Source: a virus
Strand: one strand, 5' to 3'
IMG/VR virus record: IMGVR_UViG_3300037069_000805
Location: 32,001-96,000 of that record
Length of the DNA stretch: 64,000 bases
The translations under genes were made by a program, and so were the position numbers. The notes beneath the pieces were generated by a model. The model made no database searches. It was not told the origin of the DNA and was given only the letters and a program-made list of their open reading frames with translations. Below, piece after piece: positions 1 to 64,000 of this stretch. Numbering within the stretch: position 1 is the stretch's first letter; each line of letters opens with the position of its first letter.

Positions 1-69
1 AACATTTATATGTCGTATAAGCTAAGTACTATTTGTGGAGCTTCTCTCTTTTATTTAATAAATATAAAA

Positions 70-825
70 ATGAATATAACAGCAGAAATAATTAATACAT
101 TAGGAGATTCATATAAACTTAAAGAAATAATAAGACAAACTAGTTGTTTTTCTGGATTTAATTGTTCAATAACTTCTAGTAGTCATGATATAGGAAGTAT
201 TATATTAGAAAAAAATAAAATAGATCAGTTAGGTATTGAAGATTTAAAATATTTCTTAGAAAATATTAAATTAGCTGGAACATTAGATTTTAAAATAATT
301 GAAAAAAATGATGAAATACATTTAGAATTTGACTCAAAAGATTGTAAAGTTAAATCATATTATCAATATACTGGAATGTTAGTTAGATGTTCTTATAATA
401 ATAGATCAGATACTTTCTTACCTATAGGCAAACACTTTATTAATATGTGTAAATATTTTCCTAAAACAGATAGAGGTAAATTATTTACAATAGCATGTAA
501 TATATATTTAAGCAATAATACTACTACTGGCTATTCTTATAATTCTAATCATATTTTAATGCTAAATGCAGGATGTAAAATATTAACAACTAAAAAAATA
601 AAGGAATTATTAGATTTAAATAACGGAATTAATGATAATTTCACTCTAGTTGATAAATTACATAATCCAGATAAAATATATATTGAAAATGAAAATGGAA
701 TGAAATTATTTAATAAAGATAATCCACCAAAATATAATCCTAAAGCATTTAAAAAAGACTTATTTAACCTTGAAAATAATTCTAAAGAAAGTTATTTAAA
801 AATAATAAAAAATGGAACTAAATAA
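70..825 (+). CDS. hypothetical protein
   Basis: Long ORF; ATG at 70 follows an A-rich leader (ORF track starts at 10); overlaps the helicase start; no recognised motif. Confidence 0.6.
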   Translation: MNITAEIINTLGDSYKLKEIIRQTSCFSGFNCSITSSSHDIGSIILEKNKIDQLGIEDLKYFLENIKLAGTLDFKIIEKNDEIHLEFDSKDCKVKSYYQYTGMLVRCSYNNRSDTFLPIGKHFINMCKYFPKTDRGKLFTIACNIYLSNNTTTGYSYNSNHILMLNAGCKILTTKKIKELLDLNNGINDNFTLVDKLHNPDKIYIENENGMKLFNKDNPPKYNPKAFKKDLFNLENNSKESYLKIIKNGTK

Positions 826-2080
826 TAAAAAGACAAATATACATGAGGAAGCTTTAGAAAAATGGATTTATCAAGTTAAACATGGTACAGTACAATTAGT
901 AACTGGTACAGGTAAAACATTTTTATTTCTTAAGGCATTATATACTATGCCAAAAGATATGACTAAACAACATTGGTTTTTAGCAGAAACAACTGAAAGA
1001 GAAAAAGATTTAAATAGAGAAATTAAAAAATATAATCAAATCTATAATGTAGATGTTTATAAAGATTATGATTTAAAATTTCATTGTTATCAATCTGTAT
1101 ATAAATGGTCAGGATTTAAATTAGGTTTAGTAGGATGTGATGAAATCCATGATCAATTAACTCCTGAATATTTTAAATTTCATTTAAATAATAATTATGA
1201 TGCTTGTTTAGGTCTAAGCGCTTTAATTAATAATACAACATCATATACAATTAAAAAAGATGATCAATTACATAAATTATTTGGTAAAGATATCATTAAT
1301 AAATTTGATATGTTGAATGTAATGGCACCAATATGTTATAAATATGATATGAATCAAGCACAATTAGATAATACATCAAGAAAGTTAAATATCTACATTA
1401 TTAAAAATAAATTAGATAATAATAATAAAACTATTTTAAGTGGTAATATGAAAAATAGATTTTATCAAACTGAACAAGAACATTATAAATATTTAAATGA
1501 TGTTTTCATTAAAGTAACTAATTTAGAAAGAAAAGATAATGAAGATATTTATGATTATGAAAATAGAAAAAATCTTGAAATAATTAAAGCATCTAATAGA
1601 AGATCTTCTTTTCTATATAGTTTACAAAGTAAATTAACATTATCAAAAGAATTATTATCTAATATTACTGAAAAAACTATAATTTTTGGAAATTATTTAC
1701 CAATGTTATATAATTTAACTACAAATGTAGTTTCATCAGCAAATAATGATGAAAATAATGAAAAAATTAGAGATGATTTTAATGAAAGTAAAATAAAAAC
1801 TATTGCATCATTTAAAAAACTAAAACAAGGTGCTAATCTTGATGGTGTTGATGTATGTTTAATTGTATCTTATTATAGTTCAGAAGTTGATCTTAGACAA
1901 AGAATGGGAAGACTTAGACAAAATGGAGATAAAGAAGGTAGTGTATTTATTATTGTTACAGAAAATACTCAAGAAGTAGTTTGGTTTAATACAATGATGG
2001 AAAATATTAAAGAACATAATATTATATTATGTGATAATGTAGATAATACTATAAAAGAATATATTAAAAATAAAAAATAA
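812..2080 (+). CDS. superfamily 2 (DExH) helicase
   Basis: Walker A TGTGKT, motif II DEIH, motif III LSA, motif V QGANL, motif VI QRMGR. Confidence 0.9.
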   Translation: MELNNKKTNIHEEALEKWIYQVKHGTVQLVTGTGKTFLFLKALYTMPKDMTKQHWFLAETTEREKDLNREIKKYNQIYNVDVYKDYDLKFHCYQSVYKWSGFKLGLVGCDEIHDQLTPEYFKFHLNNNYDACLGLSALINNTTSYTIKKDDQLHKLFGKDIINKFDMLNVMAPICYKYDMNQAQLDNTSRKLNIYIIKNKLDNNNKTILSGNMKNRFYQTEQEHYKYLNDVFIKVTNLERKDNEDIYDYENRKNLEIIKASNRRSSFLYSLQSKLTLSKELLSNITEKTIIFGNYLPMLYNLTTNVVSSANNDENNEKIRDDFNESKIKTIASFKKLKQGANLDGVDVCLIVSYYSSEVDLRQRMGRLRQNGDKEGSVFIIVTENTQEVVWFNTMMENIKEHNIILCDNVDNTIKEYIKNKK

Positions 2081-2376
2081 TGAAATTAAAAAATATATTT
2101 ATAGTATATGATTATTTATTAATTAAAAATGATAGAAATTATAATTTATTAAAAACAGTAGAAGAATTACAAGAGTTAGCTCTCATACTTACACAAAGAT
2201 TAAATAAAGGTGATTTAATACCAGATTATAAAATAATTGAAGAAATAGGAGATGTTAATATAAGAATGAAAGTTCTTAATAAAATGTTTCCACAAGAAAA
2301 AATACAAAAAAGAATGACCTTTAAACTTAAGAAGTTTTTTGGTTTTATACAAACAGAAAAATATAAAAACATATAA
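2080..2376 (+). CDS. MazG-like nucleotide pyrophosphohydrolase
   Basis: EELQEL...EEIGDV acidic helices typical of all-alpha NTP-PPases. Confidence 0.7.
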   Translation: MKLKNIFIVYDYLLIKNDRNYNLLKTVEELQELALILTQRLNKGDLIPDYKIIEEIGDVNIRMKVLNKMFPQEKIQKRMTFKLKKFFGFIQTEKYKNI

Positions 2377-2382
2377 ATAAAA

Positions 2383-3111
2383 ATGAAAATAAAATGTAAA
2401 CAATTAGGTAATAATAAATCAATATCATTAACAACAGAATACGATGTAATCGATGAATCAGATTCTCGTTATGCAGTAATTAATGATAAAGGTATTCAAA
2501 AAAATTATGCAAAAAGTTTATTTGATATTATACCTGAAGTACCTGTAATACCACCAGTAGAAGTTATTGATGAATTAAATATTGAAACTTCTATTGAAAA
2601 AACGGAAGATGATGAACAATCAATTGATAAATTAGCAATTAAAGTAATATGTCCTTTTATAGGAAGAAATAGATTTGAATATAATTCTGGAAATATTCTT
2701 ACAGTTTCAGGAATGTCAATTAGTTGTGGTATATTACAAATTGAAGGACTTAATTCTTTAATAACTCATTTAAATTCTATGAGAACTGCATTTGATACAT
2801 ATATGAGAAATCATGCAAATGTATTTATTTTAAATGAAGAAATTAATGTTGATGAAGTATTTAAAGATATTACAACATCTTTAGTACAAGATATTATTGC
2901 AGAATTTCAAGGAGAAGATGGTTCTGCAGTTTTATTACTATCAACAACAAATGATTCAATTGCTTCATCACCTGTATTAAAAGAAGCATTAAATGAAGTA
3001 TCTTCTACTGTAACAGCACTTAATCCAAATAGTGGTAATAATATTACTTTGTGGACAATTCTTACAGGTCATGAAGGAAACAATGATGAAGAAGATAATG
3101 AGGAAAGATAA
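2383..3111 (+). CDS. hypothetical protein (small N-terminal beta domain, Pro-rich linker, acidic tail)
   Basis: 242-aa ORF with A-rich leader; PEVPVIPPVEV linker. Confidence 0.6.
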   Translation: MKIKCKQLGNNKSISLTTEYDVIDESDSRYAVINDKGIQKNYAKSLFDIIPEVPVIPPVEVIDELNIETSIEKTEDDEQSIDKLAIKVICPFIGRNRFEYNSGNILTVSGMSISCGILQIEGLNSLITHLNSMRTAFDTYMRNHANVFILNEEINVDEVFKDITTSLVQDIIAEFQGEDGSAVLLLSTTNDSIASSPVLKEALNEVSSTVTALNPNSGNNITLWTILTGHEGNNDEEDNEER

Positions 3112-3129
3112 TGAATAAATAATAATAGA

Positions 3130-3164
3130 AAAGCCACTACAGTCATATTGATTATAGTGGCTTT
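3130..3164 (+). terminator. intergenic hairpin (terminator or processing site)
   Basis: AAAGCCACTA...TAGTGGCTTT perfect 10-bp inverted repeat extended by AGTCA/TGATT, followed by AATTTT. Confidence 0.6.
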
Positions 3165-3177
3165 AATTTTAAATAAA

Positions 3178-3570
3178 ATGAAAATATTTTTAGATGATGT
3201 TAGAATACCTAAAGATTGTATAAATTATATGTACAGAAGAATAGGACCCTTAAATCCTATTTATTTAGAAGAATGGAAAGTAGTTTCAAATTACGATGAA
3301 TTTGTACAAACATTACGAAAACATCATAGAGAAATAACACATATAAGTTTTGATCATGATTTAGGTGAAGATGTAGCACTTGCTGCAATAGAAAGAGGAA
3401 TGTCTAAAAGAAAAGCTCGTAAAAAATTAAAAAAGAATGTTCAATCTGGTTATGATTGTGCTAAATTTACTAAACAATTTTATATTGATTTAGGTAAAGA
3501 TTTACCAATAATGTTTGTACATAGTATGAATCCTGTTGGTACAGAAAATATTATTAATTTGTTTAAATAA
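3178..3570 (+). CDS. cyclic-phosphate processing receiver-domain protein
   Basis: KIFLDDVRxP, ISFDHDLG, SGYDCAKF, VHSMNPVG motifs; ATG at 3178 preferred over TTG 3148, which lies in the hairpin. Confidence 0.8.
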   Translation: MKIFLDDVRIPKDCINYMYRRIGPLNPIYLEEWKVVSNYDEFVQTLRKHHREITHISFDHDLGEDVALAAIERGMSKRKARKKLKKNVQSGYDCAKFTKQFYIDLGKDLPIMFVHSMNPVGTENIINLFK

Positions 3571-3571
3571 A

Positions 3572-3892
3572 ATGAGTGGAAAGAGATATAATGAAGGGAA
3601 ATTAAAATGGAGTTTGGTTAGCTGGAAAGCCTTAGAACCAATGATTAAAGTACTAATGTTTGGAGCTGAAAAATACAGTCCAAATAATTGGAAAGGAGGA
3701 CTTAAATATACTGAAGTATGTGAAAGTATGCAAAGACATTTAAACTCCTTTATAGATGGTGAAAATGATGATAAAGAGAGTAAAATAGCTCACGTTGGAC
3801 ATATACTCTGTAACGCAATGTTTCTATCTTATATGTATCTTTTTAGAAAAGATATGGATGATAGATATATTGATAAAAATACTAAAGAATGA
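3572..3892 (+). CDS. DUF5664 / dATP-dGTP diphosphohydrolase N-terminal-like protein
   Basis: RYNEGKLKWSL, FGAEKYxxNNW, SMQRHL, DKESKIAHVGHILCNAMFL. Confidence 0.8.
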   Translation: MSGKRYNEGKLKWSLVSWKALEPMIKVLMFGAEKYSPNNWKGGLKYTEVCESMQRHLNSFIDGENDDKESKIAHVGHILCNAMFLSYMYLFRKDMDDRYIDKNTKE

Positions 3893-4098
3893 AAATATTT
3901 GAAAAAAGAGAATTTACAGATGGTGGACCAAATGATAAAGGTTTTGTAATAGGTTATATAAAAGCTAAATCTAAAGAAGAAGCTCGGAATATATTAAATA
4001 TTAAACATGGTTTTATTCAACTATTTGAAATTTCATTAATTGATTTTTCAAAAAGAAAAATGGAAGCTTGGAAAAATTATAAAATATTTGATATATGA
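3889..4098 (+). CDS. hypothetical protein
   Basis: 69-aa ORF coupled by ATGA overlaps on both sides. Confidence 0.6.
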   Translation: MKIFEKREFTDGGPNDKGFVIGYIKAKSKEEARNILNIKHGFIQLFEISLIDFSKRKMEAWKNYKIFDI

Positions 4099-4610
4099 GC
4101 TATATAAGAACACATAATGGATTTATGTTTAATTATTTAAATCCAGATGAAAGACAAATAGATATTGATGATATTGCACAAGCTTTATCTAATATACCTA
4201 GATGGTTAGGACATACAGGTCAACACTATTCTGTAGCACAACATTGTTGTTGGTGTTATGATTGGACAGATGGTAATAAATTAGAAGCTTTAATGCATGA
4301 TGCATCTGAAGCATATGTTGGAGATTGTCCTACTCCATTAAAAATATTATTACCAGACTATCAAGCAATGGAACATAAAGTTAGTATTATACTAGCTAAT
4401 AAATATAAATATAATTATCCTTATTCAAATGAAACACATTTTGTTGATAAAATAGCTTTAGCTTTTGAAAGACATAATGTAAAACACCTTGATATAAATT
4501 ATTTACCATTAACATATATACCAGAGCCTATAGAAATATGGACTCATAAAAGAGCTAAAAGAGAATTTTTGAAAAGATTTAATGCTGAAATGAATGGAAA
4601 AATTATTTAA
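4095..4610 (+). CDS. HD-domain phosphohydrolase (YfbR/YfdR-like 5'-deoxynucleotidase)
   Basis: DIDDIAQALS, YSVAQH, LMHDASEAYVGD. Confidence 0.85.
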   Translation: MSYIRTHNGFMFNYLNPDERQIDIDDIAQALSNIPRWLGHTGQHYSVAQHCCWCYDWTDGNKLEALMHDASEAYVGDCPTPLKILLPDYQAMEHKVSIILANKYKYNYPYSNETHFVDKIALAFERHNVKHLDINYLPLTYIPEPIEIWTHKRAKREFLKRFNAEMNGKII

Positions 4611-4758
4611 AGACAGATTAAATTGTTTAAAAAGTAGATTAAAATCTGCAACAGGTGTTAAGTTAACTAAAGTTAGAAATGAATGTGAAGTATCTTTTAT
4701 AAATGGTCAAATTCACGAATTAACACAATTAGCTTATAAATTAAATATTAAATTATGA
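4594..4758 (+). CDS. small hypothetical protein (54 aa)
   Basis: Read manually (MEKLFKDRLNCLK...); fills the gap between the HD gene and thyX. Confidence 0.5.
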   Translation: MEKLFKDRLNCLKSRLKSATGVKLTKVRNECEVSFINGQIHELTQLAYKLNIKL

Positions 4759-4768
4759 AAATGATAGA

Positions 4769-5431
4769 ATGAATGTAGAGTTAATAAGTAAAACTATTGG
4801 AGTAAATAGTTATAAAGAATTAGATAATAATGAAATTATTGCAGCAATTGCAAGACATGGTGTTATTAAAGAAGATAAAGGAAAGCTTGTGAAATATCTT
4901 ATGGATAATGCACATTGGTCACCTTTACAACATATTTCTTTTGGTTTTAAAATTGAAACTAGAAGAAGTATATCAGCTCAGATATTTAGACATCGTAGTT
5001 TAAATGGACAAGAGTGGAGTTTAAGATATGCAGAACCATTAGGTTTTGAAGAAATTAAACTTAGAAAAGAACATCCAACTAATAGACAGAGTAGTCTAGA
5101 AATATTTGACCCTTTAGTTAAAGAAAATGGATTAATAAAATTGTCACAATTATATAAAGAAGCATTAGAACATATAGAATGGTTATATAACAAATCTATA
5201 GAATTAGGTGTGGCAAAAGAATGCGCTAGAGATATATTACCTCTATGTACAAAAACTACAATTCATATTACAGGTACTTTAAGAGATCTTCTAGTATTTC
5301 TAAATGTAAGATGTGATGAACATGCACAAAAAGAAGTTAGAGATATTGCAACAAGAATAGGAGAAGAACTTGAAAAAGAACTTCCTGAAATTATGCAAAC
5401 TATCGATTGGAAGAATGGAATGTTCATGTAA
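4769..5431 (+). CDS. thyX: FAD-dependent thymidylate synthase
   Basis: HWSPLQH; RHR-x7-S signature (RHRSLNGQEWS) followed by LRY; AKECARDILP; HAQKEVR. Confidence 0.93.
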   Translation: MNVELISKTIGVNSYKELDNNEIIAAIARHGVIKEDKGKLVKYLMDNAHWSPLQHISFGFKIETRRSISAQIFRHRSLNGQEWSLRYAEPLGFEEIKLRKEHPTNRQSSLEIFDPLVKENGLIKLSQLYKEALEHIEWLYNKSIELGVAKECARDILPLCTKTTIHITGTLRDLLVFLNVRCDEHAQKEVRDIATRIGEELEKELPEIMQTIDWKNGMFM

Positions 5432-5447
5432 TTTAAAATAGAAAATA

Positions 5448-5615
5448 ATGGAACAGAAATTAGTTAAAGTTACACATAGAAATCCTTATTTTGAAGAGCA
5501 TAGTTTTTATTTAAATTTTGATTTAAAAAGAGGATTCAGAGTAATAAGTCAGATATATTATCCTGAAACTAAAGATGTTTATGCACATACAATGTATTTA
5601 ATACAGAAAGATTAA
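5448..5615 (+). CDS. small hypothetical protein (55 aa)
   Basis: Read manually (MEQKLVKVTHRNPYF...); TAATG coupling to next ORF. Confidence 0.5.
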   Translation: MEQKLVKVTHRNPYFEEHSFYLNFDLKRGFRVISQIYYPETKDVYAHTMYLIQKD

Positions 5616-5707
5616 TGAAATATACAGATATAATGATTGATATAGAAACTCTAGGTAGAACACCTGGTTGTGCTATAATTCAAATTGCAAAGAAATTAAA
5701 ACAATAA
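5615..5707 (+). pseudogene. truncated DEDDh 3'-5' exonuclease remnant (30 aa)
   Basis: MKYTDIMIDIETLGRTPGCAIIQIA resembles the ExoI-motif N-terminus of phage DEDDh exonucleases, then stops after KKLKQ. Confidence 0.6.
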
Positions 5708-5710
5708 TTT

Positions 5711-6115
5711 ATGAGTAAATTAAAATACGAAACTAAAAAAGTAATTGATTCTTTTGATTGGGATGATTTAGTTCGAGAAACTTATAAAAAACCTTATTGT
5801 TTTCAACAGCAAGACGGATGTCAAAGTAGAGGTGTTGTTAATATTACAATTTCTAAAGATGATATTGAAGATTATGATTTTGAAAATGATACATTACCAT
5901 TTAAAATAAATGGAAATGAAATGGGTGTTAGTTTTAAAGGTTGGTTAGAAACTTCCGAAGAAGATATTAATAAAGATAATCCTGAGTTATATCCTAATGC
6001 AAATAAATTATTTTGGTCAAGAAATTTTTATCCTGCATTAGATGTAGTTGCAAATGATTTATGTAAAAAAGGATTAATTGAACCAGGTGATTATGTAATT
6101 AATATTGATTGGTAA
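5711..6115 (+). CDS. hypothetical protein
   Basis: 134-aa ORF, TAATG-coupled to the next gene. Confidence 0.65.
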   Translation: MSKLKYETKKVIDSFDWDDLVRETYKKPYCFQQQDGCQSRGVVNITISKDDIEDYDFENDTLPFKINGNEMGVSFKGWLETSEEDINKDNPELYPNANKLFWSRNFYPALDVVANDLCKKGLIEPGDYVINIDW

Positions 6116-6801
6116 TGAAAAGAATCTGGCATATTAGTGATACTCACACTTATCATGATTTACTATTAGTTCCAGATAATATAGATATTGTAATATTTAG
6201 TGGTGATTGTAGTAACCCTAGAGATAAATTATTAAGCTCTTATGAAATTAAAACATTTATATCTTGGTTTAAAGAATTACCTATTAAACATAAAATATTT
6301 GTAGCAGGTAATCATGATATAGGTATTGAAAAAGGATTAGTTCAAAGAATTGATTTCTCTGGATATAATATTTATTATTTAGAAAATGATTATATAAATA
6401 TTGAAGGAATAAAAATATTTGGTAGTCCTTTAACACCTAGTTTTGGTTCTGGTTGGGCTTTTAATAAAGATAGAAGTAAAATCAATAAATACTGGTCTGA
6501 AATTGATGAAGATACAGATATTGTAGTTGTTCATGGACCTCCTAAGGGAATATTAGATTTATCTTACAGTAGAGATGGTATTTTAGAATATTGTGGCTGT
6601 AATAGCCTTAAAAAGCATATTTTAAATAGAATAAAACCAAAGTTTTGTTTATTTGGGCATATACATAATTGTGAAGATATTATTAATGCTGGAGTAACCA
6701 AATTATCTAATTATAATACTATCTTTAGTAATGGTTCAGTAGTAACTGATCGTAAGTTTGGAATATTAACTTCAAATGGTAATATATTAGAATATATATA
6801 A
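6115..6801 (+). CDS. calcineurin-like metallophosphoesterase
   Basis: HISDTH, SGD, AGNHD, HGPP, FGHIH motifs. Confidence 0.9.
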   Translation: MKRIWHISDTHTYHDLLLVPDNIDIVIFSGDCSNPRDKLLSSYEIKTFISWFKELPIKHKIFVAGNHDIGIEKGLVQRIDFSGYNIYYLENDYINIEGIKIFGSPLTPSFGSGWAFNKDRSKINKYWSEIDEDTDIVVVHGPPKGILDLSYSRDGILEYCGCNSLKKHILNRIKPKFCLFGHIHNCEDIINAGVTKLSNYNTIFSNGSVVTDRKFGILTSNGNILEYI

Positions 6802-6812
6802 ATTAAAAAAAT

Positions 6813-6959
6813 ATGAATAAAATAACAGCTGATTATGATTATGTATCAGGTCATTTAAGATACGGACATCTTGAATTAGAATTAAACGATGAAGGTGAAT
6901 TAATTATAGATGATTTTGAAGTAAATGATCGTGGAGATCTTGGTAAAATAGAATATTAA
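6813..6959 (+). CDS. small acidic hypothetical protein (48 aa)
   Basis: Read manually (MNKITADYDYVSGHLRYGHLE...); last gene before the terminator. Confidence 0.5.
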   Translation: MNKITADYDYVSGHLRYGHLELELNDEGELIIDDFEVNDRGDLGKIEY

Positions 6960-6971
6960 AAAATTAAGTAT

Positions 6972-7012
6972 AAAAAAAGGGGCAACTACATTTGTAGCAC
7001 CCCTTTTTATTT
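6972..7012. terminator. bidirectional intrinsic terminator at the convergence of the two genome arms
   Basis: A7-GGGG..CTAC-ATTT-GTAG..CCCC-T5; A-run on the left and T-run on the right, between convergent genes. Confidence 0.8.
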
Positions 7013-7546
7013 TTAATATATTTTACAACCTTTGCTAAAATTATCTATTGCCCATAATGGTTGTAGATTAGTATAGTTTGATAAAATATATAATTCATCA
7101 ATATTATTGGCTGATGATAATGGTATTATATGATCAATATGCCATTCTCCATAATTATTCCAGTTCATATTTTTAGTAAATTTATTTTCTAAATGAATTT
7201 TTAGTTCACTAAAAGAACAACCTAATAATAAATGTTTTGAATTATCTTTTTTCCATTTTTTTCTTTTAATAGCATTAGAAGTGCGAGAATGTATATTAGA
7301 TTTTAATCTAAAAAGAATATCCTCATTTCTTTGTTTTTTTCTTTTATTTTTTAAAATTTTTTGAAAATATTCTTTACTATAATTAATGTTATATTCTTTA
7401 AAATAGGATATGTTTTTCAATCTATATTCTTTATTATAATTATTTTTACAAAGTTTACATTCACTAGAATAACCATCACTTTTATTTTTATTTTTATGAA
7501 AATCAAATAATTCTTTATTATTTTTACAATTAGTACATTTTTTCAT
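7013..7546 (-). CDS. HNH homing endonuclease with N-terminal CxxC...CxxC finger
   Basis: CTNC/CKLC; WHIDHIIPLS...NYTNLQPLWAIDNFSKG. Confidence 0.85.
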   Translation of the reverse strand: MKKCTNCKNNKELFDFHKNKNKSDGYSSECKLCKNNYNKEYRLKNISYFKEYNINYSKEYFQKILKNKRKKQRNEDILFRLKSNIHSRTSNAIKRKKWKKDNSKHLLLGCSFSELKIHLENKFTKNMNWNNYGEWHIDHIIPLSSANNIDELYILSNYTNLQPLWAIDNFSKGCKIY

Positions 7547-7566
7547 AATTATTTTTTTTAGACTTT

Positions 7567-10500
7567 CTAATACATTCCAAACATGGATTTTTGATAGTTA
7601 TATAAATCTTCACTATCTTTATTCCAGTTATTAAGAACAGGTATTAATTTTTCCCATGATCTTATAACTTTTAATTTACCTTTATTAGGACCAGATTTAT
7701 ATTCTTCTTCCCAATCAAATACATTAATAGTTTTACCAATAGCATCTAATGAATTTTCTAATATTCTCATTGAAGGAATTGGTGATCTAAGTAATTTAAT
7801 ATTAGCAGATGGATTTCTATATTGAGCTAATTCTGATTCCATTCTATTTACTTGGTATAACCAGAAATAAAGTACTTTATCATCATCTCCATCTCCTGCA
7901 CCACCTAACATAGAACCTAATAACATAGCTGTAAGTGGTAATATAACAGCTGTAGCAACTAATTCACCAACAGCATATCTAATATTACCTCTTTCTAAAT
8001 CAGATAACTTATTCCACTCTTTACTAATTATATCAAATTTCATTTGTTTTAAAGCAGGTATTACTCCATGAGCTAAGTATCTCATTGCTGAAGTATATAC
8101 ACCTTCTTCATAATTTTGTAAAGCATAAGAATATTGTTTAAATTTCTCAGGATCTGCGTCAATTTCTTCTTTAGATTTTAATGAATTAGTAAAACCCATA
8201 TATCTCTTAGTTCCCATTTCAACAAAGAATCTTCTAAACATCATAAATAATTTACCCCACCAATGTCTTAATGCTTCTGGTTGAGTATTTGGATCATAAT
8301 TACCAAAACAATCCATTATTTTCTTTTTAATTAACAGATTAATTTTTGCCTTACCACCTTCATTAACTTTAGAAGTTAGTGATTGTGTAGTATAAATAAC
8401 TTTATCGTTAATTTTAAGAATACCATCTTCTTTATCAATGTATAACATGTCTAATAAAGATGCAGATTTAGATTTATCTACAACATTACCATTCTTATCA
8501 ATATAATTATTATCAGCATCCATTACTTTAATACTGTCTAATACAGAAGCAGTAAGTACAGATTGTACCCAGTGTTCACCACCAGAATGCATAAATTGTA
8601 ATGATTCAGCATTTACATAAGATTTTAAAACACCTTTTTTAATAAAAGCTTCCATACTATTTCTATCAAATCCAAATGTATCAAACATTCTATTCATTTG
8701 ATTTATAAATGATTTTTCAACAGGTTGACCTAAATCTTTCATAGTATTTGCAAATTCTTTAAAATATAAAGCTTCTGCTTTAGCAAGATTTGTTTTATTA
8801 ATTACATTCTTACTTAACCCTTCTAAAAACATCATTGCTTTAGCATTTAATATATTCTGAGTAGCTGCAAACTTATTTAAACTTAATCCAATAGTAGCAA
8901 GTGAACCATTCATAAATCCAATAGCTTTATTAACGTCTACAGGACCTAATTTACCAGCATAATGATGTCCAATATCATAAATGTTTTTTTCCATTAGAGA
9001 TTGTAATCTTTTATAAGTATTACTATTCTCACCAGTATCTAACATTTGTGGATTGTTTTTATTAAATATAGATTTAAGAACTTCTTTACCACTTTGAGTT
9101 TTATAATATTTTTTAGATTTAGCAATATCTGTAATAGTATTTAATTCTCTTTCTCTTTTAGACTTTTCTTTATAATTAATACCATTTAGATATTGTAGTC
9201 TAAATACTGTCATTAAATCTAATGATTGATCTTTAGGATCTATTTGACCACTATATCTAACAGGAATATTATAAAGAATATTATTATCATTATCAGTCCT
9301 ATAATTAAAATCTATATCATCAGCTTTAATTGTAGTTAAATCTGTCCATTTATCTTTTATAATACCTTTAATATCACCACCTAATACTCTTTCTAAGTCA
9401 GATTTAGTAATAGAAGGTAATTCATAATAATAAGCATTATTCTTTTTATTACCTACAAATTTCTTTTTAGATTGTTTACCAAATGTTACATCTGTAACTA
9501 AATCTTGAATTTCTGTAAAAGTTTTTAATACATCTTTTTCAATATCAGATAAATTAACTTTATTTTCATATTTATCTATATTTTTTAAAAGTGTATATTT
9601 TTCTTTAGCTTTAGTTCCAAATTCTATAGAATTAGTTGTATGAGTTTTTAATATTTCATCTATTTCAGAATCAATTTTATTTAATTTATCTTTAAATTCT
9701 AAATTATGTGTACCAAGTAAATAATAATTACCAGCTTTATCTTGTTGAATAATATTTTTATAAAGTTTAGTTACATCTTCTGTACCTTTCTCTTTAACTA
9801 ATTTATCAAACAAACCACTTAATTCAAATTCTTTTTGTCTAACTTGATCATTAATAGCCTCCTTAACCTCATTTAATATCTGATTAAATATTTGTATTAG
9901 ATGAGAATTAGTATTAATAGAATCATTAAAGAATTTAGTGCCAGATGATATATCATATGCAGGACTATCTATTAAATTATTTACATAAGATTCAGCATCA
10001 TTTTGAATATCTTCTTTATATGTAGTATTCATTTGTCTAGCAATCCATACATCTTCAGATTCAGTTCTAGGAATAACTTTATAATCAATTTTTAACTGAT
10101 CTTTCCATTTAGTTTCTAATTCTGGTAAATATTGAATATTAGATATTGTTAATTTTAAAGCTTTTTTAAGATAAGAATTATATTCAGTTTTTAAACTATC
10201 ATATGTTCCTATAATATGTTTTAATGCATCATCCATTTCATTAATATCATCATTAGATAAACCAAATTTATTTTCTACTTTAATATCAGCTAATAAATCT
10301 TGAATATCTTTAGCAATAGTAAATGAATCTAAATATTTACTATAATGACCAATAGTTTTTAATATTTCTTCTTCAGTAAAAGATTTTCTATCAAAACTTC
10401 TTTCTAGTGAATTAATATCTTCAAATAATGATTTAGTATAAAATGATACAGCTTCTAATTGTTTAGCAGCATCAAAGTTTTCTAAAGCTTTTAATGTTTC

Positions 10501-12636
10501 TTTAAATTTATCTGAAAATTTTATAAATTTATCTTGTTGTTCACCTTTAGTAGTTCTATTACCAATTGCATTATAAAAGTTAATATTTTGATCTAATATA
10601 TCTTTAGCTTTATTAATTACATGAGTAATCTTCTTATCAATAGTATTTAAGTCATAATAACCTTCTTTCTTGTCTTTTAAGACAGTTTTAAACATTGCTG
10701 GACTATATATATCACCTTCAAAAGAAAAGCCTTTAAAATCACTATTATCATTATTCTCAACAAAGTCATTTACTTTATTAATTAATAATGCAGCATCTAT
10801 AAGTTCATTATTAGATAATGTTCTAGGTAATCCAAATAATCTTCTAATAATATCTTTTAATTCATTCCAGAAAGATTTATTTTGTCTTAATTCAGCTTGA
10901 AATTCTGGATTACTAAATATCTCAGCTACAAATTCATCAGTATTAGTAAAACCATACTTAGAATTTATATCACCTCTTTCATTTGCTACAAACTTATGTT
11001 GTTCAAATGCTTTTTCAATAAATTTTTTAAATTCTCTTTCTTCAAAAGTTTGAGGATTTTTTAATGCTTTATGAGTAATAGCGTGAACAACTTCATGTAT
11101 AAATGATTCAATAGTTTGTTCTTTAGATAAAGATTCTAACGACTCTTTAGCTATAATTATTTTATTAAGATTAGCATCGTAAGCCATAGCTACAGAACTA
11201 TCTACATAATCATATCTTTTAGACATGTTTTCTAAAGTATCTATTTCTACAGTAGCTTTAGTATTATTAATAATCTTTTGACCTTTTTCTAATAAAGTTA
11301 TAAAATTAGGTTGTAAATTCTCTTTATTTTGATTAATGATATTAGTTAAAACTTCTTCTACAGTATAACTATATTTTTCTTCAGAATTAAATAATAATTG
11401 TTTATTAGATTGAGTATTATCTGTTTTAATATTTGTAGTTGATGTATTTTCACCAGTAGTAAATATTTCTTCTTTTTTATTTTCATCTAATAATTTATTA
11501 AATAATATAGTAGAATTATCTCTTTCATTATCTAAAATAACTTCATTCCAAGTATTATCATATTCGTCAGTAATTTGATTAGAATTATAATAATTTTGTA
11601 AATTTTTTCTAATTTTATCTTGACTTAATTTTTTAAATGATTCCAAACTTTCAATTTGTTTTTCTAAATCATCAATTTTATCTGTAATGTTAAATAATTG
11701 ATTATCATAAATTTCTTTAGTTATTTCATATTCTAAAGGACCAACTCCTTCTGGAGTATTATTATCTATTTTAATATCTCCAATTTTAGAAGTAGTTTTA
11801 AAATTTAATAATTGTTTTCTTGCTAATATTAATTTTTTATTTAATTCTTCAATTTTATTTTCAAAATATTTATTTATATTTTCAAGTTCTCTTTTAGCTA
11901 TTTTGTCAGTAATTTTATTATTTAATTTTACAACTTTATTTGAAATTATAAGTTGGTATAAATCTTTAATTGTAGAATCTTCAGGTATTTTTATATTATC
12001 GTTAATTCCAAAAAATTCTTTAATAAAATCTAAAATTTTACTTAATATAGAACGTTTAACTTTTAAATCTTCATTTTTAAATTCTTTTTCAATTGCTCTT
12101 ACAATATATTCTTCTTGTTGCCAAGATTTTGGCATATCGGAATATGTTTTATTATTTAAAAATGAAGATATTTCTGGATATAATCTTTTAGAATCATTAT
12201 AAATTTTATTAAATAATTCAGGATTTGAAGAATTTAAATAAGTTACAAAAGGATGTGATATTTCATGTAAAAATGTACTAGCATTTACTTTGTTTTTATT
12301 TAAATTTACAGTATTTGTATTTTTATCATATTCACCATATGTTATAAAACCATCTTCTTTATCTTTAAATTCAACAAGGTTTAAATTTACTTTTTTATCT
12401 TTTGCAAAATAATTTAAACTTTTAATTATTTTTTCATCATTATCTTCATTAATTAAATTTAAATTATTTTGATAATTTATTTCATTAGATTGTTGTAATT
12501 CATCAATAGTAGGAAAACTATCTACACCATTTTTATCCTGAAAGATAGAAATTTTAGCTTTCAGGATAATTGGATTTAAATCTGTTTGTTCTAATAGCTC
12601 TTTGTATTGAGCATCATTTATATTTATACAATTCAT
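7567..12636 (-). CDS. large virion cargo/ejection protein with two zincin-like (HExxH) domains
   Basis: 1689 aa downstream of the vRNAP; LHEISH and IHEVVH motifs; hydrophobic segment near the C-terminus. Confidence 0.75.
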   Translation of the reverse strand: MNCININDAQYKELLEQTDLNPIILKAKISIFQDKNGVDSFPTIDELQQSNEINYQNNLNLINEDNDEKIIKSLNYFAKDKKVNLNLVEFKDKEDGFITYGEYDKNTNTVNLNKNKVNASTFLHEISHPFVTYLNSSNPELFNKIYNDSKRLYPEISSFLNNKTYSDMPKSWQQEEYIVRAIEKEFKNEDLKVKRSILSKILDFIKEFFGINDNIKIPEDSTIKDLYQLIISNKVVKLNNKITDKIAKRELENINKYFENKIEELNKKLILARKQLLNFKTTSKIGDIKIDNNTPEGVGPLEYEITKEIYDNQLFNITDKIDDLEKQIESLESFKKLSQDKIRKNLQNYYNSNQITDEYDNTWNEVILDNERDNSTILFNKLLDENKKEEIFTTGENTSTTNIKTDNTQSNKQLLFNSEEKYSYTVEEVLTNIINQNKENLQPNFITLLEKGQKIINNTKATVEIDTLENMSKRYDYVDSSVAMAYDANLNKIIIAKESLESLSKEQTIESFIHEVVHAITHKALKNPQTFEEREFKKFIEKAFEQHKFVANERGDINSKYGFTNTDEFVAEIFSNPEFQAELRQNKSFWNELKDIIRRLFGLPRTLSNNELIDAALLINKVNDFVENNDNSDFKGFSFEGDIYSPAMFKTVLKDKKEGYYDLNTIDKKITHVINKAKDILDQNINFYNAIGNRTTKGEQQDKFIKFSDKFKETLKALENFDAAKQLEAVSFYTKSLFEDINSLERSFDRKSFTEEEILKTIGHYSKYLDSFTIAKDIQDLLADIKVENKFGLSNDDINEMDDALKHIIGTYDSLKTEYNSYLKKALKLTISNIQYLPELETKWKDQLKIDYKVIPRTESEDVWIARQMNTTYKEDIQNDAESYVNNLIDSPAYDISSGTKFFNDSINTNSHLIQIFNQILNEVKEAINDQVRQKEFELSGLFDKLVKEKGTEDVTKLYKNIIQQDKAGNYYLLGTHNLEFKDKLNKIDSEIDEILKTHTTNSIEFGTKAKEKYTLLKNIDKYENKVNLSDIEKDVLKTFTEIQDLVTDVTFGKQSKKKFVGNKKNNAYYYELPSITKSDLERVLGGDIKGIIKDKWTDLTTIKADDIDFNYRTDNDNNILYNIPVRYSGQIDPKDQSLDLMTVFRLQYLNGINYKEKSKRERELNTITDIAKSKKYYKTQSGKEVLKSIFNKNNPQMLDTGENSNTYKRLQSLMEKNIYDIGHHYAGKLGPVDVNKAIGFMNGSLATIGLSLNKFAATQNILNAKAMMFLEGLSKNVINKTNLAKAEALYFKEFANTMKDLGQPVEKSFINQMNRMFDTFGFDRNSMEAFIKKGVLKSYVNAESLQFMHSGGEHWVQSVLTASVLDSIKVMDADNNYIDKNGNVVDKSKSASLLDMLYIDKEDGILKINDKVIYTTQSLTSKVNEGGKAKINLLIKKKIMDCFGNYDPNTQPEALRHWWGKLFMMFRRFFVEMGTKRYMGFTNSLKSKEEIDADPEKFKQYSYALQNYEEGVYTSAMRYLAHGVIPALKQMKFDIISKEWNKLSDLERGNIRYAVGELVATAVILPLTAMLLGSMLGGAGDGDDDKVLYFWLYQVNRMESELAQYRNPSANIKLLRSPIPSMRILENSLDAIGKTINVFDWEEEYKSGPNKGKLKVIRSWEKLIPVLNNWNKDSEDLYNYQKSMFGMY

Positions 12637-13349
12637 ATTTTTTCTATTTTAAAACACTCTGTTGAACTACCTAAAAATTTGTTATTAGGAATGTAGTGAA
12701 AATTTTTTAGATATTTTATTAATAATTTTTCAGAAGTCCAAATATTTTCTGGAGTATCTTCTATTTGAGATAACATTTCTAACTTATAACCTGTTTTAGA
12801 AAAACCACTATATCTTCTATTTATATTTTTATGTTTAGTTATACCTATTTTAAAAAAAGACTCATTTTCATTGTATATATTTAATAAATATAAATAAGCT
12901 TTATTATTAATACATATAGCTTTCCAGTTTTTAAATTTGAAATTATTATAATCTCTTGGATAACATTCTGGACATCCTTTACCTCTTAGAACATTTCTAG
13001 CTATCGTTTTAAAATGTCCATGATGATTACAAGTTAAAATAACTTCATTCAGAATTCCTCTAAATTCAAGTTTATCAAATGAATATAAATCATTGTAAGC
13101 TTCTTTAACATCAAATATATATTTTTCTCTTCCTATTTTTAATTTAGTCTTTGATTTATTAATATCTCCACATTTTTTACAATTTCTAGAATGTGTTAAA
13201 AAATTATTAACAATAATTTCAAAATCACCATGTTTTTTACATGTAATTGTTACTTTATCATTATAAGATATAAAGATACTTTTTGAATAATCATATTTAT
13301 TTCCATGAGTGTCCTTACATCTTTTAATAAATTCTTCTTGTGTTATCAT
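12633..13349 (-). CDS. homing endonuclease (Zn-binding repeats plus GIY-YIG-like nuclease)
   Basis: Repeats ITCKKHGDF / LTCNHHGHF with CxxC; C-terminal YLYLL..FFKIGITK...TECF; likely start MITQEEF at 13349. Confidence 0.8.
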   Translation of the reverse strand: MITQEEFIKRCKDTHGNKYDYSKSIFISYNDKVTITCKKHGDFEIIVNNFLTHSRNCKKCGDINKSKTKLKIGREKYIFDVKEAYNDLYSFDKLEFRGILNEVILTCNHHGHFKTIARNVLRGKGCPECYPRDYNNFKFKNWKAICINNKAYLYLLNIYNENESFFKIGITKHKNINRRYSGFSKTGYKLEMLSQIEDTPENIWTSEKLLIKYLKNFHYIPNNKFLGSSTECFKIEKI

Positions 13350-13350
13350 A

Positions 13351-16300
13351 TTAACAAGATTTTTTCTGCCATAATATTGTAGCTTTTTCTTCTTCAGATA
13401 GATTATTATATTCTTGTTCAGATAATTCATTAAAAGTATTATCTTTAGGTTCTATTGAAGTTTTTTCATTACTAGGTAATATACTTCTTTCTGTTTCATT
13501 CATATCTATATCATAAGCTACTTCAGGTAGCAATGTTTCATTATAATATTTTAACAATCCTTCTTTATTAGCAATATCATTTTGAGCTAATAATGATCTA
13601 TTGTTTTCATCAAATGAATATTCAAAATATTTATTACCTTGTTTATCTTTAAAACCTTTAGTATAAGTTCTTACATAAATTGGATCATGATGTTGGTCAT
13701 ATCCTATAAGTTTAAATAAATTATCATTCTGTTTAATATATCTTCTAACCTTATTAACAAGTTGAGAATCTAATACAAATCCAAAATCTTTACTACCTCT
13801 TAATATTTGATTAGTAAATACGTTAGGAACATATAAAGAATTATCATAATTATTCTGATAAAGCTGTTCTATAAAATTAGTATCAATATGTTTAAGTTCT
13901 CTTGAATTTAAATAACCATTAATATCTTTTTCAATAAAGAATTCATTAGGTATTAATGTAAAAAATTGTCCTTTATTCATATTAAATCCTGATGTAATAT
14001 AAGAATATTTAACTAAGTTTTCAGCCATTTCTTTATCATTATTTAACATATCTAACCAAGACTTAGTAAGTTCTTGTTGAATATCAGCACTTTTTCTTCT
14101 ATTACTTAATGTAATAAATAATTTATCATCTTTATTTTTAGATAAATCTAATTCTTTAAGAATAGCATATCTATTAGACTTACTATCTTTAAAAGCACTA
14201 AATTCTTTAACAAAATCATTAGATGTTAAATGTGTATATTCTGGAGAAGATGTTTTAATACCTTCAAATCCAGATAGTACATATGATAAGTATTTCTGTT
14301 CTAAGTCTTTACCAAAATCTTCATCCATTAACTTAGTACCTTTAACATCATTACTAATGATATCAAAGTTATTTATAATACTAGATTGAGTCATAAAGAA
14401 TAATTTAGGATTTTTAACAACCATATTTATCATATCAAATATAGAATTATTTGTATAATGACCCAATAAAGTAGGTTTACCATTTCTTTCTAACTTGGTT
14501 TCAAATCCTAATAATTGACCTTTATCTTTATTATTTAATAAATCATTAATAATATTATTTCTAGCAACTAATGAAGTTACTGTTGAACCTATACCAGATA
14601 CATCTTGTGTAGAACCATCAATATTTTTCTTCATTTTTTTAGCATCTTCTTTTAATTTAAAGAATGTAGATAATACTTTCATCTGAAATTCAGGAGTATC
14701 ATTTAATAATAATGAATTAAACTCTGGAAAATAGCTCGGTTCTATCTGTTGTGATTTAACAAATGAAGCCTGTCTAGTACTAACTATATTAATAAATCTA
14801 TCAAAACTTTCTTTATATTGTATAAGTTGTTCTTTAGTAAATAAGGCTTTTTTAGTTCTTTCACCATCTTCAGTTACAAACTTTTTAGCTGATTGTAACT
14901 TAGTATTAATTTCATTATATGTTAATTTCTTATAATCAGTTTCAAAACTATTTTTAAATACTAATTTATGTAAATCTGCAACAGATATATTTCTATCACC
15001 AAATGGTAATTGTAATTGGAAATCTTTAGAATTTCTTAATACATCTAGTTTAAATTTATTTTCAATGTTACCAGTATCATTATTAATTTTAGATTCTTTA
15101 TTGTTTTGAAATTGTATAAAACTTTTAAGAATTGGTTGTTTTAAGAAAGCATTTACTTGAAATGGATGTGCTCCAGCTCTTAATAACATATTACCAACAT
15201 TTGTAGTAGCTGTATTCCAGTTACCTCTAGTAATATAAGGATCTTTAGCTATATCTACAAAAGCATTAAGAATAGCTGATAATGAATTAGCTATCTTGAT
15301 TTTTTTTAGACTTTCTAAATCAGAAGCACTTATTTTAGAATCAGATAATTCATTATATTTTTTAGAATATAATTTTAAATCTTCATCTGATAATTCTTCT
15401 GAAAACTCTTCATCAAATTTAGTTTCACCTAATTCATTTTTAAAACCAACACCTAAATAATAACCATTAAATCTAAGATTAGCCATAGTACCTCTAACAT
15501 GATCTACTAATGAATTAGCTTCCATTCCAACTCCAGCTTTACCAGCTTTATATTGAGCTTTAATATATATATCTTTAAGTCCATCAAAATGATATGTATC
15601 ACTAGTTTCATCTTCTTTATTAAAAGCTAAAATATCATTTTTAATAAAGTCAAAATCAATAGGTGTCATTAAATCATTTAATACATCTGGACTAGTAAAT
15701 ACAGCTTTATAAGCTTCAATAAGATCATTTTCTAATGAATCTTTATATACTAACTTACCATCTACCTTATTAAATGAAGGTATCATCATATACATTTTAT
15801 CAATATCGTAGTCACTACCAGTCTTAGTAGTAATACCTGTATAAGCAACAATAGTATCACCCATTCCTTCTGGTAATATACCAGCTATTTGAAATGCATC
15901 ATTTGAAGAAATTCCTTGATTAGGTATTCTATATCCAATAATATTATTTAGTATCTTATAATCAATTAAACCACCTTCATATTCATTAGTTTCAGGATTT
16001 AATGTACCAAATAATATTTCTGGTTTATTAGTATAATCTCTATAATTAGGAATATGTTGTGCTATTAATGAACCTGGTATTAATATACCTGCTGGTCTAA
16101 TCAATGGTTTACCATTAGGACCTTTTAATATATTACCAATACCATCTTTTTGTACTGTATAAGGTTGTACTTTATTTTCTGACCAAGGTGTCCATAAAAC
16201 TCCTTTTTCATTTGCTTCAGTTTTATTTAAACCAAAATCAGACATTTGAATAAAAGAACCACCATTAGTTTTAATCTTAACAACTCTATCTAATACAATA

Positions 16301-19300
16301 GATGCAAACATATTCATAATCTTACCATATGCTTGTGGTATACCTACTGGATTAATTTGAGCTTTTAAACCGTTAATAATATTTTTATTACCTTCTTGTT
16401 CAATTAATTGATTGGCTAAACTATCATAAAATAAAGATACATTATTAATTTTACCATTCTCATCAATACCTAATTCTTTATATAGTTGTTTAACACCTTT
16501 ATTAGATAATTGTCCAACTATATTATTAATTTTATCAATTAATTGACTACCAGTTATATCTTCACCTTTATAATGAAACATTTTATCTAAATTAAAAGAT
16601 AATCCTTGAAATACATTCTTTTGTATCTGAGAACCTGTATCAGTATCATGTACACCCTTAGTAGGTAAATCTTGTTGAAGTTTCCAACCTGAATTTAAAA
16701 GTTCTTGTTTATTTAAAGTAAAATCTTTTTCTAATTCAGTTTCATTACCATCTTTATGTAATCTAGTAGTATTTAAAGAACCTACTTTAATACCATCTAA
16801 TGTAATAACCTCATGTATCTGATCATTATAATGACTAGCTTCAGTCATTTTATTATACATATTCTCTAAAGATGTTCCTCTAATTAAAGAGGGAATAAGT
16901 ACAGCTTGTGAATATTTAAGCATTGTAGGAACTCCATCTTTTACTTCAAAATATACACCTTTTAAAGGTTGCATTACAAATTTTAACTCTTTTTCAGTAA
17001 GAGTTTCTTCATTCTTTGTAATTTTATTATATACATGTTCATAATTATCATTCCATTTACCCAAACCATTCATAATAAACTTCCATCTTGTAGGAGTTAT
17101 CCATGCTTGAGCATCTGCAATATTAATATTATTACCCTTATATTCTTTACCTTTATATGTAATACTATTAGTAGAACCAATATAATGTGCAGCAATTTCT
17201 GGTTTTAATATTTTATTATCAACTAATTCTTGAAAATAATCTGTAAATGGTGAGCCACCTTCTACTGAAGCAATTGAAGCAATATTAAAATATTTATCAT
17301 TAGTATTAAGATATTGACCATCTGTATAAGTAGCAGGTACTCTTTTCTTATAATCAACCATATTTTTATAATATGCATAATCACCTGAAAAAGCTTTAGA
17401 ATATTCTATTTGAGAAATTAAACCATTAATATATACATCTGCAGCAATTTGCTCTCTTATTTTATAAGATGATAATTGATTTTTATCTGCATATTTTTGA
17501 TATATAGCACTATCAATAGCATAATTTTCAGTATCTAATTTATCAGTACCTTTAAATAATTCAATATCTAACATGGTATTTAATGTACCATTAATATTTT
17601 CTTTAATATTTTGTTTAATATGTTCTTTAATTGCAATTTTTATTCTACTTGGAAATGTATTCATTACAGGAAATCCAGTTACAGAATCATATAATATAAC
17701 ATCATTACCTTCTAAATCTTTAATTTTAGGTAATGTGGATAACTTTCCTTTATTAAAGTCAACAGATAATGAAGGAAATAAAGCTGATTTAAGACCATTT
17801 TTATTACCAAGATGATAATGAATATATAACTTACTATTATCTTTGTTTAAATCAGCTTGTTTTATCTCATAAGCTACTTTATTCATCCTATCATACTCAT
17901 CTATAAAGTAATTATACAATACTTCAATAGCTTCATCATTAATAATATCGTTTTCAGAATCATAATTTGATTCAATAAATATTTCTTTAGGATATTCTAT
18001 TAGTTTTTGTTGAGATTTATCTGCTGGAGTAACTGTTCTAATAATAGGATTATTATTTTTAACAAAAGATAATAAATTATTAATATAACTAGCAATTTCA
18101 TCATTAGTAGTTATTTCTTTATTATCTACAGCATTTTTAAAATCTTCAGTTTCCTGTAAATTATTAAATATACCTACATTAAAATTTTCTAATCTATCTT
18201 TTATTACATTATCTTTTTCAGCTGGAGTTAAATATTCTAAATCTGAAGCTAATAAATAATTTAATAATTTAGATCTTTTATTAAATGGTGTTGATTCTAA
18301 ATGTTGTCTAATTAATTCAGGATGTTTTTTCCATTTTTCAACCTTAATAGTTAAATAATCTGGTTTACTAAAAACCCATTTGGTAGTTCCTGCAGAAAAT
18401 ATAGTTGATTCAGAACCTTCTGTAAAATATTTTGCTTCAGCATTAGCTAATTGTTTAAATATATTTTCATATTTTAAAGCATTACCTTCTGAAGGTTTAA
18501 TATTTTTGTTAAGTATATTTTTGGAAAAGTATTGTAATTTATTTATTAAACTATTTGTAGCAAGTTTTATAGAATCTGTATCATATATATCTTCTAGATT
18601 ATTTCTAAGAAAATAATTCATACCTTCTTCTGTAGTAACTAAACCTAAATCAGACAATATTTTAACTAAAGGATTTAATTTATGTAATAATTCAGTAGAT
18701 ATTAAATCTTCTTTAACTATTTTAGTATTAAATTCTTGTTTAAAATCATTAATTTTATCTGAAACTATTTTAAATTTTTCATATTTAAAATTATCGTTAT
18801 TAAGATATATTTCATTAAATTTAATACCCCATTCTTCCAATATTCTAGAAGCTTTGGAATTAGTTTCAGTAACAGGTAATACTCTTTGTGAATAATTAGT
18901 TAATAAATTATCTTTAGTATATTGCTTATCTACTTCAAATGTATAAAATTCATTTTTTGACAAATCAAATGCTTGTACAAATTTATTCTTAGTATTTAAA
19001 CTTAAAGGTTTGTTAGTACTTTCTAATATATTAAGTACATCTTTAATGAAAGGTTGAAATTCTTTCTCTTTTTCTAGTATACTTATAAATTCATTAAACT
19101 TATTTTCATCATCTTTAACTACAACATTATTTAATACTTGTAATAGATGTCCATATACTTGTTCAAATGTATAAAATGAATTACTATCTAATACATCATC
19201 TACCTCATTAACATTTGGTATTAAAGATAACATAAGTTTAACATCAGAATTAATATTTTCTTTATATGATCTTTCATATGATGATACATTAAAAGAATGT

Positions 19301-19953
19301 TCTCTTGTATCATCTTGAACAGTATTCATATCATCAATATTATTTTCATTTTCATTATACTTAATCTTAATAGATTTAAAATAATCTATAACCTCATCTT
19401 TAATCTCATCAATATTATCTAATAATTTAGTGATACGTTGTGATTTGATTTTAGCTATAGGTGTACTAATTGTAGATAATTCTTTAAGTTTATTATGTAA
19501 AGTATCTTCTATAAATTTACTAATATTAGTATTACTAGTTTGATTAAAATCTAAATCTTCAAATTGTTCAACTAATCTAAAATTATTTTTAATATATTGA
19601 GCACCTAAAGTTTTCTTAAGTTTATTAATACTATTAGATGTTAATACTTTAGTTAAACCTTTTTCAGGGAAAAATACTCTTTCATTATTTTTATTTAAAT
19701 AATAATGTCTATTATAGTTTTCATCTTTAAATAACTTAGGTTCACCATTATCATCAACTCTGTCTTGATTAATTTCCTTAACTTCATTCTGATAATCTTC
19801 TTCATAATTACCAAATTGATTTATAAAACTTTCAGATTTAAATTGTGTATAATAACGATTAGCTAACAATTCATCATTACTAGTTAATTTAAGTAAACTA
19901 TTAAATAAAATAGATTCATTATCATTTGTATTTGTTTGTCTTTTACAACTCAT
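13351..19953 (-). CDS. virion-packaged single-chain DNA-dependent RNA polymerase (crAss-like, phi14:2 gp66 type)
   Basis: 2200 aa; GYRIPNQ and GSDYDIDK (catalytic DxDxD at about 15799-15813); middle gene of a giant-gene trio. Confidence 0.92.
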   Translation of the reverse strand: MSCKRQTNTNDNESILFNSLLKLTSNDELLANRYYTQFKSESFINQFGNYEEDYQNEVKEINQDRVDDNGEPKLFKDENYNRHYYLNKNNERVFFPEKGLTKVLTSNSINKLKKTLGAQYIKNNFRLVEQFEDLDFNQTSNTNISKFIEDTLHNKLKELSTISTPIAKIKSQRITKLLDNIDEIKDEVIDYFKSIKIKYNENENNIDDMNTVQDDTREHSFNVSSYERSYKENINSDVKLMLSLIPNVNEVDDVLDSNSFYTFEQVYGHLLQVLNNVVVKDDENKFNEFISILEKEKEFQPFIKDVLNILESTNKPLSLNTKNKFVQAFDLSKNEFYTFEVDKQYTKDNLLTNYSQRVLPVTETNSKASRILEEWGIKFNEIYLNNDNFKYEKFKIVSDKINDFKQEFNTKIVKEDLISTELLHKLNPLVKILSDLGLVTTEEGMNYFLRNNLEDIYDTDSIKLATNSLINKLQYFSKNILNKNIKPSEGNALKYENIFKQLANAEAKYFTEGSESTIFSAGTTKWVFSKPDYLTIKVEKWKKHPELIRQHLESTPFNKRSKLLNYLLASDLEYLTPAEKDNVIKDRLENFNVGIFNNLQETEDFKNAVDNKEITTNDEIASYINNLLSFVKNNNPIIRTVTPADKSQQKLIEYPKEIFIESNYDSENDIINDEAIEVLYNYFIDEYDRMNKVAYEIKQADLNKDNSKLYIHYHLGNKNGLKSALFPSLSVDFNKGKLSTLPKIKDLEGNDVILYDSVTGFPVMNTFPSRIKIAIKEHIKQNIKENINGTLNTMLDIELFKGTDKLDTENYAIDSAIYQKYADKNQLSSYKIREQIAADVYINGLISQIEYSKAFSGDYAYYKNMVDYKKRVPATYTDGQYLNTNDKYFNIASIASVEGGSPFTDYFQELVDNKILKPEIAAHYIGSTNSITYKGKEYKGNNINIADAQAWITPTRWKFIMNGLGKWNDNYEHVYNKITKNEETLTEKELKFVMQPLKGVYFEVKDGVPTMLKYSQAVLIPSLIRGTSLENMYNKMTEASHYNDQIHEVITLDGIKVGSLNTTRLHKDGNETELEKDFTLNKQELLNSGWKLQQDLPTKGVHDTDTGSQIQKNVFQGLSFNLDKMFHYKGEDITGSQLIDKINNIVGQLSNKGVKQLYKELGIDENGKINNVSLFYDSLANQLIEQEGNKNIINGLKAQINPVGIPQAYGKIMNMFASIVLDRVVKIKTNGGSFIQMSDFGLNKTEANEKGVLWTPWSENKVQPYTVQKDGIGNILKGPNGKPLIRPAGILIPGSLIAQHIPNYRDYTNKPEILFGTLNPETNEYEGGLIDYKILNNIIGYRIPNQGISSNDAFQIAGILPEGMGDTIVAYTGITTKTGSDYDIDKMYMMIPSFNKVDGKLVYKDSLENDLIEAYKAVFTSPDVLNDLMTPIDFDFIKNDILAFNKEDETSDTYHFDGLKDIYIKAQYKAGKAGVGMEANSLVDHVRGTMANLRFNGYYLGVGFKNELGETKFDEEFSEELSDEDLKLYSKKYNELSDSKISASDLESLKKIKIANSLSAILNAFVDIAKDPYITRGNWNTATTNVGNMLLRAGAHPFQVNAFLKQPILKSFIQFQNNKESKINNDTGNIENKFKLDVLRNSKDFQLQLPFGDRNISVADLHKLVFKNSFETDYKKLTYNEINTKLQSAKKFVTEDGERTKKALFTKEQLIQYKESFDRFINIVSTRQASFVKSQQIEPSYFPEFNSLLLNDTPEFQMKVLSTFFKLKEDAKKMKKNIDGSTQDVSGIGSTVTSLVARNNIINDLLNNKDKGQLLGFETKLERNGKPTLLGHYTNNSIFDMINMVVKNPKLFFMTQSSIINNFDIISNDVKGTKLMDEDFGKDLEQKYLSYVLSGFEGIKTSSPEYTHLTSNDFVKEFSAFKDSKSNRYAILKELDLSKNKDDKLFITLSNRRKSADIQQELTKSWLDMLNNDKEMAENLVKYSYITSGFNMNKGQFFTLIPNEFFIEKDINGYLNSRELKHIDTNFIEQLYQNNYDNSLYVPNVFTNQILRGSKDFGFVLDSQLVNKVRRYIKQNDNLFKLIGYDQHHDPIYVRTYTKGFKDKQGNKYFEYSFDENNRSLLAQNDIANKEGLLKYYNETLLPEVAYDIDMNETERSILPSNEKTSIEPKDNTFNELSEQEYNNLSEEEKATILWQKKSC

Positions 19954-19954
19954 A

Positions 19955-22900
19955 TTAATTTCCTTTACAAATTTTCTTAATTTCTTCTGGTTTGTAGTTT
20001 AACTCTATAATTTTTTCAAAATCTACATAAGTTAAATCATTATCAGATTTATTATTTTCATCTTTATATATATCCATTCCTTTTAAGAATGTTTCATCTT
20101 CAAGAAATAAATCTATTTGTGGTTCAGATAATTTAGTATTATCTTTTTTAACATCTTCAGTTAATTTTTGTGCCTCTTTATTTTCCACTGTACCAGGTAT
20201 TTCACTTTGTGATTGCAAAGATAGTGATTTTTTTTCAGAATTCCTAGTATTTTCTACTTTATTTTCATTACCAGTAGCAACATTAAAGAAATCAGTAGCT
20301 AAATTCATTTCTTCTTCTGGACTTAAATTAGCATCTTTACCTACATATTTATCTAAGTAATCATTTTGTGCTTTAGTAAATTTAGTTGTACTAGGATTTT
20401 TTATAATAGGTTTAGTTTCTAAGTAAATGTTAGTATAACCTCCAAATGTTGGTTTTAAATTACCATTTTCATCAGTTCCTACGACAGCATTTGTATTTAA
20501 TACATTATTTTGAATAAGATAGTTTAAATAATCTATATTATGTGTATTTAAAGCTTTAGTTCCAATATTTTTAGGATTACCAAAGTTTATACCTCTTCTT
20601 TTTTGAGTAGTTAAAAACTCTATTAAATCACCCTCAACAGCTTCTAATTCATCTAAACTATTAACACTTACATTTCTAAATTTAAATGCCCCTGTTTTAT
20701 AATCAAATCTAAATTGTGATTTTTCATTTTCAGAACCATCGTAAATTAATAAATCAATTATATCTTTTAATGAAATTTCATTTTCATTTTTAACAGATTT
20801 AATCAAATCATATTCTATTGGTATAGTTAATTTAATTTTATTTACTAAATCAGGTGCGTCTTTTTCAATATCTTTTAATAAAGTAGCTTTATTTAAGGTT
20901 GTAGGTCTATTATTATTTTTAAATCTATATCTAGTAATATCAAATAATAAATCAGCCTGATTAAAATCTAATTTTAAAGTATTTAATTTTAAATGAAACA
21001 ACTCACCATTAGTCATTGGTATTTTTAAATAAAATTCTCCAGAAGATAAAGTTTCTCCATTAACATTATATTTAGTTTCAATATCTCCTTTAGGATTAAT
21101 TAAAGTACCAAAATCTTGCACATTAAATAAATTCTCTCTAATATATTGATAACCTTTTTTAGTTAAATTACCATTTTCATCTACTAATTTTAATGTTTGA
21201 AATGCTTGTAATTGAGAAATAGTATTCTCTTTTACATTTCCATTTTCATCTGTATCTGTAATTAGCGTACCAGGCATTTGTCCTGCAATTTTAATAGACA
21301 TATTATTTAAAGAATTACCATCTAATATAGAATTAACTATCAGTAATCTACTATCTCTATCTTTGCTATTAAATATTTCAGCACTAACTTTAGTAGAAGG
21401 TAGTGTTTCCATTGGCGCAACTACATTAGAGTCCTTTATACCTACATTTAAAGGAAGATAATTAGTTAAGAACTCTCTAAGTTCATCTATAGATTTAATG
21501 TTGTTCTTAGGACTGTTAATTATGTATTGTATTGTTTCTTTAATACTATTACTTTGTAAATATGTAGCAATTTCTGAAGCAAGTTTTAAATTAGCATTAT
21601 CTCCAGGATTAGTGTTTATACTAAAATTTAATACTCTTCCTGTTTTATCTTCAGGAGTATTTTCATAATCAATCCAATCTTGATTTATAAATTCAAATTT
21701 TACTCCAGTCTTTTGATTTTTACTTATTAGTTTTAATTTATTTTGTTGTAAAGTTTTATACTTAGTATCACCTGCTATTTTTTTACTTTCATTAATATTA
21801 TCTTCTAAATTTACATCATCTACTTGTTCAAATGAATTATCTGGATTATCAGTTAAAGTTCCACTAGGAGTTGTTGAAGTATTACCTTCATTTTCAACTT
21901 CATCTTTTTGGTTTGATATAGTAGCATCTTCTTCTTGTTTTAAAGACTCTTTAGAATCTTCTATTGCTTTGCTAATAATTGGATTATCTTTTTGTTCTTT
22001 AGATAATTTATCTGTAAAATCTTGTAAATCTTTACTAGTAGGTTGTTTTCTTATGTTATCTATAACTTCTTGATGTTTTTCTGTATTTTCGTCAGAAGTT
22101 TCTTTTTCTAGATTTTCTCTTTGGTTTATTAAACTATCAAAATAATTCTGATTAGCCTTTTTATCCCAAATAACATCATTAACTAATTCAGATATTTCTT
22201 TTAGATTATTTTTAGATTTTTCTATCTGCTTATCTAAATGTTCTATTACATTACCTTTATTTTCTTTTTTGTATTTATAGATTTCTTCAGTAACACCTTC
22301 TTTGTAATCAGGATTTAATTCTAATTCTTTTTTAGGCAAATAATCTAAATTCTTTTCAAATTCAATTTTTTGTTTCTCTAATTTATCTAATTTTTTACGC
22401 TCATGATATTCATCTGACTTTTCACCTATATAAGTGTTTAATAAATTCATATAGTATGATTTATAGTCATTATCATTAGCTTTTACATTTTTAGGTTGTA
22501 TTTTTAATGCTTTTTGAAAGTCATTAAAAGCTTGAACATGTTTTTGTAAATATTTAGCTTTATCTATAACTCTTTCAATAGATTCTCTATTTTCTTTATT
22601 TTTATTTTTACGTTCTTTTTCTTCTAATGTATTATCAGACTCTTGTGTATCTTCTGAGAACAATTGTTTTAAATGTTCATGTAAAGCGTCAATACCCATC
22701 TCGTCCTCACCTATAAAATTATTAATTAATTGAGTTTCTGCAGAATGTTTTAAATCTTCAATAAGTTGTTCATTACCATTTTTAACAGCTAAGTCGAATA
22801 ATTCAGACTTACCTTCCATTATATTTAAAGCATCATGTACTTTTTTAACATTTTCTGGAATTATAATTTTATTACCTTTTTTATCCTTATCAAATACTCT

Positions 22901-24592
22901 TTCTTCTTTACCAGTTTCTTTATTTAGTTCTACATGGCTTTTATAAATATCTGTATTTAATATTGTATTATAATCAGATGAATGAAGATTTATTTTGTCT
23001 ATTAATTTATTTGTTTTTTCTCTATCTTGTGCATCATGTTTCATTCCTCCATATACACCAAAAGCACCACCTTGTACAGCTCCTAATAATACTGAAACCT
23101 GCCCTTCAGTTGTTCCTAATGTTTTTATATAATCAGATCCTAATGATATTAAATCTAAATTTAATTCGCCATCATCTGTAATTAAATTATTAGAATCTTT
23201 TTTACCATATAATCCTCTTTTTACAATTCTATTTTCTAAAGTAGTTTGAATACCTTCTTCCCATAAACCTTCAGATGCAGCATTTTTAACAAAATGTCCT
23301 AATACATCTTTAACTACATTTTTACCACTTCTTTGCGCTACATTCTCTAATTTAGGTATTTCTTTTTCAGTAGTTGATGTTATAGCTTTACCTAATTTCT
23401 GTAGTGGTTTATATTCTGAATTTGCAATTTTACCACCAACTTGATCAACTAAGTTAGTTAAAGTTTTATTTTCAGCTGTTTTAACTAAAGACTTAGCTCC
23501 TTTACCATATAATAGTCTTGTCTGAATATAATCTGGACCAGCCAATACAGCTACATTATCCCAAAATGATGTAGACATTGCATTAGCAACTCTTTCTTTA
23601 AATTCATTTTCAGCTACATCATCTGATACTGTTGCTGATTTTTGATTATATTCTTCGTCAGTTATTTGATGAGTTCTTCTTTTTATATCTAAATCAGCTA
23701 ATTCATTTAGAACTTTTTGTTGATAATCTGGTTGTGCTTTTCTATTTTTAATCCATTTAGGTTTTTCTTTCATCATATCATCAGAAACACCTTTTGATTC
23801 TGCTCCAGCTTCAAAAAATACATTTGCAGCAGTTATACCTATCTCATTAACTTTTTCAGCAGTAAAACCTAATTTTGTTAATTTTGAAATTGTATCTCCA
23901 GTATCTTTAGCGTAACCAACTCTATTTAACGCTTTAGCTGATAAACCTAATAATTCTTCACTTATTCCCATAGCTTTAAATGCAGCTCCAGGAGCCATAG
24001 CTGATAACATATAACCTAAACCATCTGCACCATCAGTAGCAAAAAATGAAGTAGATTTCATTTTATCAATAACATTACCATCCTGGACTGCTCTTGATAT
24101 ATATACTGGTAATAAATCACTATTAATTTTTGCATTTAGATTATCCAATGCTTTTACACCAACATTATTAAATGTTGTATCTAAAAAATTATGTTCATCC
24201 TTACCTGTTGTAAGATCACCAATATTTTCAACAGTTCCAGCTATAGCACCACCTAAGTAAGCTACTGTTTTAGCCATTTCTATACCTGCTTTATCAGCAG
24301 TTCTAATAAGACCTAAACCAGCTTGTGCTAAACCAGATTGTTCATTAGCTCTATGTTCATTAATAGAACCTTGAACATCATCTTTTCTAATATCAGTTGC
24401 CCAGTTTAAACCTTCGTCATATTTAGAATCACCGTATCCAGTATTTACACCAAGTAATGAAGTGTTTATTTTACTATAAACTTGCTTCATTTTATTTGGA
24501 GTATCTTGTTTTAGTCCTAATTGATCAGCTAAACCCTTTTTTGGAGGATCTGTAAACTCATTATCATAAGGATTGTTTTGTAATAAACTCAT
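19955..24592 (-). CDS. large virion cargo/ejection protein
   Basis: 1545 aa directly upstream of the vRNAP; Gly/Ala-rich hydrophobic segments and coiled coils. Confidence 0.75.
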   Translation of the reverse strand: MSLLQNNPYDNEFTDPPKKGLADQLGLKQDTPNKMKQVYSKINTSLLGVNTGYGDSKYDEGLNWATDIRKDDVQGSINEHRANEQSGLAQAGLGLIRTADKAGIEMAKTVAYLGGAIAGTVENIGDLTTGKDEHNFLDTTFNNVGVKALDNLNAKINSDLLPVYISRAVQDGNVIDKMKSTSFFATDGADGLGYMLSAMAPGAAFKAMGISEELLGLSAKALNRVGYAKDTGDTISKLTKLGFTAEKVNEIGITAANVFFEAGAESKGVSDDMMKEKPKWIKNRKAQPDYQQKVLNELADLDIKRRTHQITDEEYNQKSATVSDDVAENEFKERVANAMSTSFWDNVAVLAGPDYIQTRLLYGKGAKSLVKTAENKTLTNLVDQVGGKIANSEYKPLQKLGKAITSTTEKEIPKLENVAQRSGKNVVKDVLGHFVKNAASEGLWEEGIQTTLENRIVKRGLYGKKDSNNLITDDGELNLDLISLGSDYIKTLGTTEGQVSVLLGAVQGGAFGVYGGMKHDAQDREKTNKLIDKINLHSSDYNTILNTDIYKSHVELNKETGKEERVFDKDKKGNKIIIPENVKKVHDALNIMEGKSELFDLAVKNGNEQLIEDLKHSAETQLINNFIGEDEMGIDALHEHLKQLFSEDTQESDNTLEEKERKNKNKENRESIERVIDKAKYLQKHVQAFNDFQKALKIQPKNVKANDNDYKSYYMNLLNTYIGEKSDEYHERKKLDKLEKQKIEFEKNLDYLPKKELELNPDYKEGVTEEIYKYKKENKGNVIEHLDKQIEKSKNNLKEISELVNDVIWDKKANQNYFDSLINQRENLEKETSDENTEKHQEVIDNIRKQPTSKDLQDFTDKLSKEQKDNPIISKAIEDSKESLKQEEDATISNQKDEVENEGNTSTTPSGTLTDNPDNSFEQVDDVNLEDNINESKKIAGDTKYKTLQQNKLKLISKNQKTGVKFEFINQDWIDYENTPEDKTGRVLNFSINTNPGDNANLKLASEIATYLQSNSIKETIQYIINSPKNNIKSIDELREFLTNYLPLNVGIKDSNVVAPMETLPSTKVSAEIFNSKDRDSRLLIVNSILDGNSLNNMSIKIAGQMPGTLITDTDENGNVKENTISQLQAFQTLKLVDENGNLTKKGYQYIRENLFNVQDFGTLINPKGDIETKYNVNGETLSSGEFYLKIPMTNGELFHLKLNTLKLDFNQADLLFDITRYRFKNNNRPTTLNKATLLKDIEKDAPDLVNKIKLTIPIEYDLIKSVKNENEISLKDIIDLLIYDGSENEKSQFRFDYKTGAFKFRNVSVNSLDELEAVEGDLIEFLTTQKRRGINFGNPKNIGTKALNTHNIDYLNYLIQNNVLNTNAVVGTDENGNLKPTFGGYTNIYLETKPIIKNPSTTKFTKAQNDYLDKYVGKDANLSPEEEMNLATDFFNVATGNENKVENTRNSEKKSLSLQSQSEIPGTVENKEAQKLTEDVKKDNTKLSEPQIDLFLEDETFLKGMDIYKDENNKSDNDLTYVDFEKIIELNYKPEEIKKICKGN

Positions 24593-24601
24593 ATTTTATA
24601 T

Positions 24602-26413
24602 TTATTTACCTGTCATTAAATCTTCCATTTCAGTAGAAAATTCAGCAGGTGATAATTTTTCAGCTTTAGCGTTTCCTTTTCTCATATCTATAGTACCATC
24701 TTCATTATATCTAATTTGAGTACCTTTTAAGTTTTCATTTCCAGAATATCTACCTGTAGCCGTAACCCAATCACCAAATTTCTGAACTGCATTTTTATAA
24801 ACTTGATTTATTTCATACGCTCTTTTGAATTCTGGTTTTGCAATTTCATTTAATGTTCTTCCAATTGCAACTTTATGAACTGGATTACCATCTTTGTCAA
24901 CTACTAATGCTCTATGAGCCATTACACTTTGTTCTTTATTATTTTCAAATTTATAATTGTTATAATTAACAGGTGAATCATATCCAATATATTGAACTTT
25001 TTCACCATCTCCTAGTGTAATTTTTTCACCAGTTTTTATATCAATCATTGGTCTAAGACCAGCTTTAGTATCTAAAGTAAGTTGTTGATCTCTATCTGCT
25101 GGAGCTTTACCTGATAATTCTCCCATAAATAATTGATCTTCTCCTGTTGTATCAGGTCTTAATATATCATTACCTATAGTTAATTTATCCATATATTTTT
25201 TCATATATTCACTAGCAGCAGCTGCAGTTTTTGGATCATTTAAATCAGCATTAGATGGTAATTTATGAGAACTTTTTAATTTATTAACTGCTACTTCATA
25301 AGCTCTTTGAGATAATTTATCATCAAATATATCTTTATAAGTATACTTATTAGGATTTTCACCTGGTTTATATGGAGTATTTCTACCTTGTAATCCAGTA
25401 TGAGAATTAGCTAATGCATAAGAAAATCCAACTTTACTTTTACCTATTTGACTAACATCAACATCATTTATTCTTCCTGTTAAAGTATGAGTACTATCTG
25501 GATCAAATATACCAGATGGTTCTGCTTTATCTTCTTTTTTCTTAGCATTTGGATCACCTATAAATTGTGCATTTTCTCCTCTGTTATCAACTACTCCAGT
25601 TTTTAACATTGAATTAACTCCATTTACTAATTGAGATTGAACATTTGCATCATTAGCACCTTCAAATTTTCTTGAATCACTCCATTCTTTTTCACCAAAT
25701 TGATTTTGTAACAGTCCTAATGCACTTTGTAAATTAGGTTTATTAGATGTTTCTATTCTTCTTCCAGAACGATCAACCATTATCATTCCACCAAATGGTC
25801 CTTGTGCAAAACTGTATCCATTAGCTCTCATTTCACCAGTAACTTGTTCTCCTAATAAATCATGAACACTTTTAAGTTTATCTAAAGTTTCAATTTTCTT
25901 AGGTGCTCCAAGTAAACCAATGTTTGATATATTATTTTGACTATCAAAGCCAGTATATTTATCTTTTGAACTAAAATCATTCCATGCATTTAATGCACGT
26001 TCCATTGACCAACCTTTTGTTTTAGTAGCATCTTCTAGAAAATCTTTACGATTTTCCATATATACTTTCTTAGCATTATTTATTTGTCCAATCCTTCCAG
26101 TTGGTGCAACTAAATTTTGATATTCTCTATTTAAAGCTATAGTTTTACCAACCATATCATTATTAAAACCATTTGTTGCTAAATCAGATGCTTGTTGATC
26201 TATTTTTGATTCAATATTATTTTTTAATTTAGCTGCTTCTTCCAAATGTACATCTAATGGATCTACTTTTGCAAGTCCACCAATAATTTCTTGTTGTTGT
26301 GCTAGTAATGCATCATGCTTTTGTCTTTTTAACATAGGAACAAAAGCTAATTCTTGCATGGTCTGAGGAGTATATGCTGAAGGTGAAATCTCTGTGTAAC
26401 GGTTAGTTGCCAT
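24602..26413 (-). CDS. putative virion cargo protein
   Basis: 603 aa, no Cys seen, located in the cargo cluster. Confidence 0.6.
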   Translation of the reverse strand: MATNRYTEISPSAYTPQTMQELAFVPMLKRQKHDALLAQQQEIIGGLAKVDPLDVHLEEAAKLKNNIESKIDQQASDLATNGFNNDMVGKTIALNREYQNLVAPTGRIGQINNAKKVYMENRKDFLEDATKTKGWSMERALNAWNDFSSKDKYTGFDSQNNISNIGLLGAPKKIETLDKLKSVHDLLGEQVTGEMRANGYSFAQGPFGGMIMVDRSGRRIETSNKPNLQSALGLLQNQFGEKEWSDSRKFEGANDANVQSQLVNGVNSMLKTGVVDNRGENAQFIGDPNAKKKEDKAEPSGIFDPDSTHTLTGRINDVDVSQIGKSKVGFSYALANSHTGLQGRNTPYKPGENPNKYTYKDIFDDKLSQRAYEVAVNKLKSSHKLPSNADLNDPKTAAAASEYMKKYMDKLTIGNDILRPDTTGEDQLFMGELSGKAPADRDQQLTLDTKAGLRPMIDIKTGEKITLGDGEKVQYIGYDSPVNYNNYKFENNKEQSVMAHRALVVDKDGNPVHKVAIGRTLNEIAKPEFKRAYEINQVYKNAVQKFGDWVTATGRYSGNENLKGTQIRYNEDGTIDMRKGNAKAEKLSPAEFSTEMEDLMTGK

Positions 26414-26966
26414 ATTCTATTTGTTTAAATATTGTTTTATTATTACGAGTACCATTTATGTTTTGTGATAATGTAACATAATTAATATTATTAATTCTTG
26501 CACATTCGGCAGCAGATGAGTAAATTTCTCCTGTTTCTGTGTTTATAATTTCTTTAGCCATTCCACTATTCTTTTTTAAATTTTCTTTATGAGAATTAGA
26601 ATGTTTTAATCCTTTATTCCAAGCTAATTGACCTTTATGACTAATTGATAATTTAAGACGTTGTTCTTTTGTAGCAATCCTACCAAAAGCTCCTTCTCCA
26701 CCTAATGAAATATTACAAAGAGTTCCTGTTTTATTACATTTTCTTCCGTAGTAATCTATTAAAATTATTTCTAATTCTTTAGCTTCTTCGATTGTAATAT
26801 TTTTTTTTAAAATATCAATTTCATAATTAGGATATTTTTTAATTGTTTTAGACCATATATTATTACGATGTCTTCTTTCAAAAGGTCTTTTTATATTTCC
26901 AATACCAATATAGAATACCTCACCGTTTGGTTTAATATGTCTATATATACAATAATTATTGTTCAT
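26403..26966 (-). CDS. GIY-YIG homing endonuclease with NUMOD3-type repeats
   Basis: CIYRH..VFYIGIG, LCNISLGGEG, KLSISHKG..AWNKG, C-terminal HTH-like segment. Confidence 0.85.
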   Translation of the reverse strand: MNNNYCIYRHIKPNGEVFYIGIGNIKRPFERRHRNNIWSKTIKKYPNYEIDILKKNITIEEAKELEIILIDYYGRKCNKTGTLCNISLGGEGAFGRIATKEQRLKLSISHKGQLAWNKGLKHSNSHKENLKKNSGMAKEIINTETGEIYSSAAECARINNINYVTLSQNINGTRNNKTIFKQIEYGN

Positions 26967-26968
26967 TA

Positions 26969-28666
26969 TTAATATCCTTTATTATTTTTACGTAAATAAC
27001 CTCCATACATATTACTTGTAATAGAAGTTCCTACAAATTTATTTGGATCACCAAAAGATGGTGTACTATTTTTTTCAGCTAGTACTTGTTCATATGTTTT
27101 TTTAACACCAGTTTTCTTATTTACCATATACTTTCCATCCCACGAATATCCTAAGGCTTCAGCAATTTGATTTTTTTCAACTTCTTCTTTACCAATAGCT
27201 CCTAAATCAGTACCTATACTACCAAGTAATTTAGATTTTTGAGTATCATAATTAGCTGTATTTCTATCATTAATATCTAATTCAGCATTAGATTGACTCA
27301 TATTAGCTTGATTAACTCCTAAATCAAATTGTTGTTTATATTGTTTTTGTGCATTATTTAATTCGTTTGCTTTTAGATATGCATCTGACATACCTTTAGT
27401 ATAATTAAGATTAGCTCCTAATATATTACTTCTTAAAGCTCCTTCTGAACCATTAGTAGCATTTGTAAGTGCATTAATAGTATTATCATTTTCATTAGAT
27501 ACTGTATTTTGTAAATTTCTTTCATCAACATATGAAGGATTATATGTATTAGATAATCTATCTAATCTTTCAGCTTTTGGTTTTTTTAATTGAGATAACT
27601 GAAATGCATTCATAGCTACTGGAGCATATTTTAAAAACTTACCACCATTTTTATCTAAATAATCACCAATACCTGAATTAGAATTAACTGGTAAAGTAGA
27701 TTTAACTAGTGAATTAGATGGTTGTAATAGTGATGTTGTAGGTTGTAAATTATTACTAACTAAACCTTGCTTTAAACCTGTTGTATCTATTGAAGATACT
27801 GGATTTCTTGCCGATGTAAAAGCATATTGTCCATTTGGAAAACCTAAATTACTAGAATCATATATTCCTTTAGGAAAAGTATCTTCTTCTAATGGACCTC
27901 CATATGCAAAATCATTACTAAATTGATTACTAGCTTTAAAAGCTTGTCTATTTGCTTCACGTTTAGCTTCTTTTTTAGCACTAATTCCAGTTATAAATCC
28001 ACTTGCTAATTTACCTACTTGACTACCAATCATTCCACCAATAGGACCACCAATAGCAGTTCCTGCCAATGTTGTACCTGTTTCAATTCCAGCACTTAAT
28101 GCACCATCATTATCTCCAGCTATAAGTGAATTTATTCCAGCCATAGCAGGTTGTATTGCAGCAGTATATCCACTACCTTCAGCACCTTCTGCATTATCTA
28201 AATCACCACCTAAAAACATTTGTTTTTGTTGTGGTTGTACAAATTGTTCCATACCTTCTGGTATATCTCCACTATCTTGATTAGAAACTTGTTGAGAATT
28301 AGCTTGCATAGATTGATTAATTTGTTCTGCTTCAGCTTGTCTTTTAGCTTTTTCAGCTTCTTGAGCTTGTGTTAATCTACCTAATAGAGTCTTTCTAGTT
28401 TCCATTGAAGGTTTATCATTCCTATCTTTAAATTTCTTATCTATTATTTTTGAAGCATCTGCATAAGTTTTACCTTTAACATAAGATGGTAAGTTCATAT
28501 CTTTAGCAGTATTTTCATCAATAGATAATCTATTTGAATAAATATAATTACCAATCTTGGATTCACCTTGTTCTACTGTATTATTTTTACCCTGTGGTAT
28601 TCCGCCTCTTGGGTTTTCACTATGTGTTTCACCTACATTAAATTCCGTTAGTTTATTATTCTCCAT
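26969..28666 (-). CDS. putative virion cargo/internal protein
   Basis: GETHSENPRGG...VEQGE N-terminus, glycine-zipper segment AGTAIGGPIGGMIG, Gln/Asn-rich coils; likely start MENNKL at 28666. Confidence 0.65.
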   Translation of the reverse strand: MENNKLTEFNVGETHSENPRGGIPQGKNNTVEQGESKIGNYIYSNRLSIDENTAKDMNLPSYVKGKTYADASKIIDKKFKDRNDKPSMETRKTLLGRLTQAQEAEKAKRQAEAEQINQSMQANSQQVSNQDSGDIPEGMEQFVQPQQKQMFLGGDLDNAEGAEGSGYTAAIQPAMAGINSLIAGDNDGALSAGIETGTTLAGTAIGGPIGGMIGSQVGKLASGFITGISAKKEAKREANRQAFKASNQFSNDFAYGGPLEEDTFPKGIYDSSNLGFPNGQYAFTSARNPVSSIDTTGLKQGLVSNNLQPTTSLLQPSNSLVKSTLPVNSNSGIGDYLDKNGGKFLKYAPVAMNAFQLSQLKKPKAERLDRLSNTYNPSYVDERNLQNTVSNENDNTINALTNATNGSEGALRSNILGANLNYTKGMSDAYLKANELNNAQKQYKQQFDLGVNQANMSQSNAELDINDRNTANYDTQKSKLLGSIGTDLGAIGKEEVEKNQIAEALGYSWDGKYMVNKKTGVKKTYEQVLAEKNSTPSFGDPNKFVGTSITSNMYGGYLRKNNKGY

Positions 28667-29186
28667 AATATTTATAAGTTGTTTTATTATTCCTACTACC
28701 ATTCAACCAACGTGACATGTATTTAGGATTTAAGTTATTTTCTTCACAACATTCTGTTAGTGAATTATATATTTTATTTGTTAAGGTACAAATTACTTTT
28801 TTAGAATTATGATGTTTTTCTCCTTTAATTCCATACATAGGATTATTTTTACCAGTATTTCTAATTTTAGAATTAAGCAAGTACTCTTTAGTATATATTC
28901 TTGGTAAAATATTAGTTTCTACTAAAACACAATTTAATCCATTTTCAGATAATACATCATAATAATCTTGCCAATATCTTTCTCTAATATTTAGTTCTTC
29001 AAATTTACATTCTTCAATAAATTCTATGATATGATTTTCAAAACTATATTTATCAAAACTATTAAATAATCTAACTTGTTTATTATGACATTTATATTTA
29101 TAATAAGATATTCTTTTCTTGTAATTTCTTGTCTGCCCAATATATATTCTACCTTTTGGATTTGTTATTTTATATATTCCAATCAT
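28656..29186 (-). CDS. GIY-YIG homing endonuclease
   Basis: GIYKITNP..IYIGQT, ERYWQ, NGLNC, GKNNPMYG. Confidence 0.9.
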   Translation of the reverse strand: MIGIYKITNPKGRIYIGQTRNYKKRISYYKYKCHNKQVRLFNSFDKYSFENHIIEFIEECKFEELNIRERYWQDYYDVLSENGLNCVLVETNILPRIYTKEYLLNSKIRNTGKNNPMYGIKGEKHHNSKKVICTLTNKIYNSLTECCEENNLNPKYMSRWLNGSRNNKTTYKYYGE

Positions 29187-29198
29187 ATTTAATATTAT

Positions 29199-29226
29199 AA
29201 AAAAAAGGAGAGCGTTAACTCTCCTT
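29199..29226 (-). terminator. intrinsic terminator of the 98-aa moron gene
   Basis: Minus strand AAGGAGAG-TTAACG-CTCTCCTT followed by a T-run. Confidence 0.85.
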
Positions 29227-29234
29227 GATTGGTT

Positions 29235-29531
29235 TTACTTAAATGTTAAATTCTTAAACGTCTTTCCACTGTCGGTAACAATGTAGTAATAATTAGATTT
29301 TGTTAAACAAATCAATTTTTTACCTCCTTCTGTAGCGACAATACAATGAATATTTGGATTAATGTTTTCCAAAGTAAACATCTTATCGTCAGGCTTGTTG
29401 TAAAAGGCATTGTAAGCCGTTTCAAATTTTGAAGGTGAATTTTCTCTTTCAATAATTGAAAAAGATTCTCCTAATCCCTGATTATAGACCACGTTATCTT
29501 GGTCTATGCTAATCTCTGTTAATGTGTACAT
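29235..29531 (-). CDS. hypothetical protein (moron with own promoter and terminator)
   Basis: 98 aa, C-terminal YYIVTDSGKTFKNL; visibly more C/G-ending codons than its neighbours. Confidence 0.75.
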   Translation of the reverse strand: MYTLTEISIDQDNVVYNQGLGESFSIIERENSPSKFETAYNAFYNKPDDKMFTLENINPNIHCIVATEGGKKLICLTKSNYYYIVTDSGKTFKNLTFK

Positions 29532-29551
29532 AATTTGTGTGTATTTATATA

Positions 29552-29586
29552 TTGCCTACTCTTTAGCTTTTCGGCTTCCGCTATGA
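29552..29586 (-). ncRNA. candidate structured leader RNA (pseudoknot with E-loop-like motif)
   Basis: GC-rich island UCAUAGCGGAAGCCGAAAAGCUAAAGAGUAGGCAA in an AU-rich 5'UTR; UAGC/GCUA and GCC/GGC pairings are interleaved. Confidence 0.45.
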
Positions 29587-29603
29587 TTTTAAATATGTCA
29601 ATA

Positions 29604-29635
29604 CAAATATAAGGAATTTTTATTAGAATTCCAAA
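29604..29635 (-). promoter_or_regulatory. Bacteroidota housekeeping-type promoter
   Basis: TTTG-N20-TATATTTG matches the -33 TTTG / -7 TAnnTTTG consensus. Confidence 0.8.
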
Positions 29636-29666
29636 TTTTTAAATACATATTTTATAATATTTTTTA

Positions 29667-32600
29667 TTATGTAGTATAATAAATAGATGGTGAATAGAAA
29701 ATTAATTTATAGTTATTTTCATTTTGAAACTGAAGTTTCAATTTAATATATGGAGCACGAATTCTATTTCTATTTTGACGAGGAATCAACACATTCCAGT
29801 CACGAAATTTTCTTCTTGCATTTTCATTTCTTCCAACAACTATTGGAACCAGTCCACTATCTTGATAATCATTATAAGCTTGTATTTTATTTAAAGTTAT
29901 TTCAGGTTGATCTACATTATTTAATGTAACATCAGATTTAAAATTAATATTATCAAATACACAATCTAAATTTGGTTCTGGGTTAACATTAAATGTAATA
30001 TAAGAAGGAAATATTTCACCATAAAATGAATTATAATCTCCAGCATATTGTTTCCATATTTGAGATATATCAGGTGAAGTAGTAATAAAATTATCACCTT
30101 TACTCATATACATAGACGGAATATAATCATAGAAACTAATAAAGTTCTGCTTATTCTCATTATAAGATAATGTAAATGATTGATCATTTTGATGTAATGT
30201 TATAAATATATCATTATTAATATAATCAAAAGATACTACCACACCTTGTTTAATTAACGGATTATCTATTTTAAGCTCTTGTAAGGAACTATTATTATAA
30301 AAGTATGTATGCATACCTTTTGTATCAGATTGTCCTTCTATTTGTCCTCTAAATGAGTTAAATGATCTATTTAAAGCATCATAGTAATATATAGCAGATG
30401 ATGAACTTGCAATAGCCCATTTATTTATACTTCCAGATTCAGTAGTAATATAATTATAATCTTGTAATACTGAACCTAAACCTAATTCTAATGATAATCC
30501 ATCACTAGCTTGTGTTTGAACTCTTGGTAATATAGATATAAATGCAATACCTGTATCTTGAAATGAAAATATATTATCTTTGAAACTATATAATGAATTT
30601 ATTGGTCCATATTCACCTTTTAAATGTAATATATTATTTACTTGAATATCAGTCCAGCTATCTATAATCTCACCAGGAACTTTAATTTTAGTTGATATTA
30701 TAGTAGTGTCAAAATTATTTGTTTTTTTAAATTTATAATCAACATCTCTAGTTTTAATTAAATTAGATTGTTGAGAATAAACTGTATTATATTTTTGATA
30801 TTCATTATATTGTGGTTGAAATCTATTATCCCAAGGAGTAAGGCTTAAATCATTTCTGTTTTGTAAATCTATAGATGTTTCCAATCTTACAGATACTATT
30901 TCAGTATGTTGTTGTGAATTTTTACTATATACTTCAGTTTCGGTTTTAACTAATTTTGTAAACTGAAACTTTTGAACAAATGTATCTCCTGGATGTTTAC
31001 AGTAATAAATATTTGTATTTATTTCTTGGTATTCACCTATTTCAATATAATTAGTTCTTTTCTTAGATTCATAACTATTACCTTTGTATAAATTACCAAC
31101 ATATATTAATATATTAGGTATTTTAAATTCTCCAATAACAGCGATATCATCATCCATTCCTAATGATGCATGTATATCTTCAAGTTTAGTTCTATCTTCT
31201 GTTGCAAGTGAAGAATCACCTAATGCAAATGTAATATTTTTAGAACCAAAAGTATTTACTGAATATAAATATCTACCACCATCAGCAGTTAATTGTTCTA
31301 ATGAATTATAAAATACTAGTTCAGAATTATTTGCATATATAGTTCTACCTTGACCTTTTTCAACAAGTAATGGTGTACTATAAGTATCATATGTAGTTAT
31401 AATAGATGGATTAAATGTTCCCATATAACTTCTATACGTTTGCACAAATTCCATATTATCATCACCATGTGCTACTTCAAAAAATCCTTTATCAACTAAA
31501 TCCATCCAATTTCCTATAGTTTCTTGTAGATTTACTCCAACAGCTTTAACATCATATGGTGATATTGCACCTATAACTTTAGTTTCACTAATTACTTGTT
31601 TAGTTTCAATTTTTCTAAGTTGTCCCCAAAAATAATTATTATCATTTTTAGCTCCACCTATCACATTAAGTTGTACATTTGACATATTTTGAATTAAATC
31701 AAATGTTGCTTCTGGAGAATACATTTGCATAAGTTGATTAAACTGAAATGTTTCAGATAATCTATCATCTGCATTTGAAGTATTAAATACTTCTGTACCT
31801 GCACCATATGTAAATGGTGAAATTGGATTAGGTTTTAAATTTGGATGTATAGTAGGATCTTGACTATCAACTCTATCATATGTTGACATTCTATATTGAG
31901 GGCATAAATAATTATCATATCTACGCATTAATGATGGTAATTTATCTCCAGCATTTGCAAAATCTATTGCTTCAGGACTAAATGGTGCTGTATTAACATT
32001 TCCATTTTTATTATTAGAAATCATTCCATTAATTAATCCTTGACATATAATAGATCTATCTAACAGAGTTCTTTCACCTATAATTAATTTATATCCAACT
32101 GGTTTTAAAAATTCATCATAATTTCCATTATCATCTAAAAAATTAGATTGATCATTCAACCATATATAAAATTCTGCTTTTAATGTAATTTCTAAAGATG
32201 CAAACTTATCATTTAAATTTATTCCATCATCTGTAGCTACTATAAAATCAGCAATCCATTTAGGTAATGCATCAGCGCCATATTTATTATAAAATTTAAT
32301 ACCTAATCTATATAATTCATTATCTTTAAAAAACCTACCATTTATGTCTTCATTAGTAAATCCATTAATACCTACTTCACTTCTTACAATTTTATATTTT
32401 AAATACATACCCTCACCTCCTAAAATGGAAGAATTATATTGGTATTTATTTATCATATAATTTTTGTTTATAGATGAAAATTTTTCAGGAACTGTATACG
32501 TATTATATACAGTAATAGAAGGTTCGTTACTAATTGGATTACCAGATCCATCATCTATTAAAGAATTATATATTTCTGTAGTTAAAGCATTCATTGGAAA

Positions 32601-33710
32601 CGAATAAGCTCTTGTATCTAAATTAATTTCAAGATTCTTTTCTTTATAATTAGCTAAGAACATAATATTTTTCTTAGTATTTATATGTTTTGGTATAATT
32701 ATATCCGAACCTAAAAATAAAAATTCTTCTAAAGAAACTGTTTCTATAATATTACCATCATCATAATAAGTTACTTCTGTTAATCCAACTATATTTTTAT
32801 CTAATATAAGACTAACAGATGGTATTTGATTAAAAGACGTATATTTTATAGCATACAATCTAATATTAGTATAATCATTATCTAATACATCTATATTAAT
32901 AACAGGTAATGTTTTTACTATTTCATTAATATCTCCTCCACCTTCTATATTATTATCTAATGATATTAATTCTGATAATGGACTTATTTTTGTTTGAGAA
33001 CCATTTAACTTGTAAAGATTATAAGCATATTGAATCATTCCTGCAGTATGTATACCACCTGACAATATATCTATAATTTTAGGTTGTGTAAATGTATAAT
33101 CTCCAACTATATTTAATATATTAGAACTTACATCAATTAGTTCTTCTAAATCACCATTTAATATAGAATGTTCTAAATTTAAAAATCTCATTTGATTCTT
33201 ACCATCTACCCAATATATTTTATCAATAATATCATTTTCAAAATTATTAATACACTGAATTGGATTAGTTATATTAAATTGTAAATCTCTCATATATAAT
33301 AATGTTATATCATATGTAATATCATTTACTTTCCAGACACAATCAAATCCATTATTATCAGTTGTAAGTAAAATTAAACTATCTCTTGAAAATGTATGTC
33401 CTATAATTAATTGATCACCTGATGTTCTATATGTAGTACCACTTATAAGATATATATCATTTATTTCATTAGTTGTATAAATTAATTTTTTATTATTATA
33501 AAGTATTTTTTTATTAACACCATCAATTATTGGTGTTGGTACTGTTAAAATTAAACTATTACCTTTTTCATTAGTTACAGCTCCAGTACTTTGTGTATCT
33601 GTAGCAATTACTCTAATATTTCTAGCATTAAAATAAAATTTATTACTATAATTTGACTTGTTAATGTCTTGGACAAGACCTTCAAAACCTTGTTGTACAT
33701 TTTTATTCAT
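29667..33710 (-). CDS. tail stabilization / nozzle (muzzle) protein
   Basis: 1347 aa, beta-rich; YWVDGKNQMRFLN, GEIIDSW, RRKFRDW; crAss gene order after the tubular protein. Confidence 0.8.
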   Translation of the reverse strand: MNKNVQQGFEGLVQDINKSNYSNKFYFNARNIRVIATDTQSTGAVTNEKGNSLILTVPTPIIDGVNKKILYNNKKLIYTTNEINDIYLISGTTYRTSGDQLIIGHTFSRDSLILLTTDNNGFDCVWKVNDITYDITLLYMRDLQFNITNPIQCINNFENDIIDKIYWVDGKNQMRFLNLEHSILNGDLEELIDVSSNILNIVGDYTFTQPKIIDILSGGIHTAGMIQYAYNLYKLNGSQTKISPLSELISLDNNIEGGGDINEIVKTLPVINIDVLDNDYTNIRLYAIKYTSFNQIPSVSLILDKNIVGLTEVTYYDDGNIIETVSLEEFLFLGSDIIIPKHINTKKNIMFLANYKEKNLEINLDTRAYSFPMNALTTEIYNSLIDDGSGNPISNEPSITVYNTYTVPEKFSSINKNYMINKYQYNSSILGGEGMYLKYKIVRSEVGINGFTNEDINGRFFKDNELYRLGIKFYNKYGADALPKWIADFIVATDDGINLNDKFASLEITLKAEFYIWLNDQSNFLDDNGNYDEFLKPVGYKLIIGERTLLDRSIICQGLINGMISNNKNGNVNTAPFSPEAIDFANAGDKLPSLMRRYDNYLCPQYRMSTYDRVDSQDPTIHPNLKPNPISPFTYGAGTEVFNTSNADDRLSETFQFNQLMQMYSPEATFDLIQNMSNVQLNVIGGAKNDNNYFWGQLRKIETKQVISETKVIGAISPYDVKAVGVNLQETIGNWMDLVDKGFFEVAHGDDNMEFVQTYRSYMGTFNPSIITTYDTYSTPLLVEKGQGRTIYANNSELVFYNSLEQLTADGGRYLYSVNTFGSKNITFALGDSSLATEDRTKLEDIHASLGMDDDIAVIGEFKIPNILIYVGNLYKGNSYESKKRTNYIEIGEYQEINTNIYYCKHPGDTFVQKFQFTKLVKTETEVYSKNSQQHTEIVSVRLETSIDLQNRNDLSLTPWDNRFQPQYNEYQKYNTVYSQQSNLIKTRDVDYKFKKTNNFDTTIISTKIKVPGEIIDSWTDIQVNNILHLKGEYGPINSLYSFKDNIFSFQDTGIAFISILPRVQTQASDGLSLELGLGSVLQDYNYITTESGSINKWAIASSSSAIYYYDALNRSFNSFRGQIEGQSDTKGMHTYFYNNSSLQELKIDNPLIKQGVVVSFDYINNDIFITLHQNDQSFTLSYNENKQNFISFYDYIPSMYMSKGDNFITTSPDISQIWKQYAGDYNSFYGEIFPSYITFNVNPEPNLDCVFDNINFKSDVTLNNVDQPEITLNKIQAYNDYQDSGLVPIVVGRNENARRKFRDWNVLIPRQNRNRIRAPYIKLKLQFQNENNYKLIFYSPSIYYTT

Positions 33711-34453
33711 TATCTATGTTGTTTTATAATTTCTTTTTCTCCGAATTTTTTAAATCCATTTTTATGCGCTGAAGTATTTATAATTAATCTATTAATTCCA
33801 TTCATAAGTGTTTCCATTTTATCTACACTTGGCATTTGTAATGCTGTAAATGCAGAAGGCATATAAAAATATCTTTTTTGTTGTATATATTCAAATGCTT
33901 TATCAGTTATTTTACCCATTATCCACAATGGTTCTAAATATCTACTAAGTATATAATATTCCATACCAATCATAACTTTTTCATTATCTGGTATTAAAGG
34001 ATAACCTTCTTCATCTGTAGCAATTCCTTGATATGATAATTGTATACATCCATCACATATTGATGTAAAAATAATACCTTTTTGAATTTTATAAGTAAAT
34101 TCATTATTATTACTATAAATATTTGTATTTGTATTTTCTAAATCAGTAAATTGTGAAGGATCTAAATGAAATATATCTGATGCTTCTCTCATAGAAATAC
34201 TTGATATATTACCAGATGGACCAGTTATATATCTAACACCATTTAAATAAAGTAAATCACAAGGTAATTCTGCTTTATATGATGTTAAATCTAATACTAC
34301 TAATTTGTTTTCATAAGCTACAGGAGCACCTAATAATCGTAAAAATTCAAGAATATATTCAGCAGCTTCTTCATATGTTAATTCAGAGGCTAAAGGGTTC
34401 TTCATTATTTTCCACATCACTGAGCCAAGTGATTTATAATTTGTATTTGTCAT
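33710..34453 (-). CDS. tail tubular / ring protein
   Basis: KAELPCDL, YQGIATDEEGYPLIPD; directly upstream of the stabilization protein. Confidence 0.75.
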   Translation of the reverse strand: MTNTNYKSLGSVMWKIMKNPLASELTYEEAAEYILEFLRLLGAPVAYENKLVVLDLTSYKAELPCDLLYLNGVRYITGPSGNISSISMREASDIFHLDPSQFTDLENTNTNIYSNNNEFTYKIQKGIIFTSICDGCIQLSYQGIATDEEGYPLIPDNEKVMIGMEYYILSRYLEPLWIMGKITDKAFEYIQQKRYFYMPSAFTALQMPSVDKMETLMNGINRLIINTSAHKNGFKKFGEKEIIKQHR

Positions 34454-34460
34454 AATTTAT

Positions 34461-34988
34461 TTAGTATAAAAGATACGCATCGTATCTATCTTTATCTTCA
34501 TCCTTTATTCTTTTACCTAATAATCTTTTAAATGTTCTATTTGATTCAAAAGAATATATATTTTTATTTAAAAAATAGTTATTATATTTTCGAAATTGTA
34601 TTTTAAATACAAATTTTGATGTATGATTATTTAAATATCTAACTAATAATCTTTTTTCATAAGCTTCATCGTCTTCATCCCATAATTTATTAGTTGCTAC
34701 CCAATCAACAGGTGATGTATTATATAATTTACCATTTACAATTCTAGGTATTCTTTTATCTTTTTTAATACTTAAAGAAGAACCTATATAAGGTATGTTG
34801 TATTCTAAATTTTCTTCAATAATTAAGTTAATAATTTCTTTATTAAAATCAGATATTATATTAGAAAAAGTTTTAGCTGTTATTTTTAATTCAGGATTAT
34901 TTTGTTTAAAAAACTTATAATAATCTTTCTTACCATAATGTGTTTTTATTTTAGCCTTACCTCTTTTATTCTTTATCATTTGAATCAT
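34461..34988 (-). CDS. IHF/HU-like basic protein of the crAss structural module
   Basis: Basic protein; IPYIGSSLSIKK, VDWVATNKLW; gene order. Confidence 0.6.
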   Translation of the reverse strand: MIQMIKNKRGKAKIKTHYGKKDYYKFFKQNNPELKITAKTFSNIISDFNKEIINLIIEENLEYNIPYIGSSLSIKKDKRIPRIVNGKLYNTSPVDWVATNKLWDEDDEAYEKRLLVRYLNNHTSKFVFKIQFRKYNNYFLNKNIYSFESNRTFKRLLGKRIKDEDKDRYDAYLLY

Positions 34989-35649
34989 TTTTTTTATCTT
35001 CAGGTATATTAGATTCTTTAATTAATTCATTAATTATCTCTAATTTAATTAAATCAATTAAATGAGGTTGTAATGGATAATTACTAGTATCAATGTTATA
35101 ACAAGGAATTATATCTTCACAATTACAACAATTACTATAATTTAATAAATCTAAAGGATCTTCAAATACACCAGTAATAGTTATACAATCTAGTAAATTT
35201 AAAGTATTAATTTTACTTACTAAGTAGATGTATTTATCATTATCTAAATATGCAAATATTCCATTGAATGGAGAATCTTCAAAGTAAGTTGCTTTTTCTT
35301 TATTTACAAAACTAAATGGTATAACTAATTTTTTACTAGGTTTAACAGATGTTATTGCTGATTTAATATGTAATTCTAAAGGTTGTGGTATTGGTTTAGT
35401 AGTTCTTAATATAGTTTCACAATCTATATTTAAACCACATTGATTAGCAGATATTTGTTCAAGAGGTAAACATAATGTTTGTGTTACTGATATATCTGTA
35501 GTTCTTTGATAGTTATTTAAATCTTGTCTTAAATATTTAGCTCGTTTAAGACCATATAAATATATAATATATCTATCTGATACTTCACTATCATCAGTAT
35601 ATTGTCTTAATACCTCACGAACATCATAAATCATTTTATTTAATATCAT
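34966..35649 (-). CDS. neck/tail ring structural protein
   Basis: ITGVFEDP, YPLQPHLID; gene order. Confidence 0.6.
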   Translation of the reverse strand: MILNKMIYDVREVLRQYTDDSEVSDRYIIYLYGLKRAKYLRQDLNNYQRTTDISVTQTLCLPLEQISANQCGLNIDCETILRTTKPIPQPLELHIKSAITSVKPSKKLVIPFSFVNKEKATYFEDSPFNGIFAYLDNDKYIYLVSKINTLNLLDCITITGVFEDPLDLLNYSNCCNCEDIIPCYNIDTSNYPLQPHLIDLIKLEIINELIKESNIPEDKKNDSNDKE

Positions 35650-35662
35650 TCTTTTTTAAATT

Positions 35663-35689
35663 AAAAAGCCCCTCACATTGGAGAGGCTT
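35663..35689 (-). terminator. intrinsic terminator
   Basis: Minus strand AAGCCTCTC-CAATGT-GAGGGGCTT-TTT (one G-U pair). Confidence 0.75.
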
Positions 35690-35697
35690 ATATTATT

Positions 35698-36648
35698 TTA
35701 TAATTCCATTAAGCAATTTATAGGAGTTTTACCTTTTAAAACTACACCACAAGCTATTGCTGGTTTTTTATTTTCTTTTGCGTATGCCATAGCATATGAC
35801 TTATGATTTATTCCACAACCTACCTGCATTCCAAATAGTTTAAACTTAGCTCCTACATACCATTCAACGTAACATTGTGTGTGTAAATGACCTTGTACAA
35901 TTGATTGTAAATCTGATTTAACTCTATTTCTAGCTGTACCACCTTCTCCATGTATATATAATACATCATCAATTTCAATAGATTCTGTAAAATTCCATCC
36001 TGGAACACCTAATACTTCTGAATAATCTTTAATCCATAATTTAGAAACACCTGCAGAATATGCTTTTCTCATAATTAATCTATCGTGATTACCTATAATT
36101 ACAGTTGCTTTTGGAAAATGTTGATACCATTTTCTTATTTCTGAAATTGCCATTGCTAATTCTTGTCCTGCACTATGTCCATCTGGATCAGTTTCATGAT
36201 ATGATGTAGCATGATTATCAATTATATCTCCTATAAAAATTACTTCATCGCATTTATATTCATTGTAAATATTTATACAATGTTCTAAATAACCATCTAA
36301 TGTAAATGGTAAATGTAAATCACCTATTACTAATACATTTTTACCAGATTTTAATTTTTTAACTTGTTCTTTAAAAGAATCAATTGGAAGTATTCCCATT
36401 TTAAAAGCTGATTTAAATACATCTTTAGATGTTTTATATTCTTTATTTGATATATCTGAACTTTTTAATCCGTTATAATTATTACTTAAAGAATATTTTT
36501 CTTTTTTAATTATATTTATTGCAGTTCTACATAAAGATATATTATCTTCTGAATTTTTAAGTCCTAGTTTATCACATAATCTATAACCACCTTCTTTTAA
36601 ATAACCAGGTTTACTTCTTAAGAATTCTTTTATTTCTTCTAAACTCAT
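35698..36648 (-). CDS. calcineurin-like metallophosphoesterase with N-terminal extension
   Basis: IGDLH, IGDIID, GNHD, IHG, GHLH. Confidence 0.88.
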   Translation of the reverse strand: MSLEEIKEFLRSKPGYLKEGGYRLCDKLGLKNSEDNISLCRTAINIIKKEKYSLSNNYNGLKSSDISNKEYKTSKDVFKSAFKMGILPIDSFKEQVKKLKSGKNVLVIGDLHLPFTLDGYLEHCINIYNEYKCDEVIFIGDIIDNHATSYHETDPDGHSAGQELAMAISEIRKWYQHFPKATVIIGNHDRLIMRKAYSAGVSKLWIKDYSEVLGVPGWNFTESIEIDDVLYIHGEGGTARNRVKSDLQSIVQGHLHTQCYVEWYVGAKFKLFGMQVGCGINHKSYAMAYAKENKKPAIACGVVLKGKTPINCLMEL

Positions 36649-36675
36649 ATATTAATTTTTATAAAATTATTTATA

Positions 36676-36707
36676 CAAAGGTAATGAATATATTTGACAT
36701 ATCCTAA
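36676..36707 (-). promoter_or_regulatory. Bacteroidota-type promoter
   Basis: TTAG-N20-TACCTTTG (perfect -7, one mismatch at -33). Confidence 0.6.
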
Positions 36708-36730
36708 TAAAATCGTATTTATTTTCTAAT

Positions 36731-37360
36731 TTATTTTTTAATATTGATAATTCTAACATCATATTCAGCAAATATAATTTTATTTAATAGGTCATATGAA
36801 GCTGAAAATAAATCACCTTTCTTATTTTGAAATCTAAGATTTACTTTAAAACCTGTTTTAGTAGCATCAGGTGAAGAGTATAATCCTGCACCTCCATATA
36901 TAGCAAAAGTAGTTTCTTTTACTTTAATAGAATCAACTTGAGGTTTAATTGTATACTCAGGAGCTATTTCAAGTAGTTCTCCACGTACTTTAGAAAACAT
37001 TGATATCTTTATATACTTATCTTCAAAATCGTTCTTATATGGTCTTATTTGAACTTGTTCTACAAACATATTAGTTTTAGTAGAATCTGTAGCTTTTTCA
37101 TAACTTTTAACTAACATACTATCAGTTGGATAATTTGTTATAAGTTTACCACCTTTTTTAAGTTTAGTTATATATTGTTTATTAGATGGAATAGGTTTAG
37201 GTTTAATAAGTGGTTCAAATTTACCTACAATTTCTTTAGTTTGAAACTTTTGATAATTATTTTTACTAGGTGAACTGTTATAACTTCTATTAATAAATAT
37301 ATATATTAATAATCCTAATATTATTAAAGGTTGTATTAATTTTGTTAAATTAAATTTCAT
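36731..37360 (-). CDS. membrane-anchored protein, possible spanin/lysis accessory
   Basis: N-terminal TM helix, C-terminal amphipathic beta strands; end of the lysis region. Confidence 0.45.
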   Translation of the reverse strand: MKFNLTKLIQPLIILGLLIYIFINRSYNSSPSKNNYQKFQTKEIVGKFEPLIKPKPIPSNKQYITKLKKGGKLITNYPTDSMLVKSYEKATDSTKTNMFVEQVQIRPYKNDFEDKYIKISMFSKVRGELLEIAPEYTIKPQVDSIKVKETTFAIYGGAGLYSSPDATKTGFKVNLRFQNKKGDLFSASYDLLNKIIFAEYDVRIINIKK

Positions 37361-38373
37361 TTTTTAAATATTTTTAACCATTGTTTTTCAGATCTTTTAG
37401 AATCTATAATTAAAAGATATTTATTAATATGTGTTAATAATTCTTTATTTAATAATGCAATATCTATTTTTTCAGAAATTTCTTCAGCATCACCAGTATC
37501 TTTAACAATATTTAAATGATTTACAAATGGAATTTCATTAGATGTAACTACCGGAACCAATTGATTAACACAATCTGCGGAAACAATATTATATGTTTCA
37601 CTTAAACTTACTTGTAATGCTAAATTCATTTTAGATACAAGTTTTACAAATTCAGAATGTTTTAACCATTTATGTTCAACTAGTTTATGAGGAGTTCCTT
37701 TAAATAAATCTCTAATATTCTTTAATGCATTTTCACCTTTCTGCTCTATTCTTTCAACATTAATATGTAAATTAAGTATTTTATTATTTCTATCTGCATA
37801 TATCATCGCACCAATAGCTTGAGTTAATGAATTTTTCATTGGTCTAATAGCACCAAATAAACCTACATTTAATATTTTATTAAAATCTGAATCATCTGTA
37901 TTTTTAACAATATGTTTTAATGTTGGATAATAATTTGGTAAATAAACTATATCTTGATGAATAATTGGTTCAAAAGATTTTATAAATGTTTTTGAATTTG
38001 CTGTTATAAATACATTATCATAAGTTGAATATTTCTTTAACCAATCTATTGCATTTCCTTCATTAGCTAAGAATGGAAGTTCAGAGTGTAATCTAACTAT
38101 CCATTTAACTTTAGGATGAAGTTTTTGTAATAGTTCAAATTTTTCAGGTACTACCCAAATAGCTTCAATAATTACATGTTTAGGTTTATAGTGAGTTACA
38201 TATTTATCAATCTCATTATTATCAACTACTTCAACTAAATGAGATTTAACTCCATTTTTAACAAGCATATCATTTACAAATATAGCACTGTTATATAATC
38301 CGCTATTTACAGTTGAATACGATTGTTCACTATATAATAGTCTTTTCTTTAATATAAATAATATATCTATCAT
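37357..38373 (-). CDS. GT-B fold glycosyltransferase (GT4-like)
   Basis: VRLHS; VGLFGAIRPMKN; QVSLSETYNIVSAD..VPVVTS resembles the GT4 E-x7-E/D nucleotide-sugar motif. Confidence 0.7.
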   Translation of the reverse strand: MIDILFILKKRLLYSEQSYSTVNSGLYNSAIFVNDMLVKNGVKSHLVEVVDNNEIDKYVTHYKPKHVIIEAIWVVPEKFELLQKLHPKVKWIVRLHSELPFLANEGNAIDWLKKYSTYDNVFITANSKTFIKSFEPIIHQDIVYLPNYYPTLKHIVKNTDDSDFNKILNVGLFGAIRPMKNSLTQAIGAMIYADRNNKILNLHINVERIEQKGENALKNIRDLFKGTPHKLVEHKWLKHSEFVKLVSKMNLALQVSLSETYNIVSADCVNQLVPVVTSNEIPFVNHLNIVKDTGDAEEISEKIDIALLNKELLTHINKYLLIIDSKRSEKQWLKIFKK

Positions 38374-38384
38374 TTTTTTAATTT

Positions 38385-38645
38385 TTATTGTTGATCGTCT
38401 TTAGGAGTAGTTAAAGTATTAGCTAACTTATTTCCTATAGCTATACCACTTAATCCAAATACAAGCCATGCAAATGTTTTAAATACTTCAAGCACAGTTT
38501 CAAGTTTATTATCGGGTTGCAAATAAGTAATAACTGTTAAAGATATTCCTATACCCACCATCATTAAAACAGCAACAAACCATGTTAAGTTTAATCTACT
38601 AAATTTACCATCAATCATTAATGTATCTTGGAATAATTTACTCAT
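38385..38645 (-). CDS. putative holin (2 TM)
   Basis: 86 aa with two hydrophobic helices, near the endolysin. Confidence 0.55.
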   Translation of the reverse strand: MSKLFQDTLMIDGKFSRLNLTWFVAVLMMVGIGISLTVITYLQPDNKLETVLEVFKTFAWLVFGLSGIAIGNKLANTLTTPKDDQQ

Positions 38646-38651
38646 TTTTTT

Positions 38652-39881
38652 TTATTTTATTTCTAACACAATACTTGTTGTATTATATCCTTCAGTATTA
38701 CCTGCAGTAATTGTATAAACTTTTACTGGAGTTTTTTGAATTGGTGTCCCAGATATAACTCCTGTTGTTGGATTTAAATTTAATCCATCTGGAAGTTCTG
38801 GTGATATATTATAATTAGCTAAATCAGTTTTTCTAAATTTCATAGAATTTTTGTCAGCTATATAAATATTTCTTTTATTATCAATTGTTAATCCTTCTGG
38901 TGCATATAATGCAGCACTATGATAGCCTCTTGAATCAAATCCATCTCTAAATTCACCAACACCTGAACCAGCATATATATTAACTGTCATTCCAGATTTA
39001 GTAACACTTTTAATTTGATTAGATAAATAATCAGCTACATAAATCATACCTTGAAAATATACAATTCCTGTAGGACTAATTCCAGATAAAAAAGTAGTAA
39101 CATTATTATTATTATCAATTCTACGTATTGAATTATTATCTGTATCAGATACATAAATATTACCTGTATTATCACCTGTAATACCTCTCATAGATTTAAA
39201 TAGTGCATTTGTTCCATTACCGTTTAAATTACCTTTAATTAAACCTCCTGCAATTGTAGATACATTACCATTTGGTGTAATTTTTCTAACTCTGTAATTA
39301 TCTGTTACAAATATATTATCTTGATTATCTATCCATAAAGATGTAAGTAGAGTAAATTGTGCATTAGATGAAATACCATCAGATAGACCTTTAACACCAG
39401 ATCCAGATAAAGTAGAAACTAATCCTGTAGGTGAAATTTTTCTAATTCTATAATTATAAGTATCTAGTACAATTATATTTCCTAATGAATCAAAAGCTGC
39501 TGCTTTAGGTGTATTAAATCTAGCATTAGTTCCTTGCCCATCTATATAACCTGTTTGTACAACTCCGTTAATTACTTCAAATTTACCTGCTAAAGTAGAA
39601 CTAATTCCATTAGGATTAATTAATCTAATTGTTTGACTCCAATCATCAACTACAACTAATGTACCATCTGATTTTACTGCTACTGAATTTGGAAATTTAT
39701 AAGTAGCTACATTTGGAACGCCATCTTTAGGATATTCCATATTATTAGAATTTCCAGAAACTGTAGTAATTCTTAAATTTGGAGAAACTTGTCCTCCGGT
39801 GTTAGTAGGAGTTAATGTAGATATTGGGACATTTACATTGTAAACAGGTTGAACACCTGTATAATTAATAATTGGTTTCAT
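38652..39881 (-). CDS. NHL-repeat beta-propeller inserted in a He_PIG-type Ig-like domain
   Basis: About 6 repeats of F..P.G.A.D..GNIYV.D..N..IRKI; C-terminal YNISPELPDGLNLNPTTGVISGTP. Confidence 0.85.
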   Translation of the reverse strand: MKPIINYTGVQPVYNVNVPISTLTPTNTGGQVSPNLRITTVSGNSNNMEYPKDGVPNVATYKFPNSVAVKSDGTLVVVDDWSQTIRLINPNGISSTLAGKFEVINGVVQTGYIDGQGTNARFNTPKAAAFDSLGNIIVLDTYNYRIRKISPTGLVSTLSGSGVKGLSDGISSNAQFTLLTSLWIDNQDNIFVTDNYRVRKITPNGNVSTIAGGLIKGNLNGNGTNALFKSMRGITGDNTGNIYVSDTDNNSIRRIDNNNNVTTFLSGISPTGIVYFQGMIYVADYLSNQIKSVTKSGMTVNIYAGSGVGEFRDGFDSRGYHSAALYAPEGLTIDNKRNIYIADKNSMKFRKTDLANYNISPELPDGLNLNPTTGVISGTPIQKTPVKVYTITAGNTEGYNTTSIVLEIK

Positions 39882-39892
39882 ATATATTATTT

Positions 39893-40477
39893 TTAGATTT
39901 TAATTAGATAATAATTTCCAAGTTCAGTAGTTTTTTCGTCTAATTTTTTAAAATTCTTAGATTTATAATTTATAGATTTGCAGAATTCTTGTTGTGAATT
40001 AAATATACCAAAATCTTCTTTAGTAATCTTATTAATAACTTGAATTTTTATTCTTCTACTACTTTTCTGTAATCCTTTTTTACCAGAATTCCAACTTGGT
40101 TTGTTTGTTTTTATTCCTTTTCTAGGACTTATTTTTCCTTTATGAGAATCTGATAATTTCTGTCGTAATTCATCTGATATTATTTTTTCAATTGTTCCAC
40201 CAAATTCCATATTATAACCATTATATACTGAATTATACTCTTTAATATAATTAATTTCTTTAATATTTAATTCATTTATATTACAAAATTCTAAAATTTC
40301 AAAAGTAAAATAATTTAAAGTATATTTATTATAAGAGTTTTGTAATTTAATATTATAATGTATGTTATTTTTTAACATTCTTTTATGAGCATTTAGTCTT
40401 AAATTAATATTATTAGATTGTCCAATATAAACTTTATTATTAGTTATATTTTTTATAATATAAATTCCTGATTTCAT
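39893..40477 (-). CDS. GIY-YIG homing endonuclease with NUMOD3
   Basis: SGIYIIKN..VYIGQS, NGYNM..GG, KLSDSHKG. Confidence 0.9.
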   Translation of the reverse strand: MKSGIYIIKNITNNKVYIGQSNNINLRLNAHKRMLKNNIHYNIKLQNSYNKYTLNYFTFEILEFCNINELNIKEINYIKEYNSVYNGYNMEFGGTIEKIISDELRQKLSDSHKGKISPRKGIKTNKPSWNSGKKGLQKSSRRIKIQVINKITKEDFGIFNSQQEFCKSINYKSKNFKKLDEKTTELGNYYLIKI

Positions 40478-40932
40478 ATCTTACTTATTTGAAAATGCAT
40501 ACGATCAGGACGTCCTTGCCAGTCACCACCACAATCAAAACCTGCATCTCTGAAACATTTAAGAAATCCTTCAGTAAATGGTTTTTTACCAAGTTTAATT
40601 AATTCATTATAAGATTTTCCTAATATATTATCTGAACTATTCATATCTATAGCATAACCCCAACTATGTAATGACTGTGAATTTAATCCTTTTTTCTTTC
40701 TAATATTAAAACAACCATCCCATGTTTTTAATTCTTTTACATACCCTGTAGATATTAAATTTTTAAAAGCTTGAGTTAATGGTAATATCATTTCCTTATT
40801 ACAATAAAGTTTTTTAGGTATTACACCTATTTCAAGTTCAGTAGGTATATCCCACATTATCATATAATTTCCTTCATCATTAGTTGTTAATGGATCTCCC
40901 CATTTATCAAAACATTGTTTACTTGTTACCAT
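40474..40932 (-). CDS. endolysin, M15 family Zn peptidase (L-Ala-D-Glu peptidase-like)
   Basis: SLHSWGYAIDMN, GGDW, DRMHFQ. Confidence 0.88.
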   Translation of the reverse strand: MVTSKQCFDKWGDPLTTNDEGNYMIMWDIPTELEIGVIPKKLYCNKEMILPLTQAFKNLISTGYVKELKTWDGCFNIRKKKGLNSQSLHSWGYAIDMNSSDNILGKSYNELIKLGKKPFTEGFLKCFRDAGFDCGGDWQGRPDRMHFQISKI

Positions 40933-40933
40933 T

Positions 40934-41227
40934 TTAACTCTTAATTAATGATGTTACTATTATTGTTACTATAACACCTATTGCTATAGAAACTACATAT
41001 TTTAGTTGATTTATATATATTTTCTTTTCTATTAATTGATCTTCTACATCATTTAATTTAATTTTAAGCTCAGTTACTTCTTGTTTAACATCTTTAAGTT
41101 CATGTATAAATCCTCTATTTCCATTTTCTTTATTTCCAATTAATGCTGTAGATATATTAGATATATCTTTTTGTATTTCTTTTAAATGTTGTTCCACTAG
41201 ATAAATTCTTTTATATGCTTCTTCCAT
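40934..41227 (-). CDS. coiled-coil protein with C-terminal TM helix (holin-like)
   Basis: Directly upstream of the endolysin; single C-terminal TM helix. Confidence 0.5.
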   Translation of the reverse strand: MEEAYKRIYLVEQHLKEIQKDISNISTALIGNKENGNRGFIHELKDVKQEVTELKIKLNDVEDQLIEKKIYINQLKYVVSIAIGVIVTIIVTSLIKS

Positions 41228-41255
41228 TATTTATTTTATATTGTTTTTCTTTTAT

Positions 41256-44200
41256 TTAAGGAATTACTACAAAATCAAATGCGACTGTTCCAGTTAATCC
41301 TGTTAAAAATACAACATCAAATGTTGTAGTTGTTTTATTTGTTATATAACATGGGGCAGCGGATAATACATTTAATGCTCCTGGTTGAGGAACTCTATAA
41401 TTTGTATTAGCCATTGTAGTTCCAATAGTTACTGTGAATGTAGTAGTTGCAGTTCCAACTTGTGAAAAAGTTCCTCCTATTACTTGCTGGTCTAATTGTC
41501 TTTCAGTACCACCATTAGTTGCTGTATAAAATAAATGTGTTCCACTATTTCTAATACTTCCTGCTTCTGTGGTTGCTAAGGGTGAAGATGCATCTAATTT
41601 TAATTGTCCTGTTCCAGCTGTTGTTGAACCTGACGTTATATGAACTATTGCTGTAGGAGTTGTAGTAGAACCAAACATAGCTTTACCACCTGTTTCATTT
41701 AAAAATAAATTAGATGCATAAATACTAAGGTCAGAACTGCTGTAGATTCTTGGGGCTCTTGCTCTTCTTGTATCTAATGTTAATGTATTACCTAAAGCAG
41801 TAGTTAATAATATAGAGGCATCAATAGATGCTGCCGATGTTTGTGAACCTCCTATAGTTAACTGAGAAATTCCTGTCAATGGATTTTTTATTGTTGTAGC
41901 ACCTATTTTATCAATTTTAAAAGTAGATACTCCCCCAACTTGTAAATCCATTAATAAAGCAGCTGCTCCAGAGGCAGTATTGGTTACATTAAGTTTAATT
42001 CCTGTTGGGACTCCTGTAGTATTCCATGTCTGATTAAGTTCTAGTACAGAACCTGCAAGTGAACCTGAATTTGCATTTACAGTATCTGTAATAACCATCT
42101 TGGAAGAAGCTGTAGTTTGCCCTATAGCAATATTACCACTCGCTAACATTCTCATTATTTCAGTAGCTGAACTAGCTCCTCCAGCATTAAATGTAATAAA
42201 GCCACTGGCTCCAATTGCAGCTAATGCTAATTGTCCTGATGTAGCCTCTGCATATAATGCAACACTATTTGCAGATAAATTAGTTGCAGCATTAACATAA
42301 TTAGATGCTGTTGCTAAAAATTGTCCCATCAATCCAGTTGTAGGTACTCTGAAATCAATAGAAGCATAAGATGTTGTAGCTGTTCCATTAGAGGTTTGCT
42401 CTAATGTTAAACCTTTTCCAGAGCCACCATTACTTAATCCAAAGTGATGTCTATATAATGGAGTTATATTATATCCTGTATTAGTACCATCATCTTGAAT
42501 AAGTGAATTAACTAATAAACCACTAGCAAATTTAACATGAAAATTGTTTGTACCACTATCAGCAATAGCGTTAATATTACCTGCAAGTTTTTGTATTGCA
42601 CCTAATATACTATCACTCGAAACAATAGTACCTACACCAATAGTATAACCAGTTAATGTAGAAGCAATTGTTCTTGCATTAGTATAATACAAATTACCTG
42701 ATTCAGGAACTACAGAAGTATTAAGGGTTTGAAATGTTTTATCTCCTCTCCAATATTGTAAAGTAGTTCCAGATGTAATTAAATTCTCTTTAAGAGCTAA
42801 ATCAGTATCATCAGCTAATATACCATTTCTATCTTGTAAAGTATATAATCTATCAGCAGTTAATGTTGAGCTTCTAAATGTTCTTGTGAATCCAAGATTT
42901 GTTATCCAGGATAATCTTCCAGTTGTATCAGCAAATACTTTCATTAAACCTGTTGCTGGAGTACTTGGGGTTACACTTTGTGAAGGTAATCCAATATATC
43001 CTGCTCCAGCTAAACCAGTAATACTACCTCCTATTAATGGAAAATATCTTGTATCTCCAGTGGTTGTAGTTAAAAATCCACTAGGATTTCCAGTTAAAGG
43101 ATAAGCATCTGTTATACCATATCCTGATAATGTAGTTGGTGTTCCTGTTATTTTAGTCCATGCAACATCATTAATCATTGAATTAACAACTTGTAAGGAA
43201 CCTATACTAAACACATTACCAGTAAGAGTTAAACCTGTACCATTTGTATAAGTCCCTGCTCCTGAAATTTGTACATAAGATACTGGATCTGTCCCTAAAG
43301 TATTTATACTATTAGATTGAGTCCATTGGGTATTTTTAAGAGTAGTACCATTTTGTATTAATACTGTGCTTGCTTCTACTTCAGCAGCACTATCTGCATC
43401 AACTACTCTAGTCCATGCACCTGCATTTACCTGATAAATACCATTATTTTGTGATAATATTTGATTTTTTACAAGTACTCTATTACCTACTACTAATACT
43501 ATTCCATCAATTGTTTGAGTTCCTGATAAAGTTATATTTGTAGTTGTACCTGCTCTAACAGCATTTTTCCAAGTAATGCCTGTAATAATATTATCAAAGT
43601 AAGTTTTATTAATTAAATCAAATGCACCAACTGGAGTAATAGGTTGCACTATAGCTCCACTCATAGTTCCTCCTGATAATGGAAGATAAGTTGTTGAAAT
43701 TCCAGCTAACTGTATATGTTCTGCTGGACTTAATAAACCTGCATTTGTATTTGTAGAAAGTGGCAGTATTGCATCAGTTCCTGTATCGCTGTTTACTATA
43801 CCATTAGTTGGACTAGCAGTATAAGTAAGATTTGTAACACCTGTAGTTGAAATATTTAAATTACCATTATTATCAAATAAATTACCATTTATAGATAATC
43901 CTAGATTATAATCTCCATCTAATAATGGAGTTGGAACTAATATTTCAGAATTAGATATTGGGGATTGAAATCTAAAAATTGTTCCTTTTGTTGTTGTAAT
44001 ATTTGCAGTTGATATTATTATTTCTCCAGAATTAATAGTAAAAGAACTTTGTATATTAACTTCATTATCATTTCTTTCTCCAAATAATTCAACAAAATTT
44101 GGAATTAAAAGAATACTTGTTATATTTAAATCTAATCCTGCATCTCCAAATTCTGTATGTCTTTGATATTGTCCAAATCCATCAATATAACTATCAAATA

Positions 44201-44786
44201 AAGTACTTTTACCGTCTATACTTGTAACTTCTCCATAAGGATATATTTCACCACCATTATTATATACTGATTGTAAATTTTGTGGTATAGGTAAATCTGA
44301 AATCATAGCAAAAGTTCCACCAATACCTAATTTATTTGGTAAATGAAACAATTCATCGTTTACTCCTAAATTCTCAGCATCAATAATAGCTTTCCCTAAA
44401 TTATTTCCAACATCTTGTATAAATAAAGTACCATCAGTAAGTCCTATATTTTTTCCAGTAATTTGACTTAATTGAAATCCACTATTTCCATCTAAACTTA
44501 TAAAACCAGCTATTGAACCTGTAATAAGAAAACCTCCTGCATTTAATGTAAATATATCAGATAGATCTTCAAAAGTATTACCTTGTTCACATACATTTTG
44601 TAAATTTTGTAATGCTGGTAAATCAGATGATGTTAAATATCCTGCAGGATTGGTTGTTAATGGATAAAAATTATTATCTAAATAATCTATTAGATCTATT
44701 TGATTTAATATATTTCCAGTTATTGAACCCCAAATAGAGGAACCTGATCCGTTATTTCGACCTAAAAAATTATCTATATATGCCAT
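41256..44786 (-). CDS. tail fibre / receptor-binding protein
   Basis: 1176 aa, Thr/Gly/Ser-rich; fibre modules WGSITG, LPLSGGTMSG, LSGTQTIDG..RVLVKNQ, PTTLSGYGITD. Confidence 0.85.
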   Translation of the reverse strand: MAYIDNFLGRNNGSGSSIWGSITGNILNQIDLIDYLDNNFYPLTTNPAGYLTSSDLPALQNLQNVCEQGNTFEDLSDIFTLNAGGFLITGSIAGFISLDGNSGFQLSQITGKNIGLTDGTLFIQDVGNNLGKAIIDAENLGVNDELFHLPNKLGIGGTFAMISDLPIPQNLQSVYNNGGEIYPYGEVTSIDGKSTLFDSYIDGFGQYQRHTEFGDAGLDLNITSILLIPNFVELFGERNDNEVNIQSSFTINSGEIIISTANITTTKGTIFRFQSPISNSEILVPTPLLDGDYNLGLSINGNLFDNNGNLNISTTGVTNLTYTASPTNGIVNSDTGTDAILPLSTNTNAGLLSPAEHIQLAGISTTYLPLSGGTMSGAIVQPITPVGAFDLINKTYFDNIITGITWKNAVRAGTTTNITLSGTQTIDGIVLVVGNRVLVKNQILSQNNGIYQVNAGAWTRVVDADSAAEVEASTVLIQNGTTLKNTQWTQSNSINTLGTDPVSYVQISGAGTYTNGTGLTLTGNVFSIGSLQVVNSMINDVAWTKITGTPTTLSGYGITDAYPLTGNPSGFLTTTTGDTRYFPLIGGSITGLAGAGYIGLPSQSVTPSTPATGLMKVFADTTGRLSWITNLGFTRTFRSSTLTADRLYTLQDRNGILADDTDLALKENLITSGTTLQYWRGDKTFQTLNTSVVPESGNLYYTNARTIASTLTGYTIGVGTIVSSDSILGAIQKLAGNINAIADSGTNNFHVKFASGLLVNSLIQDDGTNTGYNITPLYRHHFGLSNGGSGKGLTLEQTSNGTATTSYASIDFRVPTTGLMGQFLATASNYVNAATNLSANSVALYAEATSGQLALAAIGASGFITFNAGGASSATEIMRMLASGNIAIGQTTASSKMVITDTVNANSGSLAGSVLELNQTWNTTGVPTGIKLNVTNTASGAAALLMDLQVGGVSTFKIDKIGATTIKNPLTGISQLTIGGSQTSAASIDASILLTTALGNTLTLDTRRARAPRIYSSSDLSIYASNLFLNETGGKAMFGSTTTPTAIVHITSGSTTAGTGQLKLDASSPLATTEAGSIRNSGTHLFYTATNGGTERQLDQQVIGGTFSQVGTATTTFTVTIGTTMANTNYRVPQPGALNVLSAAPCYITNKTTTTFDVVFLTGLTGTVAFDFVVIP

Positions 44787-44787
44787 A

Positions 44788-45192
44788 TTATGGGTTTTCT
44801 ATTAAGTATTCTACTACTACTGTACTACCTGCTTTAGCAGTAAATACAACAGATGTTTGATTTAATGTAGTATATTCTGTATTTAATACAGTACCTGTTG
44901 GATAAGTTACTATAGTTGAAGATATTTGTTGTGTTATATTTCCATTAATTACCATTATTGATATTGAATGAAATGAATTTACTGGATATGATACAATAGT
45001 ATCTGATACTGGCTCATATACTTCTTGTATAAGTGTATCATAATGAGCACCTCCATTTGCACAACTATTAACTGCAGCAACTAATTCTACAAGTAATCTT
45101 AAATCACTATTTTTTATTTTATTACAATCTTGAAAAGCTATTAAAAGCTCATTAATTGTTTGAGAAATTTCATTACATTGTATTGTTGCCAT
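44788..45192 (-). CDS. putative tail/fibre accessory protein
   Basis: 134 aa within the fibre cluster. Confidence 0.5.
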   Translation of the reverse strand: MATIQCNEISQTINELLIAFQDCNKIKNSDLRLLVELVAAVNSCANGGAHYDTLIQEVYEPVSDTIVSYPVNSFHSISIMVINGNITQQISSTIVTYPTGTVLNTEYTTLNQTSVVFTAKAGSTVVVEYLIENP

Positions 45193-45205
45193 ATTTATAT
45201 TTTAA

Positions 45206-46174
45206 TTATAATTTCATTATTCTCACTCTAACCACGGATGGTTGCATATTATTAATTGCTGTAGGAGAAGAATTTCCAATTGAATTAGCAAATGTAGCAT
45301 TACCATTAGGACTAGAATCACCTGCTACTACATAAGTAGGAGTTGGAGTTCCTCCACCTGCTTGAGAAACTGGAACTGTAAGATTTAATTTTGGTATATT
45401 AGCTGCAGCTAATGTAATATTTTCTACTCCAACAACTGCGCCTATAGTAGGAAAACTATCACCATAAGCTATAACAGCTAATCCAGTATCATTTGGAGTT
45501 CCATTATTACCATTCATAATTGCCCACCCAAGTCTTAGATTTTTACCCAATCCTGTTGTAGGACCAGTAGTTACAAAATTTGCTGCAAGATAAGTATTAT
45601 CTATTACTATTTCTTTTGTATCATATTGTAATGATTCTAAATCTGTACCAGGATTACCTTGAGGTCCTTTAATATTTGTTTGAACTATATATGAACCTGA
45701 TAATTTTTTATAAACATCTCCATTCGTGTTATTTAAATAATAATCATTATCTACACCTAATCCATTACTAGGTGCACCAGCTCCATTTCTCCATGTTGCT
45801 CCATTTTCCCCAGCTGGTCCAGGTGGTAATGTACCTATTTCATCTGCTAAATTATCAGTTGTAATTTGAGTTACTTGAAAGAAATTATATCTTTTAAGAG
45901 AATAATCTACTCCAAATACTATTATATTATCTGGATATATAAAATCGGTAGGAACTAATCCTGTATTTTCTTCACCAGATGCAACTTCTCTCCATACATA
46001 ATTAGTTTTTTCTTTAAAACAATATACATTTAAATTATTATAGTATGTATATGCAAAATTATTGTCTATCCCTAAATCAGCTAATATAGATTCTTCAAAA
46101 CAATAAGTTTTTGTATCTAAAGGTATTTGTGCAGGTATTTTTAATCCTGTTGGTATATTTGTAAAATTAGCCAT
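45206..46174 (-). CDS. fibre protein with collagen-like and tail-collar-like segments
   Basis: GPAGENG, GPQGNPG; GWAIMNGNNGTP..., NNMQPSVV C-terminus. Confidence 0.7.
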   Translation of the reverse strand: MANFTNIPTGLKIPAQIPLDTKTYCFEESILADLGIDNNFAYTYYNNLNVYCFKEKTNYVWREVASGEENTGLVPTDFIYPDNIIVFGVDYSLKRYNFFQVTQITTDNLADEIGTLPPGPAGENGATWRNGAGAPSNGLGVDNDYYLNNTNGDVYKKLSGSYIVQTNIKGPQGNPGTDLESLQYDTKEIVIDNTYLAANFVTTGPTTGLGKNLRLGWAIMNGNNGTPNDTGLAVIAYGDSFPTIGAVVGVENITLAAANIPKLNLTVPVSQAGGGTPTPTYVVAGDSSPNGNATFANSIGNSSPTAINNMQPSVVRVRIMKL

Positions 46175-46176
46175 AA

Positions 46177-46644
46177 TTAATTGTATACTCTAAATTCAAC
46201 GAAAAGATTATATATAATTTCATCTGTTCCAATATCATCTACATATGTAAATAATCTAATACGTGTTGCATCAAATCTATCTGTATATGCTTGCCAAAAT
46301 TGACCTGCGGGTCCATGATTAATAATATGTCTTTCAGGTAAACATAATGTTTTATTTACTATAAAGGTATTACCACCACTAATTGTTGCAAAATAATCTC
46401 CTGCAAAATTACGAGTCCAAGTTATTGTACCTAATGTATTTTCAAAAACTGTAGCTACTGGTGCTGCAGTTCCTGTTTGTGTTAAGAATGCAGTATATAC
46501 TTTATATGGACGTTTTTCTTGATCAACATAATCAACTACATCTTTCATTCTTGTTCCTACATTAGTAGGTGAGATACTAGATGCTGTTACTTTATCTGTA
46601 ATATCTGTATCAATATTTGTTTTTATTTCTGTACTAGTTTCCAT
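46177..46644 (-). CDS. putative short fibre/decoration protein
   Basis: N-terminal helix ISPTNVG; YKVYTAFLTQTGT..P...ENTLG; C-terminal EFRVYN. Confidence 0.55.
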   Translation of the reverse strand: METSTEIKTNIDTDITDKVTASSISPTNVGTRMKDVVDYVDQEKRPYKVYTAFLTQTGTAAPVATVFENTLGTITWTRNFAGDYFATISGGNTFIVNKTLCLPERHIINHGPAGQFWQAYTDRFDATRIRLFTYVDDIGTDEIIYNLFVEFRVYN

Positions 46645-47348
46645 TAGTTAAATATATTATTAAAGATACTATTAAATATTCCATTATCAAATATATCTGT
46701 TGTTTTTTTAATTTTAAATTCCATAGTTCCATGACTATAAAAATTTTGAGATACAAATAATATTGTATTAATTGAATCTATATATACTCTATCAAAAGTA
46801 TGTGTAACATCATTATTCATTGAATCATATATTTTATATGTATCTGTATCAATAGCTTCTATTATAGCAAAACATATTCTACCAATATTAATATAATTAA
46901 TATCTTTTCCAATTTCCAATATTTCTTTAGTATAAAAAGGTTTATTTGAAAAATATCCCTGATTATCTATAAGAGAAATAATATTTTCTATAGTAGTATT
47001 AATACTTTCTTCTTGCCAATAATATATCTTATCAGTTACTGGATAATCATTACAATCTACTGAATCAGCCTGAAAGAATGGTGTTTTATATACATTCTCA
47101 TATACTTCAATAGGAGTAGTGTGACAAATATTAACAGAATGAAAATACATAGTTCTATATAAACTCATTAATTGTTTTCTTTCAATATCATTTAAGTCAA
47201 GACAACAGCCAGCTAAAAGTTTATAGATTGTATTAAAAAGATATAAATCTGTAGATTCAAGTCTTCCTGTCATTCTACCAGTATTATATACTTTATTCAA
47301 TGAACTAATGATTATAGAAGTATGATTTTTTTCATTTATTTCTATCAT
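46644..47348 (-). CDS. tail hub/structural protein
   Basis: Gene order; C-terminal IFDNGIFNSIFNNIFN repeat. Confidence 0.55.
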   Translation of the reverse strand: MIEINEKNHTSIIISSLNKVYNTGRMTGRLESTDLYLFNTIYKLLAGCCLDLNDIERKQLMSLYRTMYFHSVNICHTTPIEVYENVYKTPFFQADSVDCNDYPVTDKIYYWQEESINTTIENIISLIDNQGYFSNKPFYTKEILEIGKDINYINIGRICFAIIEAIDTDTYKIYDSMNNDVTHTFDRVYIDSINTILFVSQNFYSHGTMEFKIKKTTDIFDNGIFNSIFNNIFN

Positions 47349-47926
47349 TATAGTATTTGTTTAAATTGACTACATGTGTTACATATTACTGGTTTACATC
47401 CTGTACAATTTTCTAATCCACATAATTTTTTTAATTGTTTTATATTATCAATTGCTTGTAGATAATATCCCAAATCTAAAGATTTTTCAATTGAATCTAT
47501 TAGGAGGTTAATTGTAATTAATAAATTTTTAGATTGTAAATTATTACATGTTATACAGTCTGTTATTTCAGCTTTTAATAAATAATTTAACATACATTGA
47601 TAATATGGTAAAATATTATAAGTTATTCCTAATGCAGGAATTAAACATGTACTACATTCTTCAGAAGGTTGATCTGTTTCTAATTCAATGAAATAAATAT
47701 CCTCAAATTTAAGAATCCCTAATTCATTAGCTGAAACAATAAATACTTCTTTATTATTAACATTTTCTAATTTATAATTTAAATTAGTTGCTAAAGTATA
47801 ATCTTTAAAAGTATCTATATTCCAAAGTAGTATAGATGTTATACTATAACCAACACCAGTTTCAACATCTATTGCTAATTGTTGTCCACTATTAATTATT
47901 TGAAAATTGTTTATATTTATAGCCAT
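47348..47926 (-). CDS. Cys-rich tail hub/structural protein
   Basis: CSTC, CITC, CGLENCTGC..CNTC; follows the capsid module. Confidence 0.55.
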   Translation of the reverse strand: MAININNFQIINSGQQLAIDVETGVGYSITSILLWNIDTFKDYTLATNLNYKLENVNNKEVFIVSANELGILKFEDIYFIELETDQPSEECSTCLIPALGITYNILPYYQCMLNYLLKAEITDCITCNNLQSKNLLITINLLIDSIEKSLDLGYYLQAIDNIKQLKKLCGLENCTGCKPVICNTCSQFKQIL

Positions 47927-47942
47927 TATTAATTTTTTGGAT

Positions 47943-47975
47943 AAAAAAAAGAGGAAAGGAAAATCCCCTCCTCTT
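47943..47975 (-). terminator. intrinsic terminator
   Basis: Minus strand AAGAGGAGGGGA-TTT-TCCTTTCCTCTT followed by a T-run. Confidence 0.8.
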
Positions 47976-47996
47976 CTTTGAGTTTAATTTATTTTA

Positions 47997-49001
47997 TTAA
48001 GTTGTAGCTAAATTAGCTGGTACTGTAGCATTTGTTCCAACTGCAGTTCTAATTCTTGTTAGAATTGTATTTGTAGCTGCATTATTTGCTGGTAAATCAG
48101 TTCCTTTATCAATTGCAATTGTAAGTACTTTATATTGTCTTTCAACTGATGTTTCTACTCTTGGAGTATAATATCTAATATGTATAACATTATTAAGACT
48201 TGTTGCAGATGCATAATACGGTGTTGCAAAATCCGCAGGATAACCTACTTGTCTTGCTGGATCATATTTATAACCTTTACAGAACCATTCATAATTAAGA
48301 AGCCATTTAGCTGTTCCACTACCAGGATTGTTTCCAACAGTAGTAGTTGCAGTTAATAAACCTGTATTTTGAGTAATAGTAGTTAAATCAAATGCATTAG
48401 GGAAAGTTTTCACTATTACATCAAATTGAATTTGTCTACCATCAATTTTTCCAGGAACAACATTTTGTGCTTTACCTGTAATAGTAAACCCAACAGGAGA
48501 AGAAGTAGTTGCAGTTACAAATTCTGAATCACCTCTTTTAATTAATTGCTTTCTTAATGAACTTAAAAGTCCATCTCTGATAGCTGTATCAGTTTCTGCA
48601 GAAGCTCCTGTTACATAAAATCCTTGAATAGTATCAAAGTTTTCAGGAGATAAACCACTACCACTATACAATCTAATAGCTACTTCATAAGTAGTATTAG
48701 CTAATGCATTTCCTGTAAATCCTGCAACTGCTACAGATTTTTGTACTTCAGCTGCATATGTAGATAAAGTAATCTTTTCAACATATTTAGGGTCTACAAT
48801 ATCAGAGAATTCATATCCTCCAATTGCTGCAGCTGCTTTCTGTAGTACTTTAAAAGGTACATTAGCTGCTACTGCAGCCCCATTTCCAGATACAACTGTA
48901 AGTTCTTTATCATCGGCTGTTGCAACGAATGTTTGTGCAGTTGTTTCTGTTGCTGCAGCATTACCAATCATTACTTCACCTACTTGGTTTGGTCCAAACA
49001 T
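47997..49001 (-). CDS. auxiliary capsid / abundant structural protein
   Basis: 334 aa, Ala/Thr-rich, followed by a terminator; third gene after the MCP as in crAss-like phages. Confidence 0.65.
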   Translation of the reverse strand: MFGPNQVGEVMIGNAAATETTAQTFVATADDKELTVVSGNGAAVAANVPFKVLQKAAAAIGGYEFSDIVDPKYVEKITLSTYAAEVQKSVAVAGFTGNALANTTYEVAIRLYSGSGLSPENFDTIQGFYVTGASAETDTAIRDGLLSSLRKQLIKRGDSEFVTATTSSPVGFTITGKAQNVVPGKIDGRQIQFDVIVKTFPNAFDLTTITQNTGLLTATTTVGNNPGSGTAKWLLNYEWFCKGYKYDPARQVGYPADFATPYYASATSLNNVIHIRYYTPRVETSVERQYKVLTIAIDKGTDLPANNAATNTILTRIRTAVGTNATVPANLATT

Positions 49002-49027
49002 AATTTATTTATTTTTTATTTATATTA

Positions 49028-49759
49028 TTATTCATTTCTTTGATCAAGCTGGATTTTACTTTCCAGTCCAGATGGTTTATAATCTCTTAAAGCGAGCTCT
49101 ACAGCTCTATCTAATATTTCTTCATGTATTCCTTGATACAATTCACAATTTGTTGGTGTAGATAAACCATCAATGGTTAAATTTTCACCTGGAAATAATG
49201 AATTTAAATCTGAAAGAATAATTGGTTTTGGATATTTTATATATCTAATCTTATAATCAATTATATTGATTGGAGATATTAATTCAACTACATTTTTATT
49301 TTCAATCTTAGATATATTTAATCTCCAAATGGTTGAATAATCTGGATTTTTAAAAGGATTATCTGATTGAATATTAAATTCATCGTGTGTTTTTGGAACA
49401 ACATTTGGTTGTTTAGTAATACAGGTATTATCTAATGTAACAGTTTCATATACTATTAAAAAAACATCATCCGGAATAATAAAAAATTTAGAATTATTAG
49501 ATAAACCATTAAAAGAAACTATTTGTGTGTTAGAAGTATAAGTTTTTATTAATTCTTTTAAATCTACACGTCTTTTTTCTGAATCTTCAAATCCTTCTTT
49601 ATATTTATTTCCACCTGGATTATAATAATTTTTTATTATTTCTTGTTGTGCTTTAGTTAGATATATACTAATTTCGTAATCATCAAACCCTGGAGCACTC
49701 TGAGAAGCAATTGCATTATAATAAATATTAAATTTATTTTTAAATTCAGACAAATTCAT
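49028..49759 (-). CDS. head-tail connector (ring) protein
   Basis: YEISIYLTKAQ, FEDSEKRRVDL, YIKYPKPI, HEEILDRAV. Confidence 0.65.
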   Translation of the reverse strand: MNLSEFKNKFNIYYNAIASQSAPGFDDYEISIYLTKAQQEIIKNYYNPGGNKYKEGFEDSEKRRVDLKELIKTYTSNTQIVSFNGLSNNSKFFIIPDDVFLIVYETVTLDNTCITKQPNVVPKTHDEFNIQSDNPFKNPDYSTIWRLNISKIENKNVVELISPINIIDYKIRYIKYPKPIILSDLNSLFPGENLTIDGLSTPTNCELYQGIHEEILDRAVELALRDYKPSGLESKIQLDQRNE

Positions 49760-49761
49760 AA

Positions 49762-50610
49762 TTATTTACTTTTTGAAAGCTTAGCTTCTATTAATGACCT
49801 TACATCTTGATGTTTAGGATTATCTAAGTATTTAACAGCATTATCAAAAGATGGAGATTGTCCACCTTCACACAAATCTAATCCATCTATTGTTGAATAT
49901 TTATTACCTTTTCTAGTAATAATTTTATTATCTACTCCAAATTGAATTAATAATTTAGTATCTAATGAATCATCTTTAACTAAATCTAAAAAAGCTTTTG
50001 GTTTAGAATCAAGAAATTCTCCAACTTGTCTTTGTACCCATCCTAATGTAGAATCTTCAGAAATTGGTTTGTTAGTAAGTAAACTTAAAATTGCAGTTAA
50101 TTTTTCTTTATTATCTTTAATTTTACTATAAAGTTTAAAAGCTTCTTCTTTATTATCAAATTTATTATTTTGTTCTATTACTTCTTCATCTTCACTAGTT
50201 ATAACAAATTGATAAGTTTGTTTTTTATCTCTGTCTTTCCAACTTGGTGCAACATCATCTTTTAAACATAAAAGAATTTTGTAGGATATATAATCTATAG
50301 GATTTCTTAAATCTAATAAATTATCATCTTTATATAGTGAAACAAAATGGTCATACCAGAAGTCACCATAAACAGATAAATTTAAACCTGTTTCATTTTC
50401 TAAAAATTTCTTTTCATCATTAGTTAAAATATTTGCTAAAGAACCATTTTTTAATAATGGTAATTGAAATTTTTTAACTGCTCCAGAAAGCATTCCTCCT
50501 GAAATAACATGGTCTTCTCCTACATTTGAAGCCATTCCTTTTTTTCTTTTAATATATTTTACTACTACAGTTTTATTTGGTAGTGTAAAACCTTTTATTG
50601 TATCTTCCAT
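49762..50610 (-). CDS. conserved crAss-like protein downstream of the MCP
   Basis: 282 aa; LDLRNPIDYI; gene order. Confidence 0.65.
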   Translation of the reverse strand: MEDTIKGFTLPNKTVVVKYIKRKKGMASNVGEDHVISGGMLSGAVKKFQLPLLKNGSLANILTNDEKKFLENETGLNLSVYGDFWYDHFVSLYKDDNLLDLRNPIDYISYKILLCLKDDVAPSWKDRDKKQTYQFVITSEDEEVIEQNNKFDNKEEAFKLYSKIKDNKEKLTAILSLLTNKPISEDSTLGWVQRQVGEFLDSKPKAFLDLVKDDSLDTKLLIQFGVDNKIITRKGNKYSTIDGLDLCEGGQSPSFDNAVKYLDNPKHQDVRSLIEAKLSKSK

Positions 50611-50646
50611 TTTTTATTTAATTTCTCCCGTATTAATATTTTTATT

Positions 50647-50665
50647 AAAAGGGGCTTTCGCCCCT
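50647..50665 (-). terminator. intrinsic terminator after the MCP
   Basis: Minus strand AGGGGC-GAAA-GCCCCT-TTT (GNRA loop). Confidence 0.85.
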
Positions 50666-50681
50666 AATAAGTATTTTTGTT

Positions 50682-52190
50682 TTAATCTAGTATTGCTGGT
50701 TTAAGTGTTAATGTTCTTGATGAGTCTTTAACCATTGCTCCAGTACCACACATTGCAGTCATTGTAGCAGAGTCTTCCATCAATTGCATAATTCCACCTC
50801 TACGTCCAGAGAAAGGATCTCTAATACCTGCCATATAACCACGTAATTCATCATCACCACGTACTTTAATTTTTTGGATATTAGGCTCTTCCATTGAACC
50901 AATATATAGAATATCATAACGATATGATTCAGCAACTCCTCCATCTGGATGTAAAATTTTATTACGAACTTTATCATCATACATTGGATCTACTTCAAGC
51001 ATAATGTGAATATTATTAGGAGCTCTCCATTCTGTGAATTGGAAACCACCTTCAAAAGCATTATCATTAAATTTAGAAGTTACTTTATTGATAGCATTCA
51101 TGTTTGTATTATCAAACAATGATTTCCATCCTGAAGCAGCAGCTGTTGCTGCTCTATTAAATTGTGCAGCACCTCTTTCACCAGTTCTCAACATGAACTT
51201 TCTTTCACCCCAATCCAGTTTACCTTCAGATAACTCAGAAAGAGCATCTTCTAATAGACGCATAGAGAATCTATTATAAGTAATTGTATTTGAAACTTCC
51301 ATTTGTTCACGAATACCTGAACCAGCTTTAATTTCAATATTAGATTGACCTTTATTTAAGAAACGTCCATTTTCATCTCTGTTTGTTTTACCAAACATTA
51401 ATGTTTTAGATTTAATTTTTGAGAATTGACGTTCAAATTGCCACATTACTTCCTGCATCCAAGTTACTGACTTATGAACACCACCTGTATTCGGATCTCT
51501 AGTTTCAATACCAGCAAAATATACAGGTTCAACTTTCATATCAATCATTGCACCAGATACTTTAACCTCCATACGTAATGTAGAAACAGAGTTTCTCATT
51601 AACCAAGGTGAAGTAAACTGAATACCGGCACCACGAGTAGATAATTCATCTTCAACGTATGCAGATTCAATACTAAATCTATTTCCTGCAACTAATTCAT
51701 CTCCAGGAATACCTGCTAATGATTCTTGACCACCCCATACTTCACAAGTATAAACATAGTTAGAACCTTCTTCCATTGGTTCATCTGAAACAATTCTAAT
51801 TTGGTATACATCTGGTCTAGGACCTGCAATTACCATTTGTTTAGTAAACCATTTTTCAGCGAATACTAAATCGAAAGTTGTTCTTGCAACACCAATACCT
51901 GTATCACTACCAGCAACAACAGCACCTTGGAATCTTGCTTCAACAAGAGGTATATTTCTCTCATCACTTCCAACTACTTTCCATACAAAATCATCTGAAC
52001 TATTTAATACTTTTTCAGGGAATAAAGCTAGAGTTGTATCTAAATTTTTCATTCCTGAATTTTGTAGTAATACAGTTGTCAAAGGAGAAACTAATTGTGG
52101 TTGTGTTCCAAAGATAGCACCGATGTGATTTTTTAATGTTAATCCTGACCAGGCTTTACCCTTAGTCATTACAAACTTACCTACTGACAT
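50682..52190 (-). CDS. major capsid protein
   Basis: 502 aa; position portal-scaffold-MCP; AGSGIREQ, TGERGA..F, GFQFTE, DPMYDD; followed by a terminator. Confidence 0.88.
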   Translation of the reverse strand: MSVGKFVMTKGKAWSGLTLKNHIGAIFGTQPQLVSPLTTVLLQNSGMKNLDTTLALFPEKVLNSSDDFVWKVVGSDERNIPLVEARFQGAVVAGSDTGIGVARTTFDLVFAEKWFTKQMVIAGPRPDVYQIRIVSDEPMEEGSNYVYTCEVWGGQESLAGIPGDELVAGNRFSIESAYVEDELSTRGAGIQFTSPWLMRNSVSTLRMEVKVSGAMIDMKVEPVYFAGIETRDPNTGGVHKSVTWMQEVMWQFERQFSKIKSKTLMFGKTNRDENGRFLNKGQSNIEIKAGSGIREQMEVSNTITYNRFSMRLLEDALSELSEGKLDWGERKFMLRTGERGAAQFNRAATAAASGWKSLFDNTNMNAINKVTSKFNDNAFEGGFQFTEWRAPNNIHIMLEVDPMYDDKVRNKILHPDGGVAESYRYDILYIGSMEEPNIQKIKVRGDDELRGYMAGIRDPFSGRRGGIMQLMEDSATMTAMCGTGAMVKDSSRTLTLKPAILD

Positions 52191-52222
52191 ATTTATTTAT
52201 TTTAATTTATTTATATTTATTT

Positions 52223-53290
52223 TTATAATACTAATTCAGCACCTATACCTCCATAACTTTGAGAGTCATTTAAATAATCAGGTGTTCCATTATCTTCAAA
52301 GCTAGTTTTTCTTAAAACATTTTCTAAATTTTTAACAGATTTAGAAGTTATTGTTTTTTGAATATTACCTAAATTAGCAAAACCATTTGTAAGTTCATAT
52401 AAATAATACATTTTAGTATCAAATTCAATAGGATTTTTAGACCTATCTGTCATAAACTTATTCATCATTTCACCTGTTTCAGTATTTTTAGAAACAACTT
52501 CTGTCATACTCTTATATACTTTATCTTGTAAAGCTTTTGTATTTGGTATTCCCTGAATTACTTCTTTAGAATTAAATACAAAATTTTTAATAGTATTATT
52601 TATTTCTTCTTGTTCTTTAGCTTCATCTAAAAGTCTTTGTTTAGAATTTTCAACTTCAGCTAATTCAGCTCTTTTATTAAATTCTTTTAAACTTCCTGTA
52701 GATTCTAGTGCTTCTTCAATTACAACATCCTCACCTAAATCAATAGCTTTCTTAAGTTGTTTTTTAGCTCTATCTTCAGATAAACCTTGATTCATATAAT
52801 CTTTTAGAATTATATTTTTTGCTACTTCTAAATTTTCTTTTAAGTAATCTTCAGTAATTGATTCTAATTCTAAATTTTCTTTTCTAGATTGACCTATTTT
52901 TTCTAAATCTAAATTATCTAATTTACTAATTGCTTTTCTTTCAGCTTCAATTTCAATTTGTTTAGAAATAGCATTACCTAAATCATTAATTGTTTTAATT
53001 TTTTCTGAAGATTCCAATGAAGGTATAATTCCATGTTCAATAAGAACATCTGAGAAGGAAGTATACAAATTGGGAGAAGCATCATCATCTTTAGAATCAC
53101 CTTCATCTTTATCTTCGTCTTCCTCATCTACGTTCTCCTGAAGTTCATCATCTGTATCTTCATCGATAAGGTCTTTTTTATCTTTATCAGGATTTTCATC
53201 CTGTAATTCTTCTTCATTATAATTTATATCAAAGTTTAATTCTAAGTTATCAGAATTAAATAATGACATATCATTTTCATTTTCTTCCAT
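52223..53290 (-). CDS. acidic scaffold-like protein
   Basis: Highly acidic N-terminus and coiled coil, between portal and MCP. Confidence 0.65.
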   Translation of the reverse strand: MEENENDMSLFNSDNLELNFDINYNEEELQDENPDKDKKDLIDEDTDDELQENVDEEDEDKDEGDSKDDDASPNLYTSFSDVLIEHGIIPSLESSEKIKTINDLGNAISKQIEIEAERKAISKLDNLDLEKIGQSRKENLELESITEDYLKENLEVAKNIILKDYMNQGLSEDRAKKQLKKAIDLGEDVVIEEALESTGSLKEFNKRAELAEVENSKQRLLDEAKEQEEINNTIKNFVFNSKEVIQGIPNTKALQDKVYKSMTEVVSKNTETGEMMNKFMTDRSKNPIEFDTKMYYLYELTNGFANLGNIQKTITSKSVKNLENVLRKTSFEDNGTPDYLNDSQSYGGIGAELVL

Positions 53291-53317
53291 AATATTCTCC
53301 CTGTTTTATAAAGTTTG

Positions 53318-53398
53318 CAAATATAACACATTTTAAAAGGGAATCCAAATAAAATTTAAATTATTTCACTTTTTTCTCCTTTTAATAATAGCTAATTT
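53318..53398 (-). promoter_or_regulatory. promoter for scaffold/MCP with upstream AAATTAGCTATTAT box
   Basis: TTTG(53349-46)-N20-TATATTTG(53325-18); box at 53385-53398. Confidence 0.7.
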
Positions 53399-55791
53399 AT
53401 TCTTTTCTTTTGTATTCTAGCTATTTTTTGATCTTCAACTTTAGCTGCCATCTGATCATTATGTTTAATCATATCTTGATCCAATGTTCTCATTTTAGTT
53501 ATATAATCATCTTTTCTTTTTTGCTTATCTAAATTTAATTTCTCAATATCTAAAGGATCTACTATTCCATCTTCAGAATCATTAGTATTTTTAACATTTT
53601 CTTTTCCTAATTCTGCAATATATACTTTAGTTTCATTATCTCTTTGATTTTTTAAATCTTCTAATTCAAGTTTTCTATTTTCAAGATCAATAGTTGCTTG
53701 GTTATGTGCTTCTTGAATTTTATTAGCTTGATCTGATTGTTCAGATTGTCTTTGATGTAATTGATCTTCTGCCTCTTCAAATTTTCTTCTCATATCACTT
53801 AATGATGGACTAAAATAAATATCCATAATTGTAGAGAATGAACCTCCATTTTGTAAAAATGCTTGAGCATTAGATTTAATCATTTGTTCAAGTTCTTGAG
53901 TTTTCTGATTAGATGTTAATACTAAACCATAATCATTTTCAGTAAAATCTTCACCTTCAATATTAAGAATTTGAATTGATTGATCATCAAGTATATTTTG
54001 TACTTTCTTATTTTTACCTTTTAGAGCTATTTTAGCAGTTTCTAAAAAGCAATCTAATACTCTTAATTTACACTGATCATGAATACTAAACCACCATTCA
54101 GTAATATGAGATGATTGATTAACAGATCTTTCTACTCCACCAACAGTTTCTCTATTTTCAATTTGACCCTGTCTTTGTGCAGTTACTCCTGCAATTTCAC
54201 CCATCTCCATTTTAATGAATTCAAGTAATTGTATATGTTGTTGAATATATGCTCCAGTTTCCATATCCATTACTCTACCACCTTGAGTATTCATTGAACC
54301 TGCTAATTTACCAGTTGCAGCACCTTGATTACCTTCTTTAAATGAATCAATTACAGCAATCTTATTAACAACTGCGAAGTGCATCCATTTTTCTATTTCC
54401 CAATTTTCTGGTATTTTAGCAATATCTAATTCAAATATTTTACCATAATTAGTAGAAATAGCTTTATTAAGTCTATCCCAAATAACATCATACATATATT
54501 GATAGTTTTTACATCTATCAATTAATGATACTGCTTTAGATTGATTAGTATTATATATTTGACCTATAATACCTGGATGGCAAATAGAAGGATTATATAT
54601 TTTATTATATTGTACTTTTCTAGGTTTAATATTAAGAAATATATCTTTACCTAGTTTAACACCTTCCCACCATTCATTAACCCACATAGAAGTAATTTCT
54701 TCTCCAAGTGAAGCATCTGGTATATATTCTTCAGAAGCAATTTTATATTGTTCTTCTCCTAATTCATCATAGTATTTAACCTTTTTAACTTCTTTAATAG
54801 ATTTCCAAAACACTTTTAATACTCTAATATTACCTGTTTCATCAGTATAATTAGCACCAAAGAAATGTCCATTTAATTCAGCTAAATCAAATACACTATT
54901 ATAAATACCTTCAATACCAGTATTTAAACCATCTCTTAATAAAGTATGATTATTTTGATCATCAGAATAAGTTCCACTTGAACTAACTGTACTATAATCT
55001 AAAATATAATCAATATCTTCTGGTTTTAATTCATCATGGAATACATCAATAATTTTATGTGGACTCCAATGATCTTGTATAATTATAATAGAAGAATCTT
55101 CTATTTTATCTGAATTACCAGAACGAACAGAATGTACTTTTAATGGATTTAATTTAGTTAATATTGGTTCATCATGAACAATATCACATAAATATATTTC
55201 TTCTGCAAATATTAGAGCATCTTTAAATCCAGCATTAAATATATTTTCAAATCTTTGTTCTTGTGAATAATGTTTTAATATCTGATTAGCCATTTTTTCA
55301 CGAAGATCTTTCCAAGTATATTTCATATGCTTAGATAAATCATCCATTTTTACTTTTAATTCTTCTTCACTATAGTTAGCTTGGAAAAATTCAGTAAGTC
55401 TTTGATTTAGATAAGCTTTTTTATCTTCTTCTTTTTTAGTAATTGCATCTGGATTAGTTACAATAACTGAATAATCAAATCTTCTTTTAATTTCTTCACC
55501 TACTAATAAATCTATCTTAGGTATAAGAATTGGATGATGTGGTATATTATCTGGAACAAATGAAGCATCTATTTGATGAGGATTAACTACATTAGTTAAA
55601 TCTCTAATATCAACAATACCATTGTATAAATTTAAATTTATAATTTTGTTTCTTAAACTTTTTCTAACAATCTCATTATTGTAAAATGAATGTTTATCTG
55701 CATAATTTATACAGTCAATTCTCCATTGTTTATCTTTTTGAGAATAAGGTAGACGCTGTCTAGGTAAAATTAAATTATTTATTCTTTCCAT
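53392..55791 (-). CDS. portal protein
   Basis: 799 aa after terminase; LPRQRLP..K, PKIDLLVGEE, WVNEWWEG, GVTAQRQG, C-terminal coiled coil. Confidence 0.88.
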   Translation of the reverse strand: MERINNLILPRQRLPYSQKDKQWRIDCINYADKHSFYNNEIVRKSLRNKIINLNLYNGIVDIRDLTNVVNPHQIDASFVPDNIPHHPILIPKIDLLVGEEIKRRFDYSVIVTNPDAITKKEEDKKAYLNQRLTEFFQANYSEEELKVKMDDLSKHMKYTWKDLREKMANQILKHYSQEQRFENIFNAGFKDALIFAEEIYLCDIVHDEPILTKLNPLKVHSVRSGNSDKIEDSSIIIIQDHWSPHKIIDVFHDELKPEDIDYILDYSTVSSSGTYSDDQNNHTLLRDGLNTGIEGIYNSVFDLAELNGHFFGANYTDETGNIRVLKVFWKSIKEVKKVKYYDELGEEQYKIASEEYIPDASLGEEITSMWVNEWWEGVKLGKDIFLNIKPRKVQYNKIYNPSICHPGIIGQIYNTNQSKAVSLIDRCKNYQYMYDVIWDRLNKAISTNYGKIFELDIAKIPENWEIEKWMHFAVVNKIAVIDSFKEGNQGAATGKLAGSMNTQGGRVMDMETGAYIQQHIQLLEFIKMEMGEIAGVTAQRQGQIENRETVGGVERSVNQSSHITEWWFSIHDQCKLRVLDCFLETAKIALKGKNKKVQNILDDQSIQILNIEGEDFTENDYGLVLTSNQKTQELEQMIKSNAQAFLQNGGSFSTIMDIYFSPSLSDMRRKFEEAEDQLHQRQSEQSDQANKIQEAHNQATIDLENRKLELEDLKNQRDNETKVYIAELGKENVKNTNDSEDGIVDPLDIEKLNLDKQKRKDDYITKMRTLDQDMIKHNDQMAAKVEDQKIARIQKKRIN

Positions 55792-55809
55792 TATTTTTCT
55801 TTTAACTTG

Positions 55810-55890
55810 CTAATATAAACAATAAAGTAACTAATTCCAAATAAAAATGTATTTATTTTAGAAAAAGTTACTTTAAATAATAGCTAATTT
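55810..55890 (-). promoter_or_regulatory. promoter for portal with upstream AAATTAGCTATTAT box
   Basis: TTTG(55841-38)-N20-TATATTAG(55817-10); box at 55877-55890. Confidence 0.6.
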
Positions 55891-55891
55891 G

Positions 55892-58108
55892 TTATTTATA
55901 ATTTTTTGTAAAAAAAGGATCGTTAGTTAATTTCTTAATTTGTTTCTCCTGATTTTCTTTTGCTGAGTTAGTTCTTTTAACTCTATCTTCTCTTAATAAG
56001 AATAACATACCTGCAGCAGATACTCTATCAAAGTTACCATCACTATTCCAAGCAATACATTCTTCTAAATAAGGTATAGTTCTAATATGATGTAATTTAA
56101 GACTTGTATCATCTTCATCACCTTCATTATATCTAGTTAACATATATTGTGCTTGAAGCAATCTACCCCATTTATTTATCTCTTTATTAGCGTGTGTACC
56201 CTTAGCTTTATTACCATATAGATTAGTTGCTTTAACCATATCCATATCTTTAAGTATTTGAGGTACATCAGATAAATAATGTAAACAATTTCTAGCATCA
56301 AAATAACTAAATAAACCTTTTAAGTTACTTTCATAATTAGCTTCACCATTATAAAACTTAAGTACTCTTAATGCTATTTCATATGCATCATTTGCTAATC
56401 TAGGTCTACCAGTATATTCACAAATAATTCTATCTGTAAATGTATCTAATCCGATTATACTAAATAATGAACTACCTGTATCAGCATCAATAGGGTCAAT
56501 ACCAAATATATATCTTCCTCTTGGTATTTCTCCATTAGCATTTTTACGAGGCATTTCAAATATTTCAAGACAACCAGTTCTATCTGTATCAGAACTATCA
56601 TAAGCTCTTAAAGGAAACTTATCCGTACTAGGTTTCCATTCAACATCTCCAGTACTATTATATATTAAATCACCAATATAATGCTCAGCTAAAAAAGATT
56701 CTTTCTTAGGACCAATAGTTTCAAGATAATCTTTTATATCAGCAACAGGAAATACTGTACCCTCAGTACGCATAATAGCTTCCTGTGGTGTAATAGGTTC
56801 CTCTGCTTTCTTTTGTGTAATAGCTCGAGCATCAGATGAATTATATTTTACTTGATGTCTATCTAATAGAATTTCTACTAAAGCTTTAATAACATCGGGT
56901 TCTCCTACACTTTCATCATAACATTCATTTCTATTAAGATATGCTCCCCAAAAGAATCCACATTCAGTTTCTCCAGTTGCAGATTTATCAAATACATTTG
57001 GAATACCTAAAATATTATAAGCACCAGGTTTATAAAATAATTTCTCAGAACCACTAAATGAAGCTCCTTCAACTCCACCTGTACCACCAGATAACATAAA
57101 TCCAGAAGATACACCCCCATCTTCAACAGCTTTTCTATTAACATTCCAAGCTTTTTCAAGATTTGGAAAAAGACCATCTTCTTCATAGTGAATTAAAGGT
57201 CCTCTAATACCCCTAGCTTTATCAGGATTATCTTTTAATGATATACCATAGACAGAAGATAATAATCCCTTACGTGTACCATATTCATCTTTAAATCCTA
57301 ACTGAATATTCATCTCTTTAGTAGCATCAATAGTTCTCATTCTAGGTAATGGAGTATTCTCTGCTATCCAGTCAAGAGTATCTATAACTTTACCCCATAT
57401 TCCCTTATCTCCAGATAAAAATCCTTTATCAGATGCTAAATGGAAATTAGGATTACCAGAACCAGGTAATACATACATATTTCTAGGTGATTCAGATGCA
57501 TTTTTGAAACTAAATCCAATACCCCTAGTCTTTAATACTTTACCATGTTTACCTAATCTCTTTGCTCTACAAGTATAATGAAAATATAAATAATCACCTA
57601 ACCAAGGTTTAGCAAACTTTCGTACACGTTCACCTTGACTTCTTTCACCTTTACCACTAGTAGCAATAGTTTCAACTAACCAAATAGGACTATAGTTCCA
57701 ATAGAAATATAATTCACCAGGAATCCATTCTCCATCAGATTCTCTAATCATGCCATATTTCCATCTTTTAAGTTCTTCTTTCCAGAATTCAGCGTATTCA
57801 GATTTAGGATTGCTATTAGGTGATATATTAGTATACTTACCATTCTTTTGAAAGAATATAGCAGCTTCTCTAAAATAATCCATATCCTCTAATATATGAG
57901 GATTAGTTAAATCTACATCAATTCTATCATCATCATATAGTTCACTCTTAGGTCTATCTTTAGCAAAGCCTCTGATAGATTCTGGTGCTATAAGGTTTTT
58001 AATAAATCTAATTGTAGATATATATTCTATTAAATTTTCATATACTTCTTTTGGTAGTGATTCTCTTAACTCATCATCTATTTTACTTTGGTATTTATTT
58101 AATTCCAT
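55892..58108 (-). CDS. terL: terminase large subunit
   Basis: KTRGIGFS (Walker A-like), YEEDG (Walker B), GGTGG, nuclease IFGIDP and GNFDRVSA. Confidence 0.9.
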   Translation of the reverse strand: MELNKYQSKIDDELRESLPKEVYENLIEYISTIRFIKNLIAPESIRGFAKDRPKSELYDDDRIDVDLTNPHILEDMDYFREAAIFFQKNGKYTNISPNSNPKSEYAEFWKEELKRWKYGMIRESDGEWIPGELYFYWNYSPIWLVETIATSGKGERSQGERVRKFAKPWLGDYLYFHYTCRAKRLGKHGKVLKTRGIGFSFKNASESPRNMYVLPGSGNPNFHLASDKGFLSGDKGIWGKVIDTLDWIAENTPLPRMRTIDATKEMNIQLGFKDEYGTRKGLLSSVYGISLKDNPDKARGIRGPLIHYEEDGLFPNLEKAWNVNRKAVEDGGVSSGFMLSGGTGGVEGASFSGSEKLFYKPGAYNILGIPNVFDKSATGETECGFFWGAYLNRNECYDESVGEPDVIKALVEILLDRHQVKYNSSDARAITQKKAEEPITPQEAIMRTEGTVFPVADIKDYLETIGPKKESFLAEHYIGDLIYNSTGDVEWKPSTDKFPLRAYDSSDTDRTGCLEIFEMPRKNANGEIPRGRYIFGIDPIDADTGSSLFSIIGLDTFTDRIICEYTGRPRLANDAYEIALRVLKFYNGEANYESNLKGLFSYFDARNCLHYLSDVPQILKDMDMVKATNLYGNKAKGTHANKEINKWGRLLQAQYMLTRYNEGDEDDTSLKLHHIRTIPYLEECIAWNSDGNFDRVSAAGMLFLLREDRVKRTNSAKENQEKQIKKLTNDPFFTKNYK

Positions 58109-59586
58109 TGTTGAGGACTTAATATAATTGTTTCAGTTGATAATATTGTTTTAGCTATAGAAGCCGCATTTTCTAAAGCACATCTAGCAACTTTAAAAGG
58201 ATCAATAATATTTTTATTAAACATATTTTCAATATTATTCAAATTAGTTCCATTTTCTTTTATTTTATAAAAAGGTTTAGATAAACAATTATAAACTTCC
58301 ATTATAAATACCTGTTTTGCGTTTAATGGTTCTAATCTTACACTCCCATCTTCATCAAATTGTAAAGAGTCCATAAAATTATGATATATTTTATATAAAG
58401 CAACACCTCCACCTTCAATAATACCTTCTTCTAATGCACATGCTACAGCTAATACAGCATCATCATATCTATCTTTACGCTCTTTCATTTCTAATTCAGA
58501 ACCACCACCTACTTTAATTACAGCAGCTTTACCATTTAGATTTTCATAACGTATTTTACTTAAAGGATCTTTATCCTTAGTAAGTTCTTTTAATTCACTA
58601 ATATATTCTTCAATATTAACATCATTTGATTTAATTAATAAAGAAGAATTCTTACCTATCTTAACTGAATCTAATATACCTAATACATTATTATTAATAA
58701 GATTAGTAAAATCATTTACTATTTTAGCACCTGTAAAGAAAGATAAATCTTTTATTAGATCTTTTCTATGTTGTGCAAATCCAGGTGTTCTAATCGCACA
58801 TAATTTAATATTACCACTTAATACATTGCTTTCTAATAATCTTAATACATTATCTGAAATATGTTCTGTGATAATTAATATATTTCTACCTTCACTAGAT
58901 GCTTTTTCTAATGGATTTTTAAATACTTTTAAATCTTCTATTTTACCATCTAATAGTAATACATAAGGATTATCCATATTACACAAACCTTTTCTTTCAT
59001 CTGTAATAAAGTGTTTAGAAAAGTAAGATACATCTAATTTCATACCAGTAATTAATTCAATAATATCTTCATTATTATTAGATTCTTCTACTTTAACTAT
59101 ATCAGAATGGTTATAAGCTTGTTGAATAATATCACCAATCTGTACATCGTTATTAGCAGATATACTAGCAACATGTTTAATGTCTTCATGTTTTAATTCT
59201 CTTGAATTAAGTTTTAATTGTTCTATAACTTTAGGTATAATTTCATCAAATGCTTTTATAACCTCTTTAGAATTAAAATCTTTAAGATTGTTAATAAAAG
59301 CAGAAGCTAATACAATAGCTGTAGTAGTACCATCACCAGCTTCATCTGCAGTCTTTTCAGCTACTTCTTTAATCATAATAGCTGCAGCATTTTCAATTGG
59401 ATCTTTAAAAGATATAGCTTTAGCTACAGATACACCATCTTTAGTAATATATGGTTTACCATATTCATCTGTTATAATAACAGTTTTACCTTCTGGTCCC
59501 ATAGTAGAAGCTACAGCATCTCTTAATTTATTTATTCCACTAATAAGTTTATCTTTAAATTCTTCTTTAAAATATATTTCTTGCAT
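58099..59586 (-). CDS. groEL: phage-encoded group I chaperonin GroEL
   Basis: TMGPEG, ITKDGVSVAK, AGDGTTTA, ISANND, KERKDRYDDA, EEGIIEGGG, IIDPFKV. Confidence 0.95.
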   Translation of the reverse strand: MQEIYFKEEFKDKLISGINKLRDAVASTMGPEGKTVIITDEYGKPYITKDGVSVAKAISFKDPIENAAAIMIKEVAEKTADEAGDGTTTAIVLASAFINNLKDFNSKEVIKAFDEIIPKVIEQLKLNSRELKHEDIKHVASISANNDVQIGDIIQQAYNHSDIVKVEESNNNEDIIELITGMKLDVSYFSKHFITDERKGLCNMDNPYVLLLDGKIEDLKVFKNPLEKASSEGRNILIITEHISDNVLRLLESNVLSGNIKLCAIRTPGFAQHRKDLIKDLSFFTGAKIVNDFTNLINNNVLGILDSVKIGKNSSLLIKSNDVNIEEYISELKELTKDKDPLSKIRYENLNGKAAVIKVGGGSELEMKERKDRYDDAVLAVACALEEGIIEGGGVALYKIYHNFMDSLQFDEDGSVRLEPLNAKQVFIMEVYNCLSKPFYKIKENGTNLNNIENMFNKNIIDPFKVARCALENAASIAKTILSTETIILSPQQWN

Positions 59587-60128
59587 TATAAATATTTATA
59601 GTTAAAATTAATTTTATGTTTTATAGCCCACTTAAATGTTCCATAATTCATATTCTCATAAATAGAAGCTTCTTTTAAAGTATTAAATATTAAATTCTTA
59701 TCTACATTTAAAACCTTTTTAGAATTTGGATTTTTATCTAATAAAAACAATCCTTCTTTAGCTATTGACATTTTTAATCTAGATTCTTTAGATACTACTC
59801 TATTTCTATGAAAATCTGCAATCTTCCTTCTTGTTTCAATAGAAGGAGATTTTCCTTCAGATCCATCACCACCAAATGTCATATTACAAAGAGTTTTAAA
59901 ATCATATTGACTAATTATAAAACATTCTAATTCACAAGCATCGTTCCAAGATAGATTTTCAGCAAGTATTCTTACAATATAATTTGTTTTATTAATTACT
60001 CTTTTCCAATGTAAATTTCTATTAGAATTTTTATATGCTCTTTTAATATAACCCATTCCTATATAAAACACTTTGTTTGTATCTAATCTAATGTGTTGAT
60101 AGACACATTTGTTATTTTCTTTTCTCAT
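59586..60128 (-). CDS. GIY-YIG homing endonuclease with NUMOD3
   Basis: CVYQH..VFYIGMG, LCNMTFGGDG, ETRRKI; likely start MRKENN at 60128. Confidence 0.85.
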   Translation of the reverse strand: MRKENNKCVYQHIRLDTNKVFYIGMGYIKRAYKNSNRNLHWKRVINKTNYIVRILAENLSWNDACELECFIISQYDFKTLCNMTFGGDGSEGKSPSIETRRKIADFHRNRVVSKESRLKMSIAKEGLFLLDKNPNSKKVLNVDKNLIFNTLKEASIYENMNYGTFKWAIKHKINFNYKYL

Positions 60129-60129
60129 C

Positions 60130-60696
60130 TTATTCAAATTCCAAACCTTGTTCAAAAAATCCCATCGTTTTACTACCTTTAGTTCTTCCTTCCATTTCTT
60201 TTTGTTCTGCAAGCACTTCTTTGTATGCTGCTTTTAAGTCTTTCATAATACCTGGTACAGCTTTTAAAGCAGATGTAACTGTAGATAATTGTGTAACTAC
60301 ACCACCAGATGTAGTTCTTTCAGCTAATATTACATCTGCATTTTCTAAATATTTAGATATATCATCAGCAGCTTTTAATGATGATTTATATAATCTAGCA
60401 ATAGGTGTAATAGACATTGATTCATAATATTTAATTGCATTTCTAACAATATCATCTATTTTCCAATCTTCCGGTAATCCAATATCTTTTATTATTTCTA
60501 TTTCTCTTTCTTTATTATCTACTTTATATAAATAATCTGAACGAATATCTGTATAATAATAAATAAATAACATTTCTTTAAATGCTAATTCTTTATTTCT
60601 AGATTTATCTTTTTTAAGAATAGCTTTAAAAGGCAACAACCCCCATGTTTCGTCGGAAACATAGAGGATGTATTCTTTAATTTCAAATAATTTCAT
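60130..60696 (-). CDS. conserved protein upstream of terminase (terminase small subunit candidate)
   Basis: 188 aa, helical; DKSRNKELAFKEM.FIYY..D.RS; position. Confidence 0.5.
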   Translation of the reverse strand: MKLFEIKEYILYVSDETWGLLPFKAILKKDKSRNKELAFKEMLFIYYYTDIRSDYLYKVDNKEREIEIIKDIGLPEDWKIDDIVRNAIKYYESMSITPIARLYKSSLKAADDISKYLENADVILAERTTSGGVVTQLSTVTSALKAVPGIMKDLKAAYKEVLAEQKEMEGRTKGSKTMGFFEQGLEFE

Positions 60697-60989
60697 TATT
60701 TACTTTTCTTTGATTTAGATTTTGGTGTTGCCACAACTTCAGTGTCTGGTTCACATACACATTCTTTATCACAAACTTCTGTTTTAAATGTTTCAATTTG
60801 TGCATAAACATCTTTTAGTTCAGATTTTAAGTCTTTAATTACTTTCTCTTTACGAGCAACTTCATCTTCTGTTACTAGAACTTTAGTATTTAATTTACTA
60901 ACTTCTTTCTTTAATGTATAAGCTACATATGCTCTATTAATTAATAATAAACTGATTGCTCCCGCTACTAATTCTACTACTCCTACCAT
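60696..60989 (-). CDS. membrane-anchored coiled-coil protein
   Basis: N-terminal TM helix, coiled coil, basic tail. Confidence 0.55.
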   Translation of the reverse strand: MVGVVELVAGAISLLLINRAYVAYTLKKEVSKLNTKVLVTEDEVARKEKVIKDLKSELKDVYAQIETFKTEVCDKECVCEPDTEVVATPKSKSKKSK

Positions 60990-61159
60990 TATTTACTTTT
61001 TTTATATTCAACTTGTTTAACGTCTTCTTTTGGTGTTAATTCATTTACAATATTTGTGAATGCTTGTACAATGATTGCAGATTCTTGTAACTCATATACA
61101 CCTGCTTTATTTGCTCTACCTAGAGCTTGTTCAATTACTTTTAATGATTGTTCTAACAT
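60989..61159 (-). CDS. small hypothetical protein (56 aa)
   Basis: Read manually (MLEQSLKVIEQALGRANKAG...); TAATG coupling. Confidence 0.55.
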   Translation of the reverse strand: MLEQSLKVIEQALGRANKAGVYELQESAIIVQAFTNIVNELTPKEDVKQVEYKKSK

Positions 61160-61164
61160 ATTTA

Positions 61165-61548
61165 TTATAATTTAACTTTAATTACTTCTTCTAGTCTTTC
61201 ATCTTTTGCTTTGACTAATCTATCATCTAAAAATGCAAATGTATCTTCTCCAACATCTATAGTATCTACTTTTACTTGCATAATTGTATCTACACTATTT
61301 CCATTATCTACTCTTGTTGGAACCATCATTTTTTCAATATTGATAATTACTTTATCACCAACATTTAAATCTGTTACCATTGCACCTTTAGCTAATATAT
61401 ATTGTACATCAGATAAAATGTTATTTGATAATACTACATTACCATCTTCTTCAAGACTATTTAAAGTAATGATTACACTACTATATCTTGGTTTTAAAGG
61501 AAAATCTTTTATTAATTCCTTTACTTCTTCACTGTTAAAGTTTCTCAT
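61165..61548 (-). CDS. GroES-like co-chaperonin
   Basis: LKPRYSSVII, loop EEDGNVVLS, ILAKG...LNVGDKVI, C-terminal FLDDRLV resemble the Cpn10 pattern. Confidence 0.65.
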   Translation of the reverse strand: MRNFNSEEVKELIKDFPLKPRYSSVIITLNSLEEDGNVVLSNNILSDVQYILAKGAMVTDLNVGDKVIINIEKMMVPTRVDNGNSVDTIMQVKVDTIDVGEDTFAFLDDRLVKAKDERLEEVIKVKL

Positions 61549-61837
61549 TCTTATTTTTATTATATTTAATTAATCCTTCTTTAATTTTCTTATTCTTTTC
61601 ATACTTATCAAAGTTAGTATATAACTTTCCAAGATATAAATAAATAAAATTTGTTTTTAATTTGTTAAATTCTTCTTCTGAATTTATATTATCTAATTCT
61701 AAAGCTTTCATTATTTCTCTTGTAAATTGATAAGGTGAATTAATAATTTTATTTATAATATTATCTTGTAGATTATATTTTAAACCTATTCTATGAATTA
61801 GAATCTTTATCTTATCTTCATCTACTTTATTTTTCAT
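61535..61837 (-). CDS. HU/IHF-like protein
   Basis: N-terminal helices then NFIYLYLGKLY. Confidence 0.45.
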   Translation of the reverse strand: MKNKVDEDKIKILIHRIGLKYNLQDNIINKIINSPYQFTREIMKALELDNINSEEEFNKLKTNFIYLYLGKLYTNFDKYEKNKKIKEGLIKYNKNKNEKL

Positions 61838-62210
61838 CTACAATATTGAAATTAAATATTACTTTAAAATTCTTACTATTTAAATCTAATTCGGGTATAA
61901 ACATATTTGATATTTCACCATTTACTATAATACCTTTCTTTCTTAGATTTGTCATTATATTCTGAAATGAATTATCATTCATATTCAATTCATCTTTTAT
62001 TTTCATTTTAGTATCATAATCAAATACTATAGTCCATAAAATCTTATTATTAGTTGTTTCTTTTTTATACACATAATGATAATATAATAATAGAGCTAAC
62101 ACTTGTTGTTGTTGATTATTTAACTTATGAAAACTCTTTGTTATATCTAACCATCTAAAAAAAAGATTCTTTAATGTAACATTTAGTGTTGCTGTTTTAC
62201 TATTATTCAT
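61827..62210 (-). CDS. putative winged-helix DNA-binding protein
   Basis: IKDELNM..NSFQNIMTNLRKKGII. Confidence 0.55.
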   Translation of the reverse strand: MNNSKTATLNVTLKNLFFRWLDITKSFHKLNNQQQQVLALLLYYHYVYKKETTNNKILWTIVFDYDTKMKIKDELNMNDNSFQNIMTNLRKKGIIVNGEISNMFIPELDLNSKNFKVIFNFNIVDEK

Positions 62211-62415
62211 TTACAAATTTATTAATTTCATTAATTGTTTTTACAAAATCTATAAATTCTTTACTATAAGCATCAAAAAAAATATGTTGATTTGATTTAC
62301 CAATAATGCTACCAGATTGATCAAATTCATCTTCATTCATTTCAATATAAATAGTATTAGATACACCTATAAATTCTCCATAAATATTTCCATTTGTTAC
62401 TTTATATTTACTCAT
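62203..62415 (-). CDS. hypothetical protein
   Basis: 70-aa coupled ORF. Confidence 0.5.
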   Translation of the reverse strand: MSKYKVTNGNIYGEFIGVSNTIYIEMNEDEFDQSGSIIGKSNQHIFFDAYSKEFIDFVKTINEINKFVNE

Positions 62416-63065
62416 TATTTCCCATATACATAATCTAAAATTCTTCCTACTAATCCACTTCTATGATTTTCTTTTAATTTAATATGAACAATACCTTCTA
62501 TATTTTTAGATAGTTCAATTGCAAAATCTAAACCTGTATATGTTTCAGATATATCTCTTTGAGATTGATCACCATTAATTACAATTTTACCTGTAGTACC
62601 TAATCTTGTAAGAACTGCTTCCATTTCTTTTGCAGTAAGATTTTGTGCTTCTTCTATAATAAGAATATCGTCTATTGTTTTACCACGTATAAATTGAATT
62701 GGTAAAGCTAATATTTTACCATTTTTAATATATTCATCAACTTTTAATCTATCAGTGCATTTATAAAGATTTTCAACTAAAGCTTCCATATATGGATTAA
62801 ACTTTTCTTTTAAATCTCCTGGTAAGAAACCTAATGATTTACCTACTTCAATAGCACTTCTAGCAACTAAAATCTTATCACATTGTTTTCTATTTAAAAA
62901 ATCTAATGCTGTAATAGAACCTACTAATGATTTACCAGAACCTGCCCTACCAGTTATAATAACAATTTGATTATCTATAATTAATTGTTTAGCTAGTTTT
63001 TGTTCTTCATTAAGAGCTATATTATATTTTATTTCAGACTTTCTTTCTCTATTAGTTTCTTTCAT
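62415..63065 (-). CDS. phoH: PhoH-family ATPase
   Basis: GRAGSGKS, LGFLPGDLKEK..PY, FIRGKT, EEAQN, LTRLG, GDQSQ.D, HRS. Confidence 0.93.
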   Translation of the reverse strand: MKETNRERKSEIKYNIALNEEQKLAKQLIIDNQIVIITGRAGSGKSLVGSITALDFLNRKQCDKILVARSAIEVGKSLGFLPGDLKEKFNPYMEALVENLYKCTDRLKVDEYIKNGKILALPIQFIRGKTIDDILIIEEAQNLTAKEMEAVLTRLGTTGKIVINGDQSQRDISETYTGLDFAIELSKNIEGIVHIKLKENHRSGLVGRILDYVYGK

Positions 63066-63363
63066 TTTTGAATTTTAAATATTCATTAATATTTTCAAAT
63101 GTTTCTAGTTCATTTATAGAACCACATTTAAAACATATATTATTATCTAATTCATCTGACATGATATGTAGACTTTTACAATATTTGCAAGCAACTACTG
63201 ATTCTTTATCATATTCTATTTTTTTATTATCTTCCATTGTTTTTATTAAATTATCTACATCTTTTACATAATCAGTATCATAAGGTGGAAATGGTGCTAA
63301 GTTATTGTAATAATGTAAGTGACTAGATAGCCGTTTCAGTTCTTTTAATTTTTTCTGTTTCAT
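63052..63363 (-). CDS. Zn-ribbon protein
   Basis: CKYC...CFKC; likely start MKQKK at 63363. Confidence 0.6.
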   Translation of the reverse strand: MKQKKLKELKRLSSHLHYYNNLAPFPPYDTDYVKDVDNLIKTMEDNKKIEYDKESVVACKYCKSLHIMSDELDNNICFKCGSINELETFENINEYLKFKNERN

Positions 63364-63535
63364 TATTAATTGTGATTTCAGCATTCCATAAATCATCTTC
63401 CGATTTATTAATATTAATAGAATATGAATAATCTTTATGTTTAGAACTGAATCTATTTATATCAGTCATAAAATTATCAATATTATCTAATATCTCTTTT
63501 ATAGATTGCTGTTCTAATGTATAAGTATTATTCAT
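63323..63535 (-). CDS. hypothetical protein
   Basis: 70-aa ORF in the operon. Confidence 0.5.
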   Translation of the reverse strand: MNNTYTLEQQSIKEILDNIDNFMTDINRFSSKHKDYSYSININKSEDDLWNAEITINNETEKIKRTETAI

Positions 63536-63818
63536 TTATATTATTCTTTTGTTTATATTCTTGCCATTCTATATTACTCATTAAATCTGGAAATCTTTCT
63601 AAATTACAACTCTTTTTAATTGAAGTTATACCTTTGAATACACAACCACATTTAATACACTTACCAGTCTTTGCACAATCGTCACGACATATTAATCTAC
63701 GATATGCTATCTGTTCTTTTATATGTTGTGGTTGTACTTCAAGCTCTTCTAGTATTCTTTGAGAGTTTCCCTCTAGAAAAGATAATATATTTTTATATGT
63801 TATCTTCTTCTTTTCCAT
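63528..63818 (-). CDS. Cys-rich putative metal-binding protein
   Basis: C..DC....CIKCGC.....C. Confidence 0.6.
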   Translation of the reverse strand: MEKKKITYKNILSFLEGNSQRILEELEVQPQHIKEQIAYRRLICRDDCAKTGKCIKCGCVFKGITSIKKSCNLERFPDLMSNIEWQEYKQKNNINE

Positions 63819-63999
63819 TTGTCATTTCTTTAGCTTGATGTACTTTACCTAGTACTAAAAACTTCTCCATATTATCTAACTCTCTTCCATAAATAGGAAG
63901 TACATATTCATTTATATTATCTTCTGTATATTCAAGTGTCGGATCTAATTGTTTAGCTACTATGTCCATTTCACCAATTATCTTATAAAAAGATTTAAT
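63793..63999 (-). CDS. partial hypothetical protein (5' end outside the window)
   Basis: Open frame IKSFYKIIGEMD...EEDNI* running from the window edge. Confidence 0.5.
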   Translation of the reverse strand: MKSFYKIIGEMDIVAKQLDPTLEYTEDNINEYVLPIYGRELDNMEKFLVLGKVHQAKEMTNGKEEDNI

Positions 64000-64000
64000 A

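Follow-up and report, generated by a model that had tools for sequence, protein, structure and literature searches.

Crassviruses outnumber all other phages in the human gut, and about 0.6 MDa of their protein, including an RNA polymerase (RNAP) of 2,200 residues, must pass through a narrow tail. Ejected phage proteins are generally nearly free of cysteine (Cys). The cargo proteins could not be resolved by Bayfield et al. (PMC10172136). Here we analyze three giant cargo proteins encoded in a 64,000-nucleotide stretch of a virus genome (IMG/VR record IMGVR_UViG_3300037069_000805, positions 32,001 to 96,000; hereafter "the window"), and ask why their few cysteines lie almost exclusively at the ends where one protein meets the next.

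The cargo block of the window

The gene order of the block (muzzle, cargo protein 1, cargo protein 2, A, RNAP, C) is that of phi14:2 genes g071 to g065. The muzzle gene (29667-33710) was recognized by a Pfam match to crAss_MUZ, and the genes that follow it, all on the minus strand, begin with the 577-aa cargo protein 1 (26969-28702; crAss_CARG1 domain, PF25725, 2e-19) and a 603-aa cargo protein (24602-26413). Gene A (19955-24592) codes for a 1545-aa virion cargo protein that is the positional orthologue of phi14:2 gp67, based on synteny with g067, and of crAss001 gp47. Gene B (13351-19953) codes for the 2200-aa virion RNAP, the orthologue of phi14:2 gp66; it aligns with the catalytic RNAP subunit gene g066 at 31% identity across 90% of the query (tblastn), and its catalytic DFDID motif occupies residues 1381-1385 (15799-15813). 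Gene C (7567-12636) codes for a 1689-aa virion protein matching phi14:2 gp65 (blastp), which was described as a zincin-like "RNAP-associated" protein (bioRxiv 10.1101/2020.03.07.982082). An HEVVH motif (HExxH) is present in C at residues 514-518 (11083-11097), within a SprT-like match at residues 488-543 that falls under the Pfam cut-off. A search of PHROGs returned no family for A, B, C or either of the smaller cargo proteins, and the Pfam search returned none for A and B. In phi14:2, gp65, gp66 and gp67 are virion proteins, and the gp66 RNAP is translocated into the host (bioRxiv 10.1101/2020.03.07.982082); packaging and delivery in phi14:2 and crAss001 are known from mass spectrometry and rifampicin experiments (bioRxiv 10.1101/2020.03.07.982082; PMC10172136). 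By orthology, the A, B and C proteins of the phage studied here probably also travel in the particle and enter the host cell.

Between B and C lies a free-standing homing-endonuclease-like gene (12633-13349, minus strand; the longest ORF spans 12633-13430, with a likely ATG start at 13349), which matches PHROG 681, an endonuclease family (7e-38), as well as Pfam T5orf172 and DUF723. The gene is inserted exactly at the junction between the B stop and the C start (TAATATGA), and the terminal Cys codons that flank it on both sides are intact. In L037, the nearest relative, B and C are one base apart and the junction sequence is identical, with no insert. The original prediction rightly argued that any link among A, B and C must be post-translational, since the endonuclease gene splits the RNAP gene from C.

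Cysteines at the facing ends of A, B and C

Translation of all ORFs in the block placed every cysteine at exactly the codon originally counted by hand. The sole Cys of A is residue 1542, the fourth from its C-terminus (codon 19967-19969, in ...KKICKGN). B has Cys3 (19945-19947, in MSC) and Cys2200, its very last residue (13354-13356, in ...KKSC before the stop), while C has Cys3 (12628-12630, in MNC) and an internal Cys1443 (8308-8310) that is not conserved, the aligned residue in L037 being Ile. Four of the five cysteines, as had been claimed, fall in the 16 positions situated at most 4 residues from the four inner ends, for which uniform placement gives P = 3.7e-10. The two smaller upstream cargo proteins do lack Cys altogether, and the positional counterparts of the 603-aa protein are Cys-free in nearly all loci.

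Conservation across Crassvirales

About 150 IMG/VR loci, which represent about 80-90 dereplicated lineages, follow this terminal-Cys rule, as do phi14:2 and crAss001, which we also checked. A Cys at the C-end of A was found in 77/79 dereplicated lineages, with the remaining two carrying it at C-11 and C-31; at the N-end of B it was present in 76/86, at the C-end of B in 85/90, and at the N-end of C in 88/89. The outer ends of the trio had none (0/60 for the N-end of A and 0/87 for the C-end of C). Unless it is fused or split by an intron, B has a Cys at both ends. Internal positions were strongly depleted, with Cys frequencies of 0.006%, 0.048% and 0.026% in the A, B and C sets, respectively, versus 0.92% in 566 dereplicated control ORFs encoded by neighbouring genes of the same loci. 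Among these controls (n=566), a Cys lay within 8 residues of the N-terminus in 5.7% and within 10 residues of the C-terminus in 9.9%.

The two cultured phages display the same pattern. In phi14:2, the only Cys of gp67 is its last residue, gp66 has Cys3 and Cys2179 (of 2180 residues), and gp65 has Cys3 only; in crAss001, gp47 has only Cys2339 (of 2341), gp50 has Cys5, Cys1334 and Cys2404 (of 2412), and gp49 has only Cys5. The facing termini read ...NTIC (gp67) and (M)ACK (gp66), then ...QECK (gp66) and (M)SCK (gp65), in phi14:2, and ...LRCNS (gp47) and MSKRC (gp50), then ...ICGANTLYEL (gp50) and MAKKC (gp49), in crAss001. Across 42 orthologues, the Cys was the sole invariant column in the C-terminal 250 aa of A, where mean column identity is 11%, and a 42-row alignment of the N-terminal 450 aa of B had C3, F43 and P72 as its only invariant columns. 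In a separate comparison of B, M1, C3 and DFDIDKMYMM (residues 1381-1390) were invariant.

Departures from the rule were explained by fused genes, halves split by introns, wrongly called starts or, in L127, recoding of TAG as Gln, leaving a single lineage (L008) with a break in B and only one clearly terminal Cys. L127 was considered as a true exception, with no terminal and 10 internal Cys, and was rejected when reading TAG as Gln restored full-length A, B and C that obey the rule. Conservation of the terminal Cys in orthologous trios against a Cys-depleted background, the comparative check put forward with the original prediction, was thus strongly borne out.

Insertions, fusions and moved breaks

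The terminal Cys could in principle have no linking role, and reflect nucleotide signals at the junctions (such as translational coupling), relaxed protein ends or a modification of single ends. Protein ends are often weakly constrained, and in the window and many of its relatives the genes abut (TAATATG), so that the Cys codons are about 20 nt or less apart. However, the rule survives inserted genes of 0.3-6 kb and, in crAss001, the location of A on the opposite strand. Both Cys codons are in use (TGT 295, TGC 31), the Cys is the only invariant position of a poorly conserved A tail, and a terminal Cys is found in just 5.7-9.9% of control ORFs. An explanation without a linking role is very improbable, and appears close to refuted by these comparative data.

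Spacing between partner genes ranges from -41 to 6169 nt, and genes are inserted between partners in the window as well as in L015 and L018. Because of this variable spacing, the inserted genes, the use of both codons and the opposite strand in crAss001, selection acts on the protein rather than on the DNA; codon use, spacing and strand likewise led us to reject a nucleotide-level junction motif.

Gene fusions provide a further view of the rule. Where B and C are fused (L044, L050 and L098; proteins of 3142-3525 aa), the only Cys lies near the N-end, and where A and B are fused (L091, 4461 aa; L130; L132), it lies at the C-end. In both cases the neighbour that is still separate keeps its facing Cys. 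Mapped on a FastTree phylogeny that has long branches, fusion states changed at least 2 times for B-C and about 5 times for A-B. The break between A and B has also moved between phage types: a homologous domain that we call X lies close to the C-terminus of A in phages of the crAss001 type, whereas in those of the L010 type it belongs to B, 490-550 residues in, and in fusions it sits in the middle of the protein. Both kinds of break carry the Cys pair. Where introns or homing endonuclease genes interrupt the DFDIDKMY motif (L003, L033/34, L038), the resulting pseudo-ends lack Cys. The Cys rule is therefore independent of gene adjacency and arrangement, and the pair is absent where a peptide bond joins the proteins. 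Since a small fusing deletion would remove both near-terminal codons as a by-product, all that can be read from the fusions is that proteins already joined can do without the pair. We also considered cyclisation of B combined with a bond between A and C, which is unlikely because the remaining break keeps both of its Cys after B-C or A-B fusion.

Evidence for a proposed end-to-end link

A precedent for such facing cysteines is found in Anabaena phage A-4L (cyanophage A4), in which the one Cys of gp27 (1717 aa) is Cys1715 and that of gp26 (1114 aa) is Cys5. These two residues form a disulfide in the pre-ejectosome, inside the capsid, as determined by cryo-EM (PNAS 2025, PMC12002296). The A/B and B/C joints of the window both show exactly this signature, with a Cys near the C-end facing a Cys near the N-end. 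Taken together, the conserved rule and the A4 disulfide with an equal signature lead us to favor, as the best and probably correct reading, that disulfides join A, B and C end to end in the virion.

A, B and C are kept nearly free of Cys except for one at each end that faces the next protein. In the assembled particle, one disulfide would form between A-Cys1542 and B-Cys3 and another between B-Cys2200 and C-Cys3. The resulting linear chain would total about 5,400 residues, each joint bearing side stubs no longer than 3 residues, and would fix a 1:1:1 stoichiometry. Partly unfolded, it could traverse the tail as a single thread with its proteins in a fixed order, and reduction in the host cytoplasm would take it apart. 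The original prediction had proposed this chain, and its pairing logic has been strengthened by the fusions, the moved breaks and crAss001, with A4 as a solved precedent; the nature of the crassvirus bond (disulfide or metal), its partners, the ordered threading and the reductive release we infer. A co-fold of the C-terminal 250 aa of A with the N-terminal 450 aa of B, both supplied as 42-row alignments, scored 0.22 against a mark of 0.32, with the fold of the partner itself uncertain, and weighs neither for nor against the link. Since these 250 residues of A are unconserved save for the Cys, the geometry of the joint may differ from the helix-in-cleft arrangement of A4.

The facing Cys could also join the same neighbours by holding a metal ion (Zn, Fe or Cu) between them, or by thiol chemistry other than a disulfide. 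The comparative results fit any end-to-end tether equally, particles assemble in the reducing cytoplasm of the host, and the habitat of gut phages lacks oxygen. Yet each joint supplies two thiols only, no conserved His, Cys, Asp or Glu is adjacent (Lys, Asn, Ile and small residues make up most of the flanks), and the sole solved case with this signature, that of A4, is a disulfide; we consider a metal or other thiol tether quite unlikely.

As each capsid is believed to hold more than one copy of every protein (PMC10172136), pairings other than A-B and B-C are chemically possible (A-A, C-C, B rings or A-B-B-C), and sequence alone cannot assign bonding partners. The terminal Cys might accordingly form homotypic A-A or C-C dimers, or B rings or concatemers, or might anchor the proteins to the portal, capsid or tail until ejection; many inter-subunit disulfides have been seen in the tail assemblies of crAss001 (Bayfield et al. 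2023, PMC10172136). Such partners, however, would leave unexplained the lack of Cys at both outer ends of the trio (0/60 at the start of A, 0/87 at the end of C), the presence of exactly one Cys on each side of each break, even of the moved ones, and the retention of both Cys at the remaining break after fusion. Moreover, the A4 bond is heterotypic and runs from the C-end to the N-end of neighbouring gene products. Bonding to other partners is hence unlikely.

If A, B and C are indeed linked by disulfides, a reversible covalent end-to-end link would explain their stoichiometric co-packaging and offer a mechanism for ordered ejection, and the thread would be the functional equivalent of the polyprotein that some lineages encode. 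Fusion and fission of the block would then be tolerated so freely because either kind of bond, peptide or disulfide, could replace the other. Earlier work mentions that some phages encode polyprotein fusions, and proposes proteolytic cleavage (bioRxiv 10.1101/2020.03.07.982082; PMC10172136). We found no paper on terminal Cys or covalent links of crassvirus cargo proteins, and neither Drobysheva et al. (bioRxiv 10.1101/2020.03.07.982082) nor Bayfield et al. (PMC10172136) mention them. More tentatively, the RNAP may travel in a redox-switched "train", ejected in a fixed order within a disulfide thread of at least 0.6 MDa that the cytoplasm uncouples. Together with A4, this would point to a general "terminal-cysteine code" that, if true, would reveal from sequence alone the identity and order of the linked ejection proteins of uncultured podophages. 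The terminal-Cys rule also helps annotators of the block to spot introns, recoded stops, wrongly called starts and the genuine ends of proteins.

Comparison with known ejection systems

In A4, two large ejection proteins of adjacent genes are bonded head to tail, the upstream one through its C-end Cys and the downstream one through its N-end Cys, and both joints of the window show such facing Cys. A4 has one joint between two proteins and no RNA polymerase, whereas the window has two joints, a would-be chain of three proteins and a 2200-aa RNAP. The A4 disulfide holds together an ordered helix-in-cleft contact within a pentameric ring, and the A4 paper does not generalise its observation (PMC12002296), while the crassvirus rule spans lineages sampled across the order. 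A phmmer search of A4 gp25-gp29 against the dereplicated crassvirus A, B and C sets gave no match at E <= 0.01; the likeness is one of signature, not of common descent detectable here.

Among the cultured crassviruses, phi14:2 carries the orthologous genes in the order of the window, and both phi14:2 and crAss001 obey the terminal-Cys rule; the window differs from them by its extra homing endonuclease gene between B and C. Regarding the disulfides seen in crassvirus particles, those of purified virions could arise during aerobic handling, as the surroundings of gut crassviruses are anoxic.

Schitoviridae and T7 also eject giant proteins in which Cys is strongly suppressed, including, in Schitoviridae, a virion RNAP. 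The Schitoviridae ejection proteins (N4 gp50; DEV gp71, gp72 and gp73) are Cys-free, with 0.00075% Cys in gp71 homologues versus 0.865% in the proteome (PMC11445570), and the same source states that the N4 virion RNAP is free of Cys, as the original prediction had stated. T7 gp15 and gp16 have 0 Cys in 2065 residues, and the single Cys of gp14, Cys2, faces no partner. In Schitoviridae and T7, suppression is complete and no paired terminal Cys are found, whereas crassviruses retain exactly the Cys at the ends.

Results

On the minus strand of the AT-rich window (23-30% G+C) lies the structural and cargo block of a crAss-like phage, in which Pfam matches identified the crassvirus muzzle protein (29667-33710, minus) and cargo protein 1 (26969-28702, minus). 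The virion RNA polymerase (RNAP; B, 2200 aa; 13351-19953, minus) was recognized by its match to g066 of Cellulophaga phage phi14:2 (31% identity across 90% of B length), and presents the invariant catalytic motif DFDIDKMYMM at residues 1381-1390. It is flanked by two other giant cargo proteins, A (1545 aa; 19955-24592, minus) and C (1689 aa; 7567-12636, minus), the positional orthologues of phi14:2 gp67 and gp65, respectively. C has an HEVVH motif within a below-threshold SprT-like match, in agreement with the zincin-like domain reported for gp65; a second HExxH (HEISH) occurs at residues 124-128, and a hydrophobic, transmembrane-like stretch near the C-end (residues ~1555-1578, VGELVATAVILPLTAMLLGSMLGG) is also kept in the nearest relative, comparison locus L037. 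Directly downstream of C, a 177-aa ORF (7013-7546, minus) with no Pfam family has Cys at residues 4, 7, 30 and 33, arranged as two zinc-ribbon-like CxxC pairs close to the N-end.

Translation bore out every cysteine count and position of the original prediction: A contains only Cys1542, B contains Cys3 and Cys2200 (its last residue), C contains Cys3 and Cys1443, and the two small cargo proteins contain none. Four of the five cysteines thus lie at most 4 residues from the inner ends of the trio (P = 3.7e-10, assuming uniform placement), and the fifth, Cys1443, is Ile in L037. The gene said to separate B from C is indeed homing-endonuclease-like (T5orf172/DUF723 type; 12633-13349, minus), and comparison with L037 (17975-17995) places its insertion exactly at the TAATATGA B-stop/C-start junction, with both Cys codons intact. 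The cargo block holds three such free-standing genes in all, the other two (26403-26966 and 28656-29186, both minus) being of the GIY-YIG type, one with NUMOD3; each of the three carries 4-9 Cys, versus Cys-free neighbours.

The arrangement was expected to recur in orthologous trios against a Cys-depleted background, and this is what we found among ~150 IMG/VR loci gathered by two RNAP alignments, in which all large ORFs were tabulated and dereplicated before counting. Scoring the first 8 and last 10 residues as N- and C-ends, Cys was present at the A C-end in 77/79 proteins (the remaining two have it at C-11 and C-31), at the B N-end in 76/86, at the B C-end in 85/90 and at the C N-end in 88/89, and never at the outer ends (A N-end, 0/60; C C-end, 0/87). 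The corresponding frequencies in 566 control ORFs were 5.7% (N-end) and 9.9% (C-end). Internal Cys made up 0.006% of A, 0.048% of B and 0.026% of C, versus 0.92% in control ORFs. In phi14:2, gp67 ends in its only Cys, gp66 has Cys3 and Cys2179/2180, and gp65 has Cys3 only. When the C-terminal 250 residues of A were aligned for 42 lineages, mean identity was 11% and no column except that of the Cys was invariant; the N-terminal 450 residues of B have just three invariant positions, C3, F43 and P72.

All exceptions to this rule are explained: they are gene fusions, RNAP halves split by introns or homing endonuclease genes, a mis-called start (L135), and the loci L127 and L008. L127 (8372-25646) reads TAG as Gln; decoded in this way, its A, B and C run to full length and follow the rule. 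The three full-length ORFs of its RNAP block contain 10, 32 and 73 in-frame TAG codons, and A is on the opposite strand. In L008 (7382-13213) the break lies inside B, and just one Cys there is clearly terminal; Cys1656, the other candidate, belongs to a C-end-like ENCKGG that precedes the end of the RNAP fragment by 287 residues and is possibly a former protein end since read through or fused. The RNAP gene is broken within the catalytic DFDIDKMY motif in L003 (14107-15038), L033 (11654-12597), L034 (14110-15053) and L038 (14041-14290), and a 214-217-aa endonuclease-like ORF fills the gap in three of the four loci, the 250-nt gap of L038 being without one. The interruption resembles a group I intron, equipped with a homing endonuclease, at the gene's most conserved site. 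Where intron insertion has produced pseudo-ends in RNAP, these carry no Cys.

The rule acts on the protein and not on the DNA. The terminal Cys are encoded by both TGT (295) and TGC (31), the spacing of partner genes varies from overlap to a gap of 6 kb, several lineages having one to three inserted genes between them, and in crAss001 gp47 (A) is on the strand opposite to gp50 (B) and gp49 (C). In that phage gp47 has only Cys2339/2341, gp50 has Cys5, Cys1334 and Cys2404/2412, and gp49 has only Cys5.

Gene fusions further inform on the rule. B-C fusions (L044, L050 and L098; 3142-3525 aa) have one Cys each, near the N-end, and the upstream A retains its C-terminal Cys. A-B fusions (L091, 4461 aa; L130, L132, L082, L094 and L112) lack Cys around the point of fusion but retain the C-terminal one, and the facing C protein retains its N-terminal Cys. 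A FastTree phylogeny of the RNAP core requires at least 2 state changes for B-C and ~5 for A-B, exact numbers being uncertain given the long branches. A small deletion that fused two genes would by itself take out both Cys codons. The site of the A|B break is not homologous in all lineages. A ~250-aa domain found near the A C-end in crAss001-type phages (gp47 residues ~2030-2300; L083) is instead part of B in L010-type phages, 490-550 residues from its start (L010 5489-14692, residues 550-824), and is mid-protein in fusions; the gene boundary has therefore moved by several hundred residues in evolution. A Cys pair flanks the break of either kind, and the pair therefore tracks the break wherever it is placed.

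Discussion

We propose that two head-to-tail disulfides would form in the particle, one between A-Cys1542 and B-Cys3 and the other between B-Cys2200 and C-Cys3. The product would be a single linear A-B-C chain whose side stubs are no longer than 3 residues, a form compatible with passage through the tail as a partly unfolded thread; reduction of the chain in the cytoplasm would free the RNAP and its partners. Peptide bond and disulfide may then be interchangeable joints of the block, which would account for its frequent fusions and fissions.

Since several copies of each cargo protein are present per capsid, other Cys pairings among them are possible. Heterotypic pairing in gene order is favoured, because Cys is never found at the outer ends, exactly one Cys lies on either side of each break, and fusion leaves both Cys of the remaining break in place. 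Disulfides are present in the crAss001 tail (PMC10172136), and those of purified virions may form in air. Neither the phi14:2 paper (bioRxiv 10.1101/2020.03.07.982082) nor the crAss001 paper (PMC10172136) mentions these terminal Cys or a covalent cargo-protein link, and literature searches directed at crassviruses turned up no description of the rule.

Ejected proteins of Schitoviridae, the N4 and DEV virion RNAPs among them, are documented to have suppressed Cys content (PMC11445570), and we confirmed such suppression for T7 gp15 and gp16 (zero Cys); unlike crassvirus A, B and C, these proteins have no facing terminal Cys. In T7 gp14 (L165, 1229-1819) a lone Cys is at position 2, and gp13 has no facing C-terminal Cys. 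A general literature search on disulfide-linked ejection proteins contributed only the study of cyanopodophage A4 (Anabaena phage A-4L), in whose pre-ejectosome a gp27 Cys1715-gp26 Cys5 disulfide was seen by cryo-EM (PMC12002296). Translating the A-4L genes, we found these to be the only Cys of gp27 (1717 aa) and gp26 (1114 aa), the same signature as at the facing ends in the window; no sequence similarity of the A4 proteins to A, B or C was found. The disulfide chain of the original prediction is thus partly supported, by the conserved terminal Cys and by this solved precedent, while for crassviruses we infer the bond, its partners, the order of exit and the reductive release. The A4 disulfide lies in an ordered interface, whereas the A tail in the window is unconserved except for its Cys.

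Follow-up and report, generated by a model that had tools for sequence, protein, structure and literature searches.

A DUF805b leader and a small accessory gene probably inserted between resident expression signals of a crAss-like phage

In lambdoid and HK97-like phages, accessory genes situated amid conserved ones have been described as morons, and the classic kind arrives with a promoter and a terminator of its own. DUF805b, an RNA motif that was reportedly described in the 2017 survey of Weinberg et al., is held in Rfam as RF02914 (type Cis-reg, clan CL00115). It is widespread in Bacteroidota, a phylum with poorly understood translation initiation, which does not rely on Shine-Dalgarno pairing. 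A literature search for DUF805b or DUF805 as an RNA motif returned nothing relevant and no functional study. The promoters P070 and P075 of Cellulophaga phage phi14:2 (Steigviridae) have been mapped by primer extension and transcribed in vitro by the sigma-70 holoenzyme; both belong to the rifampicin-sensitive middle class that depends on the host RNA polymerase (RNAP) (bioRxiv 10.1101/2020.03.07.982082).

The present study concerns a 64,000-nt stretch of DNA (the window) from a 104,240-bp crAss-like phage record with a GC content of 25.3%, for which phi14:2 is the nearest named phage. An earlier note on the same DNA had described a self-contained unit made of a host promoter, a structured leader, a 98-aa ORF and a terminator of its own. 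Our analysis leads to a different arrangement, to which we assign a probability of roughly 70%: a foreign cassette of DUF805b leader and 98-aa gene was inserted between the lineage's own P070-type promoter and its own terminator hairpin, within the 5′ leader of the cargo/virion-RNAP middle operon. The locus is thus an acquired accessory gene with a known leader RNA, a borrowed promoter of a known type and a resident terminator, rather than a new kind of system.

Promoter and hairpin at the muzzle-cargo 1 junction

Every gene around the 98-aa ORF (29235-29531) lies on the minus strand. In transcription order, ring protein 1 (33710-34453; PF24228) comes first, and the muzzle protein gene (29667-33710; PF25731 and PF25729) is directly upstream of the ORF. 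Downstream of the hairpin discussed below, a 176-aa GIY-YIG homing endonuclease gene (28656-29186; PF01541, phrog_314) constitutes a separate insertion. It is followed by cargo protein 1 (26969-28702; PF25725), a second GIY-YIG endonuclease of 187 aa (26403-26966), and then the large cargo and virion-RNAP genes.

A Bacteroidota sigma-A-type middle promoter (29604-29640, minus strand) separates the muzzle gene from the ORF. It consists of an A-tract, a -33 TTTG box (29635-29632) and a -7 box TATATTTG (29611-29604), the two boxes being 20 nt apart, and this layout would place the transcript start near 29598. A strict pattern (TTTG, 19 to 21 nt, TAnnTTTG) scanned over the 64-kb window yielded two matches against 2.4 expected by chance, so a pattern match alone is not significant. 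Both matches are intergenic and run in the same direction as the genes, the second one preceding the capsid operon. The promoter recognized by the earlier note is indeed present at this place and conserved, as it aligns with the promoter of the ORF-less relatives L130-L134, which carry an A-tract, TTTG(G) and TATATTTG, and with that of phi14:2. In both position and sequence, it is the counterpart of phi14:2 P070. Like P070, it occupies the gap between muzzle (g071 in phi14:2) and cargo 1 (g070), shares the A-tract, TTG and TATATTTG, and serves a downstream operon that includes the virion RNAP. In contrast, phi14:2 has no hairpin and just 5 nt between the promoter and the g070 ATG, whereas in the window a 365-nt insert and a hairpin lie between promoter and operon.

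Some additional features of the promoters were observed. The stretch separating the -33 box from the -7 box contains an inverted repeat with arms of 6 bp (GGAATT-N8-AATTCC, 29613-29632) that could be an operator; the second arm is absent in the closest promoter (L132), and the repeat may therefore be a chance occurrence. Further host-type promoters on the minus strand of the window are seen at 36656-36683, 53318-53349 and about 55800-55850. They comprise a P075 counterpart preceding the metallophosphatase gene, the strict match of the capsid operon, and a near-match in front of a 799-aa gene. An extended -33 block, TTTGGAAT, is common to several host-type promoters of the window.

Downstream of the ORF, an intrinsic-terminator-like hairpin (29197-29226, minus strand) comprises a stem-loop at 29226-29205 and a T8 run at 29204-29197, ending 10 nt before the endonuclease ATG. 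The stem has 9 bp and the loop 4 nt; the predicted folding energy is −12.4 kcal/mol (z = −4.5), and none of 200 shuffled sequences folded as well. In shape, it is a G+C-containing stem-loop with a U-run, as expected of an intrinsic terminator. The ORF-less relatives L129-L134 hold an orthologous hairpin, AAGGAGAAG...CTTCTCCTT with T7, about 30 nt downstream of the promoter, and there the ATG of cargo 1 or of an endonuclease comes next. Muzzle-cargo 1 gaps showing it include L133:3316-3464 and L130:3858-4000. The promoter is present and the hairpin absent in phi14:2 and L136.

Since ORF-less relatives carry the promoter and the hairpin at this junction as well, these comparisons of sequence show both elements to be resident in the phage backbone, not parts of the insert. 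Thus, the hairpin claimed as the unit's own terminator is real, but it belongs to the lineage, and the unit is not self-contained. This bears directly on the moron interpretation, in which the phage would have gained promoter, leader, ORF and terminator in one event and would express them outside its own programme. In favour of such a moron, the four elements adjoin one another and the ORF stands out in composition as foreign; however, the promoter matches the mapped phi14:2 P070, and both promoter and hairpin can be aligned in the ORF-less relatives. The distribution of the gene family, described below, also has to be weighed here.

The window promoter is the only recognizable one for the 22-kb cargo/virion-RNAP cluster. 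A relaxed pattern applied up to 1 kb upstream of the gene starts between 7,000 and 29,600 found no other promoter for it, in agreement with the earlier note. Consequently, the cluster would need read-through of the hairpin. The hairpin may then serve this lineage as an attenuator, perhaps a regulated one, or mark where a short RNA ends, and in either case govern the dosage of the genes for the virion RNA polymerase and cargo proteins; the insert would merely have landed upstream of it. Besides the absence of another recognizable promoter in the 22-kb cluster, the order of promoter, about 30 nt, hairpin with T-run, and gene, which is kept throughout L129-L134, speaks for such a role. On the other hand, phi14:2 and L136 manage with the promoter and no hairpin, and the hairpin might mainly end upstream late transcripts instead. 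We consider the attenuator interpretation a serious candidate at somewhat less than even odds. It is compatible with the insertion of a leader-gene cassette and does not exclude it. If the hairpin ends a short RNA, the RNA from promoter to hairpin could be roughly 65 nt long.

Gain and family of the 98-aa ORF

In phi14:2, the muzzle gene (g071) directly precedes cargo 1 (g070) with a gap of 77 nt and no 98-aa ORF. Eight viral contigs with a cargo 1 homologue were taken, and the muzzle-cargo 1 junction could be examined in seven. Muzzle and cargo 1 are adjacent in four of them, and a homologue of the 176-aa endonuclease lies between the two genes in another two (L129 and L133). The remaining junction (L132) has a different, 220-aa GIY-YIG endonuclease in exactly the slot taken by the 98-aa ORF insert. 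The 98-aa ORF itself was found at this junction in none of the seven metagenomic relatives, nor in phi14:2. The refuting outcome envisaged by the earlier note, that the ORF would prove to be a syntenic core structural gene, was therefore not encountered.

GIY-YIG homing endonucleases occupy three different positions across the relatives in the muzzle-cargo 1-cargo 2 region (window 28656-29186 and 26403-26966, L132:3241-3903, L129:3424-4008 and L133:3465-3992). The 187-aa endonuclease of the window (26403-26966) is missing in all seven relatives examined.

Alignment of the window with the ORF-less relatives runs from the muzzle stop codon to the end of the -7 box and resumes at the hairpin. These flank alignments delimit a putative foreign insert at 29232-29596 (minus strand; boundaries approximate), which would hold the DUF805b leader and the ORF, preceded by a short 5′ stretch and followed by a few nucleotides. 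The 365 nt of the insert stand in place of about 30 nt of backbone leader.

The composition of the ORF points in the same direction as the alignments. Its GC3 is 0.303 against 0.098 ± 0.038 for the genome, the highest value among 111 genes (z = 5.4), which bears out the excess of C/G-ending codons remarked on earlier. Such a value is typical of the homologue-carrying phages with 30 to 35% GC. The relatives are distant (40 to 58% protein identity), and synteny alone would therefore leave loss in the other lineages possible; it is the GC3 value that argues for gain rather than loss of the ORF. On this sequence evidence, the GC3 outlier together with the absence of the ORF from phi14:2 and seven relatives, the ORF is shown to be, as the earlier note had supposed, a foreign, horizontally acquired gene and not a syntenic core gene. 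DUF805b-led genes of other phages, tested for compositional outliers, showed no deviation, and hence the cassette is not generally a recent arrival.

Compared with phage morons, the 98-aa gene is likewise an extra gene between conserved neighbours, absent from relatives and deviant in composition. Unlike a classic moron, it found the promoter and terminator of the window already resident, and only the RNA leader came along.

The 98-aa protein (P0001) is acidic (pI 5.3) and predicted to be soluble with an alpha+beta fold, and it belongs to a family marked by MYTL[TR] at the start and YI[VM]T[DE]xGKTF near the end. An initial scan of viral contigs with the single protein gave no match. A protein search recovered seven homologues (P0002-P0008) with 51 to 60% identity and strongly conserved termini, among them WP_395073915.1 of a Flavobacterium sp., whose contig measures 172,863 bp. 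A further candidate, L005 (Acutalibacteraceae), was dropped for having only 33% identity across 46 residues. The wider family counts 882 cluster representatives, nearly all of them stand-alone proteins of 85 to 105 aa, and is uncharacterized. An AlphaFold2 model of the protein is confident (pLDDT 93.7, pTM 0.83) and has seven strands and one helix. The homologues, the large family and the confident model together indicate that the ORF is a real gene.

The structure prediction suggested by the earlier note thus produced a confident model, but no solved structural relative. Foldseek against the PDB returned nothing at E ≤ 0.001, and a wide VIA-align search of the PDB gave a top Z of 4.6 (NAD kinase C-terminal domain), which is within noise. 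Structural matches in BFVD are exclusively uncharacterized small proteins from diverse phages, and neither Pfam nor PHROG gave a match. The C-terminal VTDSGKTF hairpin resembles an Asp-box (S-x-D-x-G-x-T-W), with protein-atlas feature scores of 0.90 to 0.91; this BNR/Asp-box lead gave no Pfam BNR match and no propeller by fold search. The protein is probably a soluble, non-structural accessory factor, and to assign it a role in host interaction or exclusion would be a guess.

No conserved neighbour gene of the ORF family was found across the family loci. The idea that the family travels with homing endonucleases was rejected, as the pairing is limited to two crAss-like loci. A few local features of family loci may be recorded. 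In a second crAss-like phage (L004), a secreted-looking 97-aa ORF at L004:7652-7945 lies directly upstream of the homologue and contains a similar NYYYYNIIT...GK stretch; it may be a very distant paralogue. Upstream of another homologue, L006:3919-5925 holds 2 kb with no ORF of at least 60 aa and no Rfam match at gathering score. Transfer RNA genes directly precede family members in L143, L144, L145 and L148, the last having five.

The DUF805b leader RNA

From the probable start near 29598 to the ATG at 29531, the leader measures about 67 nt, and the structured leader of about 70 nt described in the earlier note turns out to contain DUF805b. The cmscan match to RF02914, an H-type pseudoknot at 29553-29584 (minus strand), scored 47.1 bits against a gathering score of 35.6. 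P1 pairs 29582-29580 with 29567-29565, closing the GGAAGCCGAAAA loop, and the pseudoknot stem pairs 29575-29573 with 29556-29554, joining a loop NCC to the downstream GGN′. An A/C-rich, G-free spacer of 21 nt (29532-29552), conserved in the homologues, separates the pseudoknot from the ORF. The distance from the last paired base, C29554, to the AUG is 22 nt (the spacer plus A29553). Thus, the leader agrees with DUF805b in its score, the core GGAAGCCGAAAA ... AGAGUAGGC, P1 and pseudoknot, and a position about 20 nt upstream of the start codon. It departs from the naming association in that the 98-aa ORF has no Pfam match, and hence no DUF805 (PF05656) gene follows; here the RNA leads a horizontally moved phage gene. 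Membership in DUF805b says nothing on mechanism. Minimum-free-energy folding of the leader was uninformative (z = 0.15), as expected for a small pseudoknot. Weak Rfam matches (RatA, isrP and others) fell far below their cutoffs and were discarded.

A core-pattern scan of viral contigs detected DUF805b in at least 119 contigs, from which 117 distinct copies among the matches listed were analysed. The three P1 pairs are paired in 97 to 98% of these copies, the types CG, GC and AU each being frequent. The search pattern itself fixes two of the three pseudoknot pairs; the single pair left free to vary is paired in about 96% of the copies and takes all six standard types (GC, CG, GU, UA, AU and UG). 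In an alignment of 95 sequences, 98.2% of the cells are paired, a value reached by none of 500 shuffles, and 76 double changes were counted against 21.5 in shuffles, with support for both stems. The unpaired nucleotides GGAA, GAAAA and AGAGUA are invariant. The interval from the pattern-final GG to the ATG is 19 to 24 nt in 75 of 91 copies among the matches listed, the window having 23 by the same count. Complete phage genomes carry one copy, rarely two, and the window genome carries one.

The genes led by this RNA are diverse. Among the matches listed, DUF805b precedes more than 40 unrelated phage gene families, the 98-aa ORF superfamily (19 copies) and ParB-like proteins (15 copies) being among them. 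DNA methylase, HU-like and SSB-like proteins, DUF805 and many unknowns are also found. A DUF805 gene follows only 1 of the 117 copies among the matches listed (L120), and the association that gave the motif its name does not define the RNA in phages.

These features bear on the possibility that DUF805b is a riboswitch, in which a small ligand, by stabilizing the pseudoknot, would act as an on or off switch for translation of the 98-aa gene. It resembles the preQ1-I and SAM-II riboswitches in being small (about 32 nt), in its pseudoknot topology and in having loop nucleotides that do not vary. Its compact H-type fold, its one or two copies per phage genome and its Rfam type, Cis-reg, would all suit such a role. 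In contrast to those riboswitches, the start site of the window is not sequestered in the pseudoknot, since the AUG lies 19 to 25 nt beyond it, and the DUF805b-associated genes are functionally heterogeneous, with no common metabolic theme. Moreover, an alternative-pairing platform is not visible in the window leader. A riboswitch in this strict sense is therefore unlikely, though it deserves attention.

A hairpin of another kind was noticed in a family of 60-aa genes starting with MVTYFNKKDLV that stand behind DUF805b in L026, L028, L053, L063, L109 and L116. Their spacer folds into a hairpin (ACCAT...ATGGT) that covers the start codon, and it includes a short upstream ORF. Such an arrangement, which may be an expression platform, is absent from the window leader.

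Does the leader travel with the ORF? At all four loci brought together by the protein search (the window, L003, L004 and L006), RF02914 scores above the gathering score, the three homologue loci reaching 47.1, 44.3 and 38.8 bits. The approximately 53 nt before the ATG are 85 to 96% identical among these loci, against about 71% for the coding sequence. At the sequence level, this shows that the DUF805b leader travels with the 98-aa gene. The travelling module proposed by the earlier note is therefore correct as far as leader and ORF are concerned, and incorrect for the promoter and terminator, which do not move with them. The association weakens in the wider family. Out of 34 viral loci sampled by the protein motif alone, 15 reach the gathering score for DUF805b; the other 19 lack the motif and keep the A/C-rich spacer and the MYTLR start. 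Conversely, no credible homologue of the 98-aa protein was found in five complete phage genomes that have DUF805b before other genes. Hence, the RNA seems to belong to this protein family only loosely.

Two further proposals of the earlier note can be judged from these distributions. The first is autoregulation, with the 98-aa protein binding its own leader. Leader and ORF do occur together in all four close homologues, and conservation is stronger in the leader than in the coding sequence. However, the RNA exists in genomes that lack the protein, more than half of the protein-selected family members (19 of 34) lack the motif, and the motif precedes many other families among the matches listed. 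Autoregulation is thus very improbable. The second is a type III-like pair of RNA antitoxin (the leader) and toxin (the 98-aa protein). As in ToxIN, an RNA element stands upstream of a small ORF inside a phage. Unlike ToxIN, the genome has a single RNA copy, the leader is free of tandem repeats, no terminator separates RNA and ORF, and searches of Pfam, PHROG and the PDB gave the protein no relative, whether ToxN-like or of another kind, that would mark it as an endoribonuclease-like toxin. With the RNA acting as a general leader of unrelated genes, we see hardly any chance for this proposal.

The family data also complete the case regarding a self-contained moron. At least five DUF805b-less family members have a TAnnTTTG box 28 to 40 nt upstream of the ATG, and the family is therefore sometimes linked to a promoter. 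Against this, a -7 box within 90 nt accompanies only 22 of 116 DUF805b copies among the matches listed. Family members in most other phages sit about 50 nt behind an upstream ORF, which leaves too little space for a promoter, and in most family loci DUF805b fills this gap. Taken with the resident promoter and hairpin, this makes joint acquisition of all four elements improbable, if less so than autoregulation. The occurrence of DUF805b in gaps of about 50 nt with few promoters suggests an action at the level of RNA or translation, independent of where transcripts begin.

Proposed expression of the inserted cassette and its meaning

For the preferred arrangement, a leader-gene cassette between resident signals, the following course of expression can be proposed. 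Host RNAP would start near 29598 at the P070-type promoter, making the 98-aa gene the first cistron of the middle operon. The transcript would then present the pseudoknot (29584-29553), the G-free 22-nt spacer and the ORF in this order. Placed at the 5′ edge of the ribosome-binding region, the pseudoknot may promote or tune initiation at the 98-aa ORF, possibly with a ligand or protein partner. The majority of transcripts would end at the resident hairpin, and the endonuclease gene and the 22-kb cluster would depend on read-through. As the 98-aa ORF lies upstream of the hairpin, its product should be made in excess over those of the endonuclease and cargo genes. We infer the start site, the termination efficiency and the translational role of the leader in this phage from its sequence and its relatives; the public sequencing runs with matching sequence are three soil-metagenome DNA runs, with no RNA run listed.

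A riboswitch or protein-binding role of DUF805b fits the data as well as a role in translation initiation does. A broader idea would see in DUF805b a portable module with which Bacteroidota and their phages initiate translation independently of Shine-Dalgarno pairing, so that a carrier gene could be translated in any transcribed spot. We hold this idea tentatively and would sooner bet against it. If it is true, the insert is a natural example of it, with nothing but RNA and ORF transferred and the promoter supplied by the recipient.

The locus offers a concrete case of accessory-gene gain in a crAss-like phage, whereby a leader-ORF cassette probably entered an existing promoter-terminator frame, in contrast to the textbook moron that brings its own signals. 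The same junction also collects homing endonucleases. Furthermore, the analysis flags a large unannotated family of small proteins whose fold is confidently predicted and unmatched. For DUF805b, the unit provides a clean single-copy natural setting, with a promoter of a mapped type, a pseudoknot, a small ORF and a terminator. Finally, a conserved hairpin may stand in the path of expression for the entire cargo/virion-RNAP cluster.

What the first reader, a model, noticed from the sequence alone, without database searches (positions are those of the whole stretch)
29552..29586. Candidate novel RNA motif: compact pseudoknot with a loop-E/sarcin-ricin-like element in the moron leader
Seen (minus strand): UCA-UAGC-GGAA-GCC-GAAAA-GCUA-AAG-AGUA-GGC-AA, a GC-rich island in an AU-rich UTR ending about 20 nt before the AUG. 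UAGC/GCUA and GCC/GGC are interleaved (H-type pseudoknot topology). The GCC/GGC stem is bordered by GAA on one strand and AGUA on the other, the same adjacency as the AGUA/GAA loop-E motif. I cannot assign it to a riboswitch or ribozyme class I know. The stems are short, so a single sequence is weak evidence. It could be a riboswitch, a protein-binding operator or an antitoxin RNA.
Basis: partly seen in the sequence, partly recalled or inferred. Interest (0 to 1): 0.7.

Follow-up and report, generated by a model that had tools for sequence, protein, structure and literature searches.

The report
Known DUF805b leader pseudoknot in phage
The small knotted RNA in front of the 98-codon phage gene is real and conserved, but it is an ordinary member of an RNA leader family already catalogued in Rfam (DUF805b), whose function is still unknown.

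Summary
It is not a new motif. Rfam family RF02914 (DUF805b RNA) matches 29584-29553(-) at 47.1 bits, above the 35.6 cut-off (E 2.9e-10).

The interleaved-helix reading is correct. Across 47 leaders from viral contigs, both helices show compensatory changes. The four ORF98 homologue leaders I could recover carry the same element, three of them with compensating changes.

In phages the element sits 18-24 nt before start codons of unrelated genes. It often lies directly after an upstream stop codon, so it is tied to the start codon and not to the transcript 5' end.

Here it heads a foreign cassette: a promoter-like site, the leader, ORF98 (GC3 0.30 against 0.09 for the phage) and a terminator. 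A GIY-YIG endonuclease gene follows. The cassette lies between the muzzle and cargo genes of a crAss-like phage related to Cellulophaga phage phi14:2, which has neither the cassette nor the RNA.

The most likely role, which is inferred, is a fixed-distance structural element at the 5' edge of the ribosome landing zone in Bacteroidia, whose ribosomes ignore Shine-Dalgarno sequences. A metabolite riboswitch is unlikely.

This scan has found the same family before on other DNA (19 notes in at least 18 genomes). Interest is low.

The parts
29553..29584 (-). DUF805b RNA motif (Rfam RF02914), full-length match to model positions 1-35
   Evidence: 47.1 bits against a gathering score of 35.6, E 2.9e-10. 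It is the only copy in the 104,240-bp virus record.
29580..29583 (-). Stem 1, 5' arm UAGC
   Evidence: Pairs with 29564-29567. Homologue leaders carry UAGA/UCUA (L118) and AUAG/CUAU (L067). The three inner pairs were counted on 47 leaders: every one shows changes on both sides, and 43 of those leaders were chosen for this pairing.
29576..29579 (-). Joining segment L1, GGAA
   Evidence: Conserved in the Rfam consensus. Natural variants seen are GAAA (L118), GUAA (L005 second copy) and GAAU (L053 second copy).
29573..29575 (-). Pseudoknot helix, 5' strand GCC (inside the stem 1 loop)
   Evidence: Pairs with 29554-29556. Covarying pairs seen elsewhere: CCC/GGG (L121), GGC/GCC, GUC/GAC, UCC/GGA, UUC/GAA, ACC/GGU, plus G-U wobbles.
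29568..29572 (-). Joining segment L2, GAAAA; its GAA lies directly 3' of GCC
   Evidence: Kept in all 6 leaders not selected by my search pattern: L118, L119, L121, the window, and the second copies in L005 and L053.
29564..29567 (-). Stem 1, 3' arm GCUA
   Evidence: See the 5' arm entry.
29557..29563 (-). Joining segment L3, AAGAGUA; its AGUA lies directly 5' of GGC
   Evidence: GAGUA is kept in all 6 leaders not selected by the pattern. This segment is three positions shorter than the Rfam consensus (alignment).
29554..29556 (-). Pseudoknot helix, 3' strand GGC
   Evidence: helix 2 is 95.7% paired. The only unpaired cells come from two probable chance hits (L055, L092).
29532..29553 (-). 22-nt A/U-rich spacer between the pseudoknot and the AUG, with no Shine-Dalgarno sequence
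   Evidence: The family-wide spacer is 18-24 nt in 27 of 42 true copies, against 4 of 61 control pattern hits (Fisher p 2.7e-10). Spacer composition is A 58, U 33, C 7, G 2 %.
29235..29531 (-). ORF98, a small protein of unknown function; the gene served by the leader
   Evidence: No Pfam or PHROG hit. Seven homologues at 51-60% identity. AlphaFold2 pLDDT 92.3. No PDB fold match. BFVD matches are only to uncharacterised phage proteins. GC3 is 0.303 against a phage mean of 0.091, z = 5.2.
29604..29635 (-). Promoter-like site of Bacteroidota type: TTTG (29635-29632), 20 nt, TATATTTG (29611-29604)
   Evidence: Read. TAnnTTTG is no more frequent in the window than chance (115 matches against 121 expected), so this is plausible but not shown.
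29205..29226 (-). Intrinsic terminator after ORF98 (9-bp stem, T run)
   Evidence: 2 terminator-like sites found, 0.1 expected in shuffles.
28656..29186 (-). GIY-YIG homing endonuclease gene, the second half of the inserted segment
   Evidence: PF01541 E 3.5e-6; phrog_314 E 2.5e-19.
29667..33710 (-). crAss-like muzzle protein gene, upstream neighbour
   Evidence: PF25731 E 5e-192.
26969..28702 (-). crAss-like cargo protein 1 gene, downstream neighbour
   Evidence: PF25725 E 2e-19. In phage phi14:2 the muzzle and cargo homologues are adjacent, 77 nt apart.

Best explanation
The element is a member of the catalogued DUF805b RNA family (Rfam RF02914). It is a 32-nt pseudoknot: a 4-bp hairpin whose loop triplet GCC pairs with a downstream GGC, joined by conserved purine-rich segments. 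It arrived in this crAss-like phage with a horizontally acquired expression cassette made of a promoter-like site, the leader, ORF98 and a terminator. It acts in cis on the mRNA. Its most likely role is at translation initiation. It is a rigid structure held about 20 nt upstream of the AUG, at the 5' edge of the unstructured A-rich zone where ribosomes of Bacteroidia (which do not use Shine-Dalgarno pairing) load. There it would help or position 30S binding, acting as a portable start-site module and not as a sensor. Family membership, RNA-level structure and fixed spacing are shown here. The ribosome-related mechanism is inferred.
For: Membership: 47.1 bits against a 35.6 cut-off. The leaders of ORF98 homologues score 40.3-47.1 bits.

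RNA structure: in pattern hits, stem 1 and the pseudoknot co-occur. With stem 1 of 3 bp or more, 47 have the pseudoknot paired and 2 do not. With stem 1 of 2 bp or fewer, 5 are paired and 62 are not. Overall 97.9% of cells are paired against 70% in shuffles, and the covariation score is 0.756 against 0.196, reached by 0 of 500 shuffles. Sliding the partners destroys the pairing. G-U wobbles occur on the gene strand only.

Homologue test: L121 has CCC/GGG, L118 has UAGA/UCUA, and L067 has AUAG/CUAU with GCC/GGU. L119 has an identical motif although its protein is only 42% identical.

Link to the start codon: an ORF start lies 18-24 nt downstream in 27 of 42 copies against 4 of 61 controls, p 2.7e-10. 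13 of 49 copies begin no more than 15 nt after the stop of an upstream same-strand ORF, and only 5 of 51 have a -7 box nearby.

Unrelated cargo genes follow the element: HU-like, DNA methylases, ParB-like, a protease, crAss001_48-like, and many of unknown function.

Host setting: 4 of 49 genes in the window have even an SD-like tetramer. Bacteroidia ribosomes ignore SD sequences (abstracts of PMC7797042 and PMC9976891). In F. johnsoniae a low-structure zone spans -20 to +20 around start codons (PMC6847099).
Against: No experiment exists for any DUF805 or DUF805b RNA in the searched literature. The spacer composition is the same as that of ordinary gene starts in this phage, so nothing marks these starts as special apart from the pseudoknot. 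About a third of true copies sit at other distances (36-37 nt with an extra hairpin, or about 90-120 nt). Those need another explanation. Near-invariant joining segments would also suit a ligand or protein pocket. My sample of copies was drawn with a pattern that fixed GGAA, GAAAA and AGAGUAG, so it under-samples variation in those segments.
Confidence: 0.5

Rival explanations
1. Operator for an RNA-binding protein: a host global regulator, a ribosomal protein such as bS1 or bS21, or a phage factor binds the knot and represses or activates the downstream cistron.
For: The purine-rich segments are highly conserved while the helices are free to vary. This is typical of a sequence-specific protein site presented on a scaffold. 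The fixed distance to the AUG suits steric control of 30S entry. The element occurs in both host and phage genes according to earlier notes.
Against: No candidate protein is linked to the element. The downstream genes are unrelated, so autoregulation by the encoded protein is excluded as a general rule. ORF98 has no recognisable RNA-binding fold.
Confidence: 0.2
2. A very small riboswitch, similar in size and topology to preQ1-I: a ligand stabilises the pseudoknot and modulates initiation.
For: It is a 32-nt pseudoknot with near-invariant unpaired purines. Rfam types it as Cis-reg.
Against: The downstream genes have no common metabolic theme and include phage structural and DNA-binding genes. 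No alternative pairing or terminator lies between the knot and the AUG in the main class. The knot does not overlap the start region. There is a single copy in this phage, in front of a gene of unknown function.
Confidence: 0.12
3. An RNA processing or stability element: a nuclease site or a protective structure that separates cistrons or stabilises the downstream message.
For: It often sits directly after an upstream stop codon inside operons. It is a compact stable fold.
Against: The tight 18-24 nt spacing to the AUG is not required for a stability element. It is not tied to transcript 5' ends.
Confidence: 0.1
4. A small self-cleaving ribozyme.
For: It is a pseudoknotted, highly conserved small RNA found in phages, and no function is assigned.
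Against: There is no match to any ribozyme family in Rfam, even at E up to 10. At 32 nt with 7 Watson-Crick pairs it is below the size of the known classes. Its position relative to start codons is not explained by cleavage.
Confidence: 0.03
5. A DNA-level signal (promoter, recombination or homing site) and not an RNA.
For: It lies in an inserted cassette next to a homing endonuclease gene.
Against: Both helices show compensatory changes and G-U wobbles, which would be A-C mismatches on the other strand. It is always in gene orientation at a fixed distance from an AUG. Homologue cassettes lie in unrelated genomic contexts.
Confidence: 0.02

Closest known systems
DUF805b RNA motif, Rfam RF02914 (clan CL00115). 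By my own recollection it comes from the comparative survey of Weinberg et al. 2017; that paper's main text does not mention it and its supplements are not held.
   Same: Full-length match above the curated cut-off. Same hairpin with a GGAAGCCGAAAA loop and the same AGAGUAGGC tail. Same leader position upstream of a start codon.
   Different: The joining segment after stem 1 is 3 positions shorter than the consensus. The downstream gene is not a DUF805 protein. The host is a crAss-like phage.
DUF805 RNA motif, Rfam RF03081 (same clan, 68 positions)
   Same: Shares the core, so a weak overlapping match exists at 29549-29622(-) in window coordinates.
   Different: It scores only 24.6 bits against a 51.1 cut-off. 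The extra elements of the longer motif are absent.
preQ1-I riboswitch (from my own knowledge: a 34-nt H-type pseudoknot)
   Same: Similar size and pseudoknot topology. Cis-acting in a leader.
   Different: The preQ1-I knot covers the ribosome-binding site and precedes queuosine-pathway genes. Here the knot ends 22 nt before the AUG and the cargo genes are unrelated. No Rfam match.
Structured leaders that dock on the 30S platform, such as the E. coli rpsO pseudoknot (from my own knowledge)
   Same: A pseudoknot just upstream of the initiation region that could occupy the platform side of the mRNA exit.
   Different: The rpsO knot is an operator for its own product, S15, and includes the start region. 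DUF805b is generic, smaller and lies outside the start region.
Sarcin-ricin / loop-E (bulged-G) module, AGUA opposite GAA (from my own knowledge)
   Same: AGUA lies immediately 5' of one helix strand and GAA immediately 3' of the partner strand. This is the polarity the module needs. Both are conserved.
   Different: Only sequence adjacency is shown. There is no second flanking helix of the usual kind and no structural data.

Membership tests
Rfam RF02914 DUF805b RNA | Covariance-model score at or above the curated gathering score (35.6 bits) | tested here: met
   47.1 bits, E 2.9e-10, model positions 1-35 of 35.
Rfam RF02914 DUF805b RNA | Short hairpin with a conserved 12-nt loop GGAAgCCGAAAA | tested here: met
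   UAGC / GGAAGCCGAAAA / GCUA. The stem covaries in relatives.
Rfam RF02914 DUF805b RNA | Conserved 3' tail AGAGUAGGc, whose GGc can pair with the loop gCC | tested here: met
   Present at 29562-29554. The pairing is supported by 15 double-sided changes and 95.7% pairing in 47 leaders.
Rfam RF02914 DUF805b RNA | Lies upstream of a gene for a DUF805 protein (the association that gave the name) | tested here: not met
   ORF98 has no Pfam hit. None of 33 downstream phage proteins matched DUF805. This is a naming association and not part of the model. By my recollection the family description also includes other genes.
Rfam RF02914 DUF805b RNA | Occurs in Bacteroidota or their viruses | tested here: inconclusive
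   The host is not known. The closest cultured phage infects Cellulophaga baltica (major capsid protein 62.7% identical). One ORF98 homologue is labelled Flavobacterium sp.. Gene starts lack SD sequences.
Rfam RF03081 DUF805 RNA | Score at or above 51.1 bits | tested here: not met
   24.6 bits.
H-type pseudoknot | Two interleaved helices, each supported by covariation | tested here: met
   and the homologue leaders.
Loop-E / sarcin-ricin module | AGUA opposite GAA in antiparallel strands next to a helix | tested here: met
   5'-AGUA-GGC-3' and 5'-GCC-GAA-3'. Sequence level only.
Loop-E / sarcin-ricin module | Bulged-G geometry with non-canonical pairs | not testable with these tools
   Needs chemical probing or a solved structure.
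Metabolite riboswitch | Downstream genes share a pathway or ligand theme | tested here: not met
   HU-like, methylases, ParB-like, a protease, and proteins of unknown function.
Metabolite riboswitch | Expression platform (terminator or start-site sequestering helix) coupled to the aptamer | tested here: not met
   The main-class spacers are 18-24 nt, A/U-rich and variable, with no conserved alternative pairing.
Metabolite riboswitch | Ligand binding | not testable with these tools
   Needs in-line probing.
Type III antitoxin RNA (ToxI-like) | Tandem array of repeats upstream of a toxin gene | tested here: not met
   Single copy in the genome. The leader sequence shows no repeats.

The most novel reading that the evidence does not exclude
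DUF805b is a portable substitute for the Shine-Dalgarno signal. It would be a small pseudoknot that docks on the platform of the SD-blind Bacteroidia 30S subunit (or on bS1). This lets morons, cassettes and internal cistrons bring their own ribosome entry site, which would explain why it travels with foreign genes such as ORF98.
Probability: 0.3. Interest if true: 0.7.

Novelty: already known. Interest (0 to 1): 0.18.

Why it matters
As a discovery it adds little, because the motif is already in Rfam and this scan has met it many times. Two things are useful. First, it is a clean worked example that the pseudoknot and the 20-nt spacing hold in phages. Second, it is a compact natural test case: a promoter-like site, the leader, a small gene and a terminator within about 440 bp. 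If the family proves to be a ribosome entry signal for Bacteroidia, which lack Shine-Dalgarno recognition, it would answer part of the open question of how start sites are chosen in that phylum. It would also give an expression part for Bacteroidota genetics.

Tried and rejected
- A nested MFE fold of 29520-29610(-) gave z = 0.01. This is uninformative because the fold is a pseudoknot.
- blastn of the cassette and tblastn of ORF98 against 50,697 phage records found no match.
- The search for related loci with the single protein in viral contigs found nothing. With the alignment it found 2 viral loci, 1 metagenome locus, and 1 weak genome hit in an Acutalibacteraceae MAG, which I did not use.
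Host-chromosome distribution was therefore not tested here.
- The Weinberg 2017 main text has no mention of DUF805 and its supplements are not held. No paper on the function of DUF805 or DUF805b RNAs was found.
- The promoter reading could not be strengthened. TAnnTTTG is at chance frequency in this AT-rich window.
- Foldseek of the ORF98 model against the PDB gave nothing at E <= 0.001.
- I rejected a 5'-end stabiliser role because many copies lie inside operons.
- I rejected 16S anti-SD pairing of the conserved segments after inspection. They have no run complementary to CCUCC; this is my own reading.

Full report
**Observation.** The next ORF starts at 29531, so 22 nt lie between the last paired C (29554) and the AUG. 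The two proposed helices are interleaved. On one sequence this is weak: the stems are 4 bp and 3 bp, and a nested fold of the region is no better than shuffled sequence (z = 0.01).

**Identity.** A scan of the whole window against Rfam returns a single match above a curated threshold. It is RF02914, DUF805b RNA, at 29584-29553(-), with 47.1 bits against a gathering score of 35.6 and E 2.9e-10, covering the full model. The local sensitive scan gives the same result and nothing else of note.
- The longer clan partner, DUF805 (RF03081), scores only 24.6 bits against 51.1.
- The element is the only copy in its genome, a complete 104,240-bp IMG/VR virus record.
That result was obtained.

**Is the pseudoknot real?** The Rfam model can encode only the hairpin, so I tested the second helix independently.

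A pattern fixing only GGAA, GAAAA and AGAGUAG, with the loop triplet and two of the three partner bases left free, returned 116 stretches from viral contigs.
- Among hits with stem 1 of at least 3 contiguous pairs, 47 have the second helix fully paired and 2 do not.
- Among hits with stem 1 of 2 pairs or fewer, 5 are paired and 62 are not. The latter set is an internal chance control.

On an alignment of 47 leaders (A2):
- 97.9% of cells pair, against 70.0% in shuffles.
- The covariation score is 0.756 against 0.196, reached by 0 of 500 shuffles.
- Sliding the partners by one to three columns drops pairing to 10-47%.
- The pseudoknot helix is 95.7% paired. Its pair types include GC, UA, CG and GU at the first position, and CG, UA and GC at the second. 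The only unpaired cells come from two probable chance hits.
- Stem 1 pairing was a selection criterion for 43 of the rows. Its covariation is real, but its 100% pairing is by construction.
- G-U wobbles on the gene strand would be A-C mismatches on the other strand, so the constraint acts on RNA.

ORF98 has seven database homologues at 51-60% identity. Alignment-based scans and the pattern scan still gave four loci with homologues: L118, L119, L121 and L067. All four carry the element at the same place.
- L119 has an identical 32-nt motif although its protein is only 42% identical.
- L121 has CCC/GGG in place of GCC/GGC.
- L118 has UAGA/UCUA in stem 1 and GAAA in the first joining segment.
- L067 has AUAG/CUAU and GCC/GGU.
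- The three loci that are held as records pass the Rfam cut-off at 40.3-47.1 bits.
- GAAAA and GAGUA are kept in every leader that my pattern did not select, including two extra copies found with my own covariance model.

**Position relative to genes.**
- Of 42 distinct true copies, 27 have an ATG opening an ORF of at least 45 codons 18-24 nt after the knot (mode 20). Only 4 of 61 control hits do (Fisher p 2.7e-10).
- A minority lie at 36-37 nt with an extra small hairpin, or at about 90-120 nt.
- The spacers are A 58, U 33, C 7, G 2 % and have no Shine-Dalgarno sequence. This matches ordinary gene starts in this phage, where 4 of 49 genes have even an SD-like tetramer.
- Only 5 of 51 copies have a TAnnTTTG box 5-30 nt upstream.
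- 13 of 49 copies begin no more than 15 nt after the stop codon of an upstream same-strand ORF.
- The constant relation is therefore to the start codon, not to the transcript 5' end.

**Downstream genes.** Downstream proteins in phages are heterogeneous: an HU-like DNA-binding protein, DNA methylases, ParB-like proteins, a protease, a crAss001_48-like protein and many of unknown function. None is a DUF805 protein.

**Setting in this genome.** The window is the structural block of a crAss-like phage.
- The upstream neighbour is the muzzle protein (PF25731, E 5e-192). The downstream neighbour is cargo protein 1 (PF25725).
- The closest cultured relative is Cellulophaga phage phi14:2 (major capsid protein 62.7% identical).
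- In phi14:2 the muzzle and cargo homologues are adjacent with a 77-nt gap. That phage has no DUF805b match above the cut-off.
- Here about 960 bp are inserted. The insert holds a TTTG-N20-TATATTTG site, the leader, ORF98, a strong terminator at 29226-29205 and a GIY-YIG homing endonuclease gene.
- ORF98 has GC3 of 0.303 against 0.091 +/- 0.041 for 49 phage genes, z = 5.2, so it is foreign.
- The promoter reading is plausible but not shown, because the -7 box motif is at chance frequency in this AT-rich DNA.
- ORF98 folds confidently (pLDDT 92.3). It matches nothing in the PDB and only uncharacterised small phage proteins in BFVD.
- Its homologues sit in unrelated phage contexts, so the leader and the gene move together as a unit.

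**Mechanism.** What is shown is an RNA-level, strand-specific pseudoknot with near-invariant joining segments. It is held about 20 nt before start codons of unrelated genes, often inside operons. What is inferred is a role in translation initiation.
- Bacteroidia ribosomes do not recognise Shine-Dalgarno sequences because the anti-SD is sequestered on the platform (abstracts of PMC7797042 and PMC9976891).
- In F. johnsoniae, initiation is tuned by low secondary structure from -20 to +20 and by upstream adenines (PMC6847099).
- The knot ends at -19 to -25, at the 5' edge of that zone.
- I therefore favour a fixed-distance structural element that helps or positions 30S loading, at about 45-50%.
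- A protein operator is the main rival, at about 20%.
- A metabolite riboswitch is disfavoured by the unrelated cargo genes and the lack of an expression platform, at about 12%.
- A processing or stability element (10%), a ribozyme (3%) and a DNA-level site (2%) follow.

**Loop-E idea.** AGUA lies directly 5' of GGC, and GAA (the start of GAAAA) lies directly 3' of GCC. This is the antiparallel arrangement of a bulged-G module stacked on the second helix, and both are conserved. It is a reasonable structural hypothesis, but only adjacency is shown here.

**Novelty.** The element is already catalogued. Earlier notes of this scan reached the same reading on other genomes: DUF805/DUF805b, a pseudoknot about 20 nt before starts of unrelated genes in Bacteroidota and their phages. 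My tests here agree with those notes independently. No publication on its function was found.

Noticed in passing
window 29235-29531 (-): ORF98 has GC3 of 0.303 against a phage mean of 0.091 (z = 5.2). It gives a confident predicted fold (pLDDT 92.3) with no PDB match, and it resembles only uncharacterised small proteins of many phages in BFVD. It is a foreign moron gene of unknown function.
   Followed up: partly
window 28656-29186 (-) and 26969-28702 (-): The GIY-YIG homing endonuclease ORF overlaps the annotated start of the cargo protein 1 ORF by 47 nt. The Pfam match to the cargo domain begins only at residue 16, so the true cargo start may lie further in.
   Followed up: no
L029:6813-6848(-), and the same in L038, L043, L087, L093, L100: In large contigs (about 68-98 kb) from one sample, a DUF805b copy is followed by two hairpins. 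The second is terminator-like. No ORF of 45 codons or more follows within about 116 nt. This could be a small RNA or an attenuator variant of the leader.
   Followed up: no
L011, L072, L104, L112 (coordinates): A subgroup with GUC/GAC or GCU/GGC knots carries an extra small hairpin in the spacer, which puts the AUG 36-37 nt after the knot. The downstream proteins are homologous to each other.
   Followed up: no
L005:7150-7185(+) and L005:7564-7597(+): Two DUF805b copies lie about 420 nt apart in front of consecutive genes of one phage contig. The first has ACC/GGU in the knot and GUAA as the first joining segment.
   Followed up: partly
L101:2141-2174(-) and L053:899-934(-): Leaders of unrelated genes share the AUAUAAAUA(C/U)A(C/U)A-type spacer seen before ORF98. 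This suggests the knot plus spacer recombines as a module with different ORFs.
   Followed up: no
window, 49 gene starts: Only 4 of 49 genes have an SD-like tetramer within -20 to -4. Upstream regions are 55% A. This is typical of Bacteroidia-type initiation and supports a Flavobacteriia-like host.
   Followed up: partly
window 29612-29631 (-): A weak hairpin (GGAAUU / AAUUCC) lies between the muzzle stop codon and the -7-like box, inside the 20-nt promoter spacer. It was not flagged as a terminator by the scan.
   Followed up: no
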